64,000 nucleotides of DNA from a virus. Positions 1 through 64,000 of this stretch are shown piece by piece (position 1 is the first letter of the stretch; the number at the start of each line of letters is the position of its first letter). Both the position numbers and the translations under genes were made by a program. The stretch lies in IMG/VR virus record IMGVR_UViG_3300035454_000441; one strand, 5' to 3'. The notes beneath the pieces were generated by a model. It saw only the letters and a program-made list of their open reading frames with translations, ran no database searches and was not told where the DNA came from.

Positions 1-214
1 CAATTAGCAATAAGTTAAGTTATATTTTAGTTAGAGTGTGGTACTTCTCGCACACTGTTCAGCGAGTTAAGCTAGCCATAGTCGCGTTTCATAAGTGCCT
101 CCATCACCAATTAGCAATAAGTTAAGTTATATTTTAGTTAGAGTGTGGTACTTCTCGCACACTGTTCAGCGAGTTAAGCTAGCCATAGTCGCGTTTCATA
201 AGTGCCTCCATCAC
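1..214. repeat. Tandem direct repeat, 2 x 107 bp (copy 1 at 1-107, copy 2 at 108-214, then a partial 8 bp); each copy carries a 6-bp hairpin AGTGTG/CACACT
   Basis: Near-identical sequence caattagcaataagttaagttat...ccatcac seen twice in a row. Confidence 0.85.
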
Positions 215-256
215 CAATTAGCTTAGTGTTGAACGGATATGTGAAACAATCTGTCC

Positions 257-382
257 TTAGGCAACCAATGCCTTACATTTAGGACAGAGAAAGTTGTGAC
301 CACCACGGTCGCAATGAACCTGACCAATGTTACCCTTCCAACCACACTTCTTACACTCAATCTTTTCTTTTTCGTAACTCAT
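257..382 (-). CDS. Small zinc-ribbon protein (41 aa, CxxC...CxxC); below the ORF-track cutoff
   Basis: ATG overlaps the stop of the upstream gene as ATGA; translation MSYEKEKIECKKCGW...CPKCKALVA. Confidence 0.35.
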   Translation of the reverse strand: MSYEKEKIECKKCGWKGNIGQVHCDRGGHNFLCPKCKALVA

Positions 383-714
383 ACAACAGGCTCAACCTTC
401 ACGCTTAGAGTAATATCAACATAGTAATAAGTGGCAACATGACTACCAAATAAACCAACCTTTGCTTTCCAAGAACTAGCGCCTGGTTGATGGAAAAGTT
501 CTGGCCACGTCTCTGGTATTAATTTATTAAGATTTGCCGCCGCCTTCACTTGAGCATCATCAAGAAAACGTTTGCGTTCGGTTTCTTCCTGCGCTGTTAA
601 AAACAGACCCCTCTTCTTAGGATATTCAACAGTGGGATGATGGAACTCGTTAATAGCCGCGACGACCTCGGGGATATGGTCGACAAACAGCTTATATCGC
701 TTTTTGAGAATCAT
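379..714 (-). CDS. Hypothetical protein (111 aa)
   Basis: ORF track; minus-strand gene train. Confidence 0.5.
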   Translation of the reverse strand: MILKKRYKLFVDHIPEVVAAINEFHHPTVEYPKKRGLFLTAQEETERKRFLDDAQVKAAANLNKLIPETWPELFHQPGASSWKAKVGLFGSHVATYYYVDITLSVKVEPVV

Positions 715-884
715 AACAGACCAGCCTTAATGTCTCTCTTTTTCAAGTCACGGGCAATCTCAACGTCACACCAGTGAAACGAATCGGGATCAGCAATTTC
801 GATGACTCTTTTGAGAAAAGCAGTGGCGTTCGGAGAATCGGAGTACTTGTCAAGAGTGCTTTCGATATCGTAGTATTTCGTCAC
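711..884 (-). CDS. Hypothetical protein; probable GTG start downstream of promoter a (the track start lies inside the promoter spacer)
   Basis: RBS AAAGGAGA 5 nt before GTG; the upstream TTG start falls inside the -35/-10 spacer. Confidence 0.35.
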   Translation of the reverse strand: MTKYYDIESTLDKYSDSPNATAFLKRVIEIADPDSFHWCDVEIARDLKKRDIKAGLL

Positions 885-920
885 TGGTTTCTCCTTTGGG
901 TTTGTCTCAATCACAAATAT

Positions 921-949
921 ACTATACAACACCAAACCAGAGAAGTCAA
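921..949 (-). promoter_or_regulatory. Early sigma70-like promoter, cassette copy a (TTGACT-N17-TATAGT)
   Basis: rc of agtcaa(944-949) ... actata(921-926), 17-nt spacer. Confidence 0.6.
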
Positions 950-958
950 CAGAAATCT

Positions 959-1606
959 TTACACACCGAATCTTTTTTCGTACTCACGACGAAGGGATAG
1001 GAAGCCACCAATCCATGTGTCTCGGCGCTCTTGGAAAACTTGTGGTTCATCATCGTCAACAGCAATGATGATGACAAGTTGATTGATGGGTTTGGCGTAG
1101 AGTTCTTCCCACATAACAGCATAGGCTGCCGCTTGCATAAAGTAGTGGTGAATGGTTTCCATCTTCTTGCGCTTCGTGGAGGTCTTGAAGTCAATAACAG
1201 ACAGACGATTACCATACTGGGCAAAACAGTCCGCAGTACCAGCCGCACGAAGATACTTGGAATAGAGTGGAACTTCCAAGCCATAGACCGTGGTGATGTT
1301 ATTCAGAACGGGTTTAATGGAGTTCCAAATCTCTCTGTCAAACATATTCGGCTTGACTTCATCGTTCTTTAGGTAAGACTCACAGAGGTTGTGGATACGG
1401 GTACCACGACTACCTGCGCGGGCACCAATCTTAGTAGCTTCCTCTGCACCAACACGTTCTTTCCATTCAGCAATAGAAGTCTCGTTGTGAATAGAGGTGA
1501 TGGTTGTTACAGAGGGTAACAGAAGCCCCTCGCAGTCGTAATATCGCTTACCGTCTTGCTCCACTCGCGGTAATCTTTTTGCCTTGACGGGTTGATAATC
1601 AAACAT
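959..1606 (-). CDS. PD-(D/E)xK family nuclease (RecB/Cas4-like exonuclease domain)
   Basis: Motifs D...IDFK (D-x-K) and QAAAY (Q-x-x-x-Y). Confidence 0.5.
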   Translation of the reverse strand: MFDYQPVKAKRLPRVEQDGKRYYDCEGLLLPSVTTITSIHNETSIAEWKERVGAEEATKIGARAGSRGTRIHNLCESYLKNDEVKPNMFDREIWNSIKPVLNNITTVYGLEVPLYSKYLRAAGTADCFAQYGNRLSVIDFKTSTKRKKMETIHHYFMQAAAYAVMWEELYAKPINQLVIIIAVDDDEPQVFQERRDTWIGGFLSLRREYEKRFGV

Positions 1607-2210
1607 TTAGAATCCTAAGAGCCTTTTCATAGATTTGTTGGCGATGGGGTAGACCGTTGGTACCACCGTTTATTCTCTTCGTGAGAAGAACGAAGTTACC
1701 AGAGTCACAGAGGGGATTCAGATTGTTAACTTCCCAGAACCACCCAGCACTTAGTATAGCATTCTCCGGTATCAAAAGCAAGTCGGGGTCTAAGACCAAT
1801 CTATCGTCGCTGAACAAGTATGTGGAACATCTCCCATAGTTGTTCTTACCCGTTACTTGAAGTATTCCACGACCACGATACCTATAACCATCCCCAGACT
1901 CAGGAGGACCGTTTCCCATACGATTTCCATAGACAAGATTACCTATCTTTGCTGGCTTTCTAGAATAGTCAGCCGCCATACCCTCGCTCTTGAAATACTT
2001 TGGGAAGACTCTCAATAGGGCTTGGGCAGAATAGTTCAAGTTCTCTTCCAGAACATTAAAGCCCGCGGACTCATGACCACACTGAGCCAAGAATGCGGCA
2101 ACTCTCTTTGGTGTATTGATATCAAAACACGAAAGAAAGCGTTCAAGTTCGGCAGACCAGATGCCGGGTTGTCTGCACTCAGGAAGAACTTCTGCTACCG
2201 GTATTTGCAT
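1599..2210 (-). CDS. Endolysin, glycoside hydrolase family 19 (chitinase-like lysozyme)
   Basis: GH19 signature YRGRGILQVTGKNNY, plus GHESAGF. Confidence 0.75.
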   Translation of the reverse strand: MQIPVAEVLPECRQPGIWSAELERFLSCFDINTPKRVAAFLAQCGHESAGFNVLEENLNYSAQALLRVFPKYFKSEGMAADYSRKPAKIGNLVYGNRMGNGPPESGDGYRYRGRGILQVTGKNNYGRCSTYLFSDDRLVLDPDLLLIPENAILSAGWFWEVNNLNPLCDSGNFVLLTKRINGGTNGLPHRQQIYEKALRILNV

Positions 2211-2446
2211 TAGCTAAACCAGACCTTCTGGTCCTCCGCAACGTATTCATCATCGCAAGACGAATACTTGGTGTGTGTTGGTAACGCCATCAAAACATCA
2301 CCAAGACATGGCTTGTATGTGTCTAGAGAACTATACCAGACATTCTGACAATCTCTACACTCAATCAATTCTCTAGAAAATCCATCGGAATGAAGACTCA
2401 ACACAACAGCCTTCGTACTACCACAATTTGGACAATTTACTACCAT
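2210..2446 (-). CDS. Small Cys-rich zinc-ribbon protein (78 aa)
   Basis: CPNCGS...CRDCQ. Confidence 0.45.
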   Translation of the reverse strand: MVVNCPNCGSTKAVVLSLHSDGFSRELIECRDCQNVWYSSLDTYKPCLGDVLMALPTHTKYSSCDDEYVAEDQKVWFS

Positions 2447-2484
2447 CTTCTTTTCTCTCTTTCTCTTATTATTTGTATTTATAC

Positions 2485-2511
2485 GAAAAAGCGGGGGATT
2501 TCTCCCCCGCT
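2485..2511 (-). terminator. Rho-independent terminator downstream of phoH (stem AGCGGGGGA/TCCCCCGCT, loop TTTC, U-run on the minus strand)
   Basis: Perfect 9-bp GC-rich hairpin followed by AAAAA on the plus strand (UUUUU on the minus strand). Confidence 0.65.
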
Positions 2512-2515
2512 AGAG

Positions 2516-3292
2516 TTAACAGCGTTTGTCTTCGTATTCCATCTTTGCTATGATGTATTCTTTTACCCTTTGGCTTCGTACTATATCATCAACGTCAAAC
2601 TCAACCTTGAAATTCCCTTCCATACGGTGAGTGATATCAAAGAACTGTTTAAGTCCTGATTTGTCGTTGTTCTTTGTTAAGTCTGTTTGTCTATAGTCAC
2701 CACACCAAACAATCTTGGAGTTATCACCCACACGGGTCATGACCGTATCAAGTTCTTGGAAGTTCATATTCTGGCATTCGTCCACAATGATAATCGTGTC
2801 ATTGAATGAGGTGCCACGCATAAAGGATGTGGACATAAATTCCACTTGTCCTTGCTCTTCCAGACGTTGCCAAGCATCGGACCTATCAAAGAGCATTTCA
2901 CAGATTTGTTGATACGGTTGCTTGAAGATACTCATTTTTTCGTCGGCGTGACCTGGTAGAAATCCCATGTCTCTTGACTGAACAGACGACCTAACAACGA
3001 CAACCTTGCGGAAACTATTGCTTCGGTCTAATACTTCTTCCAGTGCTTTGTAAAGAGCGCAAAAGGTCTTACCAGTGCCGGCGACACCATGGAGCGTGAT
3101 AAAGTCATATCCTTGACGATAAGCGTCAAAGAACGTTTTTTGATTTTGTGTGAGTGGTGAAAACGTTTTAAGTTGGTCTATCTTTAGGACCTTAGGTTGT
3201 TTAGGTACAGCAAAAAGTTGTGCCTTTTGCTTCTTTGGTTGTTCGTTGATATCAAATACGTTTTGCTTCTTTGCCTGTTTATTTCTGGCCAT
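2516..3292 (-). CDS. phoH: PhoH-like ATPase
   Basis: Walker A GVAGTGKTF; PhoH-like overall pattern. Confidence 0.8.
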   Translation of the reverse strand: MARNKQAKKQNVFDINEQPKKQKAQLFAVPKQPKVLKIDQLKTFSPLTQNQKTFFDAYRQGYDFITLHGVAGTGKTFCALYKALEEVLDRSNSFRKVVVVRSSVQSRDMGFLPGHADEKMSIFKQPYQQICEMLFDRSDAWQRLEEQGQVEFMSTSFMRGTSFNDTIIIVDECQNMNFQELDTVMTRVGDNSKIVWCGDYRQTDLTKNNDKSGLKQFFDITHRMEGNFKVEFDVDDIVRSQRVKEYIIAKMEYEDKRC

Positions 3293-3322
3293 TAACTAAT
3301 CCTTTACGGAGATTAGTTGCGC

Positions 3323-3787
3323 TTAAAAAAGCACCTCGCACAATATAGTAATCGGGGTAATGATTATCTGAAACGCTATAATCAGACTCACTAAACCCCA
3401 AGGCCATTGCCAGATACGCCAAATGCCGTATACCCAACTGCCCGTTGGCATTACATATAGATTATGATTATTCATTATGTGCGCAACATAGACATAGATA
3501 CCGATTGGTATCGCGGTTAAGATAGCAGTAAGAATAACAACTATTCCGTCAATTTGTGTGAAGTTGAGCGCAACCAGCCACTTCAAGATATAGAAGTATA
3601 AGACTGGATAGAAACCATACACAAAGAAATCCATTAAGTCAAAAAGAATGCCGTTACTCTCGACAATTTCAAGTCCTTTGACCTCACCTCTTTCTTTTGC
3701 AATCTGGGAGTCAACGCGGCCATCGATGTATTGCTTGGCCAAGTATCCCGCTAGTAATGTCTTCGCATCGATTTTCATAGTAATCAC
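3323..3787 (-). CDS. Integral membrane protein (154 aa, multi-TM)
   Basis: Hydrophobic segments throughout. Confidence 0.5.
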   Translation of the reverse strand: MITMKIDAKTLLAGYLAKQYIDGRVDSQIAKERGEVKGLEIVESNGILFDLMDFFVYGFYPVLYFYILKWLVALNFTQIDGIVVILTAILTAIPIGIYVYVAHIMNNHNLYVMPTGSWVYGIWRIWQWPWGLVSLIIAFQIIITPITILCEVLF

Positions 3788-4026
3788 CTTATCTGTTTCT
3801 TCAATCCCTCGCCGCCGGGAGTACGTTCAGCGATGGAATGAAGCACATCACGAAAGCCACTGTCGATTTTCTTTACACCTAGGCGAACGGGATCGCCAAC
3901 AGCGGGAGCCTCGACACATATTTCCAATTCTGGATGGTCTTTTTTGAAGGGGGCTAACTCCGCAATTTTCATGCGGAGTTCAGTCAGTTCGCCAGTTTCA
4001 ATATTCTTAAACATGTAGGTAGGCAT
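3784..4026 (-). CDS. Hypothetical protein (80 aa)
   Basis: ORF track; ATGA overlap with its neighbour. Confidence 0.45.
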   Translation of the reverse strand: MPTYMFKNIETGELTELRMKIAELAPFKKDHPELEICVEAPAVGDPVRLGVKKIDSGFRDVLHSIAERTPGGEGLKKQIR

Positions 4027-4049
4027 AATGTTCCTTGAGATCAGTTCTA

Positions 4050-4406
4050 TTATTTAGCTTTCCGACCCGCTAAGGACTTCTGATGATTGAGCAGGCGCAA
4101 CGCATTCTTACGCTCACGGTTCTCCTTGGCAGCGTCAATATACTTCTGCTGTACTTCCGCGGGGATACGGTCACGAAGCTTGACCTTGGGACGAACCTTG
4201 CGGAGTGCTTTGCGAAGAAACGCCTGCCCTGACCCCGGACCGTTGATGGCTTCCACATACTCCATCATCTGGGCGAGTGCCGTGATATCTTCGTCATTAT
4301 CATAGACGTTCTTCAACTCAACTTCGCCTGTGGTGATACCAGCCTCGGCAAGTTCTTGGGCCAGCACCTCATCCGTTGTTACGATTTTCATTTCTTGGTC
4401 TTGCAT
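4050..4406 (-). CDS. Hypothetical protein (118 aa)
   Basis: ORF track. Confidence 0.45.
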   Translation of the reverse strand: MQDQEMKIVTTDEVLAQELAEAGITTGEVELKNVYDNDEDITALAQMMEYVEAINGPGSGQAFLRKALRKVRPKVKLRDRIPAEVQQKYIDAAKENRERKNALRLLNHQKSLAGRKAK

Positions 4407-4775
4407 TTAAGCCTCCAAATCATCGGGGTGAATGTTAAAAACCTTGGGAACCAATACCTTCAAAAGTTTTCTTACTTCTGAAAGTTTTTCTTCAAGAGCA
4501 ATAATCCTTGCTTGTTCATCGGTGATACCAAGAGCATACTTGTTGTTAGCTGCCTCATATGCATCATCAGTGACATACGAAAGTTCACCGAAACCACTAA
4601 GACTGTAACCAATCAACTGGGCAAACTGAATGCGGTCTTCCTGTGGAAAATCAACAACAGCCAAATCGTTCAAGTCGATGTTTCCGTGGTCCAAAAGATA
4701 CTGAACCAGCTTGTTCCCCTTGAAGCGAATCGTCCCAACGTCCGTGAGATAGAGGGGCTGAATTGGTTGCATCAC
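4407..4775 (-). CDS. Hypothetical protein (122 aa)
   Basis: ORF track. Confidence 0.45.
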   Translation of the reverse strand: MMQPIQPLYLTDVGTIRFKGNKLVQYLLDHGNIDLNDLAVVDFPQEDRIQFAQLIGYSLSGFGELSYVTDDAYEAANNKYALGITDEQARIIALEEKLSEVRKLLKVLVPKVFNIHPDDLEA

Positions 4776-5275
4776 TTCACTCCTGTACTGTTATAGGCAC
4801 CAGTGCCGCGTTCTGTTTCATTAAGTTCTTCGACCATCTGGAAATCAGCGTGAAATACCATGGTGAAAACACCTTGGGCAATCCTCTCGCCTGGCTCAAA
4901 GAATACTGGCTTATGTGAGAAGTTATACACGATAACACCCACCTCACCACGATAGCCACTATCAACAGTGCCGGGACTATTAGCGACGATGAAACCCTTC
5001 TTTAGGGCAGAACCCGACCGGGTACGAACTTGCATCTCCCAACCAGTGGGCACAGCCACTTTGATGCCCGTGGGAATAACAGCGACACCACCCGCCGCAA
5101 TAATCCACTTGTCATAACCAGCAAGTTTCATATCAGCGGGCAATTCGGCTGCCCTCAAGTCATAACCCGAGTCACCCGGCATAGCAAGTTCAAGAGGATT
5201 CCCAACATAGTTGTCAAGATAAACAATCTTAACGGGAAGTCTGTTTGGATACATTATATCTCCTTGGGTGGACAA
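4772..5275 (-). CDS. dut: dUTPase (dUTP/dCTP pyrophosphatase family)
   Basis: Motifs SGYDL and GTVDSGYRGEVGVIVYN. Confidence 0.75.
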   Translation of the reverse strand: MSTQGDIMYPNRLPVKIVYLDNYVGNPLELAMPGDSGYDLRAAELPADMKLAGYDKWIIAAGGVAVIPTGIKVAVPTGWEMQVRTRSGSALKKGFIVANSPGTVDSGYRGEVGVIVYNFSHKPVFFEPGERIAQGVFTMVFHADFQMVEELNETERGTGAYNSTGVK

Positions 5276-5616
5276 ACAATCCTCAGAATGGCAGAGAGTT
5301 GTTCTGGTTTAAATGGTTTTTGGAGCCAAGCAGAAGCACCACACGTTTTCGCTTGTTCTTTGCCAACTGTTGTTAACATCAGAATTGGTGTGAATCTATA
5401 ACCAGGTGTTTTTCTTAGTTCCTGGCAGAGAGTACAACCATCCATATTCGGCATGTTTAAATCAGTAATAATGAGGTCAAACTTGTGTTCTTTGGCAAGA
5501 CGTAGCGCCATGACACCATCACTTGCTTCCATGACTTTATAGCGCATCTCTGTTAGAGTCATATTTATAACGCTTCTAACTGTAGCAGAATCATCAACAA
5601 CTAAAACCAATTTCAT
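5254..5616 (-). CDS. Stand-alone CheY-like response-regulator receiver domain
   Basis: VLVVDDS, phospho-acceptor ITDLNMP, T/K pair ...AWLQKPF; 120 aa. Confidence 0.65.
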   Translation of the reverse strand: MKLVLVVDDSATVRSVINMTLTEMRYKVMEASDGVMALRLAKEHKFDLIITDLNMPNMDGCTLCQELRKTPGYRFTPILMLTTVGKEQAKTCGASAWLQKPFKPEQLSAILRIVCPPKEI

Positions 5617-6929
5617 TTCTTTACTCGTTTGAATGGAATGTTGTCGATGGAGTCAGCTTCGTCTTTATCAAACCTACGACCAAGAAAGCGCGGAAGATAG
5701 AGAGACCATTTAGCATCATTCGTCTTGGCTTTAATTCTCTCGTTGTACGCGACTTCAACGATTGACCCTTTCCACTCAGAGAAAGGAATGTCTCGGTCTT
5801 TATCAGAGAGTCCCGAACCAACAGAGACTTCAACTAAACCATCAGAAGAGACACACTCAAGGGAACCGATTTTGCCGGCATACTTACCAGTACCCTCAAG
5901 ATAACCAACCACTTGGAGATCGCAGGTGATGACGCCCTTGTACTTGATTTGCGTCTTAGACCGCTTACCTTCCCAGACGTTTTTCTTGTCCTTGAGGATA
6001 GTGCCCTCTTCGCCACCTTCATACAACTCGGTGAAGTGCTTGTAGGCTTCTCGCTCGTTGTTTACAATCTTCGTGTTAACGATAGAGAAATTATAACGTT
6101 TGTTGGAGCATTTGTCAACCAACAATCTTAGACGATCCTCATAGGGTGTGGCGCAATAACCCGCGTTCCAGTCGGCAATCGGAATGATATCGAAGATGAT
6201 GAAGTGAACCCGTTTAGCGACTTCATAGGGCAGAGTGCCGTGAATGGCTTTGTTGATTAGACCATTTCCCTTCTTACGGTCCATCAGCTTACCATCGCCT
6301 TCAACGACTACCAGTTCCCCATCCAACACATAGTCAGTACCAAAGTCATCAGCAAGACCAGCGTTAAACATATCGTGAAGGTCAAACGGTCGTCCATTCG
6401 AGGAGTGGAGTACAAACGCCCCGTTAATCGGGATTGCCTGACACCTCGACCCATCAACCTTGGTCTGACTGTATGCGGGGAATGTGATATTCTTAATACT
6501 CTTTTCGTCATAAGCAGTCGCCTTCATAACAGGAAACTCGGGAATGAGGTTGGGCCAAATCTCATTGACAGTAGACTCGGCCACACCACACTTCGGATCC
6601 TTAGCAATGATACGCTTGATAAGTTCACCTGTATCTTCACTTGCTATATTGAGGATGGTGTTCAAGTAATTAATTGCGGCAGTACCAGTGACTTGCCGAG
6701 TGGACAAAGCACCCAACATATTCATGGCATCATAATCTGTTAGAGTTGATACCGGATTATACAGATACTTCGGTATCTTTTTGATGTAGAAGTTGGTGAA
6801 CGGATCCAGTGCCAGCTTGAAGAACAGTTTGAGTTCCTCGTTCATACCATATCGACCGAGAATAAGTTTCTTCTCATTACGGCTGGCAGTAGCGGCAAGT
6901 TCATTCAGAATGTCAAGGTTTGTTTTCAT
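5613..6929 (-). CDS. ATP-dependent DNA ligase (T4 gp30-like); start trimmed to MKTNLDILNEL
   Basis: KxDG motif SQTKVDGSRC; N-terminus aligns with T4 ligase MILKILNEIA. Confidence 0.85.
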   Translation of the reverse strand: MKTNLDILNELAATASRNEKKLILGRYGMNEELKLFFKLALDPFTNFYIKKIPKYLYNPVSTLTDYDAMNMLGALSTRQVTGTAAINYLNTILNIASEDTGELIKRIIAKDPKCGVAESTVNEIWPNLIPEFPVMKATAYDEKSIKNITFPAYSQTKVDGSRCQAIPINGAFVLHSSNGRPFDLHDMFNAGLADDFGTDYVLDGELVVVEGDGKLMDRKKGNGLINKAIHGTLPYEVAKRVHFIIFDIIPIADWNAGYCATPYEDRLRLLVDKCSNKRYNFSIVNTKIVNNEREAYKHFTELYEGGEEGTILKDKKNVWEGKRSKTQIKYKGVITCDLQVVGYLEGTGKYAGKIGSLECVSSDGLVEVSVGSGLSDKDRDIPFSEWKGSIVEVAYNERIKAKTNDAKWSLYLPRFLGRRFDKDEADSIDNIPFKRVKK

Positions 6930-7377
6930 ACCAAACAGGCCTTTCACGATTTTTCCAAGTAGCGATATGCCGCTTGGCACCATTATAATAGTTGCGATAG
7001 GATTGAACAGCGTCTTGTGTCTTGTATTCGTCGGGCATTGCAAGGGCGAACGGAGTTAACCCACTGTCTGAAATGCGTGGCAACGGTAGATTGGCCGCGA
7101 CCACAAACGACTTGTGAACTTTACCGTACCTGTAATTATACTCTGTTTGTAACTCACTTGTCAAGTCACGAAGATAAAGCCAGTTAGATAGGGAAGCACG
7201 ACACCATTTGGCGCAGGGGTGATTTTGGTGAGTCACCCGATATCCTTCGTTGATGCCGGATAGGCGAACGGTGGTAGACAGAAGTTGCGCGTACTCCGTA
7301 ATCATCTTGACCACATGCTTATCAAGATGGGCTTGAGCGCACAACGTTTTGTCCTCGTCAAGGAGAAAGATGTTCAA
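6913..7377 (-). CDS. Hypothetical protein (154 aa)
   Basis: ORF track. Confidence 0.5.
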   Translation of the reverse strand: MNIFLLDEDKTLCAQAHLDKHVVKMITEYAQLLSTTVRLSGINEGYRVTHQNHPCAKWCRASLSNWLYLRDLTSELQTEYNYRYGKVHKSFVVAANLPLPRISDSGLTPFALAMPDEYKTQDAVQSYRNYYNGAKRHIATWKNRERPVWYENKP

Positions 7378-7655
7378 AAGTGCCTCTTATAGACATGGAA
7401 GACCAGACCACAGTCAAGGAAGAATGTACCGAAGTACTCTCGACTCACACCCATATCATACACGATTTCCTGCCCCGTGGCAAATATTTCAAAGTAACGG
7501 GGAACAGTTTTCTCTTCCGGGTCGATTTCTGCCCACAGATAGGCCTTGTTCCCTTGAGCATGAACAGTCAAGAGATTAGCAAATTGCGGAAGGTCGATTT
7601 TGCAGAGGTTGGTGTTACCCTCAGGCTTCAAGTGATACTTATAGATCACACTCAT
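7374..7655 (-). CDS. Hypothetical protein (93 aa)
   Basis: ORF track. Confidence 0.45.
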   Translation of the reverse strand: MSVIYKYHLKPEGNTNLCKIDLPQFANLLTVHAQGNKAYLWAEIDPEEKTVPRYFEIFATGQEIVYDMGVSREYFGTFFLDCGLVFHVYKRHF

Positions 7656-7766
7656 AATTTACCTCACCTGGGACCGGTAGTACCTTCCCAGTTGCGAAGG
7701 TCGAAGTAAGCAATAACGGCACTCAAGATGAAGATGCCAACAAACCACCAAATCATTTTTATCTCC

Positions 7767-7976
7767 TTAAGCCACGATGTTGAAGTGGAAGTGGATGCCG
7801 TTCGAGGCAGCATCAGCACCGACGAAAATCGGGAAGCAACGACCCTCTTTCGTCCAAGCAGTGAAGAAACGAACGTGACCCGTCACCTCGAAGTTGAGAG
7901 CCTTAGCAACAGCCTTCAACATATTCGCTTCGTTGGCGTAGGTCTTGGTGGGCGTCACTTCAACATGATTCAACAT
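7767..7976 (-). CDS. Hypothetical protein (69 aa)
   Basis: Follows promoter b and RBS AGGAGG. Confidence 0.45.
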   Translation of the reverse strand: MLNHVEVTPTKTYANEANMLKAVAKALNFEVTGHVRFFTAWTKEGRCFPIFVGADAASNGIHFHFNIVA

Positions 7977-8004
7977 TAGAAAGCCTCCTGGTTAGTGTTT
8001 CTCA

Positions 8005-8033
8005 ATTACAGATACACTATACAAGAGGCTGAG
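8005..8033 (-). promoter_or_regulatory. Early promoter, cassette copy b (TTGACA-N17-TATAGT + GTATCTGTAAT)
   Basis: tgtcaa 8028-8033 / actata 8005-8010. Confidence 0.6.
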
Positions 8034-8063
8034 GTTAATGTCAACAGAAAAAAGAGAGGGGCG

Positions 8064-8507
8064 TTACTTTTTCTCCCACCAAAAATCAATCCACTCGGAG
8101 TTTAACCGCTTGTCGATTTTTCGGCCGAAGAAATCCACGGGTACATGATTTCCTTGATTGTATACACAACAGACAATATCCACTTGGTCGCGAGTGCATT
8201 CCCATTGCTCTAGAACCTCTTCAACGGTCTTACCAGTGTCAACATACTCGCAGACAAGCAGGATTTTCGCGCCAGCTTTAATCACGGCTTTAAGTGCTTC
8301 GTTATGCTCACGTAACTTTTCTTGATGACACCAATAGAGCAGGGTGGGTCTAGAGTGACGACCACAAAGCTTATGAGATAGAATGATAGAGGGGACACAT
8401 CCACCCTTAACCAATCCAACAATGCGGTCATACTTCTTACCACATGCCCTAATCTCCCAAGCGATACGTTCTATATCCTCGGAGAAATCTTGAAAAGTGT
8501 ATTCCAT
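8064..8507 (-). CDS. Phosphoribosyltransferase-domain protein (type I PRTase PRPP-binding motif)
   Basis: ILLVCEYVDTGKT resembles the PRPP-binding loop. Confidence 0.5.
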   Translation of the reverse strand: MEYTFQDFSEDIERIAWEIRACGKKYDRIVGLVKGGCVPSIILSHKLCGRHSRPTLLYWCHQEKLREHNEALKAVIKAGAKILLVCEYVDTGKTVEEVLEQWECTRDQVDIVCCVYNQGNHVPVDFFGRKIDKRLNSEWIDFWWEKK

Positions 8508-8523
8508 GGTCAGCCTTAAAACA

Positions 8524-8805
8524 TTATTTTCTTGTGCTGTACATATTATTTAGGAACTTTTCAGTCTGTGAAATATAACGTTGTTGATCCTCAGTGAGAG
8601 GTGGATTGCTGGCTTTCAAGCGAGTCAAACAAAACAAGGCACCGTTCATCTGCTGAAACACGAAGTTTGTGCCGTTGTCGCGAAACTGGTTGAATCTTTT
8701 CAACAGAACACCATCAGGAACACCCGCTGTAGCAAGTTTCAGGATAGTCTGCTCCGCGTTGTATTCTGGTTTCTTTGTGTTAAAATCAAACGACAGTTGT
8801 TCCAT
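8524..8805 (-). CDS. Hypothetical protein (93 aa)
   Basis: ORF track. Confidence 0.4.
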   Translation of the reverse strand: MEQLSFDFNTKKPEYNAEQTILKLATAGVPDGVLLKRFNQFRDNGTNFVFQQMNGALFCLTRLKASNPPLTEDQQRYISQTEKFLNNMYSTRK

Positions 8806-9092
8806 TATAGCTCCTCCAAGGCGTTATCAAACCATTCATTTTCGTCATAGAGGGCAATCCTCTTCTCCTGCATTGTGACTTCACCAAAGAACTTGCGGGG
8901 ATTACCACACATACAACATTTGGAACTACCACAGTTCAAGGCATGCCGCTTGGCAAGACGATGGGGTTCTTCAACGATACTGGGTCGACCGTTGTAGATG
9001 TACAGAAGTTTCTTGGCGATACCAAGCTGTTTACGAATGTGATTCTTCTTTTGTCTGATCCGCGACTGGCGTTTCCGTTTCTCCGTGAACAT
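8805..9092 (-). CDS. Hypothetical basic protein (95 aa)
   Basis: ORF track. Confidence 0.35.
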   Translation of the reverse strand: MFTEKRKRQSRIRQKKNHIRKQLGIAKKLLYIYNGRPSIVEEPHRLAKRHALNCGSSKCCMCGNPRKFFGEVTMQEKRIALYDENEWFDNALEEL

Positions 9093-9324
9093 CGACCTCT
9101 CCTTGGTAGTTTACTCCTGCGATCCGAACACAACCATATTGGGCCTGACTGTCAAAACATTTATGAGTGAAAAACTTGGTCTTTCCACCGTTGAAAATCG
9201 ACCAGGCGCCCTTTTCGGAACTAGCGTGATAGCGACTTAATAACTTAACGGGTTCAACAAGGACCAACAAACCACAAGCTGAACACTTCCATTGGACTTG
9301 ATACTTATAAAATCTCTCAGCCAT
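9031..9324 (-). CDS. Hypothetical Zn-finger protein (97 aa)
   Basis: ORF track; CSACG motif. Confidence 0.35.
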   Translation of the reverse strand: MAERFYKYQVQWKCSACGLLVLVEPVKLLSRYHASSEKGAWSIFNGGKTKFFTHKCFDSQAQYGCVRIAGVNYQGEVDVHGETETPVADQTKEESHS

Positions 9325-10042
9325 GCACCACCCCCGTTGACTCTATATCAAAGATTTCTTGGATTGCTTGCGCTATTGCAACAGCAAGTTCTCTGTGTTC
9401 CTGTTGTGTTCCTTCGTCCGTTCTAACATCAATGTAGTGAATGAATGAACGAATTGTTCCCTGCACATACAGGCGGCTGGGTGTACAACCCTCGGGTAGA
9501 ACGCACCTTGCTTGCTCTTTTGCAATCCCGTTATCAAGTGCCCACTGATACACTTGTTTGGCATGTTCAATCAGGGCTTTCTGTCTGTCAATGAAACGGG
9601 ATTGAATACTAACGTGGTCTAGATTACAGGGGTCAAGTGGGACACTCTTCTGCCTGTTCTTGGGGTCCTGCATTCGTGCTTCGCGAATAACGAACTCCAT
9701 TTGTGTTGGGTCCGCATATCGCTGGCTGAACTCTTGAAAGGTGAATGACCTGTGCCTCAAGAGTTGTCTGGCAATGTCTCTCGTTGTTTCAATCTCAACA
9801 GTGATTGAACACATTTCAAAAGGAGAGAAGTGTTTATGTTTTAATAGATAATCTATTAGTTTTTCTGATGTATCTTTGTTGAGTTGATTTGTTGGATTGC
9901 TAATTCTAGCGCAATACGCTATAAGTTCTTTTATGGACTGTATGCCCGTTTTCTCAAAGAACTCTTCGATGGGTTGTGAGTAACAGACCAACGATGCCCG
10001 CATGTTTTCATACCTTTCAAAGTTGTATGGATCCATACACAT
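9317..10042 (-). CDS. thyX: Flavin-dependent thymidylate synthase ThyX
   Basis: ThyX motif RHRSFTFQEFSQRY. Confidence 0.85.
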   Translation of the reverse strand: MCMDPYNFERYENMRASLVCYSQPIEEFFEKTGIQSIKELIAYCARISNPTNQLNKDTSEKLIDYLLKHKHFSPFEMCSITVEIETTRDIARQLLRHRSFTFQEFSQRYADPTQMEFVIREARMQDPKNRQKSVPLDPCNLDHVSIQSRFIDRQKALIEHAKQVYQWALDNGIAKEQARCVLPEGCTPSRLYVQGTIRSFIHYIDVRTDEGTQQEHRELAVAIAQAIQEIFDIESTGVVHG

Positions 10043-10072
10043 TTTTTACGGATCCATACAATTATTTGTACA

Positions 10073-10306
10073 TTACTCCACGGGTGTAGTGGGAGTAACC
10101 TGCGGAATTGCCTGACCACGAATCTTACCAATGAGATCCGCGACACGCACATAAGGACCGGCTGCCAGCGCATCAAGCGCCAGGTTGACTTCATCAACAG
10201 TCAGAACAAGGGTGATTAGCTTTGGCTCAACGACTTCCTGAGTATTCTCTTCTTTTCCTTCTGTCATCTTCTTACCTTTCATGGTTACAACGTTATTTTT
10301 CTTCAT
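10073..10306 (-). CDS. Small hypothetical protein (77 aa), immediately downstream of the radical-SAM gene
   Basis: ORF track; 14-nt overlap with the upstream gene. Confidence 0.4.
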   Translation of the reverse strand: MKKNNVVTMKGKKMTEGKEENTQEVVEPKLITLVLTVDEVNLALDALAAGPYVRVADLIGKIRGQAIPQVTPTTPVE

Positions 10307-11354
10307 CTGTTTTGATCCATTTCAGTTCTGCTGAGGATGTGGTTGTTATGTGTGAATCTCGAAAACCCGGCGGATACGTCTGTACTGCATACATCATAAC
10401 TTGATTGTCCATCCACGGTGGTCTGATGTTATCACTTTGTTTTGGGAATGGTGTTTCAATCGGTTGTAGTCTCATTATCTTTTGAACCAGAGACGGGGAT
10501 TGTTCAAAACACACACGATTGCAATGGTCCTTACAACACTTGGGTGTACCAAATCGCCAATCACGGAAACCAGTCTCCCAGATTTGCCCCATGCTTTCCT
10601 TTAGGAGATTGCCTTGAACCGGCGCATCCGTCCAAGAAACCATAGACAGACAAGGAATAACATCGCCGTTGCAAAGAACACCCAGAGAAGACATTCCCGC
10701 GCCGCAGGCACCGCCGTTAAAGTTGTCAGCAACAATAACATCTTTGTATCCCTTCATGGCACTATTAATCTTATCACACAACGTCTTGGTTGCATACTCG
10801 GATTCATAGATGGCGTTAGAGTTTTTGTCTTTGTACATGGTCAACTGAATCTGCCAAAGCAACCCCCTCTGCTGAACAACGTCAAAGATGGTTTCAAACA
10901 TCCATAGATTTGTTTTGTTGAAGTTGGTGATGATGGTCGGGCGATACTTGGTATCCTTGAAGTACTTCGTATACAGTTCACACTCTCGTTCGGTGTTAAT
11001 AGAGACGCCGATACCATCATAAAGGTCAAGAATGGCACCCCACTCGGATTCACCATAGGGCATAGAACCATCGGTCTTAGGCAAAGACTGGGGATTAACC
11101 AAAATCTTCGACTTGATACCTTTACATTTGAAGATATCGGTAATTTCGTAGTGTGCTTTCCAAGGTACAAGCATAGGATCACCACCAGAAATATTCACCT
11201 CTTTGGGTGGATACTTAGCAATCGCTTGTGCAATCTCAGCATACTTTTCGGGATCACGCGACACTCTTATTCCATGTTCCTTGGAACCACAATAGTCACA
11301 GTTGTTGGTGCATCGGTCGGTAATCTCCCAGATTACTTCATTCAGTCTAATCAT
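10293..11354 (-). CDS. Radical SAM enzyme with a C-terminal SPASM/twitch-like Cys cluster
   Basis: CTNNCDYCGS (Cx3Cx2C), GGDPML, C-terminal CGAG...CNGDVIPC...CCKDHCNRVC. Confidence 0.7.
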   Translation of the reverse strand: MIRLNEVIWEITDRCTNNCDYCGSKEHGIRVSRDPEKYAEIAQAIAKYPPKEVNISGGDPMLVPWKAHYEITDIFKCKGIKSKILVNPQSLPKTDGSMPYGESEWGAILDLYDGIGVSINTERECELYTKYFKDTKYRPTIITNFNKTNLWMFETIFDVVQQRGLLWQIQLTMYKDKNSNAIYESEYATKTLCDKINSAMKGYKDVIVADNFNGGACGAGMSSLGVLCNGDVIPCLSMVSWTDAPVQGNLLKESMGQIWETGFRDWRFGTPKCCKDHCNRVCFEQSPSLVQKIMRLQPIETPFPKQSDNIRPPWMDNQVMMYAVQTYPPGFRDSHITTTSSAELKWIKTDEEK

Positions 11355-11394
11355 TATTTTCTCCTTAGTTAAAACGGGGAAGTAGCCCAGTTAA

Positions 11395-11703
11395 TTACGA
11401 CTCTAGCTTGTCAATTATTGACAACATCTTTTTGGCAACTTCTGTTTGTACTTCAATTGAGGGTCCCTTTTCACACCGATAGATGGAAGTGAGAACCTCA
11501 AGGTTACGCCGATACATCTCCTGCTCTGCTACTTTCTTATTAAGGGGAATCCAGATTTCCCTCTCTTCCATGTCTTTTGCATGGGTCTCTGTTGCTTGTT
11601 TGAGGTTGTGTTCCTCAAATTGTAATTCCAACGATTTTTGTTCCATATAGTACCTTTCTATTCTTCGTCTTCCCCAACGAAGTTCATAGGGGCTACTTCC
11701 CAC
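11395..11703 (-). CDS. Hypothetical protein (102 aa)
   Basis: ORF track. Confidence 0.4.
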   Translation of the reverse strand: MGSSPYELRWGRRRIERYYMEQKSLELQFEEHNLKQATETHAKDMEEREIWIPLNKKVAEQEMYRRNLEVLTSIYRCEKGPSIEVQTEVAKKMLSIIDKLES

Positions 11704-11714
11704 ACCGTATATAG

Positions 11715-11996
11715 CTATTTTGGTAAAGTCTCTGGATTGAAGGTTGGAGTCCCGAACAACAGTCGCTTGTATTCACCTTCATAGTATTGCGCATTCTCTC
11801 TAAGCTGTTTGTTCATCTCCCGAAGTTCTTCTAGCTTTTCGATGACTTCCCTAATAGTATCGACATTGTACGTTTGGAGGAGCATCAAGGGTACGTCTTT
11901 ACCCTTGTAACATTGATTCGTTGTATGGTTACAACGGAATTTCAGTATAGCAATGATTTCATTTATCAATGGACAAGTCTGTTCCACTTTGTTCAT
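11715..11996 (-). CDS. Hypothetical protein (93 aa)
   Basis: ORF track. Confidence 0.4.
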   Translation of the reverse strand: MNKVEQTCPLINEIIAILKFRCNHTTNQCYKGKDVPLMLLQTYNVDTIREVIEKLEELREMNKQLRENAQYYEGEYKRLLFGTPTFNPETLPK

Positions 11997-12330
11997 CTTT
12001 ACTCTGCTTTCGTCTGGGATACATGGGAGGTTCTGGAAAGTACATCCAGTGTGTAATCTCTTCTAGAACAGGCATCCAAGAAACACCACCCTTCATACTA
12101 ATGGTCATCTGAATGAAGTCACATTCTGGTGCCTCGGGAGAGTCATAGTATTCGGAGATGGGATTACCGTTTCTGTCCTTAGTCTTTGAGTAGTGACCAG
12201 CGCGGACAGTGTAACCTTTGCCGGGTCTAATCTCTTCATAAACGTGGTCGAACTCGGCTACTAATACGGAGACGCCGTACTTGCCCTCAGGGATTTCAGG
12301 CAGTCTCTTACTAACGGGAATCCATCTCAT
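11959..12330 (-). CDS. Hypothetical protein (123 aa)
   Basis: ORF track. Confidence 0.4.
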   Translation of the reverse strand: MRWIPVSKRLPEIPEGKYGVSVLVAEFDHVYEEIRPGKGYTVRAGHYSKTKDRNGNPISEYYDSPEAPECDFIQMTISMKGGVSWMPVLEEITHWMYFPEPPMYPRRKQSKDEQSGTDLSIDK

Positions 12331-12582
12331 TTATTTGAACCTCAGAATGCCCATCGGTGTTATGTCTGAAAGTGTGAACTCCTCTAAAAACCTATCTCTT
12401 TCGGTATCAGTAACTATGACGACCTGCCAGCCCGCGGGCTCCGTGCGTGGTACCATTACGAATGATAGACGATCCCCCTCTTGATAGACTCTACCAAATA
12501 CCGAACGTGACTGCATCGCTACCGCTTGCTCCTTCAACAGAGGAGCGCCGAACTTAGTATCAAGAATATGTTCTGTTTTCAT
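12331..12582 (-). CDS. Hypothetical protein (83 aa)
   Basis: ORF track. Confidence 0.4.
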   Translation of the reverse strand: MKTEHILDTKFGAPLLKEQAVAMQSRSVFGRVYQEGDRLSFVMVPRTEPAGWQVVIVTDTERDRFLEEFTLSDITPMGILRFK

Positions 12583-12583
12583 A

Positions 12584-13195
12584 TTAGTCCCACCAACCCC
12601 TCATATGCCCGAGATTTTTAATGAACAGCTTCCAGACCTTTTCGTCCATCGCCGCCGCCTTGTACATACCGACGCGATACTCCTCATTCTGCTCTTCGGT
12701 ACGTTTATCTATAAGAGAGTATAACACCGGAATACCATAGGAGTCAACCTGGCAGACCTCACTTTCTAAGTCATTCTTGACGCCATGCTTCTCTTGCATC
12801 TCAAGATAGTTCTTCACAGCATATGTTTCGTCGCGGTGCATTTCAAGCAATCTACGGGTCCATTTGATTCGCTTGGCGTCTCTCTTGGCACTAGCAGACA
12901 TAGTATTGGGACCCTCAAAGAACCGTTGCATTTCTTCAAGTTGTTTGTCCATAATCCGTAGCAGATAGTCGTGGTCAAAAACATCAGTGTTCCAGATGAT
13001 ACCCTTCCAAATCCAGAAGTTACGAACACCGCGCTTCAAGGCGTACCAAGGATGAAACACCAACTCGTCCCAGATTTTACACCAGTGTCTATAAGCGTCC
13101 TGCTTAGATGCTTTTCTGGACGGGTGTTTCAAGAGAACGAATAGTTCCTCAAACATCCACTTGAACTCATACCATGCCCTTCTGATTGCGCCCAT
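12584..13195 (-). CDS. Hypothetical protein (203 aa)
   Basis: ORF track. Confidence 0.45.
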   Translation of the reverse strand: MGAIRRAWYEFKWMFEELFVLLKHPSRKASKQDAYRHWCKIWDELVFHPWYALKRGVRNFWIWKGIIWNTDVFDHDYLLRIMDKQLEEMQRFFEGPNTMSASAKRDAKRIKWTRRLLEMHRDETYAVKNYLEMQEKHGVKNDLESEVCQVDSYGIPVLYSLIDKRTEEQNEEYRVGMYKAAAMDEKVWKLFIKNLGHMRGWWD

Positions 13196-13295
13196 TTATT
13201 TTTGCCTTCCATTAACTTTTTTTAAGAAAAACTAGTGAAATGTTACTATATAATAATGAGAGAACATTAACAATCATTAACGAAAGGGAACCACC

Positions 13296-13436
13296 ATGTT
13301 CACTAAAAAGTTCAAAGACTATCTCCGCGACTCATACATCATTGTCATCCTGATTATCTTGGGTGCATTTGCAACCATCAGCGCAATCCTCATAGCCTGG
13401 CCCGCAATCGCATATCTTGGTGCGAAACTGTTCTAA
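13296..13436 (+). CDS. Possible small membrane protein (46 aa) on the plus strand, convergently overlapping the phosphatase C-terminus
   Basis: RBS AAAGGGAA 7 nt before ATG; hydrophobic core IIVILIILGAFATISAILIAW. Confidence 0.3.
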   Translation: MFTKKFKDYLRDSYIIVILIILGAFATISAILIAWPAIAYLGAKLF

Positions 13437-14174
13437 TTGACCAAAGCGTTTCTCAAAGCCGGGAGTGTTCTGTCCTAGCTTGAGAACGTCCCAATACAGA
13501 CCAACAACGTTGTCCAAGAACTGGTCATCATAGTGCATATGCCCATGGTACCACTTTTTGAAGCCCGAATTGTTTCTGATTTCAAGAAACATATCATTCA
13601 AATGTTGCGCAACCAAGTCCCCCGTCTTAGCACTTGAAGACTCAAACGGACTCATACGTGGCATGGCTCTCAGAGGTGGTACATGGGTGATGACATAGTT
13701 GATGGCCTTACTGCTCCGAATGTTGCTCCAAGCGAGGTCTAGTTCCTGCTCGTTAGGATACTCTCTAGCCCACCAAGAGATATCTTCGGTGCGGTATTGC
13801 TTGTCAATAGACAGACCACCACCAAACACGAATACAGTATCATCACCAAACGTGTAAATGTTTCCACGACGAAGATGATAGATTTCACCCCTTTCGGTCT
13901 TGACTACACCGACCGGTCCACCGAACTTCTCTTCAACTTCGAGGCGGTCAACCATATCGAAGTTCTCATGGTTGCCGTCCACGAAGCAAGTGGTCCAAGG
14001 CTTCTCAGCCAGCCAATCCAACCAGTATCGTTCTTCCTTTGTATTAGCCCAAAGACCACCGAAGTCGCCAGCAATGATGACAACATCCTCTTTAGTCAAA
14101 AGGGTGCCTTGTGGAAAGTTGTCTGTGGTGAATCTATGAAAATCACCATGTGTGTCGCCTGTAATGTAGACCAT
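13332..14174 (-). CDS. Ser/Thr metallophosphatase (calcineurin-like phosphoesterase) with a Cys-rich C-terminal tail
   Basis: GDTHGD, GDFGG, GNHE motifs. Confidence 0.75.
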   Translation of the reverse strand: MVYITGDTHGDFHRFTTDNFPQGTLLTKEDVVIIAGDFGGLWANTKEERYWLDWLAEKPWTTCFVDGNHENFDMVDRLEVEEKFGGPVGVVKTERGEIYHLRRGNIYTFGDDTVFVFGGGLSIDKQYRTEDISWWAREYPNEQELDLAWSNIRSSKAINYVITHVPPLRAMPRMSPFESSSAKTGDLVAQHLNDMFLEIRNNSGFKKWYHGHMHYDDQFLDNVVGLYWDVLKLGQNTPGFEKRFGQLEQFRTKICDCGPGYEDCADGCKCTQDNQDDNDV

Positions 14175-14175
14175 A

Positions 14176-14799
14176 TTAGTTAATCCATTTCAGAGTGGTG
14201 TTACCCTTAAATCCCTTTTCCCAGACAAACCAAGCATAACAGACAGCAGAGCCGCCATCATCGTCTGGTAGAAACTCACCGTTCTTCCTACAAGCAATCC
14301 TTGATGATGAAACATAGATTGTCTTGGGTGGTGCGTGTTCAAACAACATCTTTCGTTTCTTACCCTCACAGAAGGTCAGCTTTAGAAACATCGCTACCTT
14401 GTAACCGGGTGCCACGATATCCAACGACCTCTCTATAAACTCTTGAGCGAACTTATAGGGTGGGTTGGTGATAATGTGTATCTTCTGATTGAGGTCAACA
14501 TCAAAGTCAAACGTGTAAAGGAAGTCCCGAACTTCATCCAACTTGAATGTGCGTTCAATGATATCTGTAGCCTTGACTTCATAACCCTTTTCGCGAAAGA
14601 CGTTGACTAGATGCCCCTCTCCAGCCGCGGGTTCCCAAATTGGCCCATTGAACTCCTCCACTTGAAGTAGAATTTCCGCCGCTATTGGATCTGTAGCATA
14701 AAAGTCTCTTAACTCTCTTTCCTCGTCCGTATGCGAGGACGCGCCAAGCGTTGTATAAATCGCTCGGCGACCTGAACCTACCCAGTCTTTCTTACTCAT
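14176..14799 (-). CDS. DNA N6-adenine methyltransferase (Dam-like)
   Basis: Motif IV NPPY; motif I EPAAGEGHL. Confidence 0.7.
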   Translation of the reverse strand: MSKKDWVGSGRRAIYTTLGASSHTDEERELRDFYATDPIAAEILLQVEEFNGPIWEPAAGEGHLVNVFREKGYEVKATDIIERTFKLDEVRDFLYTFDFDVDLNQKIHIITNPPYKFAQEFIERSLDIVAPGYKVAMFLKLTFCEGKKRKMLFEHAPPKTIYVSSSRIACRKNGEFLPDDDGGSAVCYAWFVWEKGFKGNTTLKWIN

Positions 14800-15080
14800 G
14801 CAAGTGCGTTAGCAATCCTATCTTTCAGTTCTTGGTTCTCTTTGCGTAAGCGTTGAACCTCTTCGACCCACCATGGATTAGGTGATACCATATTGTGCCT
14901 ACAAGCGGGGTTCTTACAGAAGAACGATGCCCTGTCCCACATTGCACCCCATACCTCTGTTTCCTTGGCATAGAGTGCTTTCTTGGTAAGCATATGTAGA
15001 TACTTAGCATCAGTGACAATGGAAATATCCACCATCATACTAACATTTTCTGTACTACATTTAGGGCATTTAAATCCCAT
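14796..15080 (-). CDS. Zinc-ribbon protein (94 aa)
   Basis: CPKCS...CKNPAC. Confidence 0.45.
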   Translation of the reverse strand: MGFKCPKCSTENVSMMVDISIVTDAKYLHMLTKKALYAKETEVWGAMWDRASFFCKNPACRHNMVSPNPWWVEEVQRLRKENQELKDRIANALA

Positions 15081-15082
15081 AA

Positions 15083-15352
15083 CTATTCTTCCGTTTTATA
15101 CATAATCTGGTCTTCTCGTTCATCCAGAAAGTATATCAATTCACGCGCTTCCCTGTATATTCTCATAGTTGTCACCATAGAACACGATTGTTTTGTGTGT
15201 TTTCTTTCGAATGCATCAACCATTGCGCGAGTGACCTCACAATGGTTCACGGTCTTACAGGACAAAATAGTCTTGAGAACTTTCCTGGCGTCCAACTTGA
15301 TTTCATCTGTTTTAAAGAACATACTATCTCCTAGTTGAATTGAGACTGCCAT
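15083..15352 (-). CDS. Hypothetical protein (89 aa)
   Basis: ORF track. Confidence 0.4.
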   Translation of the reverse strand: MAVSIQLGDSMFFKTDEIKLDARKVLKTILSCKTVNHCEVTRAMVDAFERKHTKQSCSMVTTMRIYREARELIYFLDEREDQIMYKTEE

Positions 15353-15461
15353 AGAAAGTCTTGATATTCGTTCTCGAGGAGTTCCAAGAAGAACGTATCG
15401 ATTTCATCAATGGCGGCAAGTTCGCCACGCTCGTCCTCCGAGAGATATGTATCTTCCAAGA

Positions 15462-15650
15462 TTAGACTCCTTCGTAAACGATTTCGTTAGAACGACCGCT
15501 TTCTTTGCCGAGGTAGTAGGCGAACATATCAGCATGGGCCAAGGCGGAACGACCGTGGAAGTCTGCTTTCGCCGTGATTTCTTCGCCCTTGGTGACCAGC
15601 ACAACAACAGCCTCGGGGGAGATTTTCTTGACCAGAATCATCTTAGGCAA
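15462..15650 (-). CDS. Hypothetical protein (62 aa)
   Basis: ORF track. Confidence 0.35.
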   Translation of the reverse strand: MPKMILVKKISPEAVVVLVTKGEEITAKADFHGRSALAHADMFAYYLGKESGRSNEIVYEGV

Positions 15651-16002
15651 TTCCTTTCAGGTAGCCGTAGGGGAGATTGTAGGTGTATTCGAAGTAGTCA
15701 TCATCGTGCATCAAGTATTCATCGTTTTCAGCTTGACGGAGCCAGCGAAGAGCAGTCGCTTTGTCTTCCGCACCCGAGGCGATCATGGTGGTCAAGAGAA
15801 CTTCGAAGCGATTGACCGCCTCGTTCCGCATTTCCTTTTCGCGTTCGATTTCCGCGTCAAGGTCGACCAGAAGAGCGTCCCAGATGGCTTGCTTCTCTTC
15901 CGGTGTCGCATCATCAGCATAGAAGCGACCACCACGGGGACGAAAGCCATAAGCATCTTTGTGGAGGTCAGAGTAGATGTTTTCGTCGTAGGTGAAAGTC
16001 AT
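15643..16002 (-). CDS. Hypothetical protein (119 aa)
   Basis: ORF track. Confidence 0.45.
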   Translation of the reverse strand: MTFTYDENIYSDLHKDAYGFRPRGGRFYADDATPEEKQAIWDALLVDLDAEIEREKEMRNEAVNRFEVLLTTMIASGAEDKATALRWLRQAENDEYLMHDDDYFEYTYNLPYGYLKGIA

Positions 16003-16088
16003 TACTTGCTCACTTTCGCTTTAGCCGGGAGGTAGGAAAGAAGACAGGGAATGAAGAAGCCGAGCAACATCACGATTTCGTATTTCAT
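16003..16088 (-). CDS. Small hydrophobic peptide (28 aa) directly after promoter c; below the ORF-track cutoff
   Basis: RBS AAGGAG + ATG; TAATG overlap with the next gene. Confidence 0.3.
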
Positions 16089-16121
16089 AGAGTCTCCTTG
16101 GTTAGCGTCGATTACAGATAC

Positions 16122-16150
16122 ATCTTACACCAACCAAGAAGTTGTGTCAA
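16122..16150 (-). promoter_or_regulatory. Early promoter, cassette copy c (TTGACA-N17-TAAGAT + GTATCTGTAAT, inverted repeat CTTGGTTGG/CTAACCAAGG)
   Basis: tgtcaa 16145-16150 / atctta 16122-16127. Confidence 0.6.
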
Positions 16151-16153
16151 CAC

Positions 16154-16501
16154 TTATTTTTGTTCGGGACGTGTTTTCATCATTTTTTCTGCGATTGTCC
16201 AAGCTAACTTACAACGGTCTTCGTTGTTGCCCGCTCCAGCATAGTCTTTGTAGCAAGAGAGAATGCCTTGGAGGGCGCCTAGGGCGAACTGGTCCCTGAG
16301 GCGGGTTTCATACTGCTCTTGATTCAACTCATGGTTCTTCCGATTGCGTTCGGCTTCCTCTTCCGCCAGCACCATCAGCTTGTCAACCATTTCGCCCAAG
16401 AGACGCCTGTTCTGCTCCTCAAGGCGCTTGGCATGGGCTTCATTCAAACGATTAATCTCTTCAATGTATCTGTCAAGGTCAGTCACGGGGATCCTCCTCA
16501 C
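16154..16501 (-). CDS. Coiled-coil hypothetical protein (115 aa)
   Basis: ORF track. Confidence 0.4.
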   Translation of the reverse strand: MRRIPVTDLDRYIEEINRLNEAHAKRLEEQNRRLLGEMVDKLMVLAEEEAERNRKNHELNQEQYETRLRDQFALGALQGILSCYKDYAGAGNNEDRCKLAWTIAEKMMKTRPEQK

Positions 16502-16703
16502 CGGGTTCCAGTTTCTCTTCCAAGAGGTTTACACCCCTTCGCATCATATGAACTTCTGTAGCCCAAGGATAGTGTTTTAAACAACCTAGTGCCCGTTGTC
16601 TAATCGTCTTGGGTATTCTGGGGTATTTGGTGAAGTCGGCAATGTCATAAAGAAACTGCCTGACTTCATCAATAGACCTTGCTCTTTCCGCGGGTGTTGT
16701 CAT
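16479..16703 (-). CDS. Hypothetical protein (74 aa)
   Basis: ORF track. Confidence 0.4.
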   Translation of the reverse strand: MTTPAERARSIDEVRQFLYDIADFTKYPRIPKTIRQRALGCLKHYPWATEVHMMRRGVNLLEEKLEPGEEDPRD

Positions 16704-17293
16704 TGTTCACCCTTCTGTTCCAACAACTCAATCCGCTTGTTCAAGTACCACTGGGCTTTCTTAAGGTCTTCAAGATACTTGTTCGGGTCTTTCTTACCAG
16801 CCCGAGAAACGTACTTGATGACGTTGCCGAGAAAGTAGTCCTTGTCCAATCCCCAAGCAATGATGACCTTAACTGTCTCATAGACGTTGTTGATGCCGCC
16901 GTAGTGCGCGGGACTATTGACTGGATCAGTTGCGATAATATCTTTACCTGCCCAACTTGCGGAGGGCTTTTGTGCTTGACTCATAGAGTATATACGCTCC
17001 TTATATCTGTAGTATTCTTCAAACTTCAAAGCCGAGGGTCCGACTAAATCAAAAGAACTGATAATGTGTTCTAAACCATACTCAAAAATGTCCATGTAGT
17101 GGCCAAAATCTACGAGACTATGGGCCATCAACAGATCGTTATCGTAAAAGAAATCATTTGCCTCATTGTAGCAAATGACATGGTCCCCGTTATAGAGAAT
17201 GGTATCACATCGTTTATCTATAAACTCAGTAAGTGCATACTCTAAACAGTTCATTGTTTCCTCACACAGGCGGGGCAAGCAACATACAACCAT
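16700..17293 (-). CDS. DUF3310-like phage protein (197 aa)
   Basis: C-terminal block SPAHYGG...WGLDKDYFLGNVIKYVSRAGKK...KKAQWYL recalled as DUF3310-like. Confidence 0.4.
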   Translation of the reverse strand: MVVCCLPRLCEETMNCLEYALTEFIDKRCDTILYNGDHVICYNEANDFFYDNDLLMAHSLVDFGHYMDIFEYGLEHIISSFDLVGPSALKFEEYYRYKERIYSMSQAQKPSASWAGKDIIATDPVNSPAHYGGINNVYETVKVIIAWGLDKDYFLGNVIKYVSRAGKKDPNKYLEDLKKAQWYLNKRIELLEQKGEQ

Positions 17294-17664
17294 CCACCCT
17301 TTTGCATCGTTCCACGTTCGCCGCAGTTCTCACACGTTATAGCTGAAAGAGAGGATGCCATATCGATAACACCAGCGGTGTATTCATCACCGCCGTTGTA
17401 ATATATTCGCAAGGTGCCGAACTTCTCTTTGACTTGAACAAAGACCACGGGCATGTACTCGGTGGTGTCAACACCACTTTCCTTATACCGCGTCTTCCAC
17501 TTTTCGTGTTGGGCTATACAGTCGCAAGCATTCCAGAGAATATCAAACCAACCATCACCATGAGTACATCCCCAACACATACACGTTTCTTGGGGTGTCT
17601 TTTCGTGTTGCTGAAAGATAGATGGAAACTCTTTGTATAACTTTTCTTCTAGTTCTTTTCTCAC
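17251..17664 (-). CDS. Cys-rich hypothetical protein (137 aa)
   Basis: CMCWGC...CENCG...CPAC. Confidence 0.45.
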   Translation of the reverse strand: MRKELEEKLYKEFPSIFQQHEKTPQETCMCWGCTHGDGWFDILWNACDCIAQHEKWKTRYKESGVDTTEYMPVVFVQVKEKFGTLRIYYNGGDEYTAGVIDMASSLSAITCENCGERGTMQKGGWLYVACPACVRKQ

Positions 17665-17942
17665 TTGTATTCCTCGCTGATACGGAATGAATGAATCAAG
17701 TCCCGCCGCACGGTGTAACTGCCCTTATTGTAAGGGATAGTGAATGTCGGGGATTGAGGTCGACAATGATACCATTTGACGAAATCCCTCCACGGCAACG
17801 CCAACGAACCCCTCTCAGGCACTTTGCAGGCATAGCTAACTGTAGAACCCACCGTGAAAAATATGTACAGGGCAGATTCGCGTTGTCTAACTATCGGACT
17901 CGCTACAGGACCGTCTTTCTTCTTGGGTGGCCAGAGTGCCAT
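17661..17942 (-). CDS. Hypothetical protein (start trimmed to the internal Met)
   Basis: Avoids a 150-nt overlap with the next ORF. Confidence 0.3.
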   Translation of the reverse strand: MALWPPKKKDGPVASPIVRQRESALYIFFTVGSTVSYACKVPERGSLALPWRDFVKWYHCRPQSPTFTIPYNKGSYTVRRDLIHSFRISEEYK

Positions 17943-18147
17943 CAGTTTTCTCCTCAATGAAGGTTTCAAGTGCTTTGATGACTGCCCACTCAATGAGCAG
18001 TTCATTAAGTTTCTGTTCTGGTATGTTACGCTTGGCAAAGTCGAGTAGCGCGTTGTACTCTTCCTCCGTGAAGTCGCATTCCCAGTTGACTGTTGCCGAC
18101 TCTGTTTCCTTTAGTATTTCCATGATATTCCTAATGCAGAAGCGCAC
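17887..18147 (-). CDS. Hypothetical protein (86 aa)
   Basis: ORF track. Confidence 0.35.
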   Translation of the reverse strand: MRFCIRNIMEILKETESATVNWECDFTEEEYNALLDFAKRNIPEQKLNELLIEWAVIKALETFIEEKTDGTLATQEERRSCSESDS

Positions 18148-18404
18148 CGAAATCGGTCGTTCTTTTTAAACAGATGGTCATTTAGCTTGAACTCTTTCAA
18201 GACGTAATCACCATTCCAGCCACCTTCCCAAGTCTGAATGAACCCGGTTTCTTTGAGATACATTCGGAGGGCATGGAAGGCGGGATGGTCCACCTGCGTC
18301 TGTGTTGTGCAGAATGTTCCTAGACAATCCGTGTATCCATATTCAACGGTCACGGAAGTTAGGAACTCGGGTCTAACTGTGAAGATTGGTATATTCTTAG
18401 TCAT
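18111..18404 (-). CDS. Hypothetical protein (97 aa)
   Basis: ORF track. Confidence 0.4.
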   Translation of the reverse strand: MTKNIPIFTVRPEFLTSVTVEYGYTDCLGTFCTTQTQVDHPAFHALRMYLKETGFIQTWEGGWNGDYVLKEFKLNDHLFKKNDRFRCASALGISWKY

Positions 18405-18687
18405 TGATGATTAGTACATTCACACCCAGTAGCTTGAAGCGGTCGGTCGAACCCAGAACAGCGAAGCGATAACCAGCAACCTCACCATCGGGAGTGCGGT
18501 CAACGGTCTCAAGAAAGAATTGGACTTCCTTACCCGTCAAGTGACTTTCCAGAGTGATGGTATCAACGAACTTACCGAAACGAAGCCCGCGTTCAACATT
18601 AAGCTTCCCGCCAGGCAACTCAGACAGTTCAGCGACGAAAGTTTTGGTGGTCGGGTTGAACGTGAACAGACTGGTCGACAGACTCAT
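18397..18687 (-). CDS. Hypothetical protein (96 aa)
   Basis: ORF track. Confidence 0.4.
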   Translation of the reverse strand: MSLSTSLFTFNPTTKTFVAELSELPGGKLNVERGLRFGKFVDTITLESHLTGKEVQFFLETVDRTPDGEVAGYRFAVLGSTDRFKLLGVNVLIIND

Positions 18688-18959
18688 TTCAGAAACTCCT
18701 TGATTTTGTAGTTCCAGACGGTGTATTTGGCAGTCTTGATATTCAAGTTGAAACCGTAGTTGATACGATCATGAGCAGTTTCGTGAATGTAACTGTCAGC
18801 AAGGCCAACTTCGACCAGTTTGTCTAGACGATAGCGAGTTTGGGAAACAGTCAAACCCAAGTGTTTTGCCCAATCGCGAAGAGAAAGCGATTTGCTTTCC
18901 GCATCCTCAAAGAGAAAAACGTTTTCTCGGACGATACTTTCAACAGTAATCTTGGGCAT
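18684..18959 (-). CDS. Putative HTH DNA-binding protein (91 aa)
   Basis: HTH-like segment DWAKHLGLTVSQTRYRLDKL; follows promoter d. Confidence 0.45.
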   Translation of the reverse strand: MPKITVESIVRENVFLFEDAESKSLSLRDWAKHLGLTVSQTRYRLDKLVEVGLADSYIHETAHDRINYGFNLNIKTAKYTVWNYKIKEFLK

Positions 18960-18991
18960 TGTGTCTCCTTGGTTGGTGTCGATTACATATA

Positions 18992-19020
18992 CATCCTACA
19001 CCAACCAAGGAGAGAAGTCA
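18992..19020 (-). promoter_or_regulatory. Early promoter, cassette copy d (TTGACT-N17-TAGGAT, inverted repeat CTCCTTGGTTGGTG/CACCAACCAAGGAG)
   Basis: agtcaa 19015-19020 / atccta 18992-18997. Confidence 0.6.
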
Positions 19021-19027
19021 ACCATTA

Positions 19028-19261
19028 TTATATAATCAGCGGAGATTTTTCTTCTTGGGGTTCCGCCGACCAAGGCATACGGGGGCGACCACAGCTTGCA
19101 CACACGAAGATTTGGACGGGTTGCTCAATATCTTTGCTTGATCCCACCATGACTCCGGGCACTCGTTTGATGATGACAGCATCCCCGAAATAGGGACAAC
19201 CACACTCACAGGTGATGTTTTCACACTGGGAGATATCCATCTTAACCGACATTTTATCCAT
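19028..19261 (-). CDS. Cys-rich zinc-binding protein (77 aa)
   Basis: CENITCECGC...CASCG. Confidence 0.4.
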   Translation of the reverse strand: MDKMSVKMDISQCENITCECGCPYFGDAVIIKRVPGVMVGSSKDIEQPVQIFVCASCGRPRMPWSAEPQEEKSPLII

Positions 19262-19429
19262 TTCTCAATTCTCTTTCTATGTAATAGTGTGTTGAAATTG
19301 GCACAACAAAGAAACTAATGATATAAACAAACCAAAAGGGAATAACGTGCCACGATAGGTGCATTATGAACAGAAAGAGAAATGCAATGATTATTCCCAA
19401 GAGTTGACAAAACATATATTCTTGCCACT

Positions 19430-19855
19430 TCATTCCAACGTCTCCCTCTCAAGCATATACGTTTTGTCAGTACAGACGATTGAGCATCTTTCCTGCTTGA
19501 ACATGGTCATCAACAAATGTGCTATAGAATATGCATCATTCTTGATATGTTGAATAGACTTTGGAAATCGGGGATATTGAATGAGTTCAACACACACGCC
19601 GGGTTCTTGACCGCCTGTATAGACAAAGTTGATATCAGTTATATTGCAACCAAGACCTACTTCGTCACAATACATCCTGACCCAATAGATAGCCTCATGA
19701 TACTGATGTGTTCCTCCATTATATCCTTCTCTTCGCCCCACAAACACTCTAGCCGAAAATGTCTCACTTGTCTTCATAGGAAGGTTCTTTCTCTTGAAAC
19801 TCACACGTACCTCTTTCGAGGAGGCAACCATAGTGAGAGGTATTGGGAACGTCAA
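19430..19855 (-). CDS. Hypothetical protein (141 aa)
   Basis: ORF track. Confidence 0.45.
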   Translation of the reverse strand: MTFPIPLTMVASSKEVRVSFKRKNLPMKTSETFSARVFVGRREGYNGGTHQYHEAIYWVRMYCDEVGLGCNITDINFVYTGGQEPGVCVELIQYPRFPKSIQHIKNDAYSIAHLLMTMFKQERCSIVCTDKTYMLERETLE

Positions 19856-19918
19856 CCATCAACTCTTCTATCAGACGTTTCTTGAACTTCTGATAGAGAT
19901 ATTCAATCTCGGAGTCTC

Positions 19919-20107
19919 TCATATACGGGAAGAGTTCTCAAGCAAGTCGGCAACGCTTGTCGTAAACGCGGCGACAATACGTCCGCGGGCTTCAATACAC
20001 GCCACACTCAAACTACCGTTATATCTTGCTGGTTGAAAAGCGAGAAGTTGGTTTTCAAAGTAATTGACTGCCTTAGCAACTTCCTCTATTTGCCTTGCTG
20101 AAAGCAT
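19919..20107 (-). CDS. Hypothetical protein (62 aa)
   Basis: ORF track. Confidence 0.3.
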   Translation of the reverse strand: MLSARQIEEVAKAVNYFENQLLAFQPARYNGSLSVACIEARGRIVAAFTTSVADLLENSSRI

Positions 20108-20439
20108 TATAGTCCTCCTAGATACGCCACAAGCGCAATCGTTAGAATGTGTGAAATGTTATCAACGATGATGATTGACCAAGGGTAGCAAGGTCCAGTA
20201 GCGAACTTCTCACTACCCTTGGCTTTCATAAACCACATAACAACGTTTGTTCTATCAACGATGTAGTGTTGTCCTGCGATAATTGATAGTTGCCACCAAT
20301 TGAAACCACAGAACAGGAAGGGCAACATATAGGTTAAAACGTGGATGGCGCAATGAAAGCTTGAGGACTTTTTGTTTTGCGCCATCCAGTCATTCTGGAT
20401 GATATAGTCCCCGATTAGATGGGCATATATCCAGTGCAT
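20107..20439 (-). CDS. Membrane protein (110 aa)
   Basis: Hydrophobic segments. Confidence 0.45.
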   Translation of the reverse strand: MHWIYAHLIGDYIIQNDWMAQNKKSSSFHCAIHVLTYMLPFLFCGFNWWQLSIIAGQHYIVDRTNVVMWFMKAKGSEKFATGPCYPWSIIIVDNISHILTIALVAYLGGL

Positions 20440-20449
20440 AGTGTATTCC

Positions 20450-21377
20450 TTACTTCGTCACATCGATGAAGGGCATCGGAGCATTCCCACCCATATACGC
20501 GGGTAGCTTACCATCCCACTTCTCAATAGCTTTCAGTTGCACGTATTCCTTACCACCCTGCTTCTGAATAGCCTCTGCCTGAATGCGAATCTGTTCTGCC
20601 TCTGCTTCTGCCATCGCTACCTTCTGCTCGGCTTCGACCTTCACACGCTCAAGGTCATTTCGTGCCTTCATAGCTTGCTGTTCGGCAGTCTGCTTTGCTT
20701 CAATAGCGGCATTGAACGATTGTGAGAAGTGGAAGTTTGTAATCTGAATGTCTTCCACGACCACGTTATACTCAGAGATAGACCGACGGAGGGCAGCCGC
20801 AATCTCATTCTTTACAGCTTCACGCATGGAAAGCAATTGCTCAGCAGAATACTTCGCTACGACTGCCTTTACAACCTCTTGAATACGTGGAGCGATAATC
20901 TTGTTCTCAACGTCTGTACCGATGGTGGAATAAATCTCCGACAGTTTGTTTTCATTGAGGTGATAGTTCAACGCTACCTCAGTATCAACATTTTGAAGGT
21001 CTTTCGTGCCAGCGTTTCGCCGGCGCTTGTGCTTTCTGTGTCTTTACGTCAATGAACACAATGCGGTCACGAATAGGTACTCGGAAGTTCAGACCAGAAC
21101 TAGCAACATTGGAAACAGAGCCGAACGATAGAACGACCGCGCGTTGACCAGCATCAACAGTGTAGAAACAGTTGGTTGCCACCATAATCAGCAATCCCGC
21201 AAGGATGCCGAAGAGTAGATAGCGAACCTTCAACGGAAACACGAACGGCGTCTCCGCTCGTTTGGAAGTGGGAAGAGCATTGTATTCTGCTTTCTCTTCA
21301 ATATACGCCCACACATAAAAACCAATACCCAACAACACAAGCACAATCACGAGGATATTCACGACCAAAGCCAACAT
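20450..21377 (-). pseudogene. SPFH/band-7 (prohibitin/HflKC-like) gene split by a +1 frameshift near 20985-21045; N-terminal part 20985-21377, C-terminal part 20450-21043
   Basis: The N-terminal ORF has a TM segment plus YTVDAGQRAVVLSFG...IDVKTQK. The C-terminal frame continues ...TKDLQNVDTEVALNYH... without a start codon of its own. Confidence 0.5.
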
Positions 21378-21402
21378 TATCTTGTTTCCTTTCTGTTAGG
21401 GG

Positions 21403-21618
21403 TTAATCTTCAAATTGCTCAAGCCTAAAAACAGAGTTTGCACAAACAACCTTCGGTATGAGAATAGTGTTTCCACTACAATCATAAAAGGTCTTGTAAC
21501 CTTGACCCGCGTTCTTTAGACGTTCAATAGTACGTTCCAATTCAACGTCATCCAACTTTTCTGGTTTACTGTAAAATGTACCAACCGGCGTAAACGCCAC
21601 TATCCTGAACTTTCTCAT
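21403..21618 (-). CDS. Hypothetical protein (71 aa)
   Basis: ORF track. Confidence 0.35.
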   Translation of the reverse strand: MRKFRIVAFTPVGTFYSKPEKLDDVELERTIERLKNAGQGYKTFYDCSGNTILIPKVVCANSVFRLEQFED

Positions 21619-21620
21619 TT

Positions 21621-21809
21621 CTATTCCTTAGCGAAAGAGGTGCAACCTGGCGCCCAGTTCGCCTTGAAGTCAATCTTGGCCATACGGCGATCAACGTCAT
21701 ATGCCCACGATGCCTTACAGAAACCAACTGGAGCCTGACCGAAGTCGAGATTTTTACATTCGTAGCAAGTACGATCGGTCGGAGTCTTTTCAGCGTCGAG
21801 AATGGTCAT
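21621..21809 (-). CDS. Hypothetical Cys-containing protein (62 aa)
   Basis: ORF track. Confidence 0.35.
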   Translation of the reverse strand: MTILDAEKTPTDRTCYECKNLDFGQAPVGFCKASWAYDVDRRMAKIDFKANWAPGCTSFAKE

Positions 21810-21810
21810 C

Positions 21811-22032
21811 TTAGGCTCCGCAGTATTCCGAGAGAAGGAACTTGGCCCGGTTCAGAGTCTTCCGGGCGGCTTCAACATCACCCATCGCCATTTCTTCCTG
21901 AGCATCGCTCAAGAGCGACATAACGACAAACGAAGCCCCGTTATGCTTGAACCCGAAAGTCATCTCAACCGCTTTTGCATAGGCAGTGATATCTTCACAC
22001 CCAAACATCTCAAGCATCGCTTCTTTCGTCAT
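21811..22032 (-). CDS. Hypothetical protein (73 aa)
   Basis: Follows promoter l. Confidence 0.4.
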   Translation of the reverse strand: MTKEAMLEMFGCEDITAYAKAVEMTFGFKHNGASFVVMSLLSDAQEEMAMGDVEAARKTLNRAKFLLSEYCGA

Positions 22033-22071
22033 CTCAGTTCCTTTCGTGGTGGGAGTGTCAACTACAGTTAC

Positions 22072-22100
22072 AATATACAGTAAAGCGTGGTGACTGTCAA
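22072..22100 (-). promoter_or_regulatory. Early promoter, cassette copy l (TTGACA-N17-TATATT); the -35 box lies in the loop of the 22084-22124 hairpin
   Basis: tgtcaa 22095-22100 / aatata 22072-22077. Confidence 0.5.
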
Positions 22101-22130
22101 GAAAAATCTTTCAATCACCACGCTTTTTTG
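22084..22130 (+). terminator. Hairpin AGCGTGGTGA...TCACCACGCT followed by TTTTTTG (plus-sense intrinsic terminator shape; may act bidirectionally or as a promoter-associated stem-loop)
   Basis: 10-bp perfect stem, 21-nt loop, T-run 22124-22129. Confidence 0.4.
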
Positions 22131-22211
22131 TTTTGGCGGAGGACTTTGGCGCAACCCGCTTATCTCGCGACTTCCACGGAGCCCGGTTATTTCATCCACC
22201 AGCCTGAATTG

Positions 22212-23597
22212 TTAGATAACAACCTCGTACTTGCTGACAGTGTTCAGCATAACATTACGTGGATTAGTAATGTCGCCAGAAAGTACACCCTTAAGGACCT
22301 GCGGGCTGTAACCACCAATCAACGCGGTGTTACCGTCGTTGCGGAGAACAGGTAGATTGGAACCACGCCCGTTCACGTTCCAGAACACAACAGCCGGCAT
22401 CTTGTAACCGGAAGCCTCATACTGCTTACGGATACGATGATAGGTCGAGTCATCCGCCCCATTGATACAACCATCGAACTGCATATCCGAAACAATCAGG
22501 ATAGCATCAGGTAGTTCCGACTGGTCAAGACGGTTCTTCACTGCCGTGTTGAGGATGGTAGCGAACACTGCATCCAGATTAGTGTTCATACCCCATTCCG
22601 AACGCTCAATATAGTGCATCTTCTGCCCGAGCGTGGTGTACTTGGAAATGTCCTTGAACTCAGGACGCTCGGAGAACGTCACGAACTGGTTCTTGAACTG
22701 ACCCTCATTGCGTTCAGCACAATAGATACCCAGACCAACAGCAATATCGATTGCCTGAATAGACCCCGAGACCGGCGTGAACATGGAACCAGAAACGTCG
22801 ATGACAGGCAGAATGTTACGTTGCTTGCCTTCGAACAGGTCAGGAAGAGCATTCCACTGAACATCCGCGGAAGCATTGTGTTGACGGAGACCACGGACGA
22901 TATCGTGGGGGAATACAGCACCCGCCTTGATAGTGTCCTTACCTTCCTTCACACGATTGATGAAGGCAACAAAACGCTCGTTGTCGTTACGTCCGAACGC
23001 CTTACCGTAGCGAGACATAGCCACAGAAGGGACCGAGGAATACTTGATAACATCCCAACGCTTCGCGCACATGTCCTGCTCAACAGTCCTGGACAGACCA
23101 ACAATCAGCTTACGGAAGCGAGACTCGGAGAGACCCATTTCCTTCGCCAGCTTGAAGAACGAAGCCTTACGGCGTGGAACCCACTTTGCCGCCAGACCAT
23201 TGCCTTCGCGAAGAGCGTTAGCATAGACACGGATCGCGTTAGCCTCACAAGGAGTACCAACGAGTTCCAGAACGTCATCCCAACGACCGTACTTCGGCAC
23301 CAGGTCGATGTTGCGATTGACGTAGGTAGGATGGGTGTTAGCCAGATACTTGAGAGCCTTACGGAAGGCAGAACGCTCCCCCGCGCCGCCGCGGCAGTCA
23401 CGACCCCAGAACACGACCTGCAGGGCAGTCTTCGCGTCTTCGGTCAGAGCCGAACGAAGGTCATTGGTGATATCCTCACGACGGTACTGAACCATCTTGA
23501 AGAACAGATCCACGCATGGATCAAGGGAGGAACGATTGGTGACCGAACCGTTTTCGGTCAGAGTGGTGTTGTTGACGGCATTGAACAGAGTGGACAT
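22212..23597 (-). CDS. vWA-domain protein with an uncharacterised N-terminal domain (DUF2828-like); MIDAS motif DVSGSM
   Basis: LPVIDVSGSMFTPVSGS and IVSDMQF typical of vWA; N-terminal TENGSV...LDPCVDLFF. Confidence 0.6.
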   Translation of the reverse strand: MSTLFNAVNNTTLTENGSVTNRSSLDPCVDLFFKMVQYRREDITNDLRSALTEDAKTALQVVFWGRDCRGGAGERSAFRKALKYLANTHPTYVNRNIDLVPKYGRWDDVLELVGTPCEANAIRVYANALREGNGLAAKWVPRRKASFFKLAKEMGLSESRFRKLIVGLSRTVEQDMCAKRWDVIKYSSVPSVAMSRYGKAFGRNDNERFVAFINRVKEGKDTIKAGAVFPHDIVRGLRQHNASADVQWNALPDLFEGKQRNILPVIDVSGSMFTPVSGSIQAIDIAVGLGIYCAERNEGQFKNQFVTFSERPEFKDISKYTTLGQKMHYIERSEWGMNTNLDAVFATILNTAVKNRLDQSELPDAILIVSDMQFDGCINGADDSTYHRIRKQYEASGYKMPAVVFWNVNGRGSNLPVLRNDGNTALIGGYSPQVLKGVLSGDITNPRNVMLNTVSKYEVVI

Positions 23598-23960
23598 GAT
23601 ATGTCACCTTTCATAATAAGCTGGCTGGTCTTGGACAGTTTAAAGTGATATCCATCACTTGCGGTCGGATGACCTTCTCAGTAGGAGAGTTGCTGAACCC
23701 AGCCATGGGTTAACGTTCTGAGTGTACTTTCTTTTCCAGTAGTATGAATGGTAGTTAAGTTGCTGTAGACACTCACTTTAGCCAAGATGAAGCTGTTCTG
23801 GATGGTTTATCGATACCGTGTGTTCAGTCATACCGATAGATGGCGTTATTGCCAATTACTTCATTGCCGATAGGTTAGATGTTTCTCTTAGCCATGTCTT
23901 TAAGTAGTAGTAATTGCTGTACCCATCCAAGGTTTATTTGTTGCTCTTCAATACATAGAC

Positions 23961-23989
23961 ACTATAACATCACCATTTTTTCGTGTCAA
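23961..23989 (-). promoter_or_regulatory. Early promoter, cassette copy n (TTGACA-N17-TATAGT), about 360 nt upstream of the vWA gene start
   Basis: tgtcaa 23984-23989 / actata 23961-23966. Confidence 0.5.
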
Positions 23990-24004
23990 ACTTTCTCTAA
24001 AAAA

Positions 24005-24307
24005 TTAATTTAATTGTACATTTCCCGAACCTGTAACGACTACACCAACGGGGCATCCCGCTACAGGGTCAGACATTCGTCCTGCGCCACGCGAAGAAAT
24101 CTGGACGTTCGGCGAAAACCCCACCATAAGAGTTGGATGACCGCAAGTGCAAATTGCCATATCACCTGCACGAACCGTGCCCAGATTGTTGGTCAAAACA
24201 GTAGTATCGCCGGTGATGAAGAAACCCACAACACCGCGGCAGGTCGGATCAGCATGGCAACAACACACCGCGGTGACAATATCACCAACTCTAGCTTGAC
24301 CTAACAT
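24005..24307 (-). CDS. PAAR-repeat spike-tip protein (T4 gp5.4-like)
   Basis: Gly-rich beta-repeat and a Zn site CCCHADPTC...CTCGHP; 100 aa. Confidence 0.55.
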   Translation of the reverse strand: MLGQARVGDIVTAVCCCHADPTCRGVVGFFITGDTTVLTNNLGTVRAGDMAICTCGHPTLMVGFSPNVQISSRGAGRMSDPVAGCPVGVVVTGSGNVQLN

Positions 24308-25014
24308 TAGATGACGCCCGGAGTAATGATACTCATAACTTCGGCAAGAGTACCCGTGGCATTCTGTCCGAACGCAACATATGCATAAGAACTGATGAAA
24401 GCCATTGCACTAGCATTAGCCGAGACCTCACCGCTTCCGGTAGTCTCAAACGTAGCAGTCAACGTGGCGATATCCGCAACAAGAGCCTCGTGGAGTGGTG
24501 TAAAGTTCTCTAGAAGATAACCAACGTCCGGACCTTCACCAATTTCCGGCTGATTGGCAATCAACGCGGCAAACTCCGCCTCATAGCTTGAGTATATAGC
24601 CACTTCGCTGGCTTGATAGTCGGCATCGAAAGTTTTTGTACCCAGAAACATATAGGTACTTTGTTCAGCAACTGGCGGCAGACCATCTAGATTGTTAACC
24701 TCATTCTGAACATTAGTGGCGGATGACAGAAACATCAACTTGGTTTTATAAGCATCATTTGCCAACCAAGTATTGTTATAATGGTCAAGATATACTTCTT
24801 TTAACAATTCAAGGGCAGCCAGAACCTCAGCCTTCTCAACGGAGATATCAACAGGCGTCTCAATGGGTTCTGGATCACCAATCATCTCATAAACGTAAAT
24901 CGTTTCATAAGTGGTATTAGCAACAGTCTTTAACGCATCAATCGCGGTAAAGATAGCTGTATACGGATTGGAGACTGGATTACCAGAGGCATCTATTTTA
25001 TCAGAGTAAGACAT
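24307..25014 (-). CDS. Hypothetical (possibly virion-associated) protein (235 aa)
   Basis: ORF track; adjacent to the PAAR gene. Confidence 0.5.
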   Translation of the reverse strand: MSYSDKIDASGNPVSNPYTAIFTAIDALKTVANTTYETIYVYEMIGDPEPIETPVDISVEKAEVLAALELLKEVYLDHYNNTWLANDAYKTKLMFLSSATNVQNEVNNLDGLPPVAEQSTYMFLGTKTFDADYQASEVAIYSSYEAEFAALIANQPEIGEGPDVGYLLENFTPLHEALVADIATLTATFETTGSGEVSANASAMAFISSYAYVAFGQNATGTLAEVMSIITPGVI

Positions 25015-25295
25015 GGAGACTCCTAAAAGGGTAACCCGTTTTTTTCTGTTTCCAAGACAAAACGGGTAAAATCTCAGTCGCGGTTAAGCGGCAAGGGCAA
25101 AGTCATACTCGCCTTTTATTGCTTTTGTCTGATATACGGCCATGACATTCCGGACTGTCCATCTTCGTACTTGTTACCCAGTCGAAACCTTGGCACCCCC
25201 ATCAACAGCATACTAGCAGAAGCCTCTAATCTCGCCCCAGTGGGCATAACACATGGCCTCAGTGCCCCGATGTGTCCGGGATGATAGTATGCTCT

Positions 25296-25340
25296 TGGTG
25301 GAGGTGGCGGGATCGAACCCGCGTCCTAAGCACCTTTCGG
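25296..25340 (-). other. tRNA 3'-half-like element (T-arm GCGGG-TTCGATC-CCCGC, acceptor 3' strand, CCA) with no matching 5' half
   Basis: Minus strand reads ...gacgcgggttcgatcccgccacctccacca. Confidence 0.45.
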
Positions 25341-25376
25341 TTGACTTCATACAGTCATATTGCTATTTAGTTATTA

Positions 25377-25697
25377 CTAGAAACGTATTTCGTGATCAAC
25401 AAGTGGTCCAAGATACTTGTTAATATCAGGATAAGTGCGAATAGTTTTCCACTCACACCACCTCGGTTTATGATATCCTCGTTCCGCGTGTTCACTAGTA
25501 TCAGAAAGATACTCAAACAGGGCGGCGACCATAAGAATCATAAACGGATGGGTCTTTCTATTCACATTATGATGTTTATTAAACTGTGAAAGATACGCTC
25601 TTCCAGTATCACAATGAGCCACAGTTGTGCAGGACTTCACAACCTTTATGACTTTTTTCAAGTCCGAGTGTGCTTTACAGTTGTCATAGAAACTCAT
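25377..25697 (-). CDS. Hypothetical protein (106 aa)
   Basis: ORF track. Confidence 0.4.
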   Translation of the reverse strand: MSFYDNCKAHSDLKKVIKVVKSCTTVAHCDTGRAYLSQFNKHHNVNRKTHPFMILMVAALFEYLSDTSEHAERGYHKPRWCEWKTIRTYPDINKYLGPLVDHEIRF

Positions 25698-26117
25698 TGT
25701 TCGTTCCTTTCATAATGAAGAATAAACACCGTATTACGCACCCCCGTAACCACAGCCTCTTTAAACCCAATACATAACTTTCTTTACTTTAATGTGTATT
25801 GGAGAAGTAGGACCCATTGAACTCTCTGGATGCTTTATGTGCTTACGTAACAACATCTTACGACTTGGCGAAGCTAGACCCTTTTAGTTCTATAAGTATA
25901 GGGTCAATTCAGATTGTTCGGACACGGTGTTTATAAACTTGCTATTAAATCACCTCTAGTGGGCAGAAATCCGGAAAATGTCTGATAAAGACCTTTTGGT
26001 GTGGCAACTCTTTCAGTTGCTGGTCATGGGCGCAACACTCAACCGAACTTTGATTGAGAATGAAATATGGGCACCTCGATGAACACCCACCCAAGGGAAT
26101 AGTCACCTTGCGTTGTG

Positions 26118-26321
26118 TCATACGAACGTTTTATCCTGACAGTCTTGACAGATACCAGAAATCAAAAACTCTTTACGGGAAATAGCGTCACGAAATTCCG
26201 TAGCTGATTTGCCGCAGAACATACAAGTGTTCTGGCTCAACGTCTCGGTGAGAGTTTTACCGAACGTCTCTTTGGCAAAACCATCGATGAATGCTTGCAT
26301 TTCAGGCGTCTTCTGGCTCAT
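26118..26321 (-). CDS. Small zinc-ribbon protein (67 aa; start at MSQKTPEM)
   Basis: RBS AGGAGA; CMFCG...CQDCQ. Confidence 0.4.
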   Translation of the reverse strand: MSQKTPEMQAFIDGFAKETFGKTLTETLSQNTCMFCGKSATEFRDAISRKEFLISGICQDCQDKTFV

Positions 26322-26480
26322 ACATATTCTCCTCTTCGATTTGAAAGGCTTCGCGTTTCTCTTTCCGGCGGGCAGTGCGGAACATCTCGCGGCGCTTTCC
26401 GGGCGGCGGGGCGCAACATGGACAGTTCCAACCACCAACACCCACTTTGAGAAACTTCAAGTATCGTTTTCGTTCCATAA

Positions 26481-27050
26481 TTAGAACCCTTTCACCATTG
26501 GGTACTGATTGAACGCCTTGGCAAGCAACTCAAAATCATCAGTCAGTTCCGGGTTAGCAACTTCAACGTTATTGACGTTGACCCAGACGACCTCGGCCCA
26601 TTTATTGTTGAGGTCTTTCAAACCATCAACAGCCACACCGAGAGTCTTCACAAGCGAGTAACCGAAGCGGCGTTCACCTTCCCAGAAGACAACACCCTTG
26701 GTACCTTTCTTGACCTTACGACCCGCGACGACCACGACTTCGGAGCCCTTGCGAACGCGGTGGGCGCGTTCAAGGTCTTCCGATTTCAGTTTGCGAAAAG
26801 CGAGTTCACGTTTATGCGCGGCATACTTCGCCTTGACTTCATCCGTCGCGTCAATCTTGCACGAAACATCGCCGCAACCGAAGCGAGTGCTGTAGACAAT
26901 ACGCGACTCAGGCGCGTTTTTCTCTTTGTTCCAGACAATCACAAGTTCGTCCCAGTCATCATACCACGACTGGTGACCAGTCTCAAGAACAGCGCCCTCA
27001 AACTCAACAATCTTTTCGCCAGTTTCGTGATTGGTGTAAATGACGGGCAT
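26481..27050 (-). CDS. Hypothetical protein (189 aa; start at MPVIYTNH downstream of promoter e)
   Basis: RBS AAGGAG in the cassette; the track start falls inside the promoter. Confidence 0.5.
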   Translation of the reverse strand: MPVIYTNHETGEKIVEFEGAVLETGHQSWYDDWDELVIVWNKEKNAPESRIVYSTRFGCGDVSCKIDATDEVKAKYAAHKRELAFRKLKSEDLERAHRVRKGSEVVVVAGRKVKKGTKGVVFWEGERRFGYSLVKTLGVAVDGLKDLNNKWAEVVWVNVNNVEVANPELTDDFELLAKAFNQYPMVKGF

Positions 27051-27085
27051 TGAGTCTCTCCTTGGTTGGCGTCGATTACAGATAC

Positions 27086-27114
27086 ATCTTACACCAACCA
27101 AGGAGACTTGTCAA
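27086..27114 (-). promoter_or_regulatory. Early promoter, cassette copy e (TTGACA-N17-TAAGAT + GTATCTGTAAT; inverted repeat TCCTTGGTTGG/CCAACCAAGGA)
   Basis: tgtcaa 27109-27114 / atctta 27086-27091. Confidence 0.6.
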
Positions 27115-27124
27115 CAACTATTTT

Positions 27125-28549
27125 TCACAAAATGGGTTTATTTGCGTTCTCCCGAATCTTCTCAAAGTTAGTCAAGGCAACAAACGGCTCATACAGTTTC
27201 TTCGTCATAGTGTAGACCAAGTTCAGGATAATCTTGTCTTCCCAATTCTGGTCATCCAGACGAACGGTTTTTGCCTTGCCTTCCTCGTCCTCCACGACAG
27301 TGAGGCGACCACGTTTGCTTTCTTTGCCCGGTGCTTCCTTGAAAACATCAATCCATTTACCATTGACAAGCAGGGCGCAACACTTCATGGCGAATCCGTA
27401 GGTGTCGCGGTTAACGTGTTGGAGCAGGGCACCACCCATCCCGAATGCTACGTTGTCAGCACTGAAACCTGCCCACTTGAGAGTAGCTAGGATTTCGTTG
27501 ATGCTGGCTTTGTTGATGCCGTCTCCTTGAATAACGCGAACATAAGGAGGAAGCACTTTGTAACCCTTGCTGTTCCGAGTGGTACCAAACTTCTCTGCAA
27601 GGATTTCAACACAACGGCGTACGGTCGGAGCGGGGTCCCCCGAGTCCGGACGAATAACCAGAGTACCACCAACTGCGCCGAGGGCTTCAACATCTGCCTT
27701 CAACTCGGTACCCCAGAGTTCACAAGCCTTGAAGATATCGTAGCTGTCCGAAACAACAGCCACAAGCTTGCCAGGACCGCCGTATTGTTTCAGCATATTG
27801 CGGTATGCTTCAACTTCGTTGTCTTTACCCCAACTGGTGATGGTGCTATGTTCAGCCGCAGGAATACTGAACCCTGCCATCTCTGCACCGTAGTAGTGAT
27901 TGGCATACTGAACACCCTCAACAGTGTCCGAGCCGAGAAAGTTTACAAGGTGAGCCGCACCGCCGATACCAGCAGTTTCACCCGAAGAGCAACCACGACC
28001 ACCGAAGTCATGGAGTTTGAATGCGACTTGCTCTTGAACGTCACTGGTCCGCTCAAGGAAGTCTTTGATGACTTTCTTGCAGTCATAACTTACAGTGGCG
28101 ACCGAAGACGGGTACCAGATGGCGCGAAGTAGAGCCGTTTCGAGGAAGTTCACGATCCAAAAGCACACAGGATCAGTACAACATATCGTAAGTAAGCAAT
28201 TACGATTTTTAATAACAGTTCCTTCAGGTAAAGCCTTGATAGTGACAGGCATATATCCTTTATACTCGGTTAGTATATACTCAAATCCTTGTTTATTGAA
28301 AGGAACCCCATGTGCTTTACAGAACAGTTCAGCCTCTTCAATATCAGCTTGAGTAATCGGGGTGAGTAGATAGTCCTTGATGAACATCTGTAATCCAAAG
28401 AACACAAGATGATCTCCTCCTCTCGCTTCAATATACGATTGCATCCCCTCGGCTCCCGGAGGATATTGTCCTTGATGTTCAGTGTTATTGATACCGATTG
28501 AATGCGAGAATTTGTATGAATCGGTGGATAGTAGGATATTTCTTTTCAT
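27125..28549 (-). CDS. nadV: Nicotinamide phosphoribosyltransferase (NAMPT/NadV)
   Basis: 474 aa; overall NAMPT pattern (..GGGLLQ..DTVFG..); typical phage NAD+ salvage gene. Confidence 0.8.
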   Translation of the reverse strand: MKRNILLSTDSYKFSHSIGINNTEHQGQYPPGAEGMQSYIEARGGDHLVFFGLQMFIKDYLLTPITQADIEEAELFCKAHGVPFNKQGFEYILTEYKGYMPVTIKALPEGTVIKNRNCLLTICCTDPVCFWIVNFLETALLRAIWYPSSVATVSYDCKKVIKDFLERTSDVQEQVAFKLHDFGGRGCSSGETAGIGGAAHLVNFLGSDTVEGVQYANHYYGAEMAGFSIPAAEHSTITSWGKDNEVEAYRNMLKQYGGPGKLVAVVSDSYDIFKACELWGTELKADVEALGAVGGTLVIRPDSGDPAPTVRRCVEILAEKFGTTRNSKGYKVLPPYVRVIQGDGINKASINEILATLKWAGFSADNVAFGMGGALLQHVNRDTYGFAMKCCALLVNGKWIDVFKEAPGKESKRGRLTVVEDEEGKAKTVRLDDQNWEDKIILNLVYTMTKKLYEPFVALTNFEKIRENANKPIL

Positions 28550-28592
28550 AGTAAGTCTCCCTTACTTTGGTGATGGTGAGTTGTCTATCAAC

Positions 28593-29123
28593 TCACTTAT
28601 TGAATTGGTGTTTATAAGCCCGTTCTAACCAGATTTTCCATTGCTCTAAACTATGTTCTTTCTTGGAGTAGTTACAAGCAGAACAACATGGTACAACGTT
28701 ATCTAGTGTGTAACCCTTGTTATTATCTACCCTATCAATACCGTTATACAGCAACGTATCATAGACCATTCTCATTTCTGTGTTCGGTACTGTACCACAA
28801 TAGTAGCATGACTGTTGCGTAATGTCAACCACATTTTGTAGTGTAAGTTCGAATAATATACCTCTCTTCTTGGCACCGCTTACGTAACGTCTGTACAACT
28901 TTCGTTTGAGACCCATTTGGTCGGGGAATCGACGATTTGGTCTAGGTGGTGAACAATCTTTACACGCCAGGCGTATTGAGTTACGTAAATCCGTAATATG
29001 TGCGTATCTAACACCACCACACTCACACTGACATACCCACTTCTTACGTTCATTATCAAAGTATGTCAGTGTGAGTTTTCCATATTTCTCGCCGCTTGTT
29101 GCTGAGTTATTTGTTCTTGCCAT
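28593..29123 (-). CDS. HNH homing endonuclease
   Basis: C-terminal HNH box DRVDNNKGYTLDNVVPCCSACNYSKK. Confidence 0.75.
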   Translation of the reverse strand: MARTNNSATSGEKYGKLTLTYFDNERKKWVCQCECGGVRYAHITDLRNSIRLACKDCSPPRPNRRFPDQMGLKRKLYRRYVSGAKKRGILFELTLQNVVDITQQSCYYCGTVPNTEMRMVYDTLLYNGIDRVDNNKGYTLDNVVPCCSACNYSKKEHSLEQWKIWLERAYKHQFNK

Positions 29124-29191
29124 TTTGTGTCCGTTTCCAAATAAGTATTTTTATGATTACACTTATTTAGTAACAGTCACTTTTCTAGGCC

Positions 29192-29317
29192 TCACTCCTT
29201 TTCGGTAATCAGGCTCAACTGCCCACAAGCGGCGCCGGCGGCAACTTCGGCTTCTGTAGCGATAGCAACAGCGAAGTCAAAACCGGCTTCTTTAAGTTCC
29301 TGAGCGATTTTCTCCAT
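29192..29317 (-). CDS. Detached C-terminal fragment of the RlmN/Cfr-like enzyme (carries the conserved ...AACGQL Cys motif)
   Basis: MEKIAQELKEAGFDFAVAI...AAGAACGQLS resembles the RlmN C-terminus; strong RBS AAGGAGA. Confidence 0.5.
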   Translation of the reverse strand: MEKIAQELKEAGFDFAVAIATEAEVAAGAACGQLSLITEKE

Positions 29318-29327
29318 GGTATTCTCC

Positions 29328-30131
29328 TTAGATAATGTTAGTTGTGGTAATGATGCCGGCGCCCAGCCCATTCTGGTCGCTAATCTCATTACGATTGATT
29401 GGTGATAGCTTGATGAAGAAATACTTTGGGTCAAAATACCTCTTGAGTTTGTCAATGTCAAAGTCCGCTTCATCGACCAGTGTAAGATTCACAGTGGTCT
29501 TCAACTTGCTTTTGGTGCGAATCTGACCAAGTTCTTCAATGGTCATCAGATTGTTCACTGGAATAAGTTCACGCCTGCGGTCTTCATCTAGTGAATGAAG
29601 ACTAATCTGGAGCGTGATGTTGTCCTTAATCCAAGAGAAGTCCGACCCCCTAACGCCGATAGTGCTGATATAGTGATGAAACAGAATATCATTTCTGTGT
29701 TGCTGGAACATATCAATAGCTTTCCTGACTTCATCAATATTCAGAAAAGGCTCACCCATGCGAGTATAGTTAATCTTGAGTTCCTTGGGATGTTCGAAGC
29801 CAAGAGAATCCAAGAATTCCTCGTTCTTCTCAAGCATAACAAACTTGACTTGGTCTGTAATCTCCTTAGCAGTAAGATTGCGCCAGCCCTTCATCTGCCC
29901 AGTGGCGCAGAACTTACATCCAACAGGACAACCGGACATAGTGGACACACCAATCATCCAGCGTTCTGCTCTGGAGCCGATATTACCATCCCGCAACGCA
30001 TTGGTGCCGTTGACACACTCCTTGGTATAGTAAGGCAGAAATGTGTCCGTAGTCTCAATCAGTCGCCCGTCTTCCAGTTCAAGACAGTAGACGGATCCGT
30101 TTGTGAAATGTCGGCTTCGTAGTTCTTTCAT
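29328..30131 (-). CDS. RlmN/Cfr-family radical SAM RNA methyltransferase (N-terminal and core part; frameshifted relative to the C-terminal fragment)
   Basis: CPVGCKFCATGQ (RlmN GCxxxCxFCxTG), RMGEPFLN, LQISLHSLDEDRRRELIPVN. Confidence 0.65.
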   Translation of the reverse strand: MKELRSRHFTNGSVYCLELEDGRLIETTDTFLPYYTKECVNGTNALRDGNIGSRAERWMIGVSTMSGCPVGCKFCATGQMKGWRNLTAKEITDQVKFVMLEKNEEFLDSLGFEHPKELKINYTRMGEPFLNIDEVRKAIDMFQQHRNDILFHHYISTIGVRGSDFSWIKDNITLQISLHSLDEDRRRELIPVNNLMTIEELGQIRTKSKLKTTVNLTLVDEADFDIDKLKRYFDPKYFFIKLSPINRNEISDQNGLGAGIITTTNII

Positions 30132-30133
30132 CG

Positions 30134-31165
30134 TTAAATTCCTAGCAAGTCGGTAATGATATCGTAGTGATCCTCAAAAAGACGGTCGGGCTCCAGTTCC
30201 GAGATGGGCAGCCAGAAAGCCTTCTCCGCATCATCGGCGCCTTTGACTCGCGGCAGGTCACCACAGTTCGGTAGTTCAATGAGGAATGCGTTAGTCACAG
30301 TACGTCCGCGAAGACTACGTTCAGGAGCATCATACACCTTCTGGCGCTTGATACAACCCCTCAGGACGGGCATGGGAACCTTAATCTTAGTCTCTTCACG
30401 AAGTTCCCGAAGCATACCATCAATAAGCGTTTCCTCTTGATTGAGAAAGCCACCCGGCAAGGCATACAGTCCTTTACCCGGTTCTGCCCGGCGCTTCACC
30501 AGCAGAATATGACCAGACTGAATGACAACAGCATCCGTGGTCAGAAATGTCACGGGATAAGGAGCAACAGCCCATGACTCTTTATATCCCTTGATGTAGA
30601 AATACTCCTGAACCAGTTGCTTGAACTCCGGTGTTTGAGTAAAGCCTTGGAGATACTGGAACACGGTCGGTGGTACAAACTTCTCAAAGTAATCAAACTT
30701 GAAGTATCTATCACGCAAGGCGGTGGCGTGAAGATGGCTCAGTTCTTCATCAAAGCCCGCGGGCGAGATGAAATGCCACTGCGGGAACATATCGATGTAC
30801 CAACTGGTGTAGTCTTCCTTGTTACCCGTGATAGCGATACTCCCAAAGTCCGGATCGCCGTTGTCGGAAAGGATGACTTGGTCCACCACGTTCTGTACAT
30901 GCATGGCCCATTTCTGGTCATTGTAGGTGAAGTCGTTGAGATAACCATACAGAACGCGGCTATCGTTATCAGTGACGCCTCGAATCATAGACACACGTTC
31001 ACTAGCAGTGAACGGGTTCTTGATTGTACGAGGACGATTAGCCGTGCCGATTAAGACAATGACCTTCTCGGAGTACTTCAAGGCGTTTTCTAGAATAGCT
31101 TGATGGTTCTTGTGGAAGGGCTGAAATCGCCCGATGAATACGCAATACTTGTGTTTTTTAAGCAT
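30134..31165 (-). CDS. nadM: Bifunctional NMN adenylyltransferase / Nudix hydrolase (NadM-Nudix, NatV-like)
   Basis: GRFQPFHKNH nucleotidyltransferase motif; Nudix box GGFLNQEETLIDGMLRELREETKI. Confidence 0.85.
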   Translation of the reverse strand: MLKKHKYCVFIGRFQPFHKNHQAILENALKYSEKVIVLIGTANRPRTIKNPFTASERVSMIRGVTDNDSRVLYGYLNDFTYNDQKWAMHVQNVVDQVILSDNGDPDFGSIAITGNKEDYTSWYIDMFPQWHFISPAGFDEELSHLHATALRDRYFKFDYFEKFVPPTVFQYLQGFTQTPEFKQLVQEYFYIKGYKESWAVAPYPVTFLTTDAVVIQSGHILLVKRRAEPGKGLYALPGGFLNQEETLIDGMLRELREETKIKVPMPVLRGCIKRQKVYDAPERSLRGRTVTNAFLIELPNCGDLPRVKGADDAEKAFWLPISELEPDRLFEDHYDIITDLLGI

Positions 31166-31235
31166 AATGGACTCCCCATTAAGATATGATAGTGAGGCGT
31201 CTTTCGCCTCACACTTCTATTTAGTTTAAAATGAA

Positions 31236-31526
31236 TTACTCGTCCAAGAACGGATCTATAACACCAGTCATTCGGCGCAATTGATATGTACACTCATTCG
31301 TGGTTTCTTTGCCGAGAGACACGGATTTACCATAGCACCTCGTTGTTTCTTTGTCGTGGCCGATAACACAAAATCCAGCACCGATGATATCATCTTTGGT
31401 CTTGCCAATATTTCGGGTCATTTGATCATGAGATATAAAATCTGGAAACACAACTAGGGTGTCCAGCCGACCAACACCCGTATTCAAATCACGAACGAAA
31501 ATGTATTTCAATTCACTCACAGTCAT
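31236..31526 (-). CDS. Hypothetical protein (96 aa)
   Basis: ORF track. Confidence 0.4.
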   Translation of the reverse strand: MTVSELKYIFVRDLNTGVGRLDTLVVFPDFISHDQMTRNIGKTKDDIIGAGFCVIGHDKETTRCYGKSVSLGKETTNECTYQLRRMTGVIDPFLDE

Positions 31527-31862
31527 TTATCCTTTAGTGGCTTTGGCTTCCGCCTCTTCCATGAGTTGGCGCCAGTATTTCAGAATGCGCGGTTTCTTAC
31601 CGGGTGCCGCGCTCTGCCAGAACGTAAGTTGTTTAGTTGAGAGGCGTCCCATCTTCTGATAGTAGACCGCCATCGAAGAACCGATTTCAGCGTGGGCTGG
31701 CATGAAACCTCGCCCGTTGTGTTCGACCGTGGCACCCATGACTTGCTCTGATGCCGTTTGACGATTGTGAAGATGAACCAATGCGCGCCCAACTGCAACC
31801 ATACCTACCGCGTCTTTGCGCATCAGAACAGTCTCAATTTTGGTGCGAAGGTCTTTGTTCAT
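31527..31862 (-). CDS. Hypothetical protein (111 aa)
   Basis: ORF track. Confidence 0.4.
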   Translation of the reverse strand: MNKDLRTKIETVLMRKDAVGMVAVGRALVHLHNRQTASEQVMGATVEHNGRGFMPAHAEIGSSMAVYYQKMGRLSTKQLTFWQSAAPGKKPRILKYWRQLMEEAEAKATKG

Positions 31863-31996
31863 TTCTTGGCAGCCTCAACGATTTTGTTAAACGTCTTGTT
31901 AGAAACGGTACGAACACCACAGACGCGGCAGGGAAAGGTTTCAAGAACCTTGGTACCACAACAGAGACATTTGACTTTCTTGAGGTCAGCACTCAT
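31862..31996 (-). CDS. Small zinc-ribbon protein (45 aa); below the ORF-track cutoff
   Basis: CLCCG...CRVCG; ATGA/TAATG overlaps with neighbours. Confidence 0.3.
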
Positions 31997-32121
31997 TAGC
32001 GAGCCGCTTTCTCTTTAAGCAGGGCGATGTTGGAATTGACTTCTTTCGTCGCTTTTTGGGCGGGGACTTTGGTGACTTTACCACCACGCTTCAAGAACTC
32101 TTCAACGCTTTCGATTTTCAT
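31996..32121 (-). CDS. Small Lys-rich protein (41 aa) directly after promoter f
   Basis: ATG 25 nt downstream of the cassette. Confidence 0.3.
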   Translation of the reverse strand: MKIESVEEFLKRGGKVTKVPAQKATKEVNSNIALLKEKAAR

Positions 32122-32160
32122 TTTGTGGTCTCCTTTGGGGTTAGCGTCAATCACAAATAC

Positions 32161-32189
32161 ACTATACACCAGAAGGAGACCACTGTCAA
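32161..32189 (-). promoter_or_regulatory. Early promoter, cassette copy f (TTGACA-N17-TATAGT)
   Basis: tgtcaa 32184-32189 / actata 32161-32166. Confidence 0.6.
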
Positions 32190-32201
32190 CAACAAAATAC
32201 C

Positions 32202-32486
32202 TTATTCCACTTTTTTCTTTCGTACTCGCTTGGGCTTGACTTCCGGTGGTTGGGGCTCCTCAGCGATTTTTTGCTCCGGTTTGGTAGCTGTCTCTAGGGC
32301 AGTCTTCAAATCGGCAACACAATTCTCATAGAATACCACATCCTCCCGCCAGTGCTTTTTCAACTCGGCATTCTGAGAGGTCAGTTCGTTCTCAATATCT
32401 TGGAGTTTGAGAACGTTATTCCGATACACCAAGATCCCAATAACGAAACCAATAGCGATACCCACAAAAAACGCGATAAAACTCAT
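32202..32486 (-). CDS. Membrane-anchored coiled-coil protein (94 aa)
   Basis: N-terminal TM segment. Confidence 0.4.
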   Translation of the reverse strand: MSFIAFFVGIAIGFVIGILVYRNNVLKLQDIENELTSQNAELKKHWREDVVFYENCVADLKTALETATKPEQKIAEEPQPPEVKPKRVRKKKVE

Positions 32487-32499
32487 TCTTTCTTCTCCT

Positions 32500-33084
32500 T
32501 TACATGGACCCGGTAATATAGTTGTATATAGACTTCCAGTTTTTCACAACAGGGCACCCCGTGTGGTGCATATTGTGTTGATGCTCGACCAAAATACCAG
32601 TCAGTCCAATGTCCATGCCAACTTGAACGTTCTGAATGTGGTCTTCAATCCAATAGCATTCTGAATCACGATACTCTTCTAGGGCTTCGTCTTTATCAGC
32701 ACCCGTATCAAGAATAATAAACTTATCGAAAGTCGTTTCACCAAACAGCTTCCGAAGGTTCTTGATTCTAAGTTCCCCCGCATATCGGTCGGTCGATAGC
32801 GAGGTGATAACATGGAAAATGTATCCGTGTTGTTCGTGAAGTTTTTTCACATAATGAACAGAGTCACGGAACGGCGGGAGGAAACCAATAGCGGCAGACT
32901 CGTTAAACATGCGGACGAGGTTGCGCTTCTCACCTTGAGGAATTCCATACTGATCCTCAATGCGATAGAACAGCTTGTGGTTATCACAAACCTTATATCC
33001 CTGTTTAGCCATCCAAGTATGAAAAGCGAACTCCCAGTCCAGAAGTACACCATCACAGTCTGTCAAAATCAATTTGTTGTTCAT
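32500..33084 (-). CDS. HAD-family 5'(3')-deoxyribonucleotidase-like phosphatase
   Basis: Motif I ILTDCDGVLLDW. Confidence 0.6.
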   Translation of the reverse strand: MNNKLILTDCDGVLLDWEFAFHTWMAKQGYKVCDNHKLFYRIEDQYGIPQGEKRNLVRMFNESAAIGFLPPFRDSVHYVKKLHEQHGYIFHVITSLSTDRYAGELRIKNLRKLFGETTFDKFIILDTGADKDEALEEYRDSECYWIEDHIQNVQVGMDIGLTGILVEHQHNMHHTGCPVVKNWKSIYNYITGSM

Positions 33085-33324
33085 TCAATATAGCCTTTGC
33101 TTGGGTGTAGAAACTGCTTTTGGTTGGTAAACGGGACGATAGACTTCACTCATATTGTTATCACACCTCGGACAACCAACATCCTTGAACTCTAGACTAT
33201 TCCACTCAACATCGGATATGGCATAGTTACAGATACCACATTGATAGTGGTCGACCTTATTATGTACCGAACAAGGTAGGGTTGTTTCATCGTAGCATCT
33301 ACAACCATCTTTACTTGGAAACAT
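33085..33324 (-). CDS. Cys-rich hypothetical protein (79 aa)
   Basis: ORF track. Confidence 0.4.
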   Translation of the reverse strand: MFPSKDGCRCYDETTLPCSVHNKVDHYQCGICNYAISDVEWNSLEFKDVGCPRCDNNMSEVYRPVYQPKAVSTPKQRLY

Positions 33325-33451
33325 TTTTTACCTTCTTTTTGTGATTCTTGATGTATTCAATGATGGCCTTGTTAACACACTTGGAACACAATCGATCCTC
33401 ATCCGGATCGTATATCGTTGCTCCACAAACATCACACCCGCAAAATCCCAT
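33311..33451 (-). CDS. Small Cys-rich protein (46 aa); below the ORF-track cutoff
   Basis: MGFCGCDVCG...CSKC. Confidence 0.3.
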   Translation of the reverse strand: MGFCGCDVCGATIYDPDEDRLCSKCVNKAIIEYIKNHKKKVKNVSK

Positions 33452-33454
33452 GAC

Positions 33455-33745
33455 TCACCTCTTCATTCGTTCTAGTTGACCACATAAAACAACAATCGCG
33501 GCATCAATTGCATTATTCCAGATAACAGTTTCTTCCTTCTCATATTGAGAAACAAGTCGGGCATACGCTTGGCGGAGTTTCTCGTTTTCCTGCTCCAGAG
33601 GTGACTTCTGTTTCTCCTCTTCATCGCACCATTCACAAGGAAAGCTTTGTGTTTTAATGCCGTTAGCTACGGTACAGTTTTCGTCGTTATACTTACATCC
33701 ATGAATGATGCAACAATGCTCGGTATGAACGTCTTTTTCACTCAT
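33455..33745 (-). CDS. Cys/His-rich hypothetical protein (96 aa)
   Basis: ORF track. Confidence 0.4.
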   Translation of the reverse strand: MSEKDVHTEHCCIIHGCKYNDENCTVANGIKTQSFPCEWCDEEEKQKSPLEQENEKLRQAYARLVSQYEKEETVIWNNAIDAAIVVLCGQLERMKR

Positions 33746-33952
33746 TTATTCAATCCTCGTGATAATGTTGAAGTCTGTATCAACAGATTGTCCAACGTCT
33801 AACGCTAGAACATAATCTTCCCAGAACCAACGACTGTCCATGGTCGACCCCTTCTTTGTGTACTCACTTGTCAACCAATGCGGAGCATTATATTCGGAGA
33901 AGATTTCTGGCTTCGTCTTAAAAAACTTATGTTGCATCGAAAATCGTTTCAT
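33746..33952 (-). CDS. Hypothetical protein (68 aa)
   Basis: ORF track. Confidence 0.35.
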   Translation of the reverse strand: MKRFSMQHKFFKTKPEIFSEYNAPHWLTSEYTKKGSTMDSRWFWEDYVLALDVGQSVDTDFNIITRIE

Positions 33953-34231
33953 TCAATCCTCGTATTGCTCATAGAGCCGACCATCCTCTAATGGTGTTGT
34001 CCAGATGAACGTGCCCTTTATGGGCTGAACATAAGATGGAAATCTACCGTCAAGTTTAAACCCGGCAATCAACAGGGCTTCTCTGTCAATGTTGTTCGGG
34101 TCAACTATTGCAGAGGCTATTAACTTTTTATCCGCGATAGTCATCACAAACGAGACTGCCGCGCACCACCAGGTTGCCATGCTTCGTACAAAGTAGACAA
34201 GGCGGCACAGCATCACCACGAAGACCAACAA
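33953..34231 (-). CDS. Hypothetical protein (92 aa)
   Basis: ORF track. Confidence 0.4.
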   Translation of the reverse strand: MLVFVVMLCRLVYFVRSMATWWCAAVSFVMTIADKKLIASAIVDPNNIDREALLIAGFKLDGRFPSYVQPIKGTFIWTTPLEDGRLYEQYED

Positions 34232-34285
34232 ACTTGGAGTAGAAGCAGGTCGTACAGCAGTCGGATTCCCTCAGATTGGGTGGAT

Positions 34286-34417
34286 TAGGCGTACTCACAC
34301 TTCCTCCTTCGGCTCGGCATTCTTATGCTTCACCTTGCGATTGTACTTGGTTGAGGTATGCGGACCACCTTTAGGCGGCACGGGAATGCGTATCAAAGCT
34401 TGAAATCTATTTTTCAT
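34286..34417 (-). CDS. Small basic protein (about 43 aa); below the ORF-track cutoff
   Basis: ATG-initiated ORF in the gene train. Confidence 0.3.
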
Positions 34418-34566
34418 CGTCTTTTAGCCTTGAAGTTGAGGGCAGCGTTATAACCTGCCACGAAAGAAACCAGAGAGGGAACACCAGCACCAGAATAACA
34501 CTTTTTGTAGGCAATCCATGCCTTGTAGACTTCGTGGCTGGAAGTTCTGTAATCTTTCTCGATCAT
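34416..34566 (-). CDS. Small protein (50 aa); ATGA overlap with the downstream gene
   Basis: Below the ORF-track cutoff. Confidence 0.3.
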
Positions 34567-34742
34567 ATCTTCTCCACTCGGTAGGTACTCTTCACGCCGA
34601 TTTTCTTGTAGTACTCGTTGAGTATTTCACAGTTAACAAAAGCCGCAATCTCACTGTCATATTGTACAATGGTTTCAGTCTCGTTGTCAACTATAAAATG
34701 AGTTTCACCAGCCTTGGGCTTAACTTTGAGGGGATTATTCAT
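34563..34742 (-). CDS. Small protein (59 aa); ATGA overlaps at both ends
   Basis: Below the ORF-track cutoff. Confidence 0.35.
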   Translation of the reverse strand: MNNPLKVKPKAGETHFIVDNETETIVQYDSEIAAFVNCEILNEYYKKIGVKSTYRVEKI

Positions 34743-34963
34743 CAGAACAACTCCAGGTTCCAGTGTTCAGCGATATCATTTCGGTACTGGTTGAAATCAA
34801 TCATCTCACCATTTCGCCTCAGTACCCATTTACCATTCATGGGATTGCCATTGGGAGTTTTACCATACTCTCGTTCAAGAGTCATATTGTGAGTGATATT
34901 CTCATATCTCTCAACACCATCCTTCAACCCCATGTTGAGCATTCTAATTCTAATTTTGGCCAT
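34742..34963 (-). CDS. Hypothetical protein (start at MAKIRIRM, RBS GGAG)
   Basis: Track ORF trimmed to avoid overlap with 34950..35165. Confidence 0.35.
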   Translation of the reverse strand: MAKIRIRMLNMGLKDGVERYENITHNMTLEREYGKTPNGNPMNGKWVLRRNGEMIDFNQYRNDIAEHWNLELF

Positions 34964-35165
34964 GCTTTTCACTCCAAGGTTTCGGGTCATAGCTACATGC
35001 CATACAGGGTCGAATACCATCCTCTTTAGCGTCTTGCTCACTCATAGTAGTAGAAACAAGAGGCTTACCGTTCACCGTACCGTTCAGACAGGAGCAGTCT
35101 GAATCTTTATGGTACTTTTTACTCATTCGACCAGTGTAAGGTGAAACAGACACAATGACTTTCAT
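34950..35165 (-). CDS. Hypothetical Cys-containing protein (71 aa) after promoter m
   Basis: ATG is 40 nt downstream of the -10 box. Confidence 0.4.
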   Translation of the reverse strand: MKVIVSVSPYTGRMSKKYHKDSDCSCLNGTVNGKPLVSTTMSEQDAKEDGIRPCMACSYDPKPWSEKHGQN

Positions 35166-35204
35166 AGTTATTCCTTTAATATCTCATTTCTTCCTAACAC
35201 AGTT

Positions 35205-35233
35205 ACTATACTAGGTCCACAATAGGTTGTCAA
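35205..35233 (-). promoter_or_regulatory. Early promoter, cassette copy m (TTGACA-N17-TATAGT)
   Basis: tgtcaa 35228-35233 / actata 35205-35210. Confidence 0.55.
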
Positions 35234-35258
35234 GAGAAATCTTTAGAGTTCCAAAAGA

Positions 35259-35283
35259 AAAAGCCCGCTTTAGGCGGGCTTCG
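35259..35283 (-). terminator. Rho-independent terminator (stem AAGCCCGC/GCGGGCTT, loop TTTAG, U-run)
   Basis: 8-bp GC stem followed by TTTTCTTTT on the minus strand; overlaps the stop of 35270..35542. Confidence 0.6.
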
Positions 35284-35542
35284 TTTCGTAGGCGCAGTCG
35301 GCACAGCACCACGCTCTTTTGTCTCCTGTGAAACCTTCTCCACAGGTACGGCAGCGGCACGTGTAGTCGCCTGGTGCCCAACCTCTTTCTAAGACAGGAG
35401 GACGGGTGTCACCATTAGTAAGGCACTGCTCCATGAATGTCTTGTGTTTTTTGTTTCCAAATATGCGTTCCCAGTTCTCTTCATATACATCATGGGGAAC
35501 ACTAAACGGTCTTGGTTTAGATCCCTTTCCATTCTGACTCAT
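35270..35542 (-). CDS. Cys-rich hypothetical protein (90 aa)
   Basis: CRCRTCG...CCADC. Confidence 0.45.
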   Translation of the reverse strand: MSQNGKGSKPRPFSVPHDVYEENWERIFGNKKHKTFMEQCLTNGDTRPPVLERGWAPGDYTCRCRTCGEGFTGDKRAWCCADCAYETKPA

Positions 35543-35721
35543 ACATCAAACTCCTTAATACGTTTTAATGCCTTTGAACCATCACATATGTCCTCAAGAG
35601 GATGCTTGGGAGTCTGTAGTTGTAGCCCAAGGAGATACGTATTCAACTCAAATATTACACCGTTCACCTCAAACGTGGGTTTATCTTCCCCACTCATACG
35701 GCGCATTGACCTCCCGCGCAA
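35539..35721 (-). CDS. Hypothetical protein (60 aa)
   Basis: ORF track. Confidence 0.3.
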   Translation of the reverse strand: MRGRSMRRMSGEDKPTFEVNGVIFELNTYLLGLQLQTPKHPLEDICDGSKALKRIKEFDV

Positions 35722-37544
35722 GCTTGTTCACCTTGTAAATCTGTGTTGTCATCCCGTTCTATAACTTTCTTTATATCAATGTCGTGCATAAACGACATAA
35801 GACGGTCATACTCTTCTTTACTACAATCTTCGAAGGGAGCCTGTGGATAGTCGTGACCATCGTAAGGAAGAACTGAGATGCCATTATAGAACTCACGATT
35901 GTTCCACATCCACTTAGCGACTCTATCCCATTCGTGTTGCTTGATAGAGATAGTGCAAGAGACGTTGTGATGATTGGCACCCGTCCTATAACCAGGTCTG
36001 ACCCACTCTGTATTGAACTTCTTAACACGCTCAAGCAAGTCCATGACCTTCTCATTGCGAAGGATAGAACCTTCTGGAGCTTTCTGTGGGAACGAGATAA
36101 CAGACTCCAAATGTGGTTTGAACTTACAATCTTCCACCAACTCCGGAAAGTTCTCACTCATATAATGGAATAGGGCTTCATTCTTTCCGACTCGCACTCG
36201 ACGGATATAGTAGTCGTTGTGCCATGCGTGAATACCCGAGGAAGAGCCGACCACTAAAGACGATGTACCAGACGGCTTAACTGTCGTTGTTCTAGCCGCC
36301 GGCTGAATGTTCAGAAGATAAGCATACTTCCCGTTCGTTACTCTGACAACCTCGGCTGCCTCGCGAAGGTCTAGCTTGAGTACAGCACCCGAGGCAATAC
36401 CAGTCATACCCACACCAATCAACGCCTCCTTGTCTGTGGTGTCTTTCCAGATGTTTCTCAAGTAGTGAAAGTTAGTGTATGCGGCTTGGAGAGTTCCAAT
36501 AACTGCCGCGGCCTCGCAACGGTCATTGAGGTCCTTCTGGTCTTCAACATCGGAGACATTGACCTCTGTAAGATTACAGAACTGGTAAGGGTTCAAAGAG
36601 ATTTCGCAACAGGGGTTGGTGAATACGTCCTTGTCGTTTGTCCAATAGAAACCGGGCTCACCCGCACCAGAGTTTTTGACAACTTCCCAAAGCTTCTGGA
36701 ATTCTTCTTCTGTGACTTCACCGCGTGGTAGCACAACAGAGTTGTTTGACCTACCGCGTTGGGGGTTCAGTTCGTACCAAGAGTTTGTCTTACAGTAAAG
36801 CATATCAAGATCATCGCGGTCAAATCCACAAATCATGGCTGCCCGACGAATACCACCAGCTAGAACAGCGTCGGCAATGAAGCAACACATATCATAGACT
36901 TCTAGACTAGTGAGTTGGCGTCCGATGGCTCCGTTGAGAATAGAGCGCAAACGTTCAATGCAAATCTTGAGCGGATCGGGTCCAGGTGCCTTGCCACCAG
37001 ATGTGACAAGACGGGCACCTTTCGGACGGATATCGCGGTAGTCAAACTCGGGATTAGACTTGCCCTTGGTATACGCTTTAATCAGGACCTTGATAGCATC
37101 CGCCCAACCTTCAATGCTATCACCAATCAGATAACGGCGTGGTCTGTCTGTTGGTCCGACGATAACAGGTAGCTTGCTGATATGATGCTTCTGAACAGAG
37201 AAACCAACACCCGTACCACCCAGAAGCAAAAACATCAGTTCTGCAAAGGCGAACGGATGCTCCATGGGCATATAGGCGCAATTGAAAATCCTAGAATTGG
37301 AAATCTCAATAGGAGTACCAGCAAACTGCATTGACCTCATAGAGGGAAGCACTTTGCGTGGTATGATGAAGTTGTCGTAGATTTTTGCTATATCTTCGCG
37401 GATATGTGGAAACTTGGAGATATGCATACCCATGTTTCGGTAGCATATCTCTTCCCAAGTTTCTCGGCGGTTTAGTCGTGGATTGTGTTTCGCGTATTTG
37501 TTAAAGACAATAATATCACTCAAAATCTTCTGTGAAATATCCAT
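35694..37544 (-). CDS. Ribonucleotide reductase large subunit, probably class II (NrdJ-like; no NrdB gene adjacent)
   Basis: Active-site TNPCCEISL (NPCxE), C-terminal CAGGQC redox pair, no glycyl-radical motif, no ATP cone. Confidence 0.6.
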   Translation of the reverse strand: MDISQKILSDIIVFNKYAKHNPRLNRRETWEEICYRNMGMHISKFPHIREDIAKIYDNFIIPRKVLPSMRSMQFAGTPIEISNSRIFNCAYMPMEHPFAFAELMFLLLGGTGVGFSVQKHHISKLPVIVGPTDRPRRYLIGDSIEGWADAIKVLIKAYTKGKSNPEFDYRDIRPKGARLVTSGGKAPGPDPLKICIERLRSILNGAIGRQLTSLEVYDMCCFIADAVLAGGIRRAAMICGFDRDDLDMLYCKTNSWYELNPQRGRSNNSVVLPRGEVTEEEFQKLWEVVKNSGAGEPGFYWTNDKDVFTNPCCEISLNPYQFCNLTEVNVSDVEDQKDLNDRCEAAAVIGTLQAAYTNFHYLRNIWKDTTDKEALIGVGMTGIASGAVLKLDLREAAEVVRVTNGKYAYLLNIQPAARTTTVKPSGTSSLVVGSSSGIHAWHNDYYIRRVRVGKNEALFHYMSENFPELVEDCKFKPHLESVISFPQKAPEGSILRNEKVMDLLERVKKFNTEWVRPGYRTGANHHNVSCTISIKQHEWDRVAKWMWNNREFYNGISVLPYDGHDYPQAPFEDCSKEEYDRLMSFMHDIDIKKVIERDDNTDLQGEQACAGGQCAV

Positions 37545-37716
37545 GGTAACAGTCCTTCATTTCAGTTAATAATTTTATCAATCTCACCTTGCCGTGAATG
37601 TGTGGTGTGATAGGTAAGCCATATGTTATTGTGGTATGAACACTTTGTATCTTTATCGCATTGCTTACCCAAACACGATGGCTTATGAGCATCTATACAT
37701 TTGGGTATTCTAACGG

Positions 37717-38037
37717 TCATTGTACTATCTCAATGCCATACTTCTCTTGTATGTAGTTAAGGTTATCGTCGTTGGCATATGCCTCAATCTCAAACGTTTT
37801 CTTCTTGTAAGAGACAAACATCTCCTTGATGAAGTACTTAAACAGAAATCCAACGATGCCGTGTTTTTCGTATTGGACTACATGGATGTTTTCGTGGTTC
37901 TTTTGACGGGCATTCAATCCGACATACTTGTTTTTGACGTAGATGGTTCTTCCTAGCGTAAAGGCAGAAACCCAGTTAGGAAAGAAGTATTTGATTATCT
38001 TTGAGTTGTCCACAGTTTTGATTTTAAGCTGTTTCAT
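37717..38037 (-). CDS. DUF4157-like putative Zn-metallopeptidase-motif protein
   Basis: HENIHVVQ (HExxH...Q). Confidence 0.4.
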   Translation of the reverse strand: MKQLKIKTVDNSKIIKYFFPNWVSAFTLGRTIYVKNKYVGLNARQKNHENIHVVQYEKHGIVGFLFKYFIKEMFVSYKKKTFEIEAYANDDNLNYIQEKYGIEIVQ

Positions 38038-38270
38038 TTTAGCGTTACTCCTAGTACCCTCTTAATCAGGGCCTTGAAACCTTCCCAGTCGTTCTTTTCT
38101 AGAACGTATTCCATCTGCTTTTCGTCTTGGGGTTTAGCTTTCTGATAAAACTTGACCATTTCCTCAAAACCAATATTACCAGCATAAGAGGCTTCTGAAA
38201 TAGTCATCCATGTGGCCATGGCTTTGTTCTCAATGACTAACTTGTTCTCTAGATACGTTTTAAAAGACAT
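38034..38270 (-). CDS. Hypothetical protein (78 aa)
   Basis: ORF track. Confidence 0.4.
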   Translation of the reverse strand: MSFKTYLENKLVIENKAMATWMTISEASYAGNIGFEEMVKFYQKAKPQDEKQMEYVLEKNDWEGFKALIKRVLGVTLK

Positions 38271-38659
38271 TAGTGCAGACTCTTCGAAATCATGGGTTGT
38301 TTATACATTCTCTCCAATTCCTCTGGAGAGCGTGAGGAAACCATTGAACTGAGTTCCTTTTCATCTTCCGCGAGTTGGTTCAGGTTGATACTTTTTATCT
38401 TCTTACCAGTCGCGCCTTCATAAACAGTGACGATTGAACAGATGTTGTTGTAAAGCTTACCAATGCCCTCTAGACCAAGCCGAATAGCACCATTGATTGT
38501 GGCTGCCTCAATGTGAGTTGGAAATGTTAATAGCTTTTTATACTGTTCGTCAACAGGATAGGTGAGAATGACCGAGTAGTACTGGTCATCACCATCCACA
38601 CAATGTATAACATCAAGTATAACATTCCCTTTGGGATGAATCAACTCAAAGGTACTCAT
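38270..38659 (-). CDS. Hypothetical protein (129 aa)
   Basis: ORF track. Confidence 0.4.
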   Translation of the reverse strand: MSTFELIHPKGNVILDVIHCVDGDDQYYSVILTYPVDEQYKKLLTFPTHIEAATINGAIRLGLEGIGKLYNNICSIVTVYEGATGKKIKSINLNQLAEDEKELSSMVSSRSPEELERMYKQPMISKSLH

Positions 38660-38663
38660 ACTC

Positions 38664-39092
38664 TTAGTCGATTTCTACAAAGTGGTGAATCTGATGCTCA
38701 ACGATTGAGCCATCATCCATACTCTCTGTTACCACTTTCTTGGTATCGTCTTTAGCGAAAGACTTACCCGGTGGTAGGAACGTGATTAGATGAATGCCGT
38801 CCTTGGCGATAGAGGACACAAAGCCTTGATTGAGACTACGGCTAAAGAATAGGATATTCTCTCCCACTTTGGCGCCGATGCTCTTGGCTTTCTCAATGGC
38901 ACTCTTGAACAGCTTTTTCAGTTGTTCCGGTTTCAGAGTAGACCTCTGGAGAATACGCTCTAGACCATGCTTCGTATTCAGTACCCAAGTGTCTTTCCAG
39001 AAATAGAGATACTTGGAGCCCAGATTTAGAACGTCATTAAGAATGTTCTCCTCAAGATAATCCTTGAACGTGACTTTACGACCTTTTTCCAT
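38664..39092 (-). CDS. Hypothetical protein (142 aa)
   Basis: ORF track. Confidence 0.4.
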   Translation of the reverse strand: MEKGRKVTFKDYLEENILNDVLNLGSKYLYFWKDTWVLNTKHGLERILQRSTLKPEQLKKLFKSAIEKAKSIGAKVGENILFFSRSLNQGFVSSIAKDGIHLITFLPPGKSFAKDDTKKVVTESMDDGSIVEHQIHHFVEID

Positions 39093-39697
39093 TAGTTCTT
39101 CTCTTTCTTTGGTCGACCACGACCGCGTTTCTTGACAGCCTCAACGACTTGTTCAACGATAGTTTGTTTAGCAGGTTCTTCCACCACGGGAGGGGCACCA
39201 AAACTTTCGGTGGTGGTGATATCATTCTCCACAAGGTTGATGACCAAGTGTTGTCCTTCTTCGCTTGGTTCGACTTCTGTGGAGGCAACGGGAAACGGAA
39301 GAGGCTGTACGATGCCCGCCTCCTCTACCGCTGTTCTGGTGATATTCGGATAAAGACTTGTGATATTCTGGTCTTTAATAGCCAGAATCAATTTTGCTTC
39401 GGTGGGGTGGATGTTCTCAAGCAACTGAATGAAAAGTTGCTCCCTGCGAACCCTCTGGATATCCTCTCTTGTGAAGACATACAGCTTGCGGACCTGTTGG
39501 TATAGATTGGCAGGTGTCATACCAATAGGCTCAGCCGCGGGCTTGAATGGGGGTTCACCGGGTGGAAGAATGAACTTGATGCTCGGATTATATGCGTAAG
39601 ACAACAGTGCCCTAATAGCATAGTTGTCAGCATACCCCTTTAGCCTGCGTGGGTCCTCGTTGATTTCCGCGAGTATTTCAGTAATGTATTTCGTCAT
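39092..39697 (-). CDS. Hypothetical protein with a C-terminal AT-hook (KKRGRGRPKK)
   Basis: ORF track. Confidence 0.45.
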   Translation of the reverse strand: MTKYITEILAEINEDPRRLKGYADNYAIRALLSYAYNPSIKFILPPGEPPFKPAAEPIGMTPANLYQQVRKLYVFTREDIQRVRREQLFIQLLENIHPTEAKLILAIKDQNITSLYPNITRTAVEEAGIVQPLPFPVASTEVEPSEEGQHLVINLVENDITTTESFGAPPVVEEPAKQTIVEQVVEAVKKRGRGRPKKEKN

Positions 39698-40599
39698 GCC
39701 GTAAAGTCCTCAATATTTTCGATTAGGTTGCGGCAACGGTGTTCGAACAGATAGTCCTTAACCGTGCGCTTGTTACCCTTGGGTACAGTCTCTTTATATG
39801 TAGTGATAATGTTATCGCTCAACCAAGCGGGTATCTTATCATAAGAGACCAACAGTTCATTGCGGTGATAGTTGCGCCGCTCGGTATCGTTCTTACAAGC
39901 ATCGATGCCGTGTTTGTAGAACTCTTCCAACCGCTTCGTGGCGAATGGTGATTGACGTTTGCTGGCATCAACAAAAACGTCATCGGGCGAAAGGATGTTA
40001 GGAACACCATCGCCTGAGTCGCCCGTACAGATTTTCTCAATCAACGCCTTAACGGGTCCATTCTCGGGCTTAATGTATTTCTTACCCTTGGGACTCCACT
40101 GCTTGACGTTGCGATACGTCTGGAGTTGAAAGTTGTCTTGGTCAGCCGAGAGGATTAGAATCTTCTGTGGCTCTTCGTCCAGTCCCACCTGTACCAAGTC
40201 ATTTGTCTGCAAGTATTTAGTTACAACACCGATTATGTCATCCGCTTCCGCGCGGTCGACCTTCATGACCTTATAAGGGAAGTGTTCCTTAAGGTCGTCC
40301 CCGAGGTGACGAATGATACTGAACAGTAGCTTCCAGTCAAGGTCGGAACCAGCCCGCGCGGCGGCACGATTCGCTTTGTAATTAGGAAACTCTTCCTTGC
40401 GCCAGTAGTCGGTAGCATCGGTGCAGATAATCAGTTCGCCATACTCCCGCCCGAACTTCCGTTTATTGTACAGAAGACTTGAAAGGATGACATGGCGAAT
40501 AAGGTCGGTGATTTTCGCATCCGACCCTGTCTTCAAATCACGCTGAAATGGAAAGATACCAGCACAAGCTATCTGGGAGAAATCAACTAGGATTGGCAT
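39694..40599 (-). CDS. rnh: RNase H / 5'-3' flap exonuclease (T4 rnh-like)
   Basis: 301 aa (T4 RnaseH is 305 aa); CTGDSGDGVPNI motif. Confidence 0.75.
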   Translation of the reverse strand: MPILVDFSQIACAGIFPFQRDLKTGSDAKITDLIRHVILSSLLYNKRKFGREYGELIICTDATDYWRKEEFPNYKANRAAARAGSDLDWKLLFSIIRHLGDDLKEHFPYKVMKVDRAEADDIIGVVTKYLQTNDLVQVGLDEEPQKILILSADQDNFQLQTYRNVKQWSPKGKKYIKPENGPVKALIEKICTGDSGDGVPNILSPDDVFVDASKRQSPFATKRLEEFYKHGIDACKNDTERRNYHRNELLVSYDKIPAWLSDNIITTYKETVPKGNKRTVKDYLFEHRCRNLIENIEDFTA

Positions 40600-40605
40600 G
40601 TTTAT

Positions 40606-40776
40606 CTATTTCTCCTCCACGATTATGGTGTTTACCAGTTGCCAGATTTCTGTGAACTTCGTTCCACACGTGCCGCAAATCAACGTGAACTTCATAAAAT
40701 CACCATCGAAGTCCTCATCCCATAGTTCTGCACCGGTTTCACCACAATCCTCTTTGGGGCACGTACCGTTATACAT
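40606..40776 (-). CDS. Small zinc-ribbon protein (57 aa)
   Basis: CPKEDCG...CGTCG. Confidence 0.35.
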   Translation of the reverse strand: MYNGTCPKEDCGETGAELWDEDFDGDFMKFTLICGTCGTKFTEIWQLVNTIIVEEK

Positions 40777-40945
40777 CGATTGGTGCTCCAGTAACCAGAT
40801 AGCTTTCGCCCTTAACCCAGAGGATGGTCCACTCTTTCTCACAGGACACACATTCAAATACATCACCGAAAACGTCTTCGTTCATCGTCTCGGTCCTAAC
40901 GGGGTTACTCTCTTCACTTCCACAATGGGGACATTTGTAAATCAT
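40769..40945 (-). CDS. Small zinc-ribbon protein (59 aa); below the ORF-track cutoff
   Basis: CPHCGS...CVSCE; overlaps the downstream ATG. Confidence 0.35.
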   Translation of the reverse strand: MIYKCPHCGSEESNPVRTETMNEDVFGDVFECVSCEKEWTILWVKGESYLVTGAPIDV

Positions 40946-40955
40946 AATCTCTCCT

Positions 40956-41204
40956 TTACCAGTTGAAACACCGGTGTTGTTTGTATTGGTCTTCCAAGTC
41001 CATACTCATATTGTAGACTTCCATGATCCGTTGCATATTCTTTCCATCAAACTCTTCTGCTACGGTGCGGGCATTCTCGCCGGGCATAACGTAAACGGGA
41101 TAGTCTTCGTGGTCGAATGTATCACAAACAACGATGACATGGGTAGCTTTCTCTCGTTTAGCAGTCTCAAACCATCTACCGAACGGTTCTCTTGGAATAG
41201 GCAT
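40956..41204 (-). CDS. Hypothetical protein (82 aa)
   Basis: ORF track. Confidence 0.4.
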   Translation of the reverse strand: MPIPREPFGRWFETAKREKATHVIVVCDTFDHEDYPVYVMPGENARTVAEEFDGKNMQRIMEVYNMSMDLEDQYKQHRCFNW

Positions 41205-41214
41205 GGCAGTCTCC

Positions 41215-42327
41215 TTAGAAGATGGCGTAGATAATCAGGCGGTCGTTGGTTCGTCCATTCAACGTCTGAGGCTTGCTCTTGATCCCTTTGAACGCGGTGT
41301 TCAGTGACTTCTTATTGAACTTGGTCTTAAAGAACTCCTCGGGCTTCCTGAGCGTCTTGGATACGCTATTCTTAACATCGAAGTTGAGAATGGTGGTACC
41401 CTTGATGGTCAGCTTGTCATCATCAGTGGCGCGATAGCAGACCAGCTTTCGCTTCTCGGTGTCATACAACCACGCCTCACTAGCACCAATGATATCAGCC
41501 GGCTTCTCACTTGTCAAGCGGAGAGTGGGAAACTCTTTCAAGTATTTCAGCTTGGCGGCAATGACGGTCGGCGGCTTCGCTTTACGGGCACGAGGCTTCC
41601 GTTCAGTCTTTGCGGCTTGCTCCCGCTGTTTGCAATCGTTAAGCATACCCTCAACGAAGGCGAAGAACCGCTTCTGTTTGACCTTGCCGAGGAACGAGTA
41701 ACCTTCCTTGAGTTGGTCATCCTTACCCGTGAGCAGTTCATCCAGTTCACGATAGCGCGGCAGGAGTCCGTTTGCGATTTCCTTGGCAACAGCGCCAGAG
41801 ACATTATTGGCAGTCAGGTAGGTCTTCAAGGAGAAGTCTTTACCCGTGGTCAAGTAGTCATCAATGGCACCCTCGACTTCGGTGAGGTGCAGTCGTGCCA
41901 GAGCCTGAACCCTATCTTGCACACTAACGACTGGTTTGGCAACGGCTTCTGCCGTCTCCTCCTTCGCTATAGTGTACTTTTTACAGAGAGTTTTCACCTC
42001 AGTGTCAAGCTTGAAGAGGTGTTCCTCCGCCAGATAGTAGTCGTTCAGTTTGGCATGACCAAGGAGACCCACCAGCCGCAGTTCGAAGTCGGTCGCCTTG
42101 TTCAGCCCACCAGAAATCTTCTTATGTTCTTTCTGGACGAACTTCAACGCCCACTTACGGATGACCGAAATGTCGGTATAAGCGTTGTGGTAGTTCAGAT
42201 AGTGGAGCAGATCCAGACGATAGTTGGAGTCCGAGATAGTGGGCTCCGAACCTTGGGTCTGTTTTTTGACGAAGGCTTGGCGCTCACCAGTGGTTTTCAA
42301 CTTTTTGTTCTTACGAACTTTCATCAT
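41215..42327 (-). CDS. Hypothetical protein (370 aa)
   Basis: ORF track. Confidence 0.5.
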   Translation of the reverse strand: MMKVRKNKKLKTTGERQAFVKKQTQGSEPTISDSNYRLDLLHYLNYHNAYTDISVIRKWALKFVQKEHKKISGGLNKATDFELRLVGLLGHAKLNDYYLAEEHLFKLDTEVKTLCKKYTIAKEETAEAVAKPVVSVQDRVQALARLHLTEVEGAIDDYLTTGKDFSLKTYLTANNVSGAVAKEIANGLLPRYRELDELLTGKDDQLKEGYSFLGKVKQKRFFAFVEGMLNDCKQREQAAKTERKPRARKAKPPTVIAAKLKYLKEFPTLRLTSEKPADIIGASEAWLYDTEKRKLVCYRATDDDKLTIKGTTILNFDVKNSVSKTLRKPEEFFKTKFNKKSLNTAFKGIKSKPQTLNGRTNDRLIIYAIF

Positions 42328-42330
42328 AAT

Positions 42331-42483
42331 TAATTATCTTCCTTTGAGAGGGTAAGCAACCAGATACCGACGATAAGATAGAAGGTAGCTTCCGACCAGT
42401 TTTCGAAAGGAAACTTGAAAAGACTGGCAAGAGGTCCGTGAAAAACAGCGAAAAACAGATTGATAAACGCAAGGAACTTCATC
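42331..42483 (-). CDS. Small membrane protein (about 50 aa); below the ORF-track cutoff
   Basis: MMKFLAFINLFFAVF... Confidence 0.3.
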
Positions 42484-42883
42484 ATTTCACCATCTCATAG
42501 GCTTTGTCCCATTTGCCGATATTGATGGCGATGTAATGGGAACAGTGAAAGTAGTCGGACTGGATATCAGACTTGTCGAAGTAGCGCGGACCATGCATCG
42601 CCTTGTTGACTTCGTGAAGAAACTTAGCAGACTTGCCAGACCAACTGGAGTCGATGTGATACTGATTGACTTGCTCATGCCCGCGGAAGGGGATGGGAGC
42701 GTGACCGTTGTAGTGGTCAGTGGCTTTGTAATCTTTGGCGAAGTCAAGCTTCCCGCTCTTGACCGTGAGAGTCAAACACGTATGGTTGTGAACAGAAAGC
42801 GAACCCTTCACGCCGTACTTTTTCAGGATGGGTTTGACAACAGCGGCGATTTCGGCTTTGTGATCTTGACTCATGAAGGCCAT
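42482..42883 (-). CDS. Hypothetical protein (start at MAFMSQDHK; RBS AAGGAG in cassette g)
   Basis: The track start lies 4 nt from the predicted +1. Confidence 0.45.
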   Translation of the reverse strand: MAFMSQDHKAEIAAVVKPILKKYGVKGSLSVHNHTCLTLTVKSGKLDFAKDYKATDHYNGHAPIPFRGHEQVNQYHIDSSWSGKSAKFLHEVNKAMHGPRYFDKSDIQSDYFHCSHYIAINIGKWDKAYEMVK

Positions 42884-42884
42884 T

Positions 42885-43235
42885 TTAGTCTCCTTGGTTT
42901 GGGTTAGCGTCAATTACAGATACACTATACACCATGCGGAACCAGAAGTCAACAAAATTATTCAACAGACTTCCAAGCGGCATCCCTAGCAGACATAGCA
43001 AGCTTGCCTTTGTTCTTCCCTTTAGAGAAGAACCGATCGAAGAACCGACCCCAAACGATGATTTTGCTTTCGGGGTACAGGGGTGAAAGTCAACAAACAC
43101 CATGTACTCGGAAGGGGTAACCCGATGTACTTCGAAGTACATTCCATCCCGATTTCCACGGGTTTCAAGAACCCATTCTTCGGGCACTTCAATCATATCA
43201 ACGTTCCATTTGTTCTTTTTGTACTTGAGTTCCAT
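42885..43235 (-). CDS. Hypothetical protein (116 aa); its low-complexity C-terminus reads through promoter g
   Basis: Follows cassette h. Confidence 0.4.
   Translation of the reverse strand: MELKYKKNKWNVDMIEVPEEWVLETRGNRDGMYFEVHRVTPSEYMVFVDFHPCTPKAKSSFGVGSSIGSSLKGRTKASLLCLLGMPLGSLLNNFVDFWFRMVYSVSVIDANPNQGD
42924..42952 (-). promoter_or_regulatory. Early promoter, cassette copy g (TTGACT-N17-TATAGT + GTATCTGTAAT)
   Basis: agtcaa 42947-42952 / actata 42924-42929. Confidence 0.6.
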
Positions 43236-43266
43236 TCTCTTCTCTCTTTCTCTTGATTACAGATAC

Positions 43267-43295
43267 ATCCTACACCAACCAAGGAGAGAAGTCAA
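43267..43295 (-). promoter_or_regulatory. Early promoter, cassette copy h (TTGACT-N17-TAGGAT)
   Basis: agtcaa 43290-43295 / atccta 43267-43272. Confidence 0.6.
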
Positions 43296-43317
43296 CAGAA
43301 AAATGAGCCAAGGACAA

Positions 43318-43563
43318 TTATTTTGCCGACTGCACTAGAGCGATACCCGGAATGAGCAGGAGCATGCCGGAAATCCAACCGATGGCAGTTGCAAAGATGA
43401 CTTTGGCGATACCGATGGCGAGCGTCGAAGCCACCATTGTTTCAGCTTTAACTACAGTGATGATATCAACAATACCACCAATGAACGCCCACCAGACACC
43501 CATGTACAGGCCCAGAACGATGCCGACGATAATCATCAGAACACCAAGAAGTAAACGAATCAT
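43318..43563 (-). CDS. Three-TM membrane protein (81 aa)
   Basis: Hydrophobic throughout. Confidence 0.5.
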   Translation of the reverse strand: MIRLLLGVLMIIVGIVLGLYMGVWWAFIGGIVDIITVVKAETMVASTLAIGIAKVIFATAIGWISGMLLLIPGIALVQSAK

Positions 43564-43696
43564 TGTATAGTTTTCCTTTCAAGACGATAGTTTGGGTTTT
43601 CGCGTAATAGTGCTTGGGCATAACCATAGTACCAGCACCGACAGATGAAATCTTGACCTAGGTATATATCGTAGTACGTGTTATTGGAATTCATAG

Positions 43697-44077
43697 CTAG
43701 TTACAGAACGGGGTGTAACCCGTAATCTGCCCATTGATAGTATTGGGTACCCAAACACAGACGCGAGGAGGCGGAGTGTAGGTGTTGACGGGAACATAGA
43801 CCACGTTGTTGACAGCACCCTGCCCATGAGAAACGCTACCTCCGTAACCCTCCGAGCCGTAGTACCCATTTCCACCACCATAATAGGATGCTTGCCCCTT
43901 CGACCCCGCGGCTGAACCAAGAGCGAAGAGATTGAGAACCAGACCACCGACAGCATTGGTCATGGCCACATCCTTATCATAGTTGTAGTTGTTATTGTAC
44001 GTGTATTCGTGACTACCCGCAAAGGCAGTACCGGTGAGTAAAACAACAGTCAATAGAACAACGAAGAACTTTAGCAT
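43697..44077 (-). CDS. Secreted Gly/Tyr/Asn-rich low-complexity protein with a signal peptide
   Basis: MLKFFVVLLTVVLLTGTAFA | GSHE...; YYGGGNGYYGSEGYGG. Confidence 0.5.
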   Translation of the reverse strand: MLKFFVVLLTVVLLTGTAFAGSHEYTYNNNYNYDKDVAMTNAVGGLVLNLFALGSAAGSKGQASYYGGGNGYYGSEGYGGSVSHGQGAVNNVVYVPVNTYTPPPRVCVWVPNTINGQITGYTPFCN

Positions 44078-44088
44078 GGTTTTCTCCT

Positions 44089-44481
44089 TTAGATGGTTGA
44101 ACCGAGTTGACGAAACTTGGGTTTATAGTTTGGATCGTTATACTTCTTCCGTAAGAACTCAAAGAACTCCGTGATATCTTCGTTTATGTCCGTATTGATG
44201 CTTCCATTAGCATCACCCGAGATACTAATAGGTAATGGGTGGTCTTGAGTTACTTTACCGTCCTTACAATATGTACACTTTTTATCGTGTTCACAAGACC
44301 ATCCGAAACAATATGGATCAGTACACTTCTGCGTTCCTGTACCGCGACAAACGGGACACTCTTTGAATATCGGGTCTTTATCTTTCCAAGACCCAGTGAT
44401 TCTTAGGTTCAACTCAAAACCATCTTTTTCAATGAGCGCCATAATACTCGCCTTAGCGATAGAGGTCAACGAAGTAACCAA
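44089..44481 (-). CDS. Cys-rich zinc-binding protein (130 aa)
   Basis: CPVCRGTGTQKC...CFGWSCEHDKKCTYC. Confidence 0.45.
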   Translation of the reverse strand: MVTSLTSIAKASIMALIEKDGFELNLRITGSWKDKDPIFKECPVCRGTGTQKCTDPYCFGWSCEHDKKCTYCKDGKVTQDHPLPISISGDANGSINTDINEDITEFFEFLRKKYNDPNYKPKFRQLGSTI

Positions 44482-44689
44482 AGTTATTATCGAACACCCT
44501 TAACAGGTTTTCATAGTCACCACTGGTCATTTCCTTCTCAATCTTCGGCCAGTTCATTTCCAGTTTCTTGGAGAGGTCCGCCGCGACTGCCAGCAAGTAA
44601 TATGCGTTGCCTTGAGGACCTCGCAAGTCAATCTTCATCTTGCCACTGTCTAGTTCATGCGCGTCTTTGAAAGCCATTAGAAATAGCAC
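44453..44689 (-). CDS. Hypothetical protein (78 aa)
   Basis: ORF track. Confidence 0.4.
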   Translation of the reverse strand: MLFLMAFKDAHELDSGKMKIDLRGPQGNAYYLLAVAADLSKKLEMNWPKIEKEMTSGDYENLLRVFDNNFGYFVDLYR

Positions 44690-44946
44690 CTCCGGGTAGA
44701 GTCGGTGTCGGCGAAACTCACACCGTTATCAGTGTAGTAGATGCCGGCTTGGCCGCTGGCGATTTCGTCCCACTCAAGCCAGCGAAAACCGCGATAGTTG
44801 CCAGTGACATGGAGCGTCTCCTCGAGGAGAAGATAAAGAGCGATTCGCGTCTCCTTCTCGCCCGCCTCGGTCAACTTGAGGCGTTCATTGACGTAAGTTT
44901 TAAGCATCTCAACTTCAACAGTCTTGCGAGTCGCGACTTTACCCAT
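44677..44946 (-). CDS. Hypothetical protein (start at MGKVATRK after cassette i)
   Basis: RBS AAGGAG 8 nt upstream. Confidence 0.4.
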   Translation of the reverse strand: MGKVATRKTVEVEMLKTYVNERLKLTEAGEKETRIALYLLLEETLHVTGNYRGFRWLEWDEIASGQAGIYYTDNGVSFADTDSTRRCYF

Positions 44947-44991
44947 AACGAAAAGACTCCTTGGAAAGTGGTATCTCTTAACTACAGATAC

Positions 44992-45020
44992 ACTATACAA
45001 GGAGTCTTTGGTGTTGTCAA
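44992..45020 (-). promoter_or_regulatory. Early promoter, cassette copy i (TTGACA-N17-TATAGT)
   Basis: tgtcaa 45015-45020 / actata 44992-44997. Confidence 0.6.
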
Positions 45021-45081
45021 CAACTATTTTCACTAAAATGGGCGATTTCACAAATTTGTGAAACCCATCAATTTCGTGAAG

Positions 45082-45381
45082 TTACTTTTTCCAGGTCAGT
45101 TCGCCGGTCACCTGCTCATACAGGGTTTGAAACTCTTCCGTCTCCGCGACCTCTTCGCCGAAGTTCTGCTTGTGATAGACCTTAATCATCTTACGAACGG
45201 TCTTTTTAGGAATGTCAAACTCGTCCGATAGGTCATCAATGATTTCCTTGATACTGTCACGTTCCGCTTCAATCTGGGTCATACAAATTGACGCTTCACT
45301 GAGGGCCTTCTTAATCTTCTCTTTTGCTGTTTTGTCTTCAATAGTGGGCATAATGATTTCCTTTGGTTGTAATGAACTCAA
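45082..45381 (-). CDS. Hypothetical acidic protein (99 aa)
   Basis: ORF track. Confidence 0.4.
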   Translation of the reverse strand: MSSLQPKEIIMPTIEDKTAKEKIKKALSEASICMTQIEAERDSIKEIIDDLSDEFDIPKKTVRKMIKVYHKQNFGEEVAETEEFQTLYEQVTGELTWKK

Positions 45382-45823
45382 AATGTGACTTGTCGCCAGC
45401 CGGCAAGTCCATGTGGGGACAAATGTTAGTGGTTGTTACTGTCTTCTGAACAACTGTTTCAATAGGAATGGTATCATATTGAACGGGATATTTCTTAGTG
45501 AACCACGCGGGTGCGTATACTTGTTTGAAGAATTCCCAAGGGGTTCTGGGAATGTTGATGACTTTGGTTGTCTTTTTGTCTTCCGTCTTATTAGTGGTTG
45601 TTCGACCTGCCACGTATGTCTGGAGTTGAATCATCAATTGGTCAGCAGTCATATCCATACAAGTGCGGATATTCATTTCCATAAGCATACTATTCGGAAT
45701 TCTAGTACCAACTGCTACCTTGATTTTCTCAAGGATAACCCGCTGAAAGACCTTTTCATCGGGCATAGGATAGAAGGGATTCACATTAGACATAATGTGG
45801 TCCGATGGTGAAAGTCTAGCCAT
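45338..45823 (-). CDS. Hypothetical protein (161 aa)
   Basis: ORF track. Confidence 0.4.
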   Translation of the reverse strand: MARLSPSDHIMSNVNPFYPMPDEKVFQRVILEKIKVAVGTRIPNSMLMEMNIRTCMDMTADQLMIQLQTYVAGRTTTNKTEDKKTTKVINIPRTPWEFFKQVYAPAWFTKKYPVQYDTIPIETVVQKTVTTTNICPHMDLPAGDKSHFEFITTKGNHYAHY

Positions 45824-45824
45824 A

Positions 45825-46313
45825 TTATCGCTCCGCGTTATTGTAAGTGTAGACCGCTTGGTCCCACGCTTGGTCGTGAACGTTTTTTAGCATACCAAAC
45901 ATCTCTGGGTTATCAATGAACGTATGCGATCCGGTGTACTGTCTAAAGACGGACCTCCAGCTTTCTTCCTTGCTCAAAGCACTTCTCATTGGTATTGGTG
46001 ACATAGGACCGGGCATAGTTGTTTTCTCACTTTCAATGGCAATGGTTTTTGGTATGCAAAAGTGTGTTTGGAGTTCGTCAGTGAAAACAAACACCCTTCT
46101 ACCCCTCACCGAAAGGGCATAATATGGCGTCTTACTTCTGGCTTTATTCAGATGGTTTGAATTAAACATCCACCGAGGATAGTATCTATGAGTCTTCATC
46201 TTTTTAAGGATACCAGACTTAATAGAGTAAATCGCTCCATCGTCCTGTCTGAAAAAGTATCCGTCGTGTTTCAACGCATGGAAACCATCAGGAAAGGTCA
46301 CACTAGATTTCAT
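45825..46313 (-). CDS. Hypothetical protein (162 aa)
   Basis: ORF track. Confidence 0.4.
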   Translation of the reverse strand: MKSSVTFPDGFHALKHDGYFFRQDDGAIYSIKSGILKKMKTHRYYPRWMFNSNHLNKARSKTPYYALSVRGRRVFVFTDELQTHFCIPKTIAIESEKTTMPGPMSPIPMRSALSKEESWRSVFRQYTGSHTFIDNPEMFGMLKNVHDQAWDQAVYTYNNAER

Positions 46314-46690
46314 ACTAAAATCAACCTCGTTTTGCCAAACTTCAAGTATTTCTTAATAGTATCCTCGGTTCCTCCACGGCGGTCTGGGGCCACACAAGCA
46401 ATGAGTATATCAGAATCCCTAGCAATAAGAGTATTGCGTTCATAGTTAATCCTAGCAAAGTCCCACTTGTAGGCTGGTCTAGGAAGACTGTCTTTATCGG
46501 GATAGTGAATAACTATGGGTATCTTAAACCATCCAGCTATAATCTCCGCGAATCTATCTCCACCCTTAGGACAACCACCCGAAATGATGATATCTCCAAT
46601 TTCGTAGATATCAAAGAAGGCTTCCTCTATCGTATCATAGTCCTCTTCTGCGTTTCGGCGTCTAGAGCCGATTATACCAATACGCTTCAT
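46310..46690 (-). CDS. Rossmann-like SLOG/DprA-like (DUF2493-like) protein
   Basis: IGIIGSRRR...IISGGCPKGGD...IPIVIH. Confidence 0.3.
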   Translation of the reverse strand: MKRIGIIGSRRRNAEEDYDTIEEAFFDIYEIGDIIISGGCPKGGDRFAEIIAGWFKIPIVIHYPDKDSLPRPAYKWDFARINYERNTLIARDSDILIACVAPDRRGGTEDTIKKYLKFGKTRLILV

Positions 46691-46803
46691 GATATCACCA
46701 GAACAGCATATCAAGTAAGGCGGGCCAAAACATCGGATGGGGGAACGGGAGAACGTACTTGACTTCCTTCATAATATAAACTCCCTAATAGAATAATGCT
46801 ATT

Positions 46804-47043
46804 TCACTTAGAGAATGTCACGTTGACCTTCTCATAGAGGAAAGTGAATAGTTTCTTGGAGAGATTGTAAATCAGCACTGCTATCCAAGACATATACAGT
46901 GTATCAGGCACCACCTGCAATGTCAACCAAAAATAAGACATATACGCTAAGAGAATCCAGAAAGACACTCGCCCGATTGAGACGAAACCTTGGAGGGTAC
47001 CATCAACAGAATGCTCTTCGCAAATGAGAGAACGCCAGGTCAT
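46804..47043 (-). CDS. Membrane protein (79 aa)
   Basis: ORF track. Confidence 0.4.
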   Translation of the reverse strand: MTWRSLICEEHSVDGTLQGFVSIGRVSFWILLAYMSYFWLTLQVVPDTLYMSWIAVLIYNLSKKLFTFLYEKVNVTFSK

Positions 47044-47354
47044 TCTAGTCCCAAGTCCTTGCGCAATTTGGCGCGGCGCGCCTCGAGGTTGTCCAGTTCA
47101 CGTTTTGCCTCTAGGTCATCGGGATTTTGGCGAAGATAATCCCTGAGTTTATAATATCGCTCGTCCAGAAAGTCGTAACGAATCATATTGAATTGAACAT
47201 TCTGGCGATACTCCAGTTGCTCAAGAGACTTTGCCGCCTCTTGTTGATCCACGTATCTATCTTCGGCAGCAATCACACCACCAACAATGGCAGCTACCAA
47301 TGAAACAGAAGCCGCGGTCACCTTGAACCAGTTTGGAAGATCCGAAACCCTCAT
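47040..47354 (-). CDS. Hypothetical protein (104 aa), N-terminal TM segment
   Basis: ORF track. Confidence 0.4.
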   Translation of the reverse strand: MRVSDLPNWFKVTAASVSLVAAIVGGVIAAEDRYVDQQEAAKSLEQLEYRQNVQFNMIRYDFLDERYYKLRDYLRQNPDDLEAKRELDNLEARRAKLRKDLGLE

Positions 47355-47357
47355 TGA

Positions 47358-47609
47358 TTACTCCTTAATCCACCTAACGGTCCAACCCTTAGGCTTTACA
47401 TAACTGTTTATTTCATTGAAGTGTTTACCGACCATCCACTTGATGATTGGTGCGGCTTGTATACAGTCACCATAGGTATCGAAGACCGCGCCCGCTACGA
47501 AGTGTGGTGCCGTCACCTGAACGATGTAAGTCACTTCTGATTTCTGGTCAGATAGTAAATCATCGCACCGTATAATATGAGAACTAGTACACCGCCCATC
47601 GCTGGTCAT
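47358..47609 (-). CDS. Hypothetical protein (83 aa)
   Basis: ORF track. Confidence 0.4.
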   Translation of the reverse strand: MTSDGRCTSSHIIRCDDLLSDQKSEVTYIVQVTAPHFVAGAVFDTYGDCIQAAPIIKWMVGKHFNEINSYVKPKGWTVRWIKE

Positions 47610-48061
47610 TTGATAAGTCCCTCTAAGACTTTCAACTCCGCTACGTGTTCTTCGTCACCACGACACAACGCCTCAAATACTGATTTGATTCTCCCGAACT
47701 TGAACTTGAGTGCATTGAGGGCATGAATCTCAACAAACTTGTCCTCTAGTGTTATAGCAAGTTCCAGAATACAAGTCAAACTGCATTCCTTATCTCTCAG
47801 GAGTTGGAGCAACGCCTTGATTTCCACCAAGAGACTTTCAGCATACAGACCATCAATCATAGAAAGGTCATATCTATCATACTCGGCTATCTGGATTGCC
47901 ATGTTCAGTTGATGACTGTGAAGTTCTTCATCAAGCATCAGTCTGAACAAAACGTCCGCCACATCTACACGTCCCAAACGAATGGCCTCTTTTCTGAGCC
48001 GATAATAAATCTCCTCGGCAGTCTCTTCTATCTCTTTGTATACGTGCAGGACATTTTTCAT
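47606..48061 (-). CDS. Hypothetical protein (151 aa)
   Basis: ORF track. Confidence 0.4.
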   Translation of the reverse strand: MKNVLHVYKEIEETAEEIYYRLRKEAIRLGRVDVADVLFRLMLDEELHSHQLNMAIQIAEYDRYDLSMIDGLYAESLLVEIKALLQLLRDKECSLTCILELAITLEDKFVEIHALNALKFKFGRIKSVFEALCRGDEEHVAELKVLEGLIK

Positions 48062-48456
48062 TTTAATGCCTTTATGTGATTAGTGGTCACTCTAGCCATG
48101 ATCCATTTGTTATAATAGGTTTCGTCTTCTAATACTCTTCGGTCGATCTGTTCACGGAGTTCAATGTAAGTCATCAATCCCTTGTTCTTACAATAGTGGA
48201 GAATGACTCTCTTGAAGTTGTCTTTACCAAGCTTCTCCACATCCGCGAGGAGTTCATCATTAGAACCGTAGTAATCTTTCCAATCAGACTCTACCTTGAT
48301 GCGTTTCTTTTTGCCCTTGACTTGTTTGGTCTTGGAGAAGTAAAACAGCTTTTTCCCGATGTAACGCTTTCCTGTGACTGTGTTTGTTATCTCATAAACA
48401 AAGCCGATGAAGCCGTCTGGTATCAGAGTCACAGGACCATTCTGATCCTGCCACAT
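48058..48456 (-). CDS. Small GIY-YIG nuclease-domain protein (132 aa)
   Basis: GFVYEITNTVTGKRYIGKK. Confidence 0.55.
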   Translation of the reverse strand: MWQDQNGPVTLIPDGFIGFVYEITNTVTGKRYIGKKLFYFSKTKQVKGKKKRIKVESDWKDYYGSNDELLADVEKLGKDNFKRVILHYCKNKGLMTYIELREQIDRRVLEDETYYNKWIMARVTTNHIKALK

Positions 48457-48620
48457 CACTCTTCATCCAGTTCTTCATCTTCATCTTCTGGTTCTGGTTC
48501 AGAGATATCTCCACCACAAACAGGACAAATGATAATGTCCGAGAATACAAACTGGTCATCCCTAAATGTTAGCTTACCTAAGAAGCCACAGTTTTCGCAA
48601 TCAATCTTTTTCTTAATCAT
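48457..48620 (-). CDS. Small zinc-ribbon protein with an acidic tail (54 aa); below the ORF-track cutoff
   Basis: CENCG...CPVCGG; GTGATG overlap. Confidence 0.3.
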
Positions 48621-48624
48621 ATGA

Positions 48625-48667
48625 AAATACCTCTGAATGTAATGTAGACTACTCAGAGGTATTTATA
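48625..48667 (-). promoter_or_regulatory. T4 late-promoter-like TATAAATA (48660-48667) followed by an 11-bp-stem hairpin and a U-run upstream of the 48620 start
   Basis: rc of tatttata; inverted repeat atacctctga/tcagaggtat. Confidence 0.35.
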
Positions 48668-48929
48668 TCACAGAATGGTGGTCTTCTCTTTAAATGAAGT
48701 CCAATAGGTCCCCCAACAAATAAAGTTCCAAGAAAATCTAATCACCAAACACCGAAAACCCCATTCTCTTATGGGTTCATCATAGAATAGTTCCATCATA
48801 TCAACATCTTTATAGACAAGAGGGAGTGGTAGATGTAACTGAACGAATGTCTTTGCCCTATCTGCTACCCAATTCTTTCCGACAGCAAGACCAAAGGGCA
48901 TTCTACAACCCGCTTGTAAAACTGGTAGC

Positions 48930-49565
48930 TTAAACATTTGGTAACATCCCGAAGTAAGTAATGATATGCCAAATAAGTTGCTTCTGGTCCTTGGCGAACA
49001 ACCAACGTTTATCAATCATCTGATTAGCCCAGTCACCCGCTCTGGTGCCACGCTCTTGCCCGATGGAGACCCAGTCACAAGTCATAACGGCAACCCAAGT
49101 TAAAGGCATGTTAGTAGCATCAACCGGTGTATCTGGAATACCATCCCGATTTGTAACGTTGAACTTGTTACCCACCAAAAAATCTGGGTCCCAGTATTCC
49201 GGATGGTGTTTCTCGCTGATGATATGATGTATCGTGGCGTTACTCTGCATCACCTGATTAAGTGGATACGGCTTGTTCAGGTCAAGCTTTTGATAGTAAG
49301 ACCAAGAGATTTCAATGTATGCCCTATATTGCGGGTCCTCGAACTTGGTTCTATCGTGTTCCCTAGACTCCTTGAGAAGTGTTTCCTTTTCAAGCTGATA
49401 AGAGTCAACAATGCTAATCAGGTGTTCGCCAGCATCAATAGACGGTGTGAACAGGTCTAGAATGTTGCTCTGTACCCGGTGAATATGCTTATTGGTGCGA
49501 TTGTGGAAGTGAAGTTGTTTCTCCCTCCATTCTCGCTCAAGTTTATAAATCGATCCCACATCCAT
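48930..49565 (-). CDS. Hypothetical protein (211 aa)
   Basis: ORF track. Confidence 0.45.
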   Translation of the reverse strand: MDVGSIYKLEREWREKQLHFHNRTNKHIHRVQSNILDLFTPSIDAGEHLISIVDSYQLEKETLLKESREHDRTKFEDPQYRAYIEISWSYYQKLDLNKPYPLNQVMQSNATIHHIISEKHHPEYWDPDFLVGNKFNVTNRDGIPDTPVDATNMPLTWVAVMTCDWVSIGQERGTRAGDWANQMIDKRWLFAKDQKQLIWHIITYFGMLPNV

Positions 49566-49926
49566 CAGTAATTTCCTCTTCTTTTAATGGCACCCATTTG
49601 CCATTCTGTTTGCCTTCGACCTTGAGATTTTCGGGTTTCATCATACGCTCAACAACGACTTCTGGTGACTCTTGACCAAGGCGTTCAAATGACTCACGCT
49701 TTAACCAAAGTTGAAATCGTGTACTATTCGCCATCTTCTTAAAGGCTGATACTTTGTTGTCAAATTGGCTTCTCTGCTCCCTGCTTTCACCCACAGCACC
49801 AGATGGTGGATGAATGACGCGAACACCAGAAGAAGTCTTGTTTTGGTGTTGACCGCCGGGACCACCAGACCGAAAGGTTTGTACCCCACAGTCTTTGATG
49901 GTCACCCGCAAAAGCAACTCTTTCAT
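49543..49926 (-). CDS. GGQ-motif peptidyl-tRNA hydrolase domain protein (ArfB/PrfH-like release-factor catalytic domain)
   Basis: FRSGGPGGQHQNKTSSGVRVIH...RSQFDNK matches the RF-1 domain; start at MKELLL one nt after the primase stop. Confidence 0.7.
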   Translation of the reverse strand: MKELLLRVTIKDCGVQTFRSGGPGGQHQNKTSSGVRVIHPPSGAVGESREQRSQFDNKVSAFKKMANSTRFQLWLKRESFERLGQESPEVVVERMMKPENLKVEGKQNGKWVPLKEEEITDGCGIDL

Positions 49927-49927
49927 A

Positions 49928-50956
49928 TTAGCACAACTTCCATTCTGCGAAACGGGCAATAGCCTCCAGTCCGCCAAAGGTATTATTGTTGATGACTTCA
50001 ACGATTTCAGCAACAGTCTTTCCAGACTTCACCATATCGTTGATATCCTTCTCCGCAATCGTATGAGGCCAGAGACATACAGAGTAACCAAGCTTGATTG
50101 TATCACTGATAATTCTGGTAATCTCTCGGCTCCTAGGCTCATTATCCGGAACTACGGTCAAGTTCGTCTTGAGTGCTTCAAGTGTCGGCGTTGCAAACGA
50201 CGAACCAGAAACCGCAATTCCATTAGGGATAAAAAGACTGTCAATCTGCCCCTCAAACGCATAAATCCTCTTCGCATAATCTACCCTCTCCAGACCGTAA
50301 ACACGTTCCGCGCTTTCATCAATCTTAATCGTGAAGTATTTTGGCTCTTCATTTTTGAATGCCCTAGCAGAGAACGCATAGACTCTTCCATGTGTATCAA
50401 AGTATGGAAACAATAGCCTAGGATGGTCATTGTCGAGTTTTGAAAACTTGCCGGGGATAATGTTATTAGTAAACTGTTTAATCTTCGTTGTATAGTAGAT
50501 TAGACTCCACTTGTCTTTTGGAATGAGACGCTTCGCCAGATACTTAGCAACAGGATGACCGGGCTTTAAATCAGCACAACATTTGGTACCGTCGAGAACA
50601 GAGTCCGTTCCAATGAAATTGGTAGCTTGCTTAACTTCCTCCACAATCTCAGTGATATCTGTATGCGGGGTATGTTTGCTAGTGGACTCCTTGTAACGTT
50701 CCATGACAAACTCTTTATAGATGTTGGGTGCAATCTCCTTCAGGAAGTTACCCAAACTCATAGAGGCGCCGCAATGATGACACTTGTAGGAAATATGTGT
50801 CTTGCCCCGATAGAAGTATCCACGGGTCTTTTGGCGTCCCTTGGATACATCACCACAAATTGGGCAAGAGCAGTTCCACAGATATGCGGACTTCTGTTTG
50901 AAGTTCTTCACATAAGGTGAAACCCTCGGCACATATGACTGTTCAATCCAAAGCAT
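49928..50956 (-). CDS. DNA primase (T4 gp61-like; Zn-ribbon + TOPRIM)
   Basis: CPICGDVSKGRQKTRGYFY...CHHCG; 342 aa (same as T4 gp61). Confidence 0.75.
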   Translation of the reverse strand: MLWIEQSYVPRVSPYVKNFKQKSAYLWNCSCPICGDVSKGRQKTRGYFYRGKTHISYKCHHCGASMSLGNFLKEIAPNIYKEFVMERYKESTSKHTPHTDITEIVEEVKQATNFIGTDSVLDGTKCCADLKPGHPVAKYLAKRLIPKDKWSLIYYTTKIKQFTNNIIPGKFSKLDNDHPRLLFPYFDTHGRVYAFSARAFKNEEPKYFTIKIDESAERVYGLERVDYAKRIYAFEGQIDSLFIPNGIAVSGSSFATPTLEALKTNLTVVPDNEPRSREITRIISDTIKLGYSVCLWPHTIAEKDINDMVKSGKTVAEIVEVINNNTFGGLEAIARFAEWKLC

Positions 50957-50957
50957 T

Positions 50958-51098
50958 CTATTTTTTAATCATCGCTTGATAGAAGCCGTTACCCGAGGCA
51001 GTCATACCACCTTGCGGCAACCAACCTTCGCTAATAAACAGATTAACCATGGCTTCTAGTTTTTGAGTGGAAGTAGCACCCACGATTTGATATTTCAT
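50958..51098 (-). CDS. DUF1737-like small protein (46 aa)
   Basis: MKYQIVGATS...EGWLPQGG. Confidence 0.35.
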   Translation of the reverse strand: MKYQIVGATSTQKLEAMVNLFISEGWLPQGGMTASGNGFYQAMIKK

Positions 51099-51099
51099 A

Positions 51100-51371
51100 T
51101 TAGATCCAGAGGATGAACCATCCGAAGAGTTTGCCAAATCCGTAACCAACAGGCACAGACAGAAGAGCCGACGCCCAGAGCAACACATTGTTAGACTTGT
51201 ATTTGTATGAAAAACACTTGTCAAAAACCATGTAGATTGCCACGAAAGCCAACAGCATCGCGAAAATGTATCCCATAACAGCGATACTTGAACCATCGCC
51301 ATCCCAGATAAGACGGTCGAATTCCTGTTCGGTGCGACTGCGATAGATGATGATAGAGTTCGAAGCAAGCA
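51100..51371 (-). CDS. Membrane protein (90 aa)
   Basis: TAATG overlap with the upstream gene. Confidence 0.35.
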
Positions 51372-51818
51372 TTAGAGTTTCCCTTTCATTTTCCAAGTCA
51401 TCCAGAGGAGGTCAAGTACCCAGTCATTCGGAATGATGCCGGGATTATCAGAAACGAATTGAACATCATCAACGTCCAGAACAACACGAAGAAAGTCAAC
51501 CACTGCACCGGAGCGACAAATACCCGCGGTGCAGTGGACAAAGATAAAGTCAATCTCTGGTGGCAGAGTCTTGATGAAGTTGATAATCTTCTTGGCATCA
51601 TCGAAATCGGCTGCCTTGCAATCCATACAGGATGCAAGGGTCATGGTTGTCTTCGGATGAATGTCATCGAACCAGACGGTCAGCACCTTACCGCGAATAT
51701 CATCAACAATTCGTTTGGCATCAGTGTCCAGAATAGAGATGACAGCCACATTCGGTTGAGACAGAATGTATGCAAACTTGTTTTGGAAAACAACTTTTGG
51801 TATCGCTTTAACTCTCAT
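51372..51818 (-). CDS. Cys-based (CX5R) dual-specificity / PTP-like phosphatase
   Basis: VHCTAGICRSGAV. Confidence 0.65.
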   Translation of the reverse strand: MRVKAIPKVVFQNKFAYILSQPNVAVISILDTDAKRIVDDIRGKVLTVWFDDIHPKTTMTLASCMDCKAADFDDAKKIINFIKTLPPEIDFIFVHCTAGICRSGAVVDFLRVVLDVDDVQFVSDNPGIIPNDWVLDLLWMTWKMKGKL

Positions 51819-51833
51819 AGTGTGTATACTTTA

Positions 51834-52439
51834 TCACACCATTGGAAGATTGTCAACGGTATTCTTCGTCATCACCGAAATTACTTTTGACTTCGGCACT
51901 TCATCGTTCTTGATGGTTTTCTTGAAACCAAAGTTACCTGCGGTGTGCCAGACGATGATGCCTTCCGGGTTCATAAATCCGGGTGCCGCAACGGAGCCAC
52001 CATGCGCAAGACCTTGTAGAACAGAATTAACGATATTGGTATCAAACTCAGCCTTGAACAGAATCGGTACAACACCAAGGCCTTGAATAGAAGGAAGAGC
52101 CGTTAAGACGGGCGCATCTGAACAACAAGTTTTCCAGCGAGACACATTGAACAGACTGAAACGCTTTTCTTTCAGCCCATAGCCACGCTGAATCCCCTGA
52201 CCCCACCACTCACCGAAGTGACGACCCGGACCCATCTTGAGAAGTTCGTCCTTGTTACCAAAGCACCAGCGGGCAAAGCCGTAGTTGTCATCCTCGGGTG
52301 TAATGAAACGTGTCCGAGAACCGACGAACAGGTCCCCGTCTTCGGTGATGATAATCTGACCATTTGTACCGTCAATCTTCTCCGTGATAATCATCTCACG
52401 GCTCAAGCGAGGCATCTTTGGAAACTCTGTAAATTCCAT
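51834..52439 (-). CDS. Rnl2-like RNA ligase nucleotidyltransferase domain (KxDG)
   Basis: Motif I EKIDGTN, FGEWWG, motif IV EGIIVW, motif V GFKKTIK. Confidence 0.6.
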   Translation of the reverse strand: MEFTEFPKMPRLSREMIITEKIDGTNGQIIITEDGDLFVGSRTRFITPEDDNYGFARWCFGNKDELLKMGPGRHFGEWWGQGIQRGYGLKEKRFSLFNVSRWKTCCSDAPVLTALPSIQGLGVVPILFKAEFDTNIVNSVLQGLAHGGSVAAPGFMNPEGIIVWHTAGNFGFKKTIKNDEVPKSKVISVMTKNTVDNLPMV

Positions 52440-53740
52440 TATTCTTCTCCCTTAAAGTTCATGACCGGCTTGATCCGGTCAACGATGTATGCAGTAGGCT
52501 CAATCGCGGCTTCGATGATAACAGAGTCCTTATAGGCGCCCGGTGCTTCATCAATTGGAATGCAGGAAGTCCAAATACCCTTCATCTGCTCCTTCGCGTC
52601 CTGAGTGTTCAGAGTCGCCTTAGCCTGTGAACGGGACAACACACGGCCAGCCCCATGAGGCGCAGAACAGTTCCATTCCATGTTATCACGACCCATGGTG
52701 ATTAACAGACCATCACGCATATTGAACGGGATGATAGACAACTCACCATGGTAAGACCGGATAGCACCCTTACGGATAATCCAATCATCAAAGTCAACGA
52801 AGTTGTGAGTGGTCTCAATCATCTGAGACCAATCAATGTCAGCAAACTTGTTGATTTCAGTTAAGATGGCTTCGCGGTTGATTTCAGCGTATTCCTGAGC
52901 AATCAACATATCAACCATGTAGCCGTACATATCAACACCAGTCAAGTATTCCATGCCCTTCGGAACACCAGTCGCCTTCTTTTCTTCCGTGAAAGCGGCA
53001 ATCATATGCCCCCAATCCTTCTTAGGGAAGTTCATCTTAATCATCTCAACATACTCATGCTTTGAGATGGTATCGGTCATGGCGGCAACAGCCCGCTTCT
53101 GCCAGTATTCAGCAACACACTTCCCGAAGTTACGGGAACCAGAGTGAATGGTAATCCAGTAACGCCCATCAGTGACAGACTTACCGACCTCGATGAAGTG
53201 ATTACCCCCACCCAAGGTACCGATAGACTTCATAACGCGGTCATGCTTCACCGCGATCCGATCACACATCTTTTCGAATGCGCCATCGGACATAACGACA
53301 GGCAAGACAGGCAATCCGGTGCGGCTCTTGAACTCAGTGGCGAAACGGGTCAACACTGTGTTGACCTCATTCCAACGAAATCCCACCTTGGATACAGTAG
53401 AACGGGTATCGGTGCCGAACGGAACACCAAGGCGAACTGCCTTGTTGAACAACTTCATACGCTCTTCGGTTGCAAAAATAGTTTCGGTCTCAACCTTAAA
53501 GGGTGCCGAAACCATACCACACCCGATATCAACACCCACCACATTAGGGATAATCTTGTCATTCAGTTCCATGGTGAAACCGATAACAGAACCCTTACCC
53601 GCGTGGGTATCGGGCATGATAGCAATGGGCTTAGTGAATGCGGGGTGGTTGACCATCTGCACGATTTGTGCAACACAGGACTCCTCAACGTCATCAATCA
53701 TGACCTTAGCAGTCGTATATTTACCCTTGATTTCGAACAT
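52439..53740 (-). CDS. rtcB: RtcB RNA 3'-phosphate/2',3'-cyclic-phosphate ligase
   Basis: 433 aa; ...NCSAPHGAGR; overall RtcB pattern. Confidence 0.85.
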   Translation of the reverse strand: MFEIKGKYTTAKVMIDDVEESCVAQIVQMVNHPAFTKPIAIMPDTHAGKGSVIGFTMELNDKIIPNVVGVDIGCGMVSAPFKVETETIFATEERMKLFNKAVRLGVPFGTDTRSTVSKVGFRWNEVNTVLTRFATEFKSRTGLPVLPVVMSDGAFEKMCDRIAVKHDRVMKSIGTLGGGNHFIEVGKSVTDGRYWITIHSGSRNFGKCVAEYWQKRAVAAMTDTISKHEYVEMIKMNFPKKDWGHMIAAFTEEKKATGVPKGMEYLTGVDMYGYMVDMLIAQEYAEINREAILTEINKFADIDWSQMIETTHNFVDFDDWIIRKGAIRSYHGELSIIPFNMRDGLLITMGRDNMEWNCSAPHGAGRVLSRSQAKATLNTQDAKEQMKGIWTSCIPIDEAPGAYKDSVIIEAAIEPTAYIVDRIKPVMNFKGEE

Positions 53741-53800
53741 TACATCTCCCAGAGAATATAACCGAGTAATAAACCCAATAAAAAGGAACTTGCGTCCATG

Positions 53801-54028
53801 TCAATGCTCCCTCATTACGATTTCTTTGCGTTCACCACAGATAGGACAGCGAACAGTAACAGACAGATGGTCATGCGAACCACACAAGTCACACGGGTCG
53901 GATGAAAACGAGAAGGCGTCCTCAGGGACTTCAACTGTGGAAGTCTGATTACAACCAACAGTTTTTCTACCGTTCCAGTGTTTGCGTCGGTCACATTCAA
54001 ACATAACGAAGAACTTTGCCATTACCAT
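53801..54028 (-). CDS. Zinc-ribbon protein (75 aa)
   Basis: CDLCGS...CPICG. Confidence 0.4.
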   Translation of the reverse strand: MVMAKFFVMFECDRRKHWNGRKTVGCNQTSTVEVPEDAFSFSSDPCDLCGSHDHLSVTVRCPICGERKEIVMREH

Positions 54029-54151
54029 TTCTCAATAGCATCTTTTTGAGAGCATTGTGGGCCCGCTCAGGGGCAATCATAGCAGTAACAAAGAACAGAA
54101 CTGCTAACACTGTAGCCGAGATACGCAACATAATTTGTTTATAGATGAATA

Positions 54152-54310
54152 TCATCCCATTGCCTTTGCGACTAGCGCCAGAAGTTTAACACCACAGAGA
54201 GCAAACGATTTGAGAGTAATCGTTCCGTCTCCAATCCACAACACCATTAGAGCAATACCCAGACCCCAACAACCAAGAGTCCCGACCCACCACCAAAAAT
54301 TGTTAGGCAT
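54152..54310 (-). CDS. Small membrane protein
   Basis: Trimmed start MPNNFWWW. Confidence 0.3.
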   Translation of the reverse strand: MPNNFWWWVGTLGCWGLGIALMVLWIGDGTITLKSFALCGVKLLALVAKAMG

Positions 54311-54530
54311 AGAGATCCCAACCTTTATGCGAAGGACAGGCGTGAGTGCTTTCACAGTAAGGCCACCAGATGGCGCGAGAAATGGCTTCCTCTCTCAAGT
54401 CATCGTAGCGGTCGACCAGTTCGTATTTGCGGTTCAAAGCAACGTTGTAGCCACCAGAGTTGATGGAATTTTTCGTCTTGTTCAGCCAGTGAATAACTTG
54501 GGCATTCGTCATACTGGAAAGTTGTTTCAT
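54303..54530 (-). CDS. Hypothetical protein (75 aa) after cassette j
   Basis: RBS GAGGAG. Confidence 0.45.
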   Translation of the reverse strand: MKQLSSMTNAQVIHWLNKTKNSINSGGYNVALNRKYELVDRYDDLREEAISRAIWWPYCESTHACPSHKGWDLYA

Positions 54531-54558
54531 AATTTCTCCTCTCGTTAGCTACAGAAAC

Positions 54559-54587
54559 ACTATACACTAACGAGAGGAGCAAGTCAA
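54559..54587 (-). promoter_or_regulatory. Early promoter, cassette copy j (TTGACT-N17-TATAGT)
   Basis: agtcaa 54582-54587 / actata 54559-54564. Confidence 0.6.
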
Positions 54588-54590
54588 CAA

Positions 54591-55793
54591 CTATTTTTTC
54601 AGAGATTTGTAGTAAGAAGTCATCTGGCCCAGAACTTCGGCCCTCTTGTCACCAGCACTCTTGACGCGGGTGGCATCAACCTTAAACGATTTCAGCATCA
54701 GCAGTTTGGTGACGATTTTAGCATCTTCAACACTGAACGGATGGTCATGACCAGCCACACGAACCAGGTCTTTCAGCGTATCCAGTCGAGTCTCATAAGC
54801 CAGACGGGCCAGCTTGCGCGGGCTCAGTTTGTCCAGTATCCGAAACCGCATATGCAGTCTAGCCGCAACGGGAACGAAATTGTTCACGTGGGCAGAGAAC
54901 CGATGGTCAGCCAGAAACGCCTCAGCGATTTCAGCAGACCGACGTTCATGCTCATAGTGATGCGGCAGAACATCTTCCGGAGTCTCGCCCTTCCCAACAT
55001 CATGGAACAGGACAGCCATGAAGATATGAAACTTCTCTTCGGCATCCTTAGCACGACGAACAGCGTCCATGGTGTGTTCGAACGCCGTCTTCCCGTGATG
55101 GTGTTCATGAGGACCAGCAGTCACTTTCGCCAGCTTCGCAACAGGCGGGAACAGTACTTCAAGCGCACCAGTCTCAAGCATCAGTTCAAAGTAGCGAACC
55201 AGTTGGTCACCCGTGGTGAACTGCTTGTATGCTTTCTCCAGTTCCTTCACGATACGTTCCTTGGTGATAGCACCAAGGTCGGGAACAGACACTTTCATCA
55301 GTTCAAGGGTCTCGGCTTCAATCTCAAAACCGAACTTGGCGGCGAAGCGGAAACCTCGAAGAATGCGGACTGGATCTTCCGAGAAGGCTTTCTTGAACAC
55401 TGTCACCAGTTTCTTCTCTTTGATATGCTCGCCGCCATTGAACGGGTCAATCAGACGCCGATTGGTGATTTTCATCGCCATAGAGTTGATGGTGAAGTCA
55501 CGGCGGGCAAGGTCTTCCTCGATATCAACACCAACCGCAGTCAGTTCGAAGTCGTGATAACCACTACCAGTCGAAGCTTCCTGGCGAGTCAGAGCGACCT
55601 CGTTGCTTTCGATGATGTAAATGGGAAAACGTTCACCGACAGTCTTGAGATTGAAGTGAGCCTCAAACTCTTCAACTGTGGCTTCAACCACATAGTCAGC
55701 ATCGTCGGGGGTCAGACCCATGAGAGTGTCACGGACGAAACCACCGACAACGAAAGACTTTTCAGCGAAAGGTGAATTGAGCAGGGATTTCAT
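54591..55793 (-). CDS. cca: tRNA nucleotidyltransferase (CCA-adding enzyme) with an HD domain
   Basis: GGFVRD, DDAD; HD domain ...LFHDVGK. Confidence 0.8.
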   Translation of the reverse strand: MKSLLNSPFAEKSFVVGGFVRDTLMGLTPDDADYVVEATVEEFEAHFNLKTVGERFPIYIIESNEVALTRQEASTGSGYHDFELTAVGVDIEEDLARRDFTINSMAMKITNRRLIDPFNGGEHIKEKKLVTVFKKAFSEDPVRILRGFRFAAKFGFEIEAETLELMKVSVPDLGAITKERIVKELEKAYKQFTTGDQLVRYFELMLETGALEVLFPPVAKLAKVTAGPHEHHHGKTAFEHTMDAVRRAKDAEEKFHIFMAVLFHDVGKGETPEDVLPHHYEHERRSAEIAEAFLADHRFSAHVNNFVPVAARLHMRFRILDKLSPRKLARLAYETRLDTLKDLVRVAGHDHPFSVEDAKIVTKLLMLKSFKVDATRVKSAGDKRAEVLGQMTSYYKSLKK

Positions 55794-55822
55794 TTTTAAC
55801 CTTTCTCGTTAGGTACAGATAC

Positions 55823-55851
55823 ACTATACACTAGTGGTGGAGAGAAGTCAA
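55823..55851 (-). promoter_or_regulatory. Early promoter, cassette copy k (TTGACT-N17-TATAGT + GTATCTGTA)
   Basis: agtcaa 55846-55851 / actata 55823-55828. Confidence 0.6.
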
Positions 55852-55897
55852 TGAAAAAACGCCAGACCTCAACAAGCGCCTGACGTTTTTCTTTTAA

Positions 55898-55991
55898 TGG
55901 AGGAGAGATAGAGAATCGAACTCTATCCGTGGTCTTAGCACGAACAATTGGTTTAGCAAACCATTCTAGGACCCATCCTAGTTAACTCTCC
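55898..55991 (-). tRNA. tRNA-Ser (anticodon GCU), long variable arm
   Basis: Acceptor ggagagt/tctctcc, T-loop TTCGATT, anticodon loop TTGCTAA, CCA encoded. Confidence 0.6.
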
Positions 55992-55992
55992 A

Positions 55993-56124
55993 TGGCTGGC
56001 TAGTCGGGAGTCGAACCCAACATCTACTTGCATACCGGTACACTTTCGATGTTCCGCTTAGAAAGGCCTGCCCCGGAAGCAGTATCTCCTATCCTGAACC
56101 GTCAGGTTGAAAGCGGTCTAGCCG
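55993..56124 (-). ncRNA. Unusual tRNA-like gene of about 132 nt (canonical T-arm + acceptor 3' strand + CCA; complementary 5' strand only about 130 nt upstream)
   Basis: TTGGG-TTCGACT-CCCGA, ctagcca-g-CCA; cggctag at 56118-56124; internal CCG anticodon-like hairpin. Confidence 0.35.
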
Positions 56125-56133
56125 ATAAACTTT

Positions 56134-56208
56134 TGGTACCCCCTAGTGGAATTGAACCACTTTCTTCGCTTTGTAAGAGCGACATAATGCCCATTATACG
56201 AAGGGGGC
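56134..56208 (-). tRNA. tRNA-Val (anticodon UAC)
   Basis: Acceptor gccccct/agggggt, anticodon stem tcgct/agcga, loop CTTACAA, T-loop TTCAATT, CCA. Confidence 0.65.
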
Positions 56209-56214
56209 TTAAAA

Positions 56215-56292
56215 TGGTCAGGCGGGTGGGAGTCGAACCCACATTGTCCGGGTCACAGCCGAACCGATTTATTCCTTTAATCTTACCACCTG
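56215..56292 (-). tRNA. tRNA-His (anticodon GUG)
   Basis: Acceptor caggtgg/ccgcctg, anticodon loop CTGTGAC, T-arm GTGGG-TTCGACT-CCCAC, CCA. Confidence 0.6.
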
Positions 56293-56452
56293 ATGAAACG
56301 GTAACCGTAGCTTATTTCCAGGTCACTACTGACAAGGTCAAGCGAACACACCCAACAGAGGATGGGCCCTACCTCGTTGCTGTGGTCATCTAGTACACTG
56401 GGGCTATGCTGGAAAGTATTCCCCAATCTCGTAAGGTATCACCACACACACG

Positions 56453-56965
56453 TTACCAAATTCCGTATTCTACAAGCAAGTCATAGGCATTCATATTCTG
56501 AGCCTTAATCTGGAGAAACTCCATGATTGTAGGCTGAGTTGGTCTCTTCTTGAGGTACATCTTAGCCTCAGAACAGGTCATGTCTGCCTTTGCTGAGTTA
56601 CACTCGGAACACGCGGTAGCAGTGTTTGTCCAAGTGTTTCCACCACCCTTTGACTTTGGAAGAACATGGTCAATTGTTGGCTTCTCAACATACTTGCCAC
56701 AGTACTGACAAATATATCCGTCACGAATGAAGACGTTACGCTTGTTCCACTTGACAGCACGACCATAGAACTTGCGAACTGCCTTGATTAGCTGAATGAC
56801 CAATGGCTTGAAATACTTCTCATTCAACTTCTCGCCTGTTTCCTTGAGCGCAACAGCGGAGCCGTTAGCTATCTTAATCATAGCCTTCTTAACCGTTGTA
56901 AAACCCATGAAGGTCATATCATAGTTGAGTACAAGTACATTCTTCTTTGTCTTCTGCTTTGCCAT
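56453..56965 (-). CDS. HNH homing endonuclease
   Basis: HVLPKSKGGGNTWTNTATACSECNSAK. Confidence 0.75.
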   Translation of the reverse strand: MAKQKTKKNVLVLNYDMTFMGFTTVKKAMIKIANGSAVALKETGEKLNEKYFKPLVIQLIKAVRKFYGRAVKWNKRNVFIRDGYICQYCGKYVEKPTIDHVLPKSKGGGNTWTNTATACSECNSAKADMTCSEAKMYLKKRPTQPTIMEFLQIKAQNMNAYDLLVEYGIW

Positions 56966-57012
56966 AAGTCACCATAGTTTAGAATACAATTGAATATAGA
57001 CTATAAAATATA

Positions 57013-57699
57013 CTACTTCAACCTTCTGCCTTTTCGCCATCCATCTGGAATTGTTTCCCCAATCTTTAACTTTTTGTTATCGATTTCGTTTGTAATCCAA
57101 AATGAACCATATTGCGAATTGAGTTTACCCGAGTGTTTGCCCATAGCAGATTCACTCATTTTCTTTTTTGTTTCCTCTGTGTGTTTTTTACCCAAAAAGC
57201 TTTTGCGATTAACAAGGACTTCTTTATTGTTGTTCCAATACTCTTTCATAGCAAGAAGACCTTTTAATCTCCCGACATTTTTCCCATCAATGATACGTTT
57301 TCGTGTCGCTTCGTCTAATTCTAAAAATCGTTCTTGATTGCTAAACGGTGAAACGAGTTTTTGGTAGTTATCATCATATCTTTTATTTTTATCTGAACAA
57401 CAACCCGTGTTAACATGATCCCAACCACCTTCCCCACCCACTTTGAGATTGTAACATTCACCTGATTCAAGTAAATCAACAGTGACTAGTTCCTTCTCTT
57501 TAGTGAATGCTTCCTCAGGTGTACCAAAGATGAATAGAACTTCTTTAGTGAAATGTTCTATGCCATACTTTTCTATGGCTCTTTTCAGTAACTTACCCGA
57601 ACCCACGTAATCATCATACGGATTAGTTGTTTTATGAACACCGATATAATAACGTTCATTAACTTTGTTTGTTGTTTTATATACGGTATAAACGTACAT
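57013..57699 (-). CDS. GIY-YIG homing endonuclease (Seg-like), paralog of 59582..60295
   Basis: YVYTVYKTTNKVNERYYIGVHKT... Confidence 0.8.
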   Translation of the reverse strand: MYVYTVYKTTNKVNERYYIGVHKTTNPYDDYVGSGKLLKRAIEKYGIEHFTKEVLFIFGTPEEAFTKEKELVTVDLLESGECYNLKVGGEGGWDHVNTGCCSDKNKRYDDNYQKLVSPFSNQERFLELDEATRKRIIDGKNVGRLKGLLAMKEYWNNNKEVLVNRKSFLGKKHTEETKKKMSESAMGKHSGKLNSQYGSFWITNEIDNKKLKIGETIPDGWRKGRRLK

Positions 57700-57770
57700 A
57701 CTTTAGAGAGTCCTTTCGCCCACGGAACTTCACTTCTATTTAGTGAAGTTCAACTCTCTAAAGTATGTCA
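57700..57770 (-). promoter_or_regulatory. Nested inverted repeats immediately 5' of the seg-like start codon (possible translational control hairpin)
   Basis: ctttagagagt...actctctaaag enclosing gaacttcac...gtgaagttc. Confidence 0.4.
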
Positions 57771-57774
57771 AAAG

Positions 57775-57861
57775 CGGAAGAGGGGTGGATTTGAACCCCC
57801 ATCGGTTTTGAGACCTACACTGACTTTCGAGGTCAGCCGCTTACCGTTAGCGTACTCTTCC
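57775..57861 (-). tRNA. tRNA-Ser (anticodon CGA), CCA not encoded
   Basis: Acceptor ggaagag/ctcttcc, anticodon stem ctgac/gtcag, loop CTCGAAA, long variable arm. Confidence 0.55.
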
Positions 57862-58113
57862 GTTGTTGGTGCCCTATGCACCAAGCGTAATTTTGTTCGT
57901 ATTCGTCAAAAAAGTTATATGGGTTCACATCACTTTCAGATAGTATACCCTCTTTGAACTCTTTTGTCAAGTGCAAAGCCATTGCTTTGCCTTTTGGCAC
58001 AATTGGACTTCTCATAATCACTTTCTCTAAATGAATTGACGATTGAATATAGCCGAGGGAGTGTTAGTTCCAGAGTGGTCGGCAATAGCCACGTTTCAAC
58101 CGTCAAATTAAAA

Positions 58114-58206
58114 TGGAGGAGCAGGACGGATTCGAACCCTCAGTCCGCTTCTTACACGGACACTTGTTTTCAAGACAAGGCCCCGACCACTGGGGTCAAC
58201 TGCTCC
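58114..58206 (-). tRNA. tRNA-Ser (anticodon UGA)
   Basis: Acceptor ggagcag/ctgctcc, anticodon stem cttgt/acaag, loop CTTGAAA, T-loop TTCGAAT, CCA. Confidence 0.6.
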
Positions 58207-58211
58207 TTAAA

Positions 58212-58652
58212 TTACCAAAGCTTATATTCTAGTTCCACACCCGCACCATCGTATCCCCTTTCATCTTCACTGAACGCGCAAGAGTGGTGTGTGTACTTCA
58301 AGTTTGTTCTGAACCTGGAGTCCTCTGATTGATAGAGATGATACCTCAATCCAAGATTACTTGTTGTGTGAGTATCGTTTCCATCATCGTCACACATAGG
58401 ACTAATTTTTTTCGTGTAGTCCAAGCCAGCGTAAACAGAAGCCCCGTTGTTAAACTTACCAGAACAACCAAACATCATTGATAAAAGAACCAAGAGAAGT
58501 GGTATAGTGACTGCTAACACAATTCCCTTTAAAATACCTTTACCCGTGTCTGTCTTGAAATACTCTTTCAGGTTTACGTCTCGCAAAGACCAAAGCATCC
58601 AGACGATTAGAATGGCCAATGCTGTTGCTACAAACTCAATACCACTAAACAT
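58212..58652 (-). CDS. Membrane/secreted protein (start at MFSGIEFV; RBS AGGAG) located inside the tRNA array
   Basis: N-terminal TM/signal segment; C-terminal ...GAGVELEYKLW. Confidence 0.45.
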   Translation of the reverse strand: MFSGIEFVATALAILIVWMLWSLRDVNLKEYFKTDTGKGILKGIVLAVTIPLLLVLLSMMFGCSGKFNNGASVYAGLDYTKKISPMCDDDGNDTHTTSNLGLRYHLYQSEDSRFRTNLKYTHHSCAFSEDERGYDGAGVELEYKLW

Positions 58653-58691
58653 AGTTGTTACTCCTTTTGGTGTTAGTGATATATTTAGTTT

Positions 58692-58766
58692 TGGTACTCC
58701 CAAGTGGAGTCGAGCCACTATCTTTGCCGTGTCGAGGCAATGTAATTTCCCTTATACGATGGGAGT
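58692..58766 (-). tRNA. tRNA with anticodon loop TCGACAC (anticodon GAC, Val-like; atypical C33)
   Basis: Acceptor actccca/tgggagt, T-arm AGTGG-CTCGACT-CCACT, CCA. Confidence 0.45.
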
Positions 58767-58847
58767 AAAGACGACCGCACATTCTTCTGAATGATTATTC
58801 CTTGTGGGATTTTAGACTTACGCCGAGTTGGTTGTGGTCATCAAAAC

Positions 58848-58940
58848 TGGAGGAAGGCTAGATACTCGAAATCTATACGGAGTCTTAGTCCGTACTCACC
58901 GCTTTCCAAGCGGGACCTGCTCCTCGCTGGTTAACCTTCC
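58848..58940 (-). tRNA. tRNA-Ser (anticodon GGA)
   Basis: Acceptor ggaaggt/gccttcc, anticodon loop TTGGAAA, T-arm TAGAT-TTCGAGT-ATCTA, long variable arm, CCA. Confidence 0.55.
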
Positions 58941-58945
58941 GAAAC

Positions 58946-59020
58946 TGGAGCCCACACCGAGAATCGAACTCGGAACTTCTCCTTACCAAAGAGATGTTTT
59001 ACCACTAGAACTATGCGGGC
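58946..59020 (-). tRNA. tRNA-Thr (anticodon GGU)
   Basis: Acceptor gcccgca/tgtgggc, D-loop AGTGGTA, anticodon loop TTGGTAA, T-arm CCGAG-TTCGATT-CTCGG, CCA. Confidence 0.6.
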
Positions 59021-59062
59021 ATATCTGAGTACTCTAAAAGGACCACTGTTCTGCCACTGAAC

Positions 59063-59200
59063 TACCTGCACACTATTGATGCAGAATGGGAGTCGAACCC
59101 ATGACGCGCGGTTTGGGATTAAATTGCTGTAGGTACTCATTGAAATTATACTGGATGCTTTTCTTCGTGCCTCTACCAGTTGGGCTACCAGTGCATAGTT
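59063..59200 (-). ncRNA. Degenerate tRNA-like element (T-arm ATGGG-TTCGACT-CCCAT; D-arm-like GTTC-AGTGGCA-GAAC lies 3' of it; no CCA)
   Basis: No consistent cloverleaf could be drawn. Confidence 0.3.
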
Positions 59201-59300
59201 GGCGCACTGGGTAGGATTCGAACCTACACTTGCCGGCTTTCACAGAGCGAGTTTTTGTTGCTGAATGCATCCATTTTTGTTTTTACTGTTTGCGTTGAGA
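59200..59300 (-). ncRNA. Degenerate tRNA-like element (T-arm GTAGG-TTCGAAT-CCTAC, acceptor 3' strand ccagtgc, CCA at 59200; 5' half unrecognisable)
   Basis: 3' module canonical; only a 5/7-pairing 5' strand found. Confidence 0.3.
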
Positions 59301-59387
59301 CCTTCTCTCAATAGGGCGGAGTCGAACCGTTCCTTGCCTGATTTTGGTGGCAAATTAAAATTGCTGTATGCAAACAAAAGTTGTAAT
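59300..59387 (-). ncRNA. Degenerate tRNA-like element (T-loop TTCGACT with a weak stem; no acceptor pairing, no CCA)
   Basis: ggcggagtcgaaccg on the plus strand. Confidence 0.25.
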
Positions 59388-59461
59388 TGGCAGGGGATAC
59401 AGGAGTCAAACCCGTACTTGTCGCTTCAAAGGCGCCTGTGCTATCGCTACACCAATCCCCA
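59388..59461 (-). tRNA. tRNA-Gln (anticodon UUG)
   Basis: Acceptor tggggat/atcccct (U1.U72 mismatch), anticodon loop CTTTGAA, T-loop TTTGACT, CCA. Confidence 0.5.
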
Positions 59462-59466
59462 TCAAA

Positions 59467-59550
59467 TGGCAGTCCGTGTGGGAGTCAAACCCACCAAGAA
59501 TTGTTTCAGAGACACTTCCGTACATCGGTACCCGGACAACAAATGGTAGC
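59467..59550 (-). ncRNA. tRNA-like element (T-arm GTGGG-TTTGACT-CCCAC, acggact-g-CCA) with an unresolved 5' half
   Basis: 3' module canonical; no complementary 5' acceptor strand found. Confidence 0.3.
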
Positions 59551-59581
59551 TAGTGTGAGTGCTGATCTCACCTAGTCATTC

Positions 59582-60295
59582 TTATGAGGAACGACCGTTC
59601 ACCGGAACCCTAGCCATATATCTTCCTTTAACCCATCCCTGTTCAAGATAGGTTTGTAAATCGTCTTTTTTTATAGTTTTGTTCTGTTGACTACTTGGGT
59701 TATGTATAAAACATTTTCCATACATGGGATTATTGGGACCCGAACGCTCAACTTCTTTTTGTGCTTTCTTCAAATGTTGTAATGTTTCTTCTGTGTGTTT
59801 TCTTCCCTTAAAAGGATTAGAAGTGTCTAGTGTTGGGCGTATTTCTTCATTCCATCGCTTTAAACCACTACGTTCATATGTCAATTTACCCACAACTGTT
59901 CTCCAAGACTCCCCGTAACGTTCTTTTAGAATTCTATCAGTCGTTTCTCTACCTCGTTTACACAATTCTTGATTTACAACAAATGGATTACCCAGTTTAT
60001 CGTTGATGTAGTCAAACCCACCTTCACCCCCACACTTCAAGTTGTAACACAATCCCTCTTCAAGTATGTCATCTGTTACTAGTTGTGCTTCCATGGCAAA
60101 GGCGTCTTCTGGTGTATCAAATATGAATAGTATATCTTTGGTAAAGTTTTCTATTCCATGTTTGTTGATTGCTAGTTTAAGTAACTTACCAGAACCCATA
60201 TAATTGTCATATGGATTAGTTGTCTTATGAACACCAATATAAAAGCGATTGTTTAACTTATTCGTAGTCTTATAGACTGTGTAAACTGCGGACAT
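59582..60295 (-). CDS. GIY-YIG homing endonuclease (Seg-like), paralog of 57013..57699
   Basis: SAVYTVYKTTNKLNNRFYIGVHKT... Confidence 0.8.
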   Translation of the reverse strand: MSAVYTVYKTTNKLNNRFYIGVHKTTNPYDNYMGSGKLLKLAINKHGIENFTKDILFIFDTPEDAFAMEAQLVTDDILEEGLCYNLKCGGEGGFDYINDKLGNPFVVNQELCKRGRETTDRILKERYGESWRTVVGKLTYERSGLKRWNEEIRPTLDTSNPFKGRKHTEETLQHLKKAQKEVERSGPNNPMYGKCFIHNPSSQQNKTIKKDDLQTYLEQGWVKGRYMARVPVNGRSS

Positions 60296-60360
60296 ACTCC
60301 AGAGTACCTTTCTAATGGAACTTCACTTTTATTTAGTGAAGTTCGATACTCTGGAGTATG
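60296..60360 (-). promoter_or_regulatory. Nested inverted repeats 5' of the seg-like start codon (same architecture as 57700-57770)
   Basis: ctccagagta...tactctggag enclosing gaacttcac...gtgaagttc. Confidence 0.4.
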
Positions 60361-60367
60361 TCAAAGG

Positions 60368-60434
60368 AGCGGGTGTGGGTAACGATCCCACTAATTCGGG
60401 GTTATGAACCCCGACGGCCTCCTAGGCTACCCGC
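60368..60434 (-). ncRNA. Short (67 nt) tRNA-Met(CAU)-like element. Anticodon stem has three G-C pairs (CGGGG/CCCCG), D-arm truncated, T-loop atypical (ATCGTTA), no CCA
   Basis: gcgggta...cgggg-TTCATAA-ccccg...gtggg-atcgtta-cccac-acccgc. Confidence 0.4.
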
Positions 60435-60547
60435 ATCATTTAAAAAGAGAAGTCTTGACTGGGTGGATTGCCTCCCCACCTCTAGTTTGGTCTGTTGTTA
60501 ATAACGGTCGACCGGCATCTAGTGTTTTGTTTCGTCAAGACTTCAAT

Positions 60548-60625
60548 TGGTAGGAACGGAGGGAGTCGAACCCTCAGTATACTTGGCCCTCAACCAAGCC
60601 CGTATGCCAATTCCGGCACGTTCCC
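60548..60625 (-). tRNA. tRNA with anticodon GAG (Leu codons) but a short variable arm (class-I shape)
   Basis: Acceptor gggaacg/cgttcct, D-arm tgcc-ggaatt-ggca, anticodon loop TTGAGGG, T-arm GAGGG-TTCGACT-CCCTC, CCA. Confidence 0.45.
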
Positions 60626-60629
60626 ATAA

Positions 60630-60705
60630 TGGCACCCCGTGAGAGATTCGAACTCCCATCTAAGAGGGTAGAAGCCTCTTGCCTTATCCAGTAGACTAAC
60701 GGGGC
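60630..60705 (-). tRNA. tRNA-Arg (anticodon UCU)
   Basis: Acceptor gccccgt/acggggt, anticodon stem agagg/cctct, loop CTTCTAC, T-loop TTCGAAT, CCA. Confidence 0.6.
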
Positions 60706-60706
60706 A

Positions 60707-61615
60707 TTAAACTTTCCACTTGTTAGTATATTTCATGCCGTAGTTGTTGACGCCTTTCGGTATAACGATGCCAGGTTTCAAGCGCAATTTGTTACCTTTG
60801 AAAGGACTGTAATCTACGTGATGGTGCCAGCGTCCATATCTCCAAACGAGTCTAGCAACATCGGGGTGCATATCTACTAACATTTGTGACTTGTTGATTG
60901 TACCTGTGGGATTAAGCTGTTTCTCTCTCCACTTCTCTTTGTCCAACTCTCCTTCAACGTGGTAGAACTCTTGTGTATTACCACCTTTGACAGTTTGGGT
61001 AGCACACTTACCTTGAAGGAATGCGTTAAATTGAATGGTACAGTCACCATCTTTTAAAACACGAAGACAAATATCGGTATCTTCGTTGTAACGTCCACGC
61101 CAACGATGCTTACACTCATTATGAATGAGCAGGGTGGAATAGATACGTGTATTAGCTACAAAAGCAGGATACTTGGTATTAGGTGCAATAAAGAACCGAT
61201 ACTGAAATCCCGAAATGGGTACGTTTTCATATCTGTCCACAAAGTCTTCGGCAGCCCTAAAGATTGCACCAGACTCAACCCTAACACGTTCATTCTTGTG
61301 AAGTCGATAGAAGTCTTGAATGTTGTCATCCATTACCCAGTGACGTTCAGCACCAAGAAGAATGGAATGGTCCCAACACCAGTTTCTAGCCCGACCCGGA
61401 CCATCGCCGTGATTACTGAAAGGCAGAACGAGAAGAGTTACATAGTCTCTGATACCAAAGTTGTCAAGCGCCTGATCATACAGTTCATAGTCTTGTGGTT
61501 CGACAGAAATGTAATGAGGTACTTTCATTCGCGAAAGGGACCGAGACGTAAACATTGACTCATGGCGACCCTTACTGATGATATAAACTGGGTATCTTGG
61601 ATTAGTCATCTTCAA
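60707..61615 (-). CDS. Hypothetical protein (302 aa; contains a DxD-like VMDDN)
   Basis: ORF track. Confidence 0.5.
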   Translation of the reverse strand: MKMTNPRYPVYIISKGRHESMFTSRSLSRMKVPHYISVEPQDYELYDQALDNFGIRDYVTLLVLPFSNHGDGPGRARNWCWDHSILLGAERHWVMDDNIQDFYRLHKNERVRVESGAIFRAAEDFVDRYENVPISGFQYRFFIAPNTKYPAFVANTRIYSTLLIHNECKHRWRGRYNEDTDICLRVLKDGDCTIQFNAFLQGKCATQTVKGGNTQEFYHVEGELDKEKWREKQLNPTGTINKSQMLVDMHPDVARLVWRYGRWHHHVDYSPFKGNKLRLKPGIVIPKGVNNYGMKYTNKWKV

Positions 61616-61949
61616 ACCACCTCTTCAAGCTATTCGCGTCTTTGTCTAGACCCGGATACCAGATTGTCTTGGTCTTTTCAGTCAACTTCTGGTCGACCAG
61701 TTTAGCGAACTCAAGATAGTCTTCTTTTGACCGGAAAGAAACGATGATCTTCTTAAAGCAGGGATTGTCTTCCTGCTCAAACTCTGGCATACCAACCCAG
61801 TGCTTTTTCCACGCTTCATCTTCCGTGTCTTGCACCTCAATGAAGTCTTCAAGAGTTGGCGGAAGATACTCAACGTCCTTCTTACCGAGGAAGTTCTCAT
61901 ACTCTGTAGACTCGGGCACAACAACAGCAGGGACATTCTTTTTAGTCAT
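61602..61949 (-). CDS. Hypothetical protein (115 aa)
   Basis: ORF track. Confidence 0.45.
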   Translation of the reverse strand: MTKKNVPAVVVPESTEYENFLGKKDVEYLPPTLEDFIEVQDTEDEAWKKHWVGMPEFEQEDNPCFKKIIVSFRSKEDYLEFAKLVDQKLTEKTKTIWYPGLDKDANSLKRWFEDD

Positions 61950-62233
61950 AGATAAATCACTTTCTTGTTGAATATGTAGATATCATATCCTACTTTTCTC
62001 ATAATGTCAATGAATGACTTTTAGAGTAAATCCTGTCATCGGTTCCACCCGTTCGTTCTTTTGCAGAGAACGTAGCCTAGACAGAGACTACCCGACAATC
62101 TTGGCTTGTCGGCATTCCAAGGATTCAACTAACATCAATCCTCAAAGCATTTTGATGTTTTTCGGGCGAAACATCTTAACCCTGTGTTTACGTCACAATC
62201 GACCACCTGCTGACCCGTGTGGTTGGGGGAAAC

Positions 62234-62307
62234 TGGAGCGGTATGAGAGAATCGAACTCTCGTTATCACGTTGGCAACGTGAAGTTTTACCATTAAACTA
62301 ATACCGC
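62234..62307 (-). tRNA. tRNA-Gly (anticodon GCC)
   Basis: Acceptor gcggtat/ataccgc, D-arm gttt-aatggtaa-aac, anticodon loop TTGCCAA, T-arm GAGAG-TTCGATT-CTCTC, CCA. Confidence 0.7.
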
Positions 62308-62308
62308 A

Positions 62309-62384
62309 TGGTGCCTTGTCTCGGAGTCGAACCAAGTTGTCTAGTGCTTCAAACTAGCGCATTGACCGCAATTGCTTACAAGGC
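62309..62384 (-). tRNA. tRNA-Phe (anticodon GAA)
   Basis: Acceptor gccttgt/acaaggc, anticodon stem ctagt/actag, loop TTGAAGC, CCA. Confidence 0.7.
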
Positions 62385-62526
62385 ATAAAAGATTATCTAG
62401 TCCCAACGGAGCCGCGCGGTACGTTGTTTGTAGTAGGTTGACTGAACGAGTCGAGTGGCCAAACCCAACATCTAGTGTCATTTAACTCACGCCGTCGGTC
62501 GTTGACTCCGTGGTGAGACCTATAGA

Positions 62527-62609
62527 CTAGACAAATTGGCACGGACGTGAGGAATCGAACCCCTTACAAATGGTTTTGGAGGCCATCTCAGTTCCCAAAC
62601 TGATTCAAG
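62527..62609 (-). tRNA. tRNA-Trp (anticodon CCA)-like, with about 8 extra nt between the acceptor and D stems
   Basis: Anticodon loop CTCCAAA, T-loop TTCGATT, acceptor acgggcg/cgtccgt, CCA. Confidence 0.45.
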
Positions 62610-62615
62610 TTACGC

Positions 62616-62694
62616 CCGTATTAAATGGTCAGGGAGACAGGATTCGAACCTGCGTGTTCCTCGCTCCAAACGAGACCGGACGCCCAGACTGCCG
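62616..62694 (-). tRNA. tRNA-Pro (anticodon UGG)
   Basis: Anticodon stem tctcg/cgagg, loop TTTGGAG; T-arm GCAGG-TTCGAAT-CCTGT; CCA. Confidence 0.55.
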
Positions 62695-62701
62695 GCACAC
62701 C

Positions 62702-62775
62702 CTGATGAAATTGGTTCCCACACCCGGTTACGATCCGAGGTCGGTCGGTTATCAGCCGACTGCTCTACCATTGAG
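62702..62775 (-). tRNA. tRNA-Ile (anticodon GAU), atypical T-loop ATCGTAA
   Basis: Acceptor tcccgca/tgtggga, D-arm gctc-aatggtaga-gc, anticodon stem gtcgg/ccgac, loop CTGATAA, CCA. Confidence 0.6.
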
Positions 62776-62912
62776 CTATGCGGGAATAAAAGCTGGCAGA
62801 CCATTGAACTGCCGTACCGTTTTGTTTCCAAGTCCGTCCTCCCACACTAAAGTGGCACTTCTTAGAGGCACCTCGTCCCAGTTCCGGTACTGGTTTGGAA
62901 TGGTTTTAATCT

Positions 62913-62988
62913 TGGCGACCTTGACGGGGATCGAACCCGCCGCGACTTGATAGACAGTCAAGCATCACCACCAGGTGGTCTCAAGGCC
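62913..62988 (-). tRNA. tRNA-Asp (anticodon GUC)
   Basis: Anticodon stem cttga/tcaag, loop CTGTCTA; T-arm GCGGG-TTCGATC-CCCGT; CCA. Confidence 0.6.
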
Positions 62989-63334
62989 ATAATAAGTTGA
63001 CACACTCCCAAAACGTCTTTCGGGCGATACTGGTTATCCAGTCCAATGGTGCGCTATACTTCTCACTTTGCGTCAAAGGCTCATAGGAGGAATAAGAAGC
63101 GTCGGTGTCGATTTTGGTAGAGTGTTCGCCCTTAGCAGTACAGGGTCGACCGATTTTTCACTCGCTAATGACTTTATCCGATTATTCAGCCCCACGGCAT
63201 CGCGTTTACCGGACGCTGAGGTCTATCATTAGACGAACTGCTTAACACTCCGTTTCTGGCAAGCACCCTAGGACTCTCACCTAGACCTCCCGTCATGAGC
63301 GGGCGTTCATCAACTAGAACTTGATGCTTATAAT

Positions 63335-63411
63335 TGGTAGGGAAGGCGGGAGTCGAACCCGCAGGACCTAGTTTCTAAGACTAGTATGTATGCCAATTCC
63401 ATCACAACCCC
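63335..63411 (-). tRNA. tRNA with anticodon UAG (Leu codons) but a short variable arm and an imperfect acceptor stem
   Basis: Anticodon stem ctagt/actag, loop CTTAGAA; D-loop aattggcat shared with 60548..60625; T-arm GCGGG-TTCGACT-CCCGC; CCA. Confidence 0.4.
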
Positions 63412-63456
63412 ATAATTCGCTCCGCCATGAAGCCCGTCTTTCAACATATTGAGAAT

Positions 63457-63512
63457 TACCCCAACTCGGAGTCGAACCGATTAAGAACCGTGCGCCACGG
63501 TCAGCGGAATTT
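63457..63512 (-). ncRNA. tRNA 3'-half-like fragment (T-loop TTCGACT, acceptor 3' strand ttggggt); too short for a tRNA
   Basis: Bounded by the next tRNA's CCA at 63513. Confidence 0.3.
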
Positions 63513-63588
63513 TGGTACTCCCAACGGGATTCGAACCCGTGTCTTCGCCTTGAGAGGGCGACCACCTGACCGCTAGTGAGATGGGAGC
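63513..63588 (-). tRNA. tRNA-Glu (anticodon CUC)
   Basis: Acceptor gctccca/tgggagt, anticodon stem tcgcc/ggcga, loop CTCTCAA, T-arm ACGGG-TTCGAAT-CCCGT, CCA. Confidence 0.55.
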
Positions 63589-64000
63589 GAAATGACTCTT
63601 CCCTTATACCATCCATCCGGTATAAGTTCTGTTTTCTTTATTTTTCTACTAGAAACACCATCTGTTATCCACATAGAACCAAATTGTGAGTTGCCTTCGC
63701 CTGTTTGGTGTAACGAGTTTTTCTTTCCAATGGAAGCTTTTGTTTCTTCTGTGTGTTTCTTACCTAGAAAGTTGGCACTATGTTGTTTAGCCCACTCACG
63801 ATAATGTTTTTGACCTTCCTCTGTATAACGCCAAGCTGTATTCTTGCCACCGCGGGCACGTTGTTCTTTTGTCACCACTCGATTTAGCCTGGTACCCTGA
63901 TTACCACAATTCTCGTTGATATAGTCCCAGCCACCATGACCGCCAACTTTGATGTTATATGTTGAGTTATCAGCAACAAACTCTCTACTCACCAGTACAC
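63573..64000 (-). CDS. C-terminal part of a third Seg-like GIY-YIG homing endonuclease (5' end lies beyond the window)
   Basis: NIKVGGHGGWDYIN...KKHTEETKASIGKK...GSMWITDG...IPDGWYKGR parallels the other two paralogs. Confidence 0.5.
   Translation of the reverse strand, partial: VLVSREFVADNSTYNIKVGGHGGWDYINENCGNQGTRLNRVVTKEQRARGGKNTAWRYTEEGQKHYREWAKQHSANFLGKKHTEETKASIGKKNSLHQTGEGNSQFGSMWITDGVSSRKIKKTELIPDGWYKGRVISLPSH

Follow-up and report, generated by a model that had tools for sequence, protein, structure and literature searches.

A candidate translation-maintenance island following the tRNA array in a distant T4-like phage

In phage T4, Pnkp and Rnl1 repair the tRNA-Lys cleaved by PrrC, the kinase-phosphatase healing the ends and the ATP-dependent ligase sealing them. 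ArfB has a strongly basic tail, which inserts into the empty mRNA channel. In bacteria, PrfH frees the peptide from damaged ribosomes and thereby lets RtcB2 repair them (Tian et al. 2022, PMC9304027). Jumbo phages carry suites of tRNAs, RtcB, Rnl1/Rnl2, phosphoesterases, a CCA-adding enzyme, ROT/TROVE and peptidyl-tRNA hydrolase, which have been interpreted as countering attacks on translation (Iyer et al. 2021, PMC7824862). RF-1-domain genes in mycobacterial tRNA arrays have already been noted in print (PMC5966550, PMC8092301), and gene sets similar to the one described below are known from published mycobacterial prophages; a link to RtcB is not discussed in the searchable literature on these arrays.

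The window analyzed here, the whole 64,000-nt stretch of IMG/VR record IMGVR_UViG_3300035454_000441, comes from a distant T4-like phage of ~45% GC. The original prediction had described five genes within 6 kb, placed directly upstream of a tRNA array, and all five were found where they had been placed (Table 1). They are not contiguous, as the primase and at least six small ORFs, including the DUF1737, membrane and Zn-ribbon ORFs, lie among them; five genes separate RtcB from the GGQ gene. The predicted orientation had to be reversed: every gene and every tRNA of the region is on the minus strand, so that transcription reaches the array before the cluster, which is downstream, and the promoter thought to precede the tRNAs would instead drive cca. 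The array consists of at least 19 tRNA genes, with homing endonuclease genes of GIY-YIG and HNH types and a glucosyltransferase-like gene scattered among them, and the 3' CCA is self-encoded in 16 of 18 tRNA genes. It ends in a hairpin and T-run, which the terminator scan missed because the loop is 12 nt long. By its sequence the promoter that follows is of an early, sigma-70-like type; the motif TTGAC[T/A]-N17-TATAGT occurs 10 times, always on the minus strand, against 0.35 expected. No additional copy was found from 54559 to 45020, a stretch which includes a tightly packed block in the order small ORFs, rtcB, rnl, ptp, two small ORFs, primase, GGQ and DUF5662, the spacing from rtcB to DUF5662 ranging from a 25-nt overlap to a 15-nt gap. 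Further genes of the window specify a permuted tmRNA and a Ro60-like protein, and it carries genes for NAD salvage and nucleotide metabolism of the kind typical of host take-over. Neither Pnkp nor Rnl1 was found in it, and its annotation includes no polynucleotide kinase, which leaves a heal-and-seal pathway incomplete.

Table 1. Features of the region, in order of position in the window
Feature	Position	Strand	Length (aa)	Basis or remark
DUF5662 protein	48930..49565	-	211	PF18907 50.7 bits; overlaps the 3' end of the GGQ gene by 23 nt
Minimal GGQ (RF-1 domain) protein	49543..49926	-	127	PF00472 60 bits; phrog_3122
gp61-type DNA primase	49928..50956	-	342	phrog_47, E = 6e-76; between phosphatase and GGQ genes
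DUF1737-like ORF	50958-51098	-	46	DUF1737 19.9 bits, below cut-off
Membrane ORF	51100-51396	-	98	
Small DSP-fold cysteine phosphatase (ptp)	51372..51818	-	148	
Stand-alone ATP-dependent ligase nucleotidyltransferase domain (rnl)	51834..52439	-	201	PF09414 41 bits; phrog_548
rtcB, 3'-phosphate/5'-hydroxyl RNA ligase	52439..53740	-	433	PF01139 208 bits, full length; phrog_1075
Zn-ribbon ORF	53801-54028	-	75	Profile search
Small hydrophobic ORF	53997-54155	-	52	
Small ORF, no family	54303-54530	-	75	Profile search
Second copy of promoter motif	54559..54587	-		Ahead of the block from small ORFs through RtcB to DUF5662
cca, class II tRNA nucleotidyltransferase with C-terminal HD domain	54591..55793	-	400	Pfam; phrog_2244
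Sigma-70-like promoter, TTGACT-N17-TATAGT	55851-55823	-		Promoter scan; faces cca, after the hairpin and T-run
Hairpin and T6 run	about 55886-55854	-		Read from sequence; element including promoter, 55823..55893
tRNA array	55902..63588	-		18 tRNAs by ARAGORN, plus tRNA-Ser(GCU) at 55902-55992

The identification of RtcB was borne out by its full-length profile match, and its metal-binding and His-GMP motifs (D-x-x-C at 71, NH at 180, HSGSR at 199 and HGAGR at 362) align with those of Pyrococcus/Thermus RtcB. Assignment to the PrfH-linked type, RtcB2, was rejected (TIGR03073, 74 bits against a cut-off of 271.8); the phage RtcBs fall short of this cut-off. In one other viral locus (L027) an anti-Pycsar-like gene adjoins RtcB. 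The predicted HD-domain CCA-adding enzyme was likewise recovered, with a PolyA_pol head (PF01743, 77 bits), an RNA-binding domain (PF12627, 40 bits) and an HD domain (23.6 bits), the FHDVGK motif starting at residue 263. Its PDB matches are CCA-adding enzymes, and its best NCBIfam match, NF008137 ('multifunctional CCA addition/repair protein'), scores 230 bits, below the cut-off of 451. As most of the tRNA genes encode their own CCA, the enzyme is not required for making most of the phage tRNAs, and we infer for it a function in repair. A CCA enzyme also precedes RtcB, at a distance of 4-5 kb, in three distinct families of contigs (L010/L011/L059, L014/L095 and L017/L114).

The ligase was expected to be a nucleotidyltransferase domain with no C-terminal domain, and this is what was found: the match spans positions 2-169 of the 171 in PF09414, and the Pfam search detected no C-terminal domain in the ORF. 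Motif residues K21, E77, F97/N98, E159/G160 and K173 are invariant across 36 homologues; the Rnl2 equivalog TIGR02307 scores 15.8 bits against a cut-off of 197. The family comprises at least 8000 matches of about 60% mutual identity, and in most phages it sits among DNA replication genes. The protein would probably seal the complementary 3'-OH/5'-phosphate breaks, and it is a less certain member of the system. So are the phosphatase and the Zn-ribbon ORF. The cysteine phosphatase is present, as a small DSP fold; the proposal that it heals RNA ends found no support, the fold being generic and RNA phosphatases ranking low among its matches. In L195/L199 a homologue of the Zn-ribbon ORF immediately precedes the GGQ gene (36% identity over 45 aa, pairwise E = 4e-9).

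The GGQ gene begins 1 nt after the primase stop codon. Its description as ArfB/PrfH-like stood as far as the GGQ/RF-1 domain; as ArfB the protein was rejected at 22.9 bits against a model cut-off of 100, and as PrfH at 55.9 against 166.65. Its C-terminal part forms two helices and a beta-hairpin of net charge about 0 (family mean, 0.1). The adjoining primase, ~40% identical to those of Methylophilales phage Melnitz, pelagiphage Mosig and cyanomyoviruses, is a replication gene and a bystander belonging to the backbone. The DUF1737-like and membrane ORFs, both kept in the syntenic relative L056, are probably conserved backbone bystanders too, and the DUF5662 gene comes after the primase or GGQ gene in L056 and L124/L125.

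The genomic linkage of the GGQ family was examined in 62 non-redundant IMG/VR viral loci, with 67 loci of the ligase-domain family as control. At least three tRNAs occurred within 10 kb in 18/62 GGQ loci as against 2/67 control loci (Fisher p = 4e-5), an enrichment part of which may reflect genome size, as the GGQ loci lie on larger contigs than the control loci do. A tRNA lies within 300 nt of the GGQ gene in 10 of the 62. RtcB was present in five GGQ clusters, in four of them within 1.5 kb (control, 1 and 0), and was not found within 10 kb in the other 57; no single neighbor of the GGQ gene is conserved across the 62 clusters. Other repair genes accompany it elsewhere: Rnl1 and PNKP with or without RlaP in L127/L128, L164 and L185/L186, PNKP alone in L025, and Ro with RlaP in L179. 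In L195/L199 a PTP-like gene for a small Cys phosphatase, the Zn-ribbon gene and the GGQ gene follow one another within a 34-tRNA array. The combination of GGQ and RtcB in a phage had not been recognized as described, yet the annotated Mycobacterium abscessus prophage prophiGD54-2 carries both and so provides a precedent: it encodes tRNA-Trp, a tmRNA and a further 20 tRNAs, its RF-1 gene begins 1 nt past tRNA-Asp, with tRNA-Glu and then RtcB coming after it, and a DSP gene lies 8 kb upstream of the GGQ-RtcB pair. In cluster C mycobacteriophages the GGQ gene sits between DNA polymerase III and RecA, with no RtcB. Within the present phage lineage it sits by the primase and DUF5662 (L124/L125), not by RtcB, and L056 keeps RtcB, phosphatase, primase and DUF5662 and has neither ligase domain nor GGQ gene, which indicates that the parts are dispensable one by one. 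Judged by the related phages, the cluster is a mosaic that was not inherited as a unit.

We consider it somewhat better than an even bet (a probability of roughly 0.55) that the region is a translation-maintenance island, serving when tRNAs or ribosomes of the host come under attack from the host itself. A host anticodon nuclease, acceptor-end nuclease or decoding-centre ribotoxin would cut tRNA or rRNA; the phage tRNAs would then stand in for lost species, and RtcB would directly re-join breaks with 2',3'-cyclic-phosphate and 5'-OH ends. The HD domain of the CCA enzyme could clean damaged tRNA 3' ends and its polymerase domain rebuild the CCA. The minimal GGQ protein may hydrolyse peptidyl-tRNA on ribosomes stalled after cleavage, freeing the ribosome and its RNAs for repair and reuse, as PrfH does for RtcB2. 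Such an island would have arisen by accretion of individually mobile genes, with no fixed operon being inherited. Domain identities, conserved catalytic motifs, the packing of the genes and their recurrent linkage in other phages are read directly from sequence; all of the biochemical activities, and the counter-defence role itself, are predictions. Of the composite counter-defence module originally proposed, the functional link between GGQ, RtcB and tRNAs is backed by the comparative data; the mosaic structure, the unsupported role of the phosphatase and the usual company of the ligase tell against the rest.

A narrower grouping is quite possible, if short of even odds: only the tRNAs, CCA enzyme, RtcB and GGQ protein would belong together, the ligase acting in DNA replication or recombination (e.g., sealing nicks at RNA-DNA junctions near the primase) and the phosphatase acting on something other than RNA ends, perhaps on proteins phosphorylated by host toxin kinases or on a signalling nucleotide. 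The ligase family does adjoin replication genes in unrelated phages (primase/VapE, DUF2800 nuclease, ssDNA-binding protein, DNA polymerase A, Dda helicase, RNR and ThyX), and tRNA arrays accompany it in only 2/67 loci. The phosphatase is generic in fold, with RNA phosphatases low in its ranking; in relatives that have no RtcB it is conserved alongside the primase, or alongside glycosyltransferases and the clamp loader, and the window has no polynucleotide kinase with which to heal and seal. Against this division, the rtcB stop and rnl start codons share 1 nt, the 200-aa ligase domain is the immediate neighbor of the GGQ gene in L184, and in L187 a member of its family is 3 kb away; a related small Cys phosphatase comes ahead of the Zn-ribbon and GGQ genes in the L195/L199 array, and a DSP lies 8 kb from the prophiGD54-2 pair.

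A general reprogramming of translation without any nuclease attack seems unlikely. The tRNAs, tmRNA, GGQ protein, CCA enzyme and RtcB would then add translation and ribosome-recycling capacity during lytic growth, for example where ribosomes are stranded on phage-degraded host mRNAs or codon usage is mismatched, as the authors describing prophiGD54-2 and the mycobacterial tRNA arrays have read them (PMC8092301, PMC5966550). The tmRNA, NAD-salvage and nucleotide-metabolism genes are consistent with this, as is the fact that many loci with the GGQ gene contain no repair enzyme. Both RtcB and an HD-containing CCA enzyme, however, target broken RNA ends, which are scarce in ordinary translation, and CCA is already encoded by most of the tRNA genes; moreover, repair cassettes (RtcB or RlaP-Rnl1-PNKP) recur in GGQ loci, and RtcB has its anti-Pycsar-like neighbor in L027. 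It is more improbable still that the five genes do not cooperate at all and that a hyperplastic accessory region by the tRNA array has collected unrelated mobile genes by coincidence. Homing endonucleases are abundant nearby, the primase and conserved backbone ORFs stand between the parts, and two parts are missing from L056; no ligase domain, phosphatase or GGQ gene lies beside RtcB in about 35 metagenomic RtcB loci of at least 5 kb, and in more distant T4-like primase loci none of the parts was found. Coincidence would nevertheless have to account for a GGQ-RtcB adjacency that recurs in four non-redundant groups of viral contigs and again in prophiGD54-2, for the enrichment of GGQ at tRNA arrays, for the run of PTP-like, Zn-ribbon and GGQ genes in L195, for the ligase directly adjoining GGQ in L184 and for the overlapping rtcB and rnl codons.

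As a translation-maintenance island, the region resembles bacterial PrfH-RtcB2 in its genetic link between a GGQ peptidyl-tRNA hydrolase and an RtcB ligase (directly adjacent only in other phages), and in the proposed order of events, peptide release and dismantling of the stalled ribosome preceding re-ligation of the cut RNA. It differs in that the GGQ protein, at 127 aa against about 200 for PrfH, has no PrfH recognition domain, in that both proteins fall below the respective model cut-offs, and in the distance between their genes. Like ArfB/ICT1 the GGQ protein is small and without a codon-recognition domain; unlike ArfB, its near-neutral C-terminal part includes no strongly basic tail. With T4 Pnkp and Rnl1 the island would share phage-encoded RNA repair against a host anticodon nuclease, the chemistry being different, as RtcB joins 3'-P and 5'-OH ends directly. 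In the suites of Iyer et al. the hydrolase is Pth2 or Pth1 and the phosphatases are HAD, 2H or cRec, where here we find a GGQ protein and a DSP. A close likeness in gene content is to the M. abscessus MabI prophage prophiGD54-2 and the Mycobacterium tRNA arrays, which have the same GGQ family (56-59% identity), combined in prophiGD54-2 with a large tRNA array, tmRNA, RtcB and a DSP phosphatase. Those elements are temperate actinobacterial siphoviruses, whereas the present phage is T4-like; in MabI prophages the GGQ gene lies inside the array and abuts RtcB, whereas here it is found 6 kb downstream of the array, beside the primase, and is accompanied in this window by two additions, a CCA enzyme and a second ligase chemistry.

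All five genes under study, encoding the GGQ protein, the Cys phosphatase, the stand-alone ligase nucleotidyltransferase domain, RtcB and the CCA enzyme, are present in the window, and profile and motif evidence found their original annotation largely right. Their placement had to be turned round: the cluster had been described as lying upstream of the tRNA array and ending at its promoter, but all tRNA genes and every sizeable ORF of the window are on the minus strand, so that the array is transcribed first and the promoter in question precedes cca. This promoter and the second one, ahead of the small ORFs, belong to a motif, TTGAC[T/A]-N17-TATAGT, often preceded by TG, of which the window holds 10 copies against 0.35 expected, all 10 on the minus (coding) strand, which marks it as a genuine phage promoter class. 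A scan of the window from 54559 down to 45020 returned zero copies, and the close packing of the genes suggests that rtcB through DUF5662 are probably read as one transcript.

Features of the tRNA array, the genes transcribed after it and other elements discussed in the text (coordinates are those of the window unless a contig locus is named)
Feature	Coordinates	Strand	Remarks
tRNA array	63588 to 55902	-	ARAGORN; transcribed first
Beta-glucosyl-HMC-alpha-glucosyltransferase-like gene	60707-61615	-	phrog_842; inside tRNA array
Homing endonuclease genes, one HNH and three GIY-YIG (SegE-like)	56453-56965, 57013-57699, 59582-60295, 48058-48459	-	within or beside tRNA array
Stretch without assignment	55993-56133	-	140 nt, between tRNA-Val and tRNA-Ser(GCU)
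tRNA-Ser(GCU)	55902-55992	-	type II, encoded CCA
Hairpin and T6, then promoter TTGACT-N17-TATAGT	55851-55823 (promoter)	-	between tRNA array and cca
cca	54591-55793	-	preceded by ribosome-binding site
Second promoter	54587-54559	-	identical motif; ahead of small ORFs, then rtcB
Small ORFs, three or four	between second promoter and rtcB	-	one is the Zn-ribbon ORF, 53801-54028
rtcB	52439-53740	-	
Ligase domain, 201 aa	51834-52439	-	start shares one base with rtcB stop
Cys phosphatase, 148 aa	51372-51818	-	followed by membrane ORF and DUF1737-like ORF
gp61-type primase	49928-50956	-	
GGQ protein, 127 aa	49543-49926	-	starts one base past primase stop
DUF5662	48930-49565	-	23-nt overlap with GGQ gene
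DUF5662, contig locus L056	3277-3924		
DUF5662, contig locus L124	2499-3107		
NadR-like NMN adenylyltransferase/Nudix gene	30134-31165	-	NAD+ salvage
NAMPT	27125-28549	-	NAD+ salvage
Permuted (two-piece type) tmRNA	24993-25387	-	RF04321, 104.6 bits; tag peptide GEYDFALAA
Ro60/TROVE-like protein	22212-23597	-	phrog_850; 1.4 kb downstream of tmRNA
TTGAC[T/A]-N17-TATAGT copies	921, 3614, 8016, 23961, 32161, 35205, 42924, 44992, 54559, 55823	-	
Apyc1-like (anti-Pycsar) metallo-beta-lactamase gene overlapping RtcB start, contig locus L027	14118-16146		183-kb viral contig
NAMPT and PRPP synthetase, contig locus L149	6612-8863		beside GGQ gene and tRNAs

At its default setting ARAGORN finds 18 tRNAs in the array. 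The further tRNA-Ser(GCU) was missed at default and found at a relaxed threshold (the Rfam tRNA-Sec model gives it 43.3 bits, under the gathering score of 47), and it leaves only ~50 nt between the end of the array and the cca promoter. Interspersed among the tRNAs are two GIY-YIG genes, an HNH endonuclease gene and the glucosyltransferase-like gene; the homing endonucleases in and beside the array fit a region that is a hot spot of gene gain and loss, and the glucosyltransferase-like gene hints at phage DNA with glucosylated hydroxymethyl-pyrimidines. The 140-nt stretch next to tRNA-Ser(GCU) has a tRNA-like acceptor stem (GGCUAG/CUAGCC), a T-arm (GGGUUCGACUCCC) and a 3' AGCCA. It drew zero Rfam or ARAGORN calls, intron mode included, and its folding does not surpass that of shuffled sequence (z = -0.25). 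It could represent a tRNA-like RNA that has degenerated or become elaborated, and a Y-RNA-like role as partner of Ro is a possibility.

The GGQ protein is assigned to the RF-1 domain family as a bona fide member: it matches PF00472 at 60.2 bits (cut-off 35) and falls in PHROG 3122, its GGPGGQ begins at residue 21, with G21, G22, G24, G25 and Q26 invariant in 40 homologues, and it has a domain-3 fold whose top structural matches are class I release factors. The label ArfB/PrfH-like, which it had been given, could not be kept, both family models being missed by a wide margin. PrfH is modelled as a protein of ~200 aa with a recognition domain besides the GGQ domain, and its operon pairs it with an RtcB2-type ligase; in the window five genes separate GGQ and RtcB, and the latter scores 74 bits against the PrfH-linked RtcB2 model TIGR03073 (cut-off 271.8), a cut-off that the GGQ-adjacent RtcBs of other phages likewise fail to reach. 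ArfB and ICT1 are disfavoured also by the C-terminus: whereas ArfB has a basic tail, the GGQ protein ends in conserved helices and a hairpin that are electrically neutral. The family comprises 939 homologues, with 251 viral contigs, and no experimental work on GGQ proteins of phages was found in the literature searched.

The neighbourhoods of this family were compared with those of the stand-alone ligase-domain family, which served as control. From each, 80 loci were collected (those of the GGQ family on viral contigs), and removal of redundancy by megablast left 62 and 67 clusters, respectively. At least three tRNAs were found within 10 kb in 18 of the 62 GGQ clusters and in 2 of the 67 controls (Fisher's exact p = 4e-5), and a tRNA lay at most 300 nt from the gene in 10/62 and 3/67. 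RtcB was present in 5/62 GGQ loci and 1/67 control loci, and within 1.5 kb in 4/62 and 0/67. Because the GGQ contigs exceed those of the control in size, the tRNA enrichment is in part an effect of genome size; the nesting of GGQ genes in tRNA arrays and their adjacency to RtcB are not accounted for in this way. All-against-all ORF clustering of 24 loci revealed no constant direct neighbour of GGQ besides HNH endonucleases. Individual contig loci carry RlaP-Rnl1-PNKP (L127/L128), Rnl1 and PNKP (L185/L186), PNKP alone (L025), Ro and RlaP (L179) or, immediately downstream of GGQ, a ligase domain of the window type (L184). Inside a 34-tRNA array, L195/L199 present a small Cys phosphatase, then a Zn-ribbon gene, then GGQ; the Zn-ribbon gene is homologous to the Zn-ribbon ORF of the window and the phosphatase, more distantly, to its phosphatase. 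In L027, the Apyc1-like/RtcB pair has the GGQ gene 4 kb upstream and, 3 kb downstream, an array of 11 tRNAs, an arrangement that looks like an independent counter-defence or translation island.

The window RtcB matches PF01139 over its full length (207.9 bits, positions 1-426 of 426), and its motifs DIGCG, GNHF, HSGSR and HGAGR, which include the Cys/His positions for metal binding and the His for guanylylation, align with those of Pyrococcus and Thermus RtcB; ligase activity is predicted. A role in tRNA splicing was discarded, as the intron mode of ARAGORN yielded zero intron-containing tRNAs near the array end. The predicted product of cca has the architecture of a class II enzyme, with a PolyA_pol head, an RNA-binding body and an HD domain (PF01743, 77 bits; PF12627, 40 bits; PF01966, 23.6 bits with a cut-off of 22). 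Its best NCBIfam model is NF008137 ('multifunctional CCA addition/repair protein', E. coli type), at 230 bits, below the equivalog cut-off of 451; the PcnB and A-adding enzyme models match with lower scores, and both CCA specificity and HD phosphoesterase activity are predictions. Because 16 of the 18 tRNA genes of the window encode their own CCA, synthesis of CCA is not the main job of this enzyme.

RtcB-centred searches gave 8 viral-contig and 67 metagenome loci with RtcB relatives at 35-50% identity. A CCA enzyme, tRNA array or Ro lies near RtcB in a few of these, the CCA enzyme being found 4-5 kb upstream in three contig families; the ligase domain, the phosphatase and the GGQ gene were near RtcB in none. 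Several viral contigs have an interrupted RtcB gene: in L014/L015/L017 (same contigs as L095/L114) the two matching halves are ~0.7 kb apart (~5674-7890 in L014), possibly through an intein or a homing-endonuclease insertion, and in L097/L098/L101 a break at residue 179 leaves RtcB in two frames that adjoin each other.

The ligase domain has every nucleotidyltransferase motif of the Rnl2 family, I, III, IIIa, IV and V being EKIDGTN (20), FGEWWG (75), SLFNV (95), PEGI (158) and GFKKTIK (171), with key residues invariant in 36 homologues and a PF09414 match of 41 bits (cut-off 27). The protein stops ~25 residues past motif V, and so lacks the C-terminal domain for nick recognition and step 2. 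Its description as an Rnl2-type domain without a C-terminal domain thus holds for the motifs and the truncation and fails for Rnl2 proper: TIGR02307 gives 15.8 bits against a cut-off of 197, and similarity to T4 Rnl2 in the PDB is confined to residues 14-99 (E = 0.03). The family of ~180-200 aa to which it belongs has at least 8000 matches, all with E < 0.001, in at least 600 viral stretches, and is unusually conserved (~60% identity) across unrelated phages, where its loci (L002-L009, L212-L291) are usually among replication and nucleotide-metabolism genes, a context in which it may serve DNA replication. No experimental study of this family turned up in the literature searched.

The phosphatase has the HCX5R(S/T) P-loop, the upstream acidic residue and the DSP fold of the DSP/PTP cysteine phosphatases, and showed no specific affinity to the RNA 5'-phosphatase subgroup (BVP, PIR1/DUSP11). 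The proposal that it heals RNA ends found no support. RtcB does not need it, and a heal-and-seal route would be incomplete in the window for want of a kinase; a hidden polynucleotide kinase was looked for, and the sole true Walker-A ORF is PhoH.

Two sets of short syntenic contigs bear on whether these genes form one unit. L056 carries the RtcB end, four small ORFs, phosphatase, DUF1737, a membrane ORF, primase and DUF5662, both the ligase domain and the GGQ gene being absent; L124/L125 carry the phosphatase end, primase, a 113-aa ORF, GGQ, an 82-aa ORF and DUF5662. Phosphatase, primase and DUF5662, present in both, therefore make up the backbone, and the comparison indicates that the ligase domain and the GGQ gene were gained or lost one by one. 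In each of the three syntenic phages DUF5662 comes after either the primase or GGQ. Inspection of its sequence by eye shows H-x-H, EHD and HH-x3-HH, which recall a metal-dependent hydrolase; searches of Pfam and the PDB gave no support for an HD or other known hydrolase. A primase-centred search found the whole gene set absent from more distant T4-like phages. The primase is ~40% identical to those of Methylophilales phage Melnitz, pelagiphage Mosig and cyanomyoviruses, and megablast against 50,697 phage records returned no nucleotide-level relative of the region.

Elsewhere the window encodes a permuted tmRNA, a Ro60-like protein, NAMPT, a NadR-like protein, RNR, DNA ligase and PhoH. The tmRNA and the Ro60-like gene together make a second locus of RNA quality control, at a distance of ~30 kb from the cluster, and the permuted form of the tmRNA points to an alpha- or beta-proteobacterial or cyanobacterial host.

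The combination, GGQ and RtcB in one phage above all, had not been recognized as described. The annotation of Mycobacterium phage prophiGD54-2 (MW584202) already has both, near a tRNA array and a tmRNA: a dual-specificity phosphatase is followed ~3 kb on by tRNA-Trp, the tmRNA and 20 more tRNAs, and an RF-1 gene begins one base past tRNA-Asp, with tRNA-Glu and an RtcB-like ligase after it. Its authors wrote of 'translational reprogramming' with regard to the tRNAs, tmRNA and release factor (PMC8092301). For one class of Mycobacterium tRNA arrays, Morgado and Vicente identified an RF-1-domain CDS as the core gene (PMC5966550), and RNA-repair suites of phages, comprising RtcB, Rnl1/2, CCA enzyme, TROVE proteins and peptidyl-tRNA hydrolases, were described by Iyer et al. 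(PMC7824862); in the papers examined, we found no phage GGQ gene linked to RtcB or tested. Cluster C mycobacteriophages were dropped as a precedent, the whole genome of ScottMcG having GGQ, Pnk, RNA ligase, Ro, tmRNA and tRNAs and lacking RtcB. Comparative-genomic work has thus foreshadowed the concept, and public prophage genomes already show the gene combination in their annotation.

Defences by which a host cleaves tRNA or rRNA, among them PrrC/RloC, PARIS, retron- and HEPN-type tRNases and colicin-like ribotoxins, play a large part in phage-host conflict, and among phage counter-measures spare tRNAs and the T4 Pnkp/Rnl1 pair are well studied. The best-supported reading of the region, and a plausible one, is that of a translation-maintenance island, for which the comparative support extends to a core of tRNAs, CCA enzyme, RtcB and GGQ and is weaker for the ligase domain. 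In such a scheme, whose enzyme activities we infer throughout, spare phage tRNAs would replace lost tRNA species, RtcB would re-join 2',3'-cP / 5'-OH breaks and the CCA/HD enzyme would repair tRNA 3' ends; the ligase domain may supply the complementary 3'-OH / 5'-P chemistry. The minimal GGQ factor would release the peptide wherever such damage has stalled a ribosome, in analogy to PrfH-RtcB2 (PMC9304027).

We give roughly one chance in three to the hypothesis that phrog_3122 GGQ proteins (110-130 aa) are a third stand-alone class of ribosome-rescue factor beside ArfB and PrfH, and act in a mobile 'rescue-and-repair' unit in or beside phage tRNA arrays that reverses ribotoxin or anticodon-nuclease damage. 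Its partners may be RtcB or Rnl1/PNKP, joined in some lineages by the small DSP phosphatase and the Zn-ribbon protein. The tRNA-array nesting and recurrent RtcB adjacency of the GGQ family lead to a concrete hypothesis: should GGQ act together with RtcB and the CCA enzyme, a 'release, repair, re-arm' route would exist in phages alongside the bacterial PrfH-RtcB2 one, built on a rescue factor of new architecture. Were the wider hypothesis true, the unit would be the viral counterpart of PrfH-RtcB2, with its own mode of recognizing damaged ribosomes.
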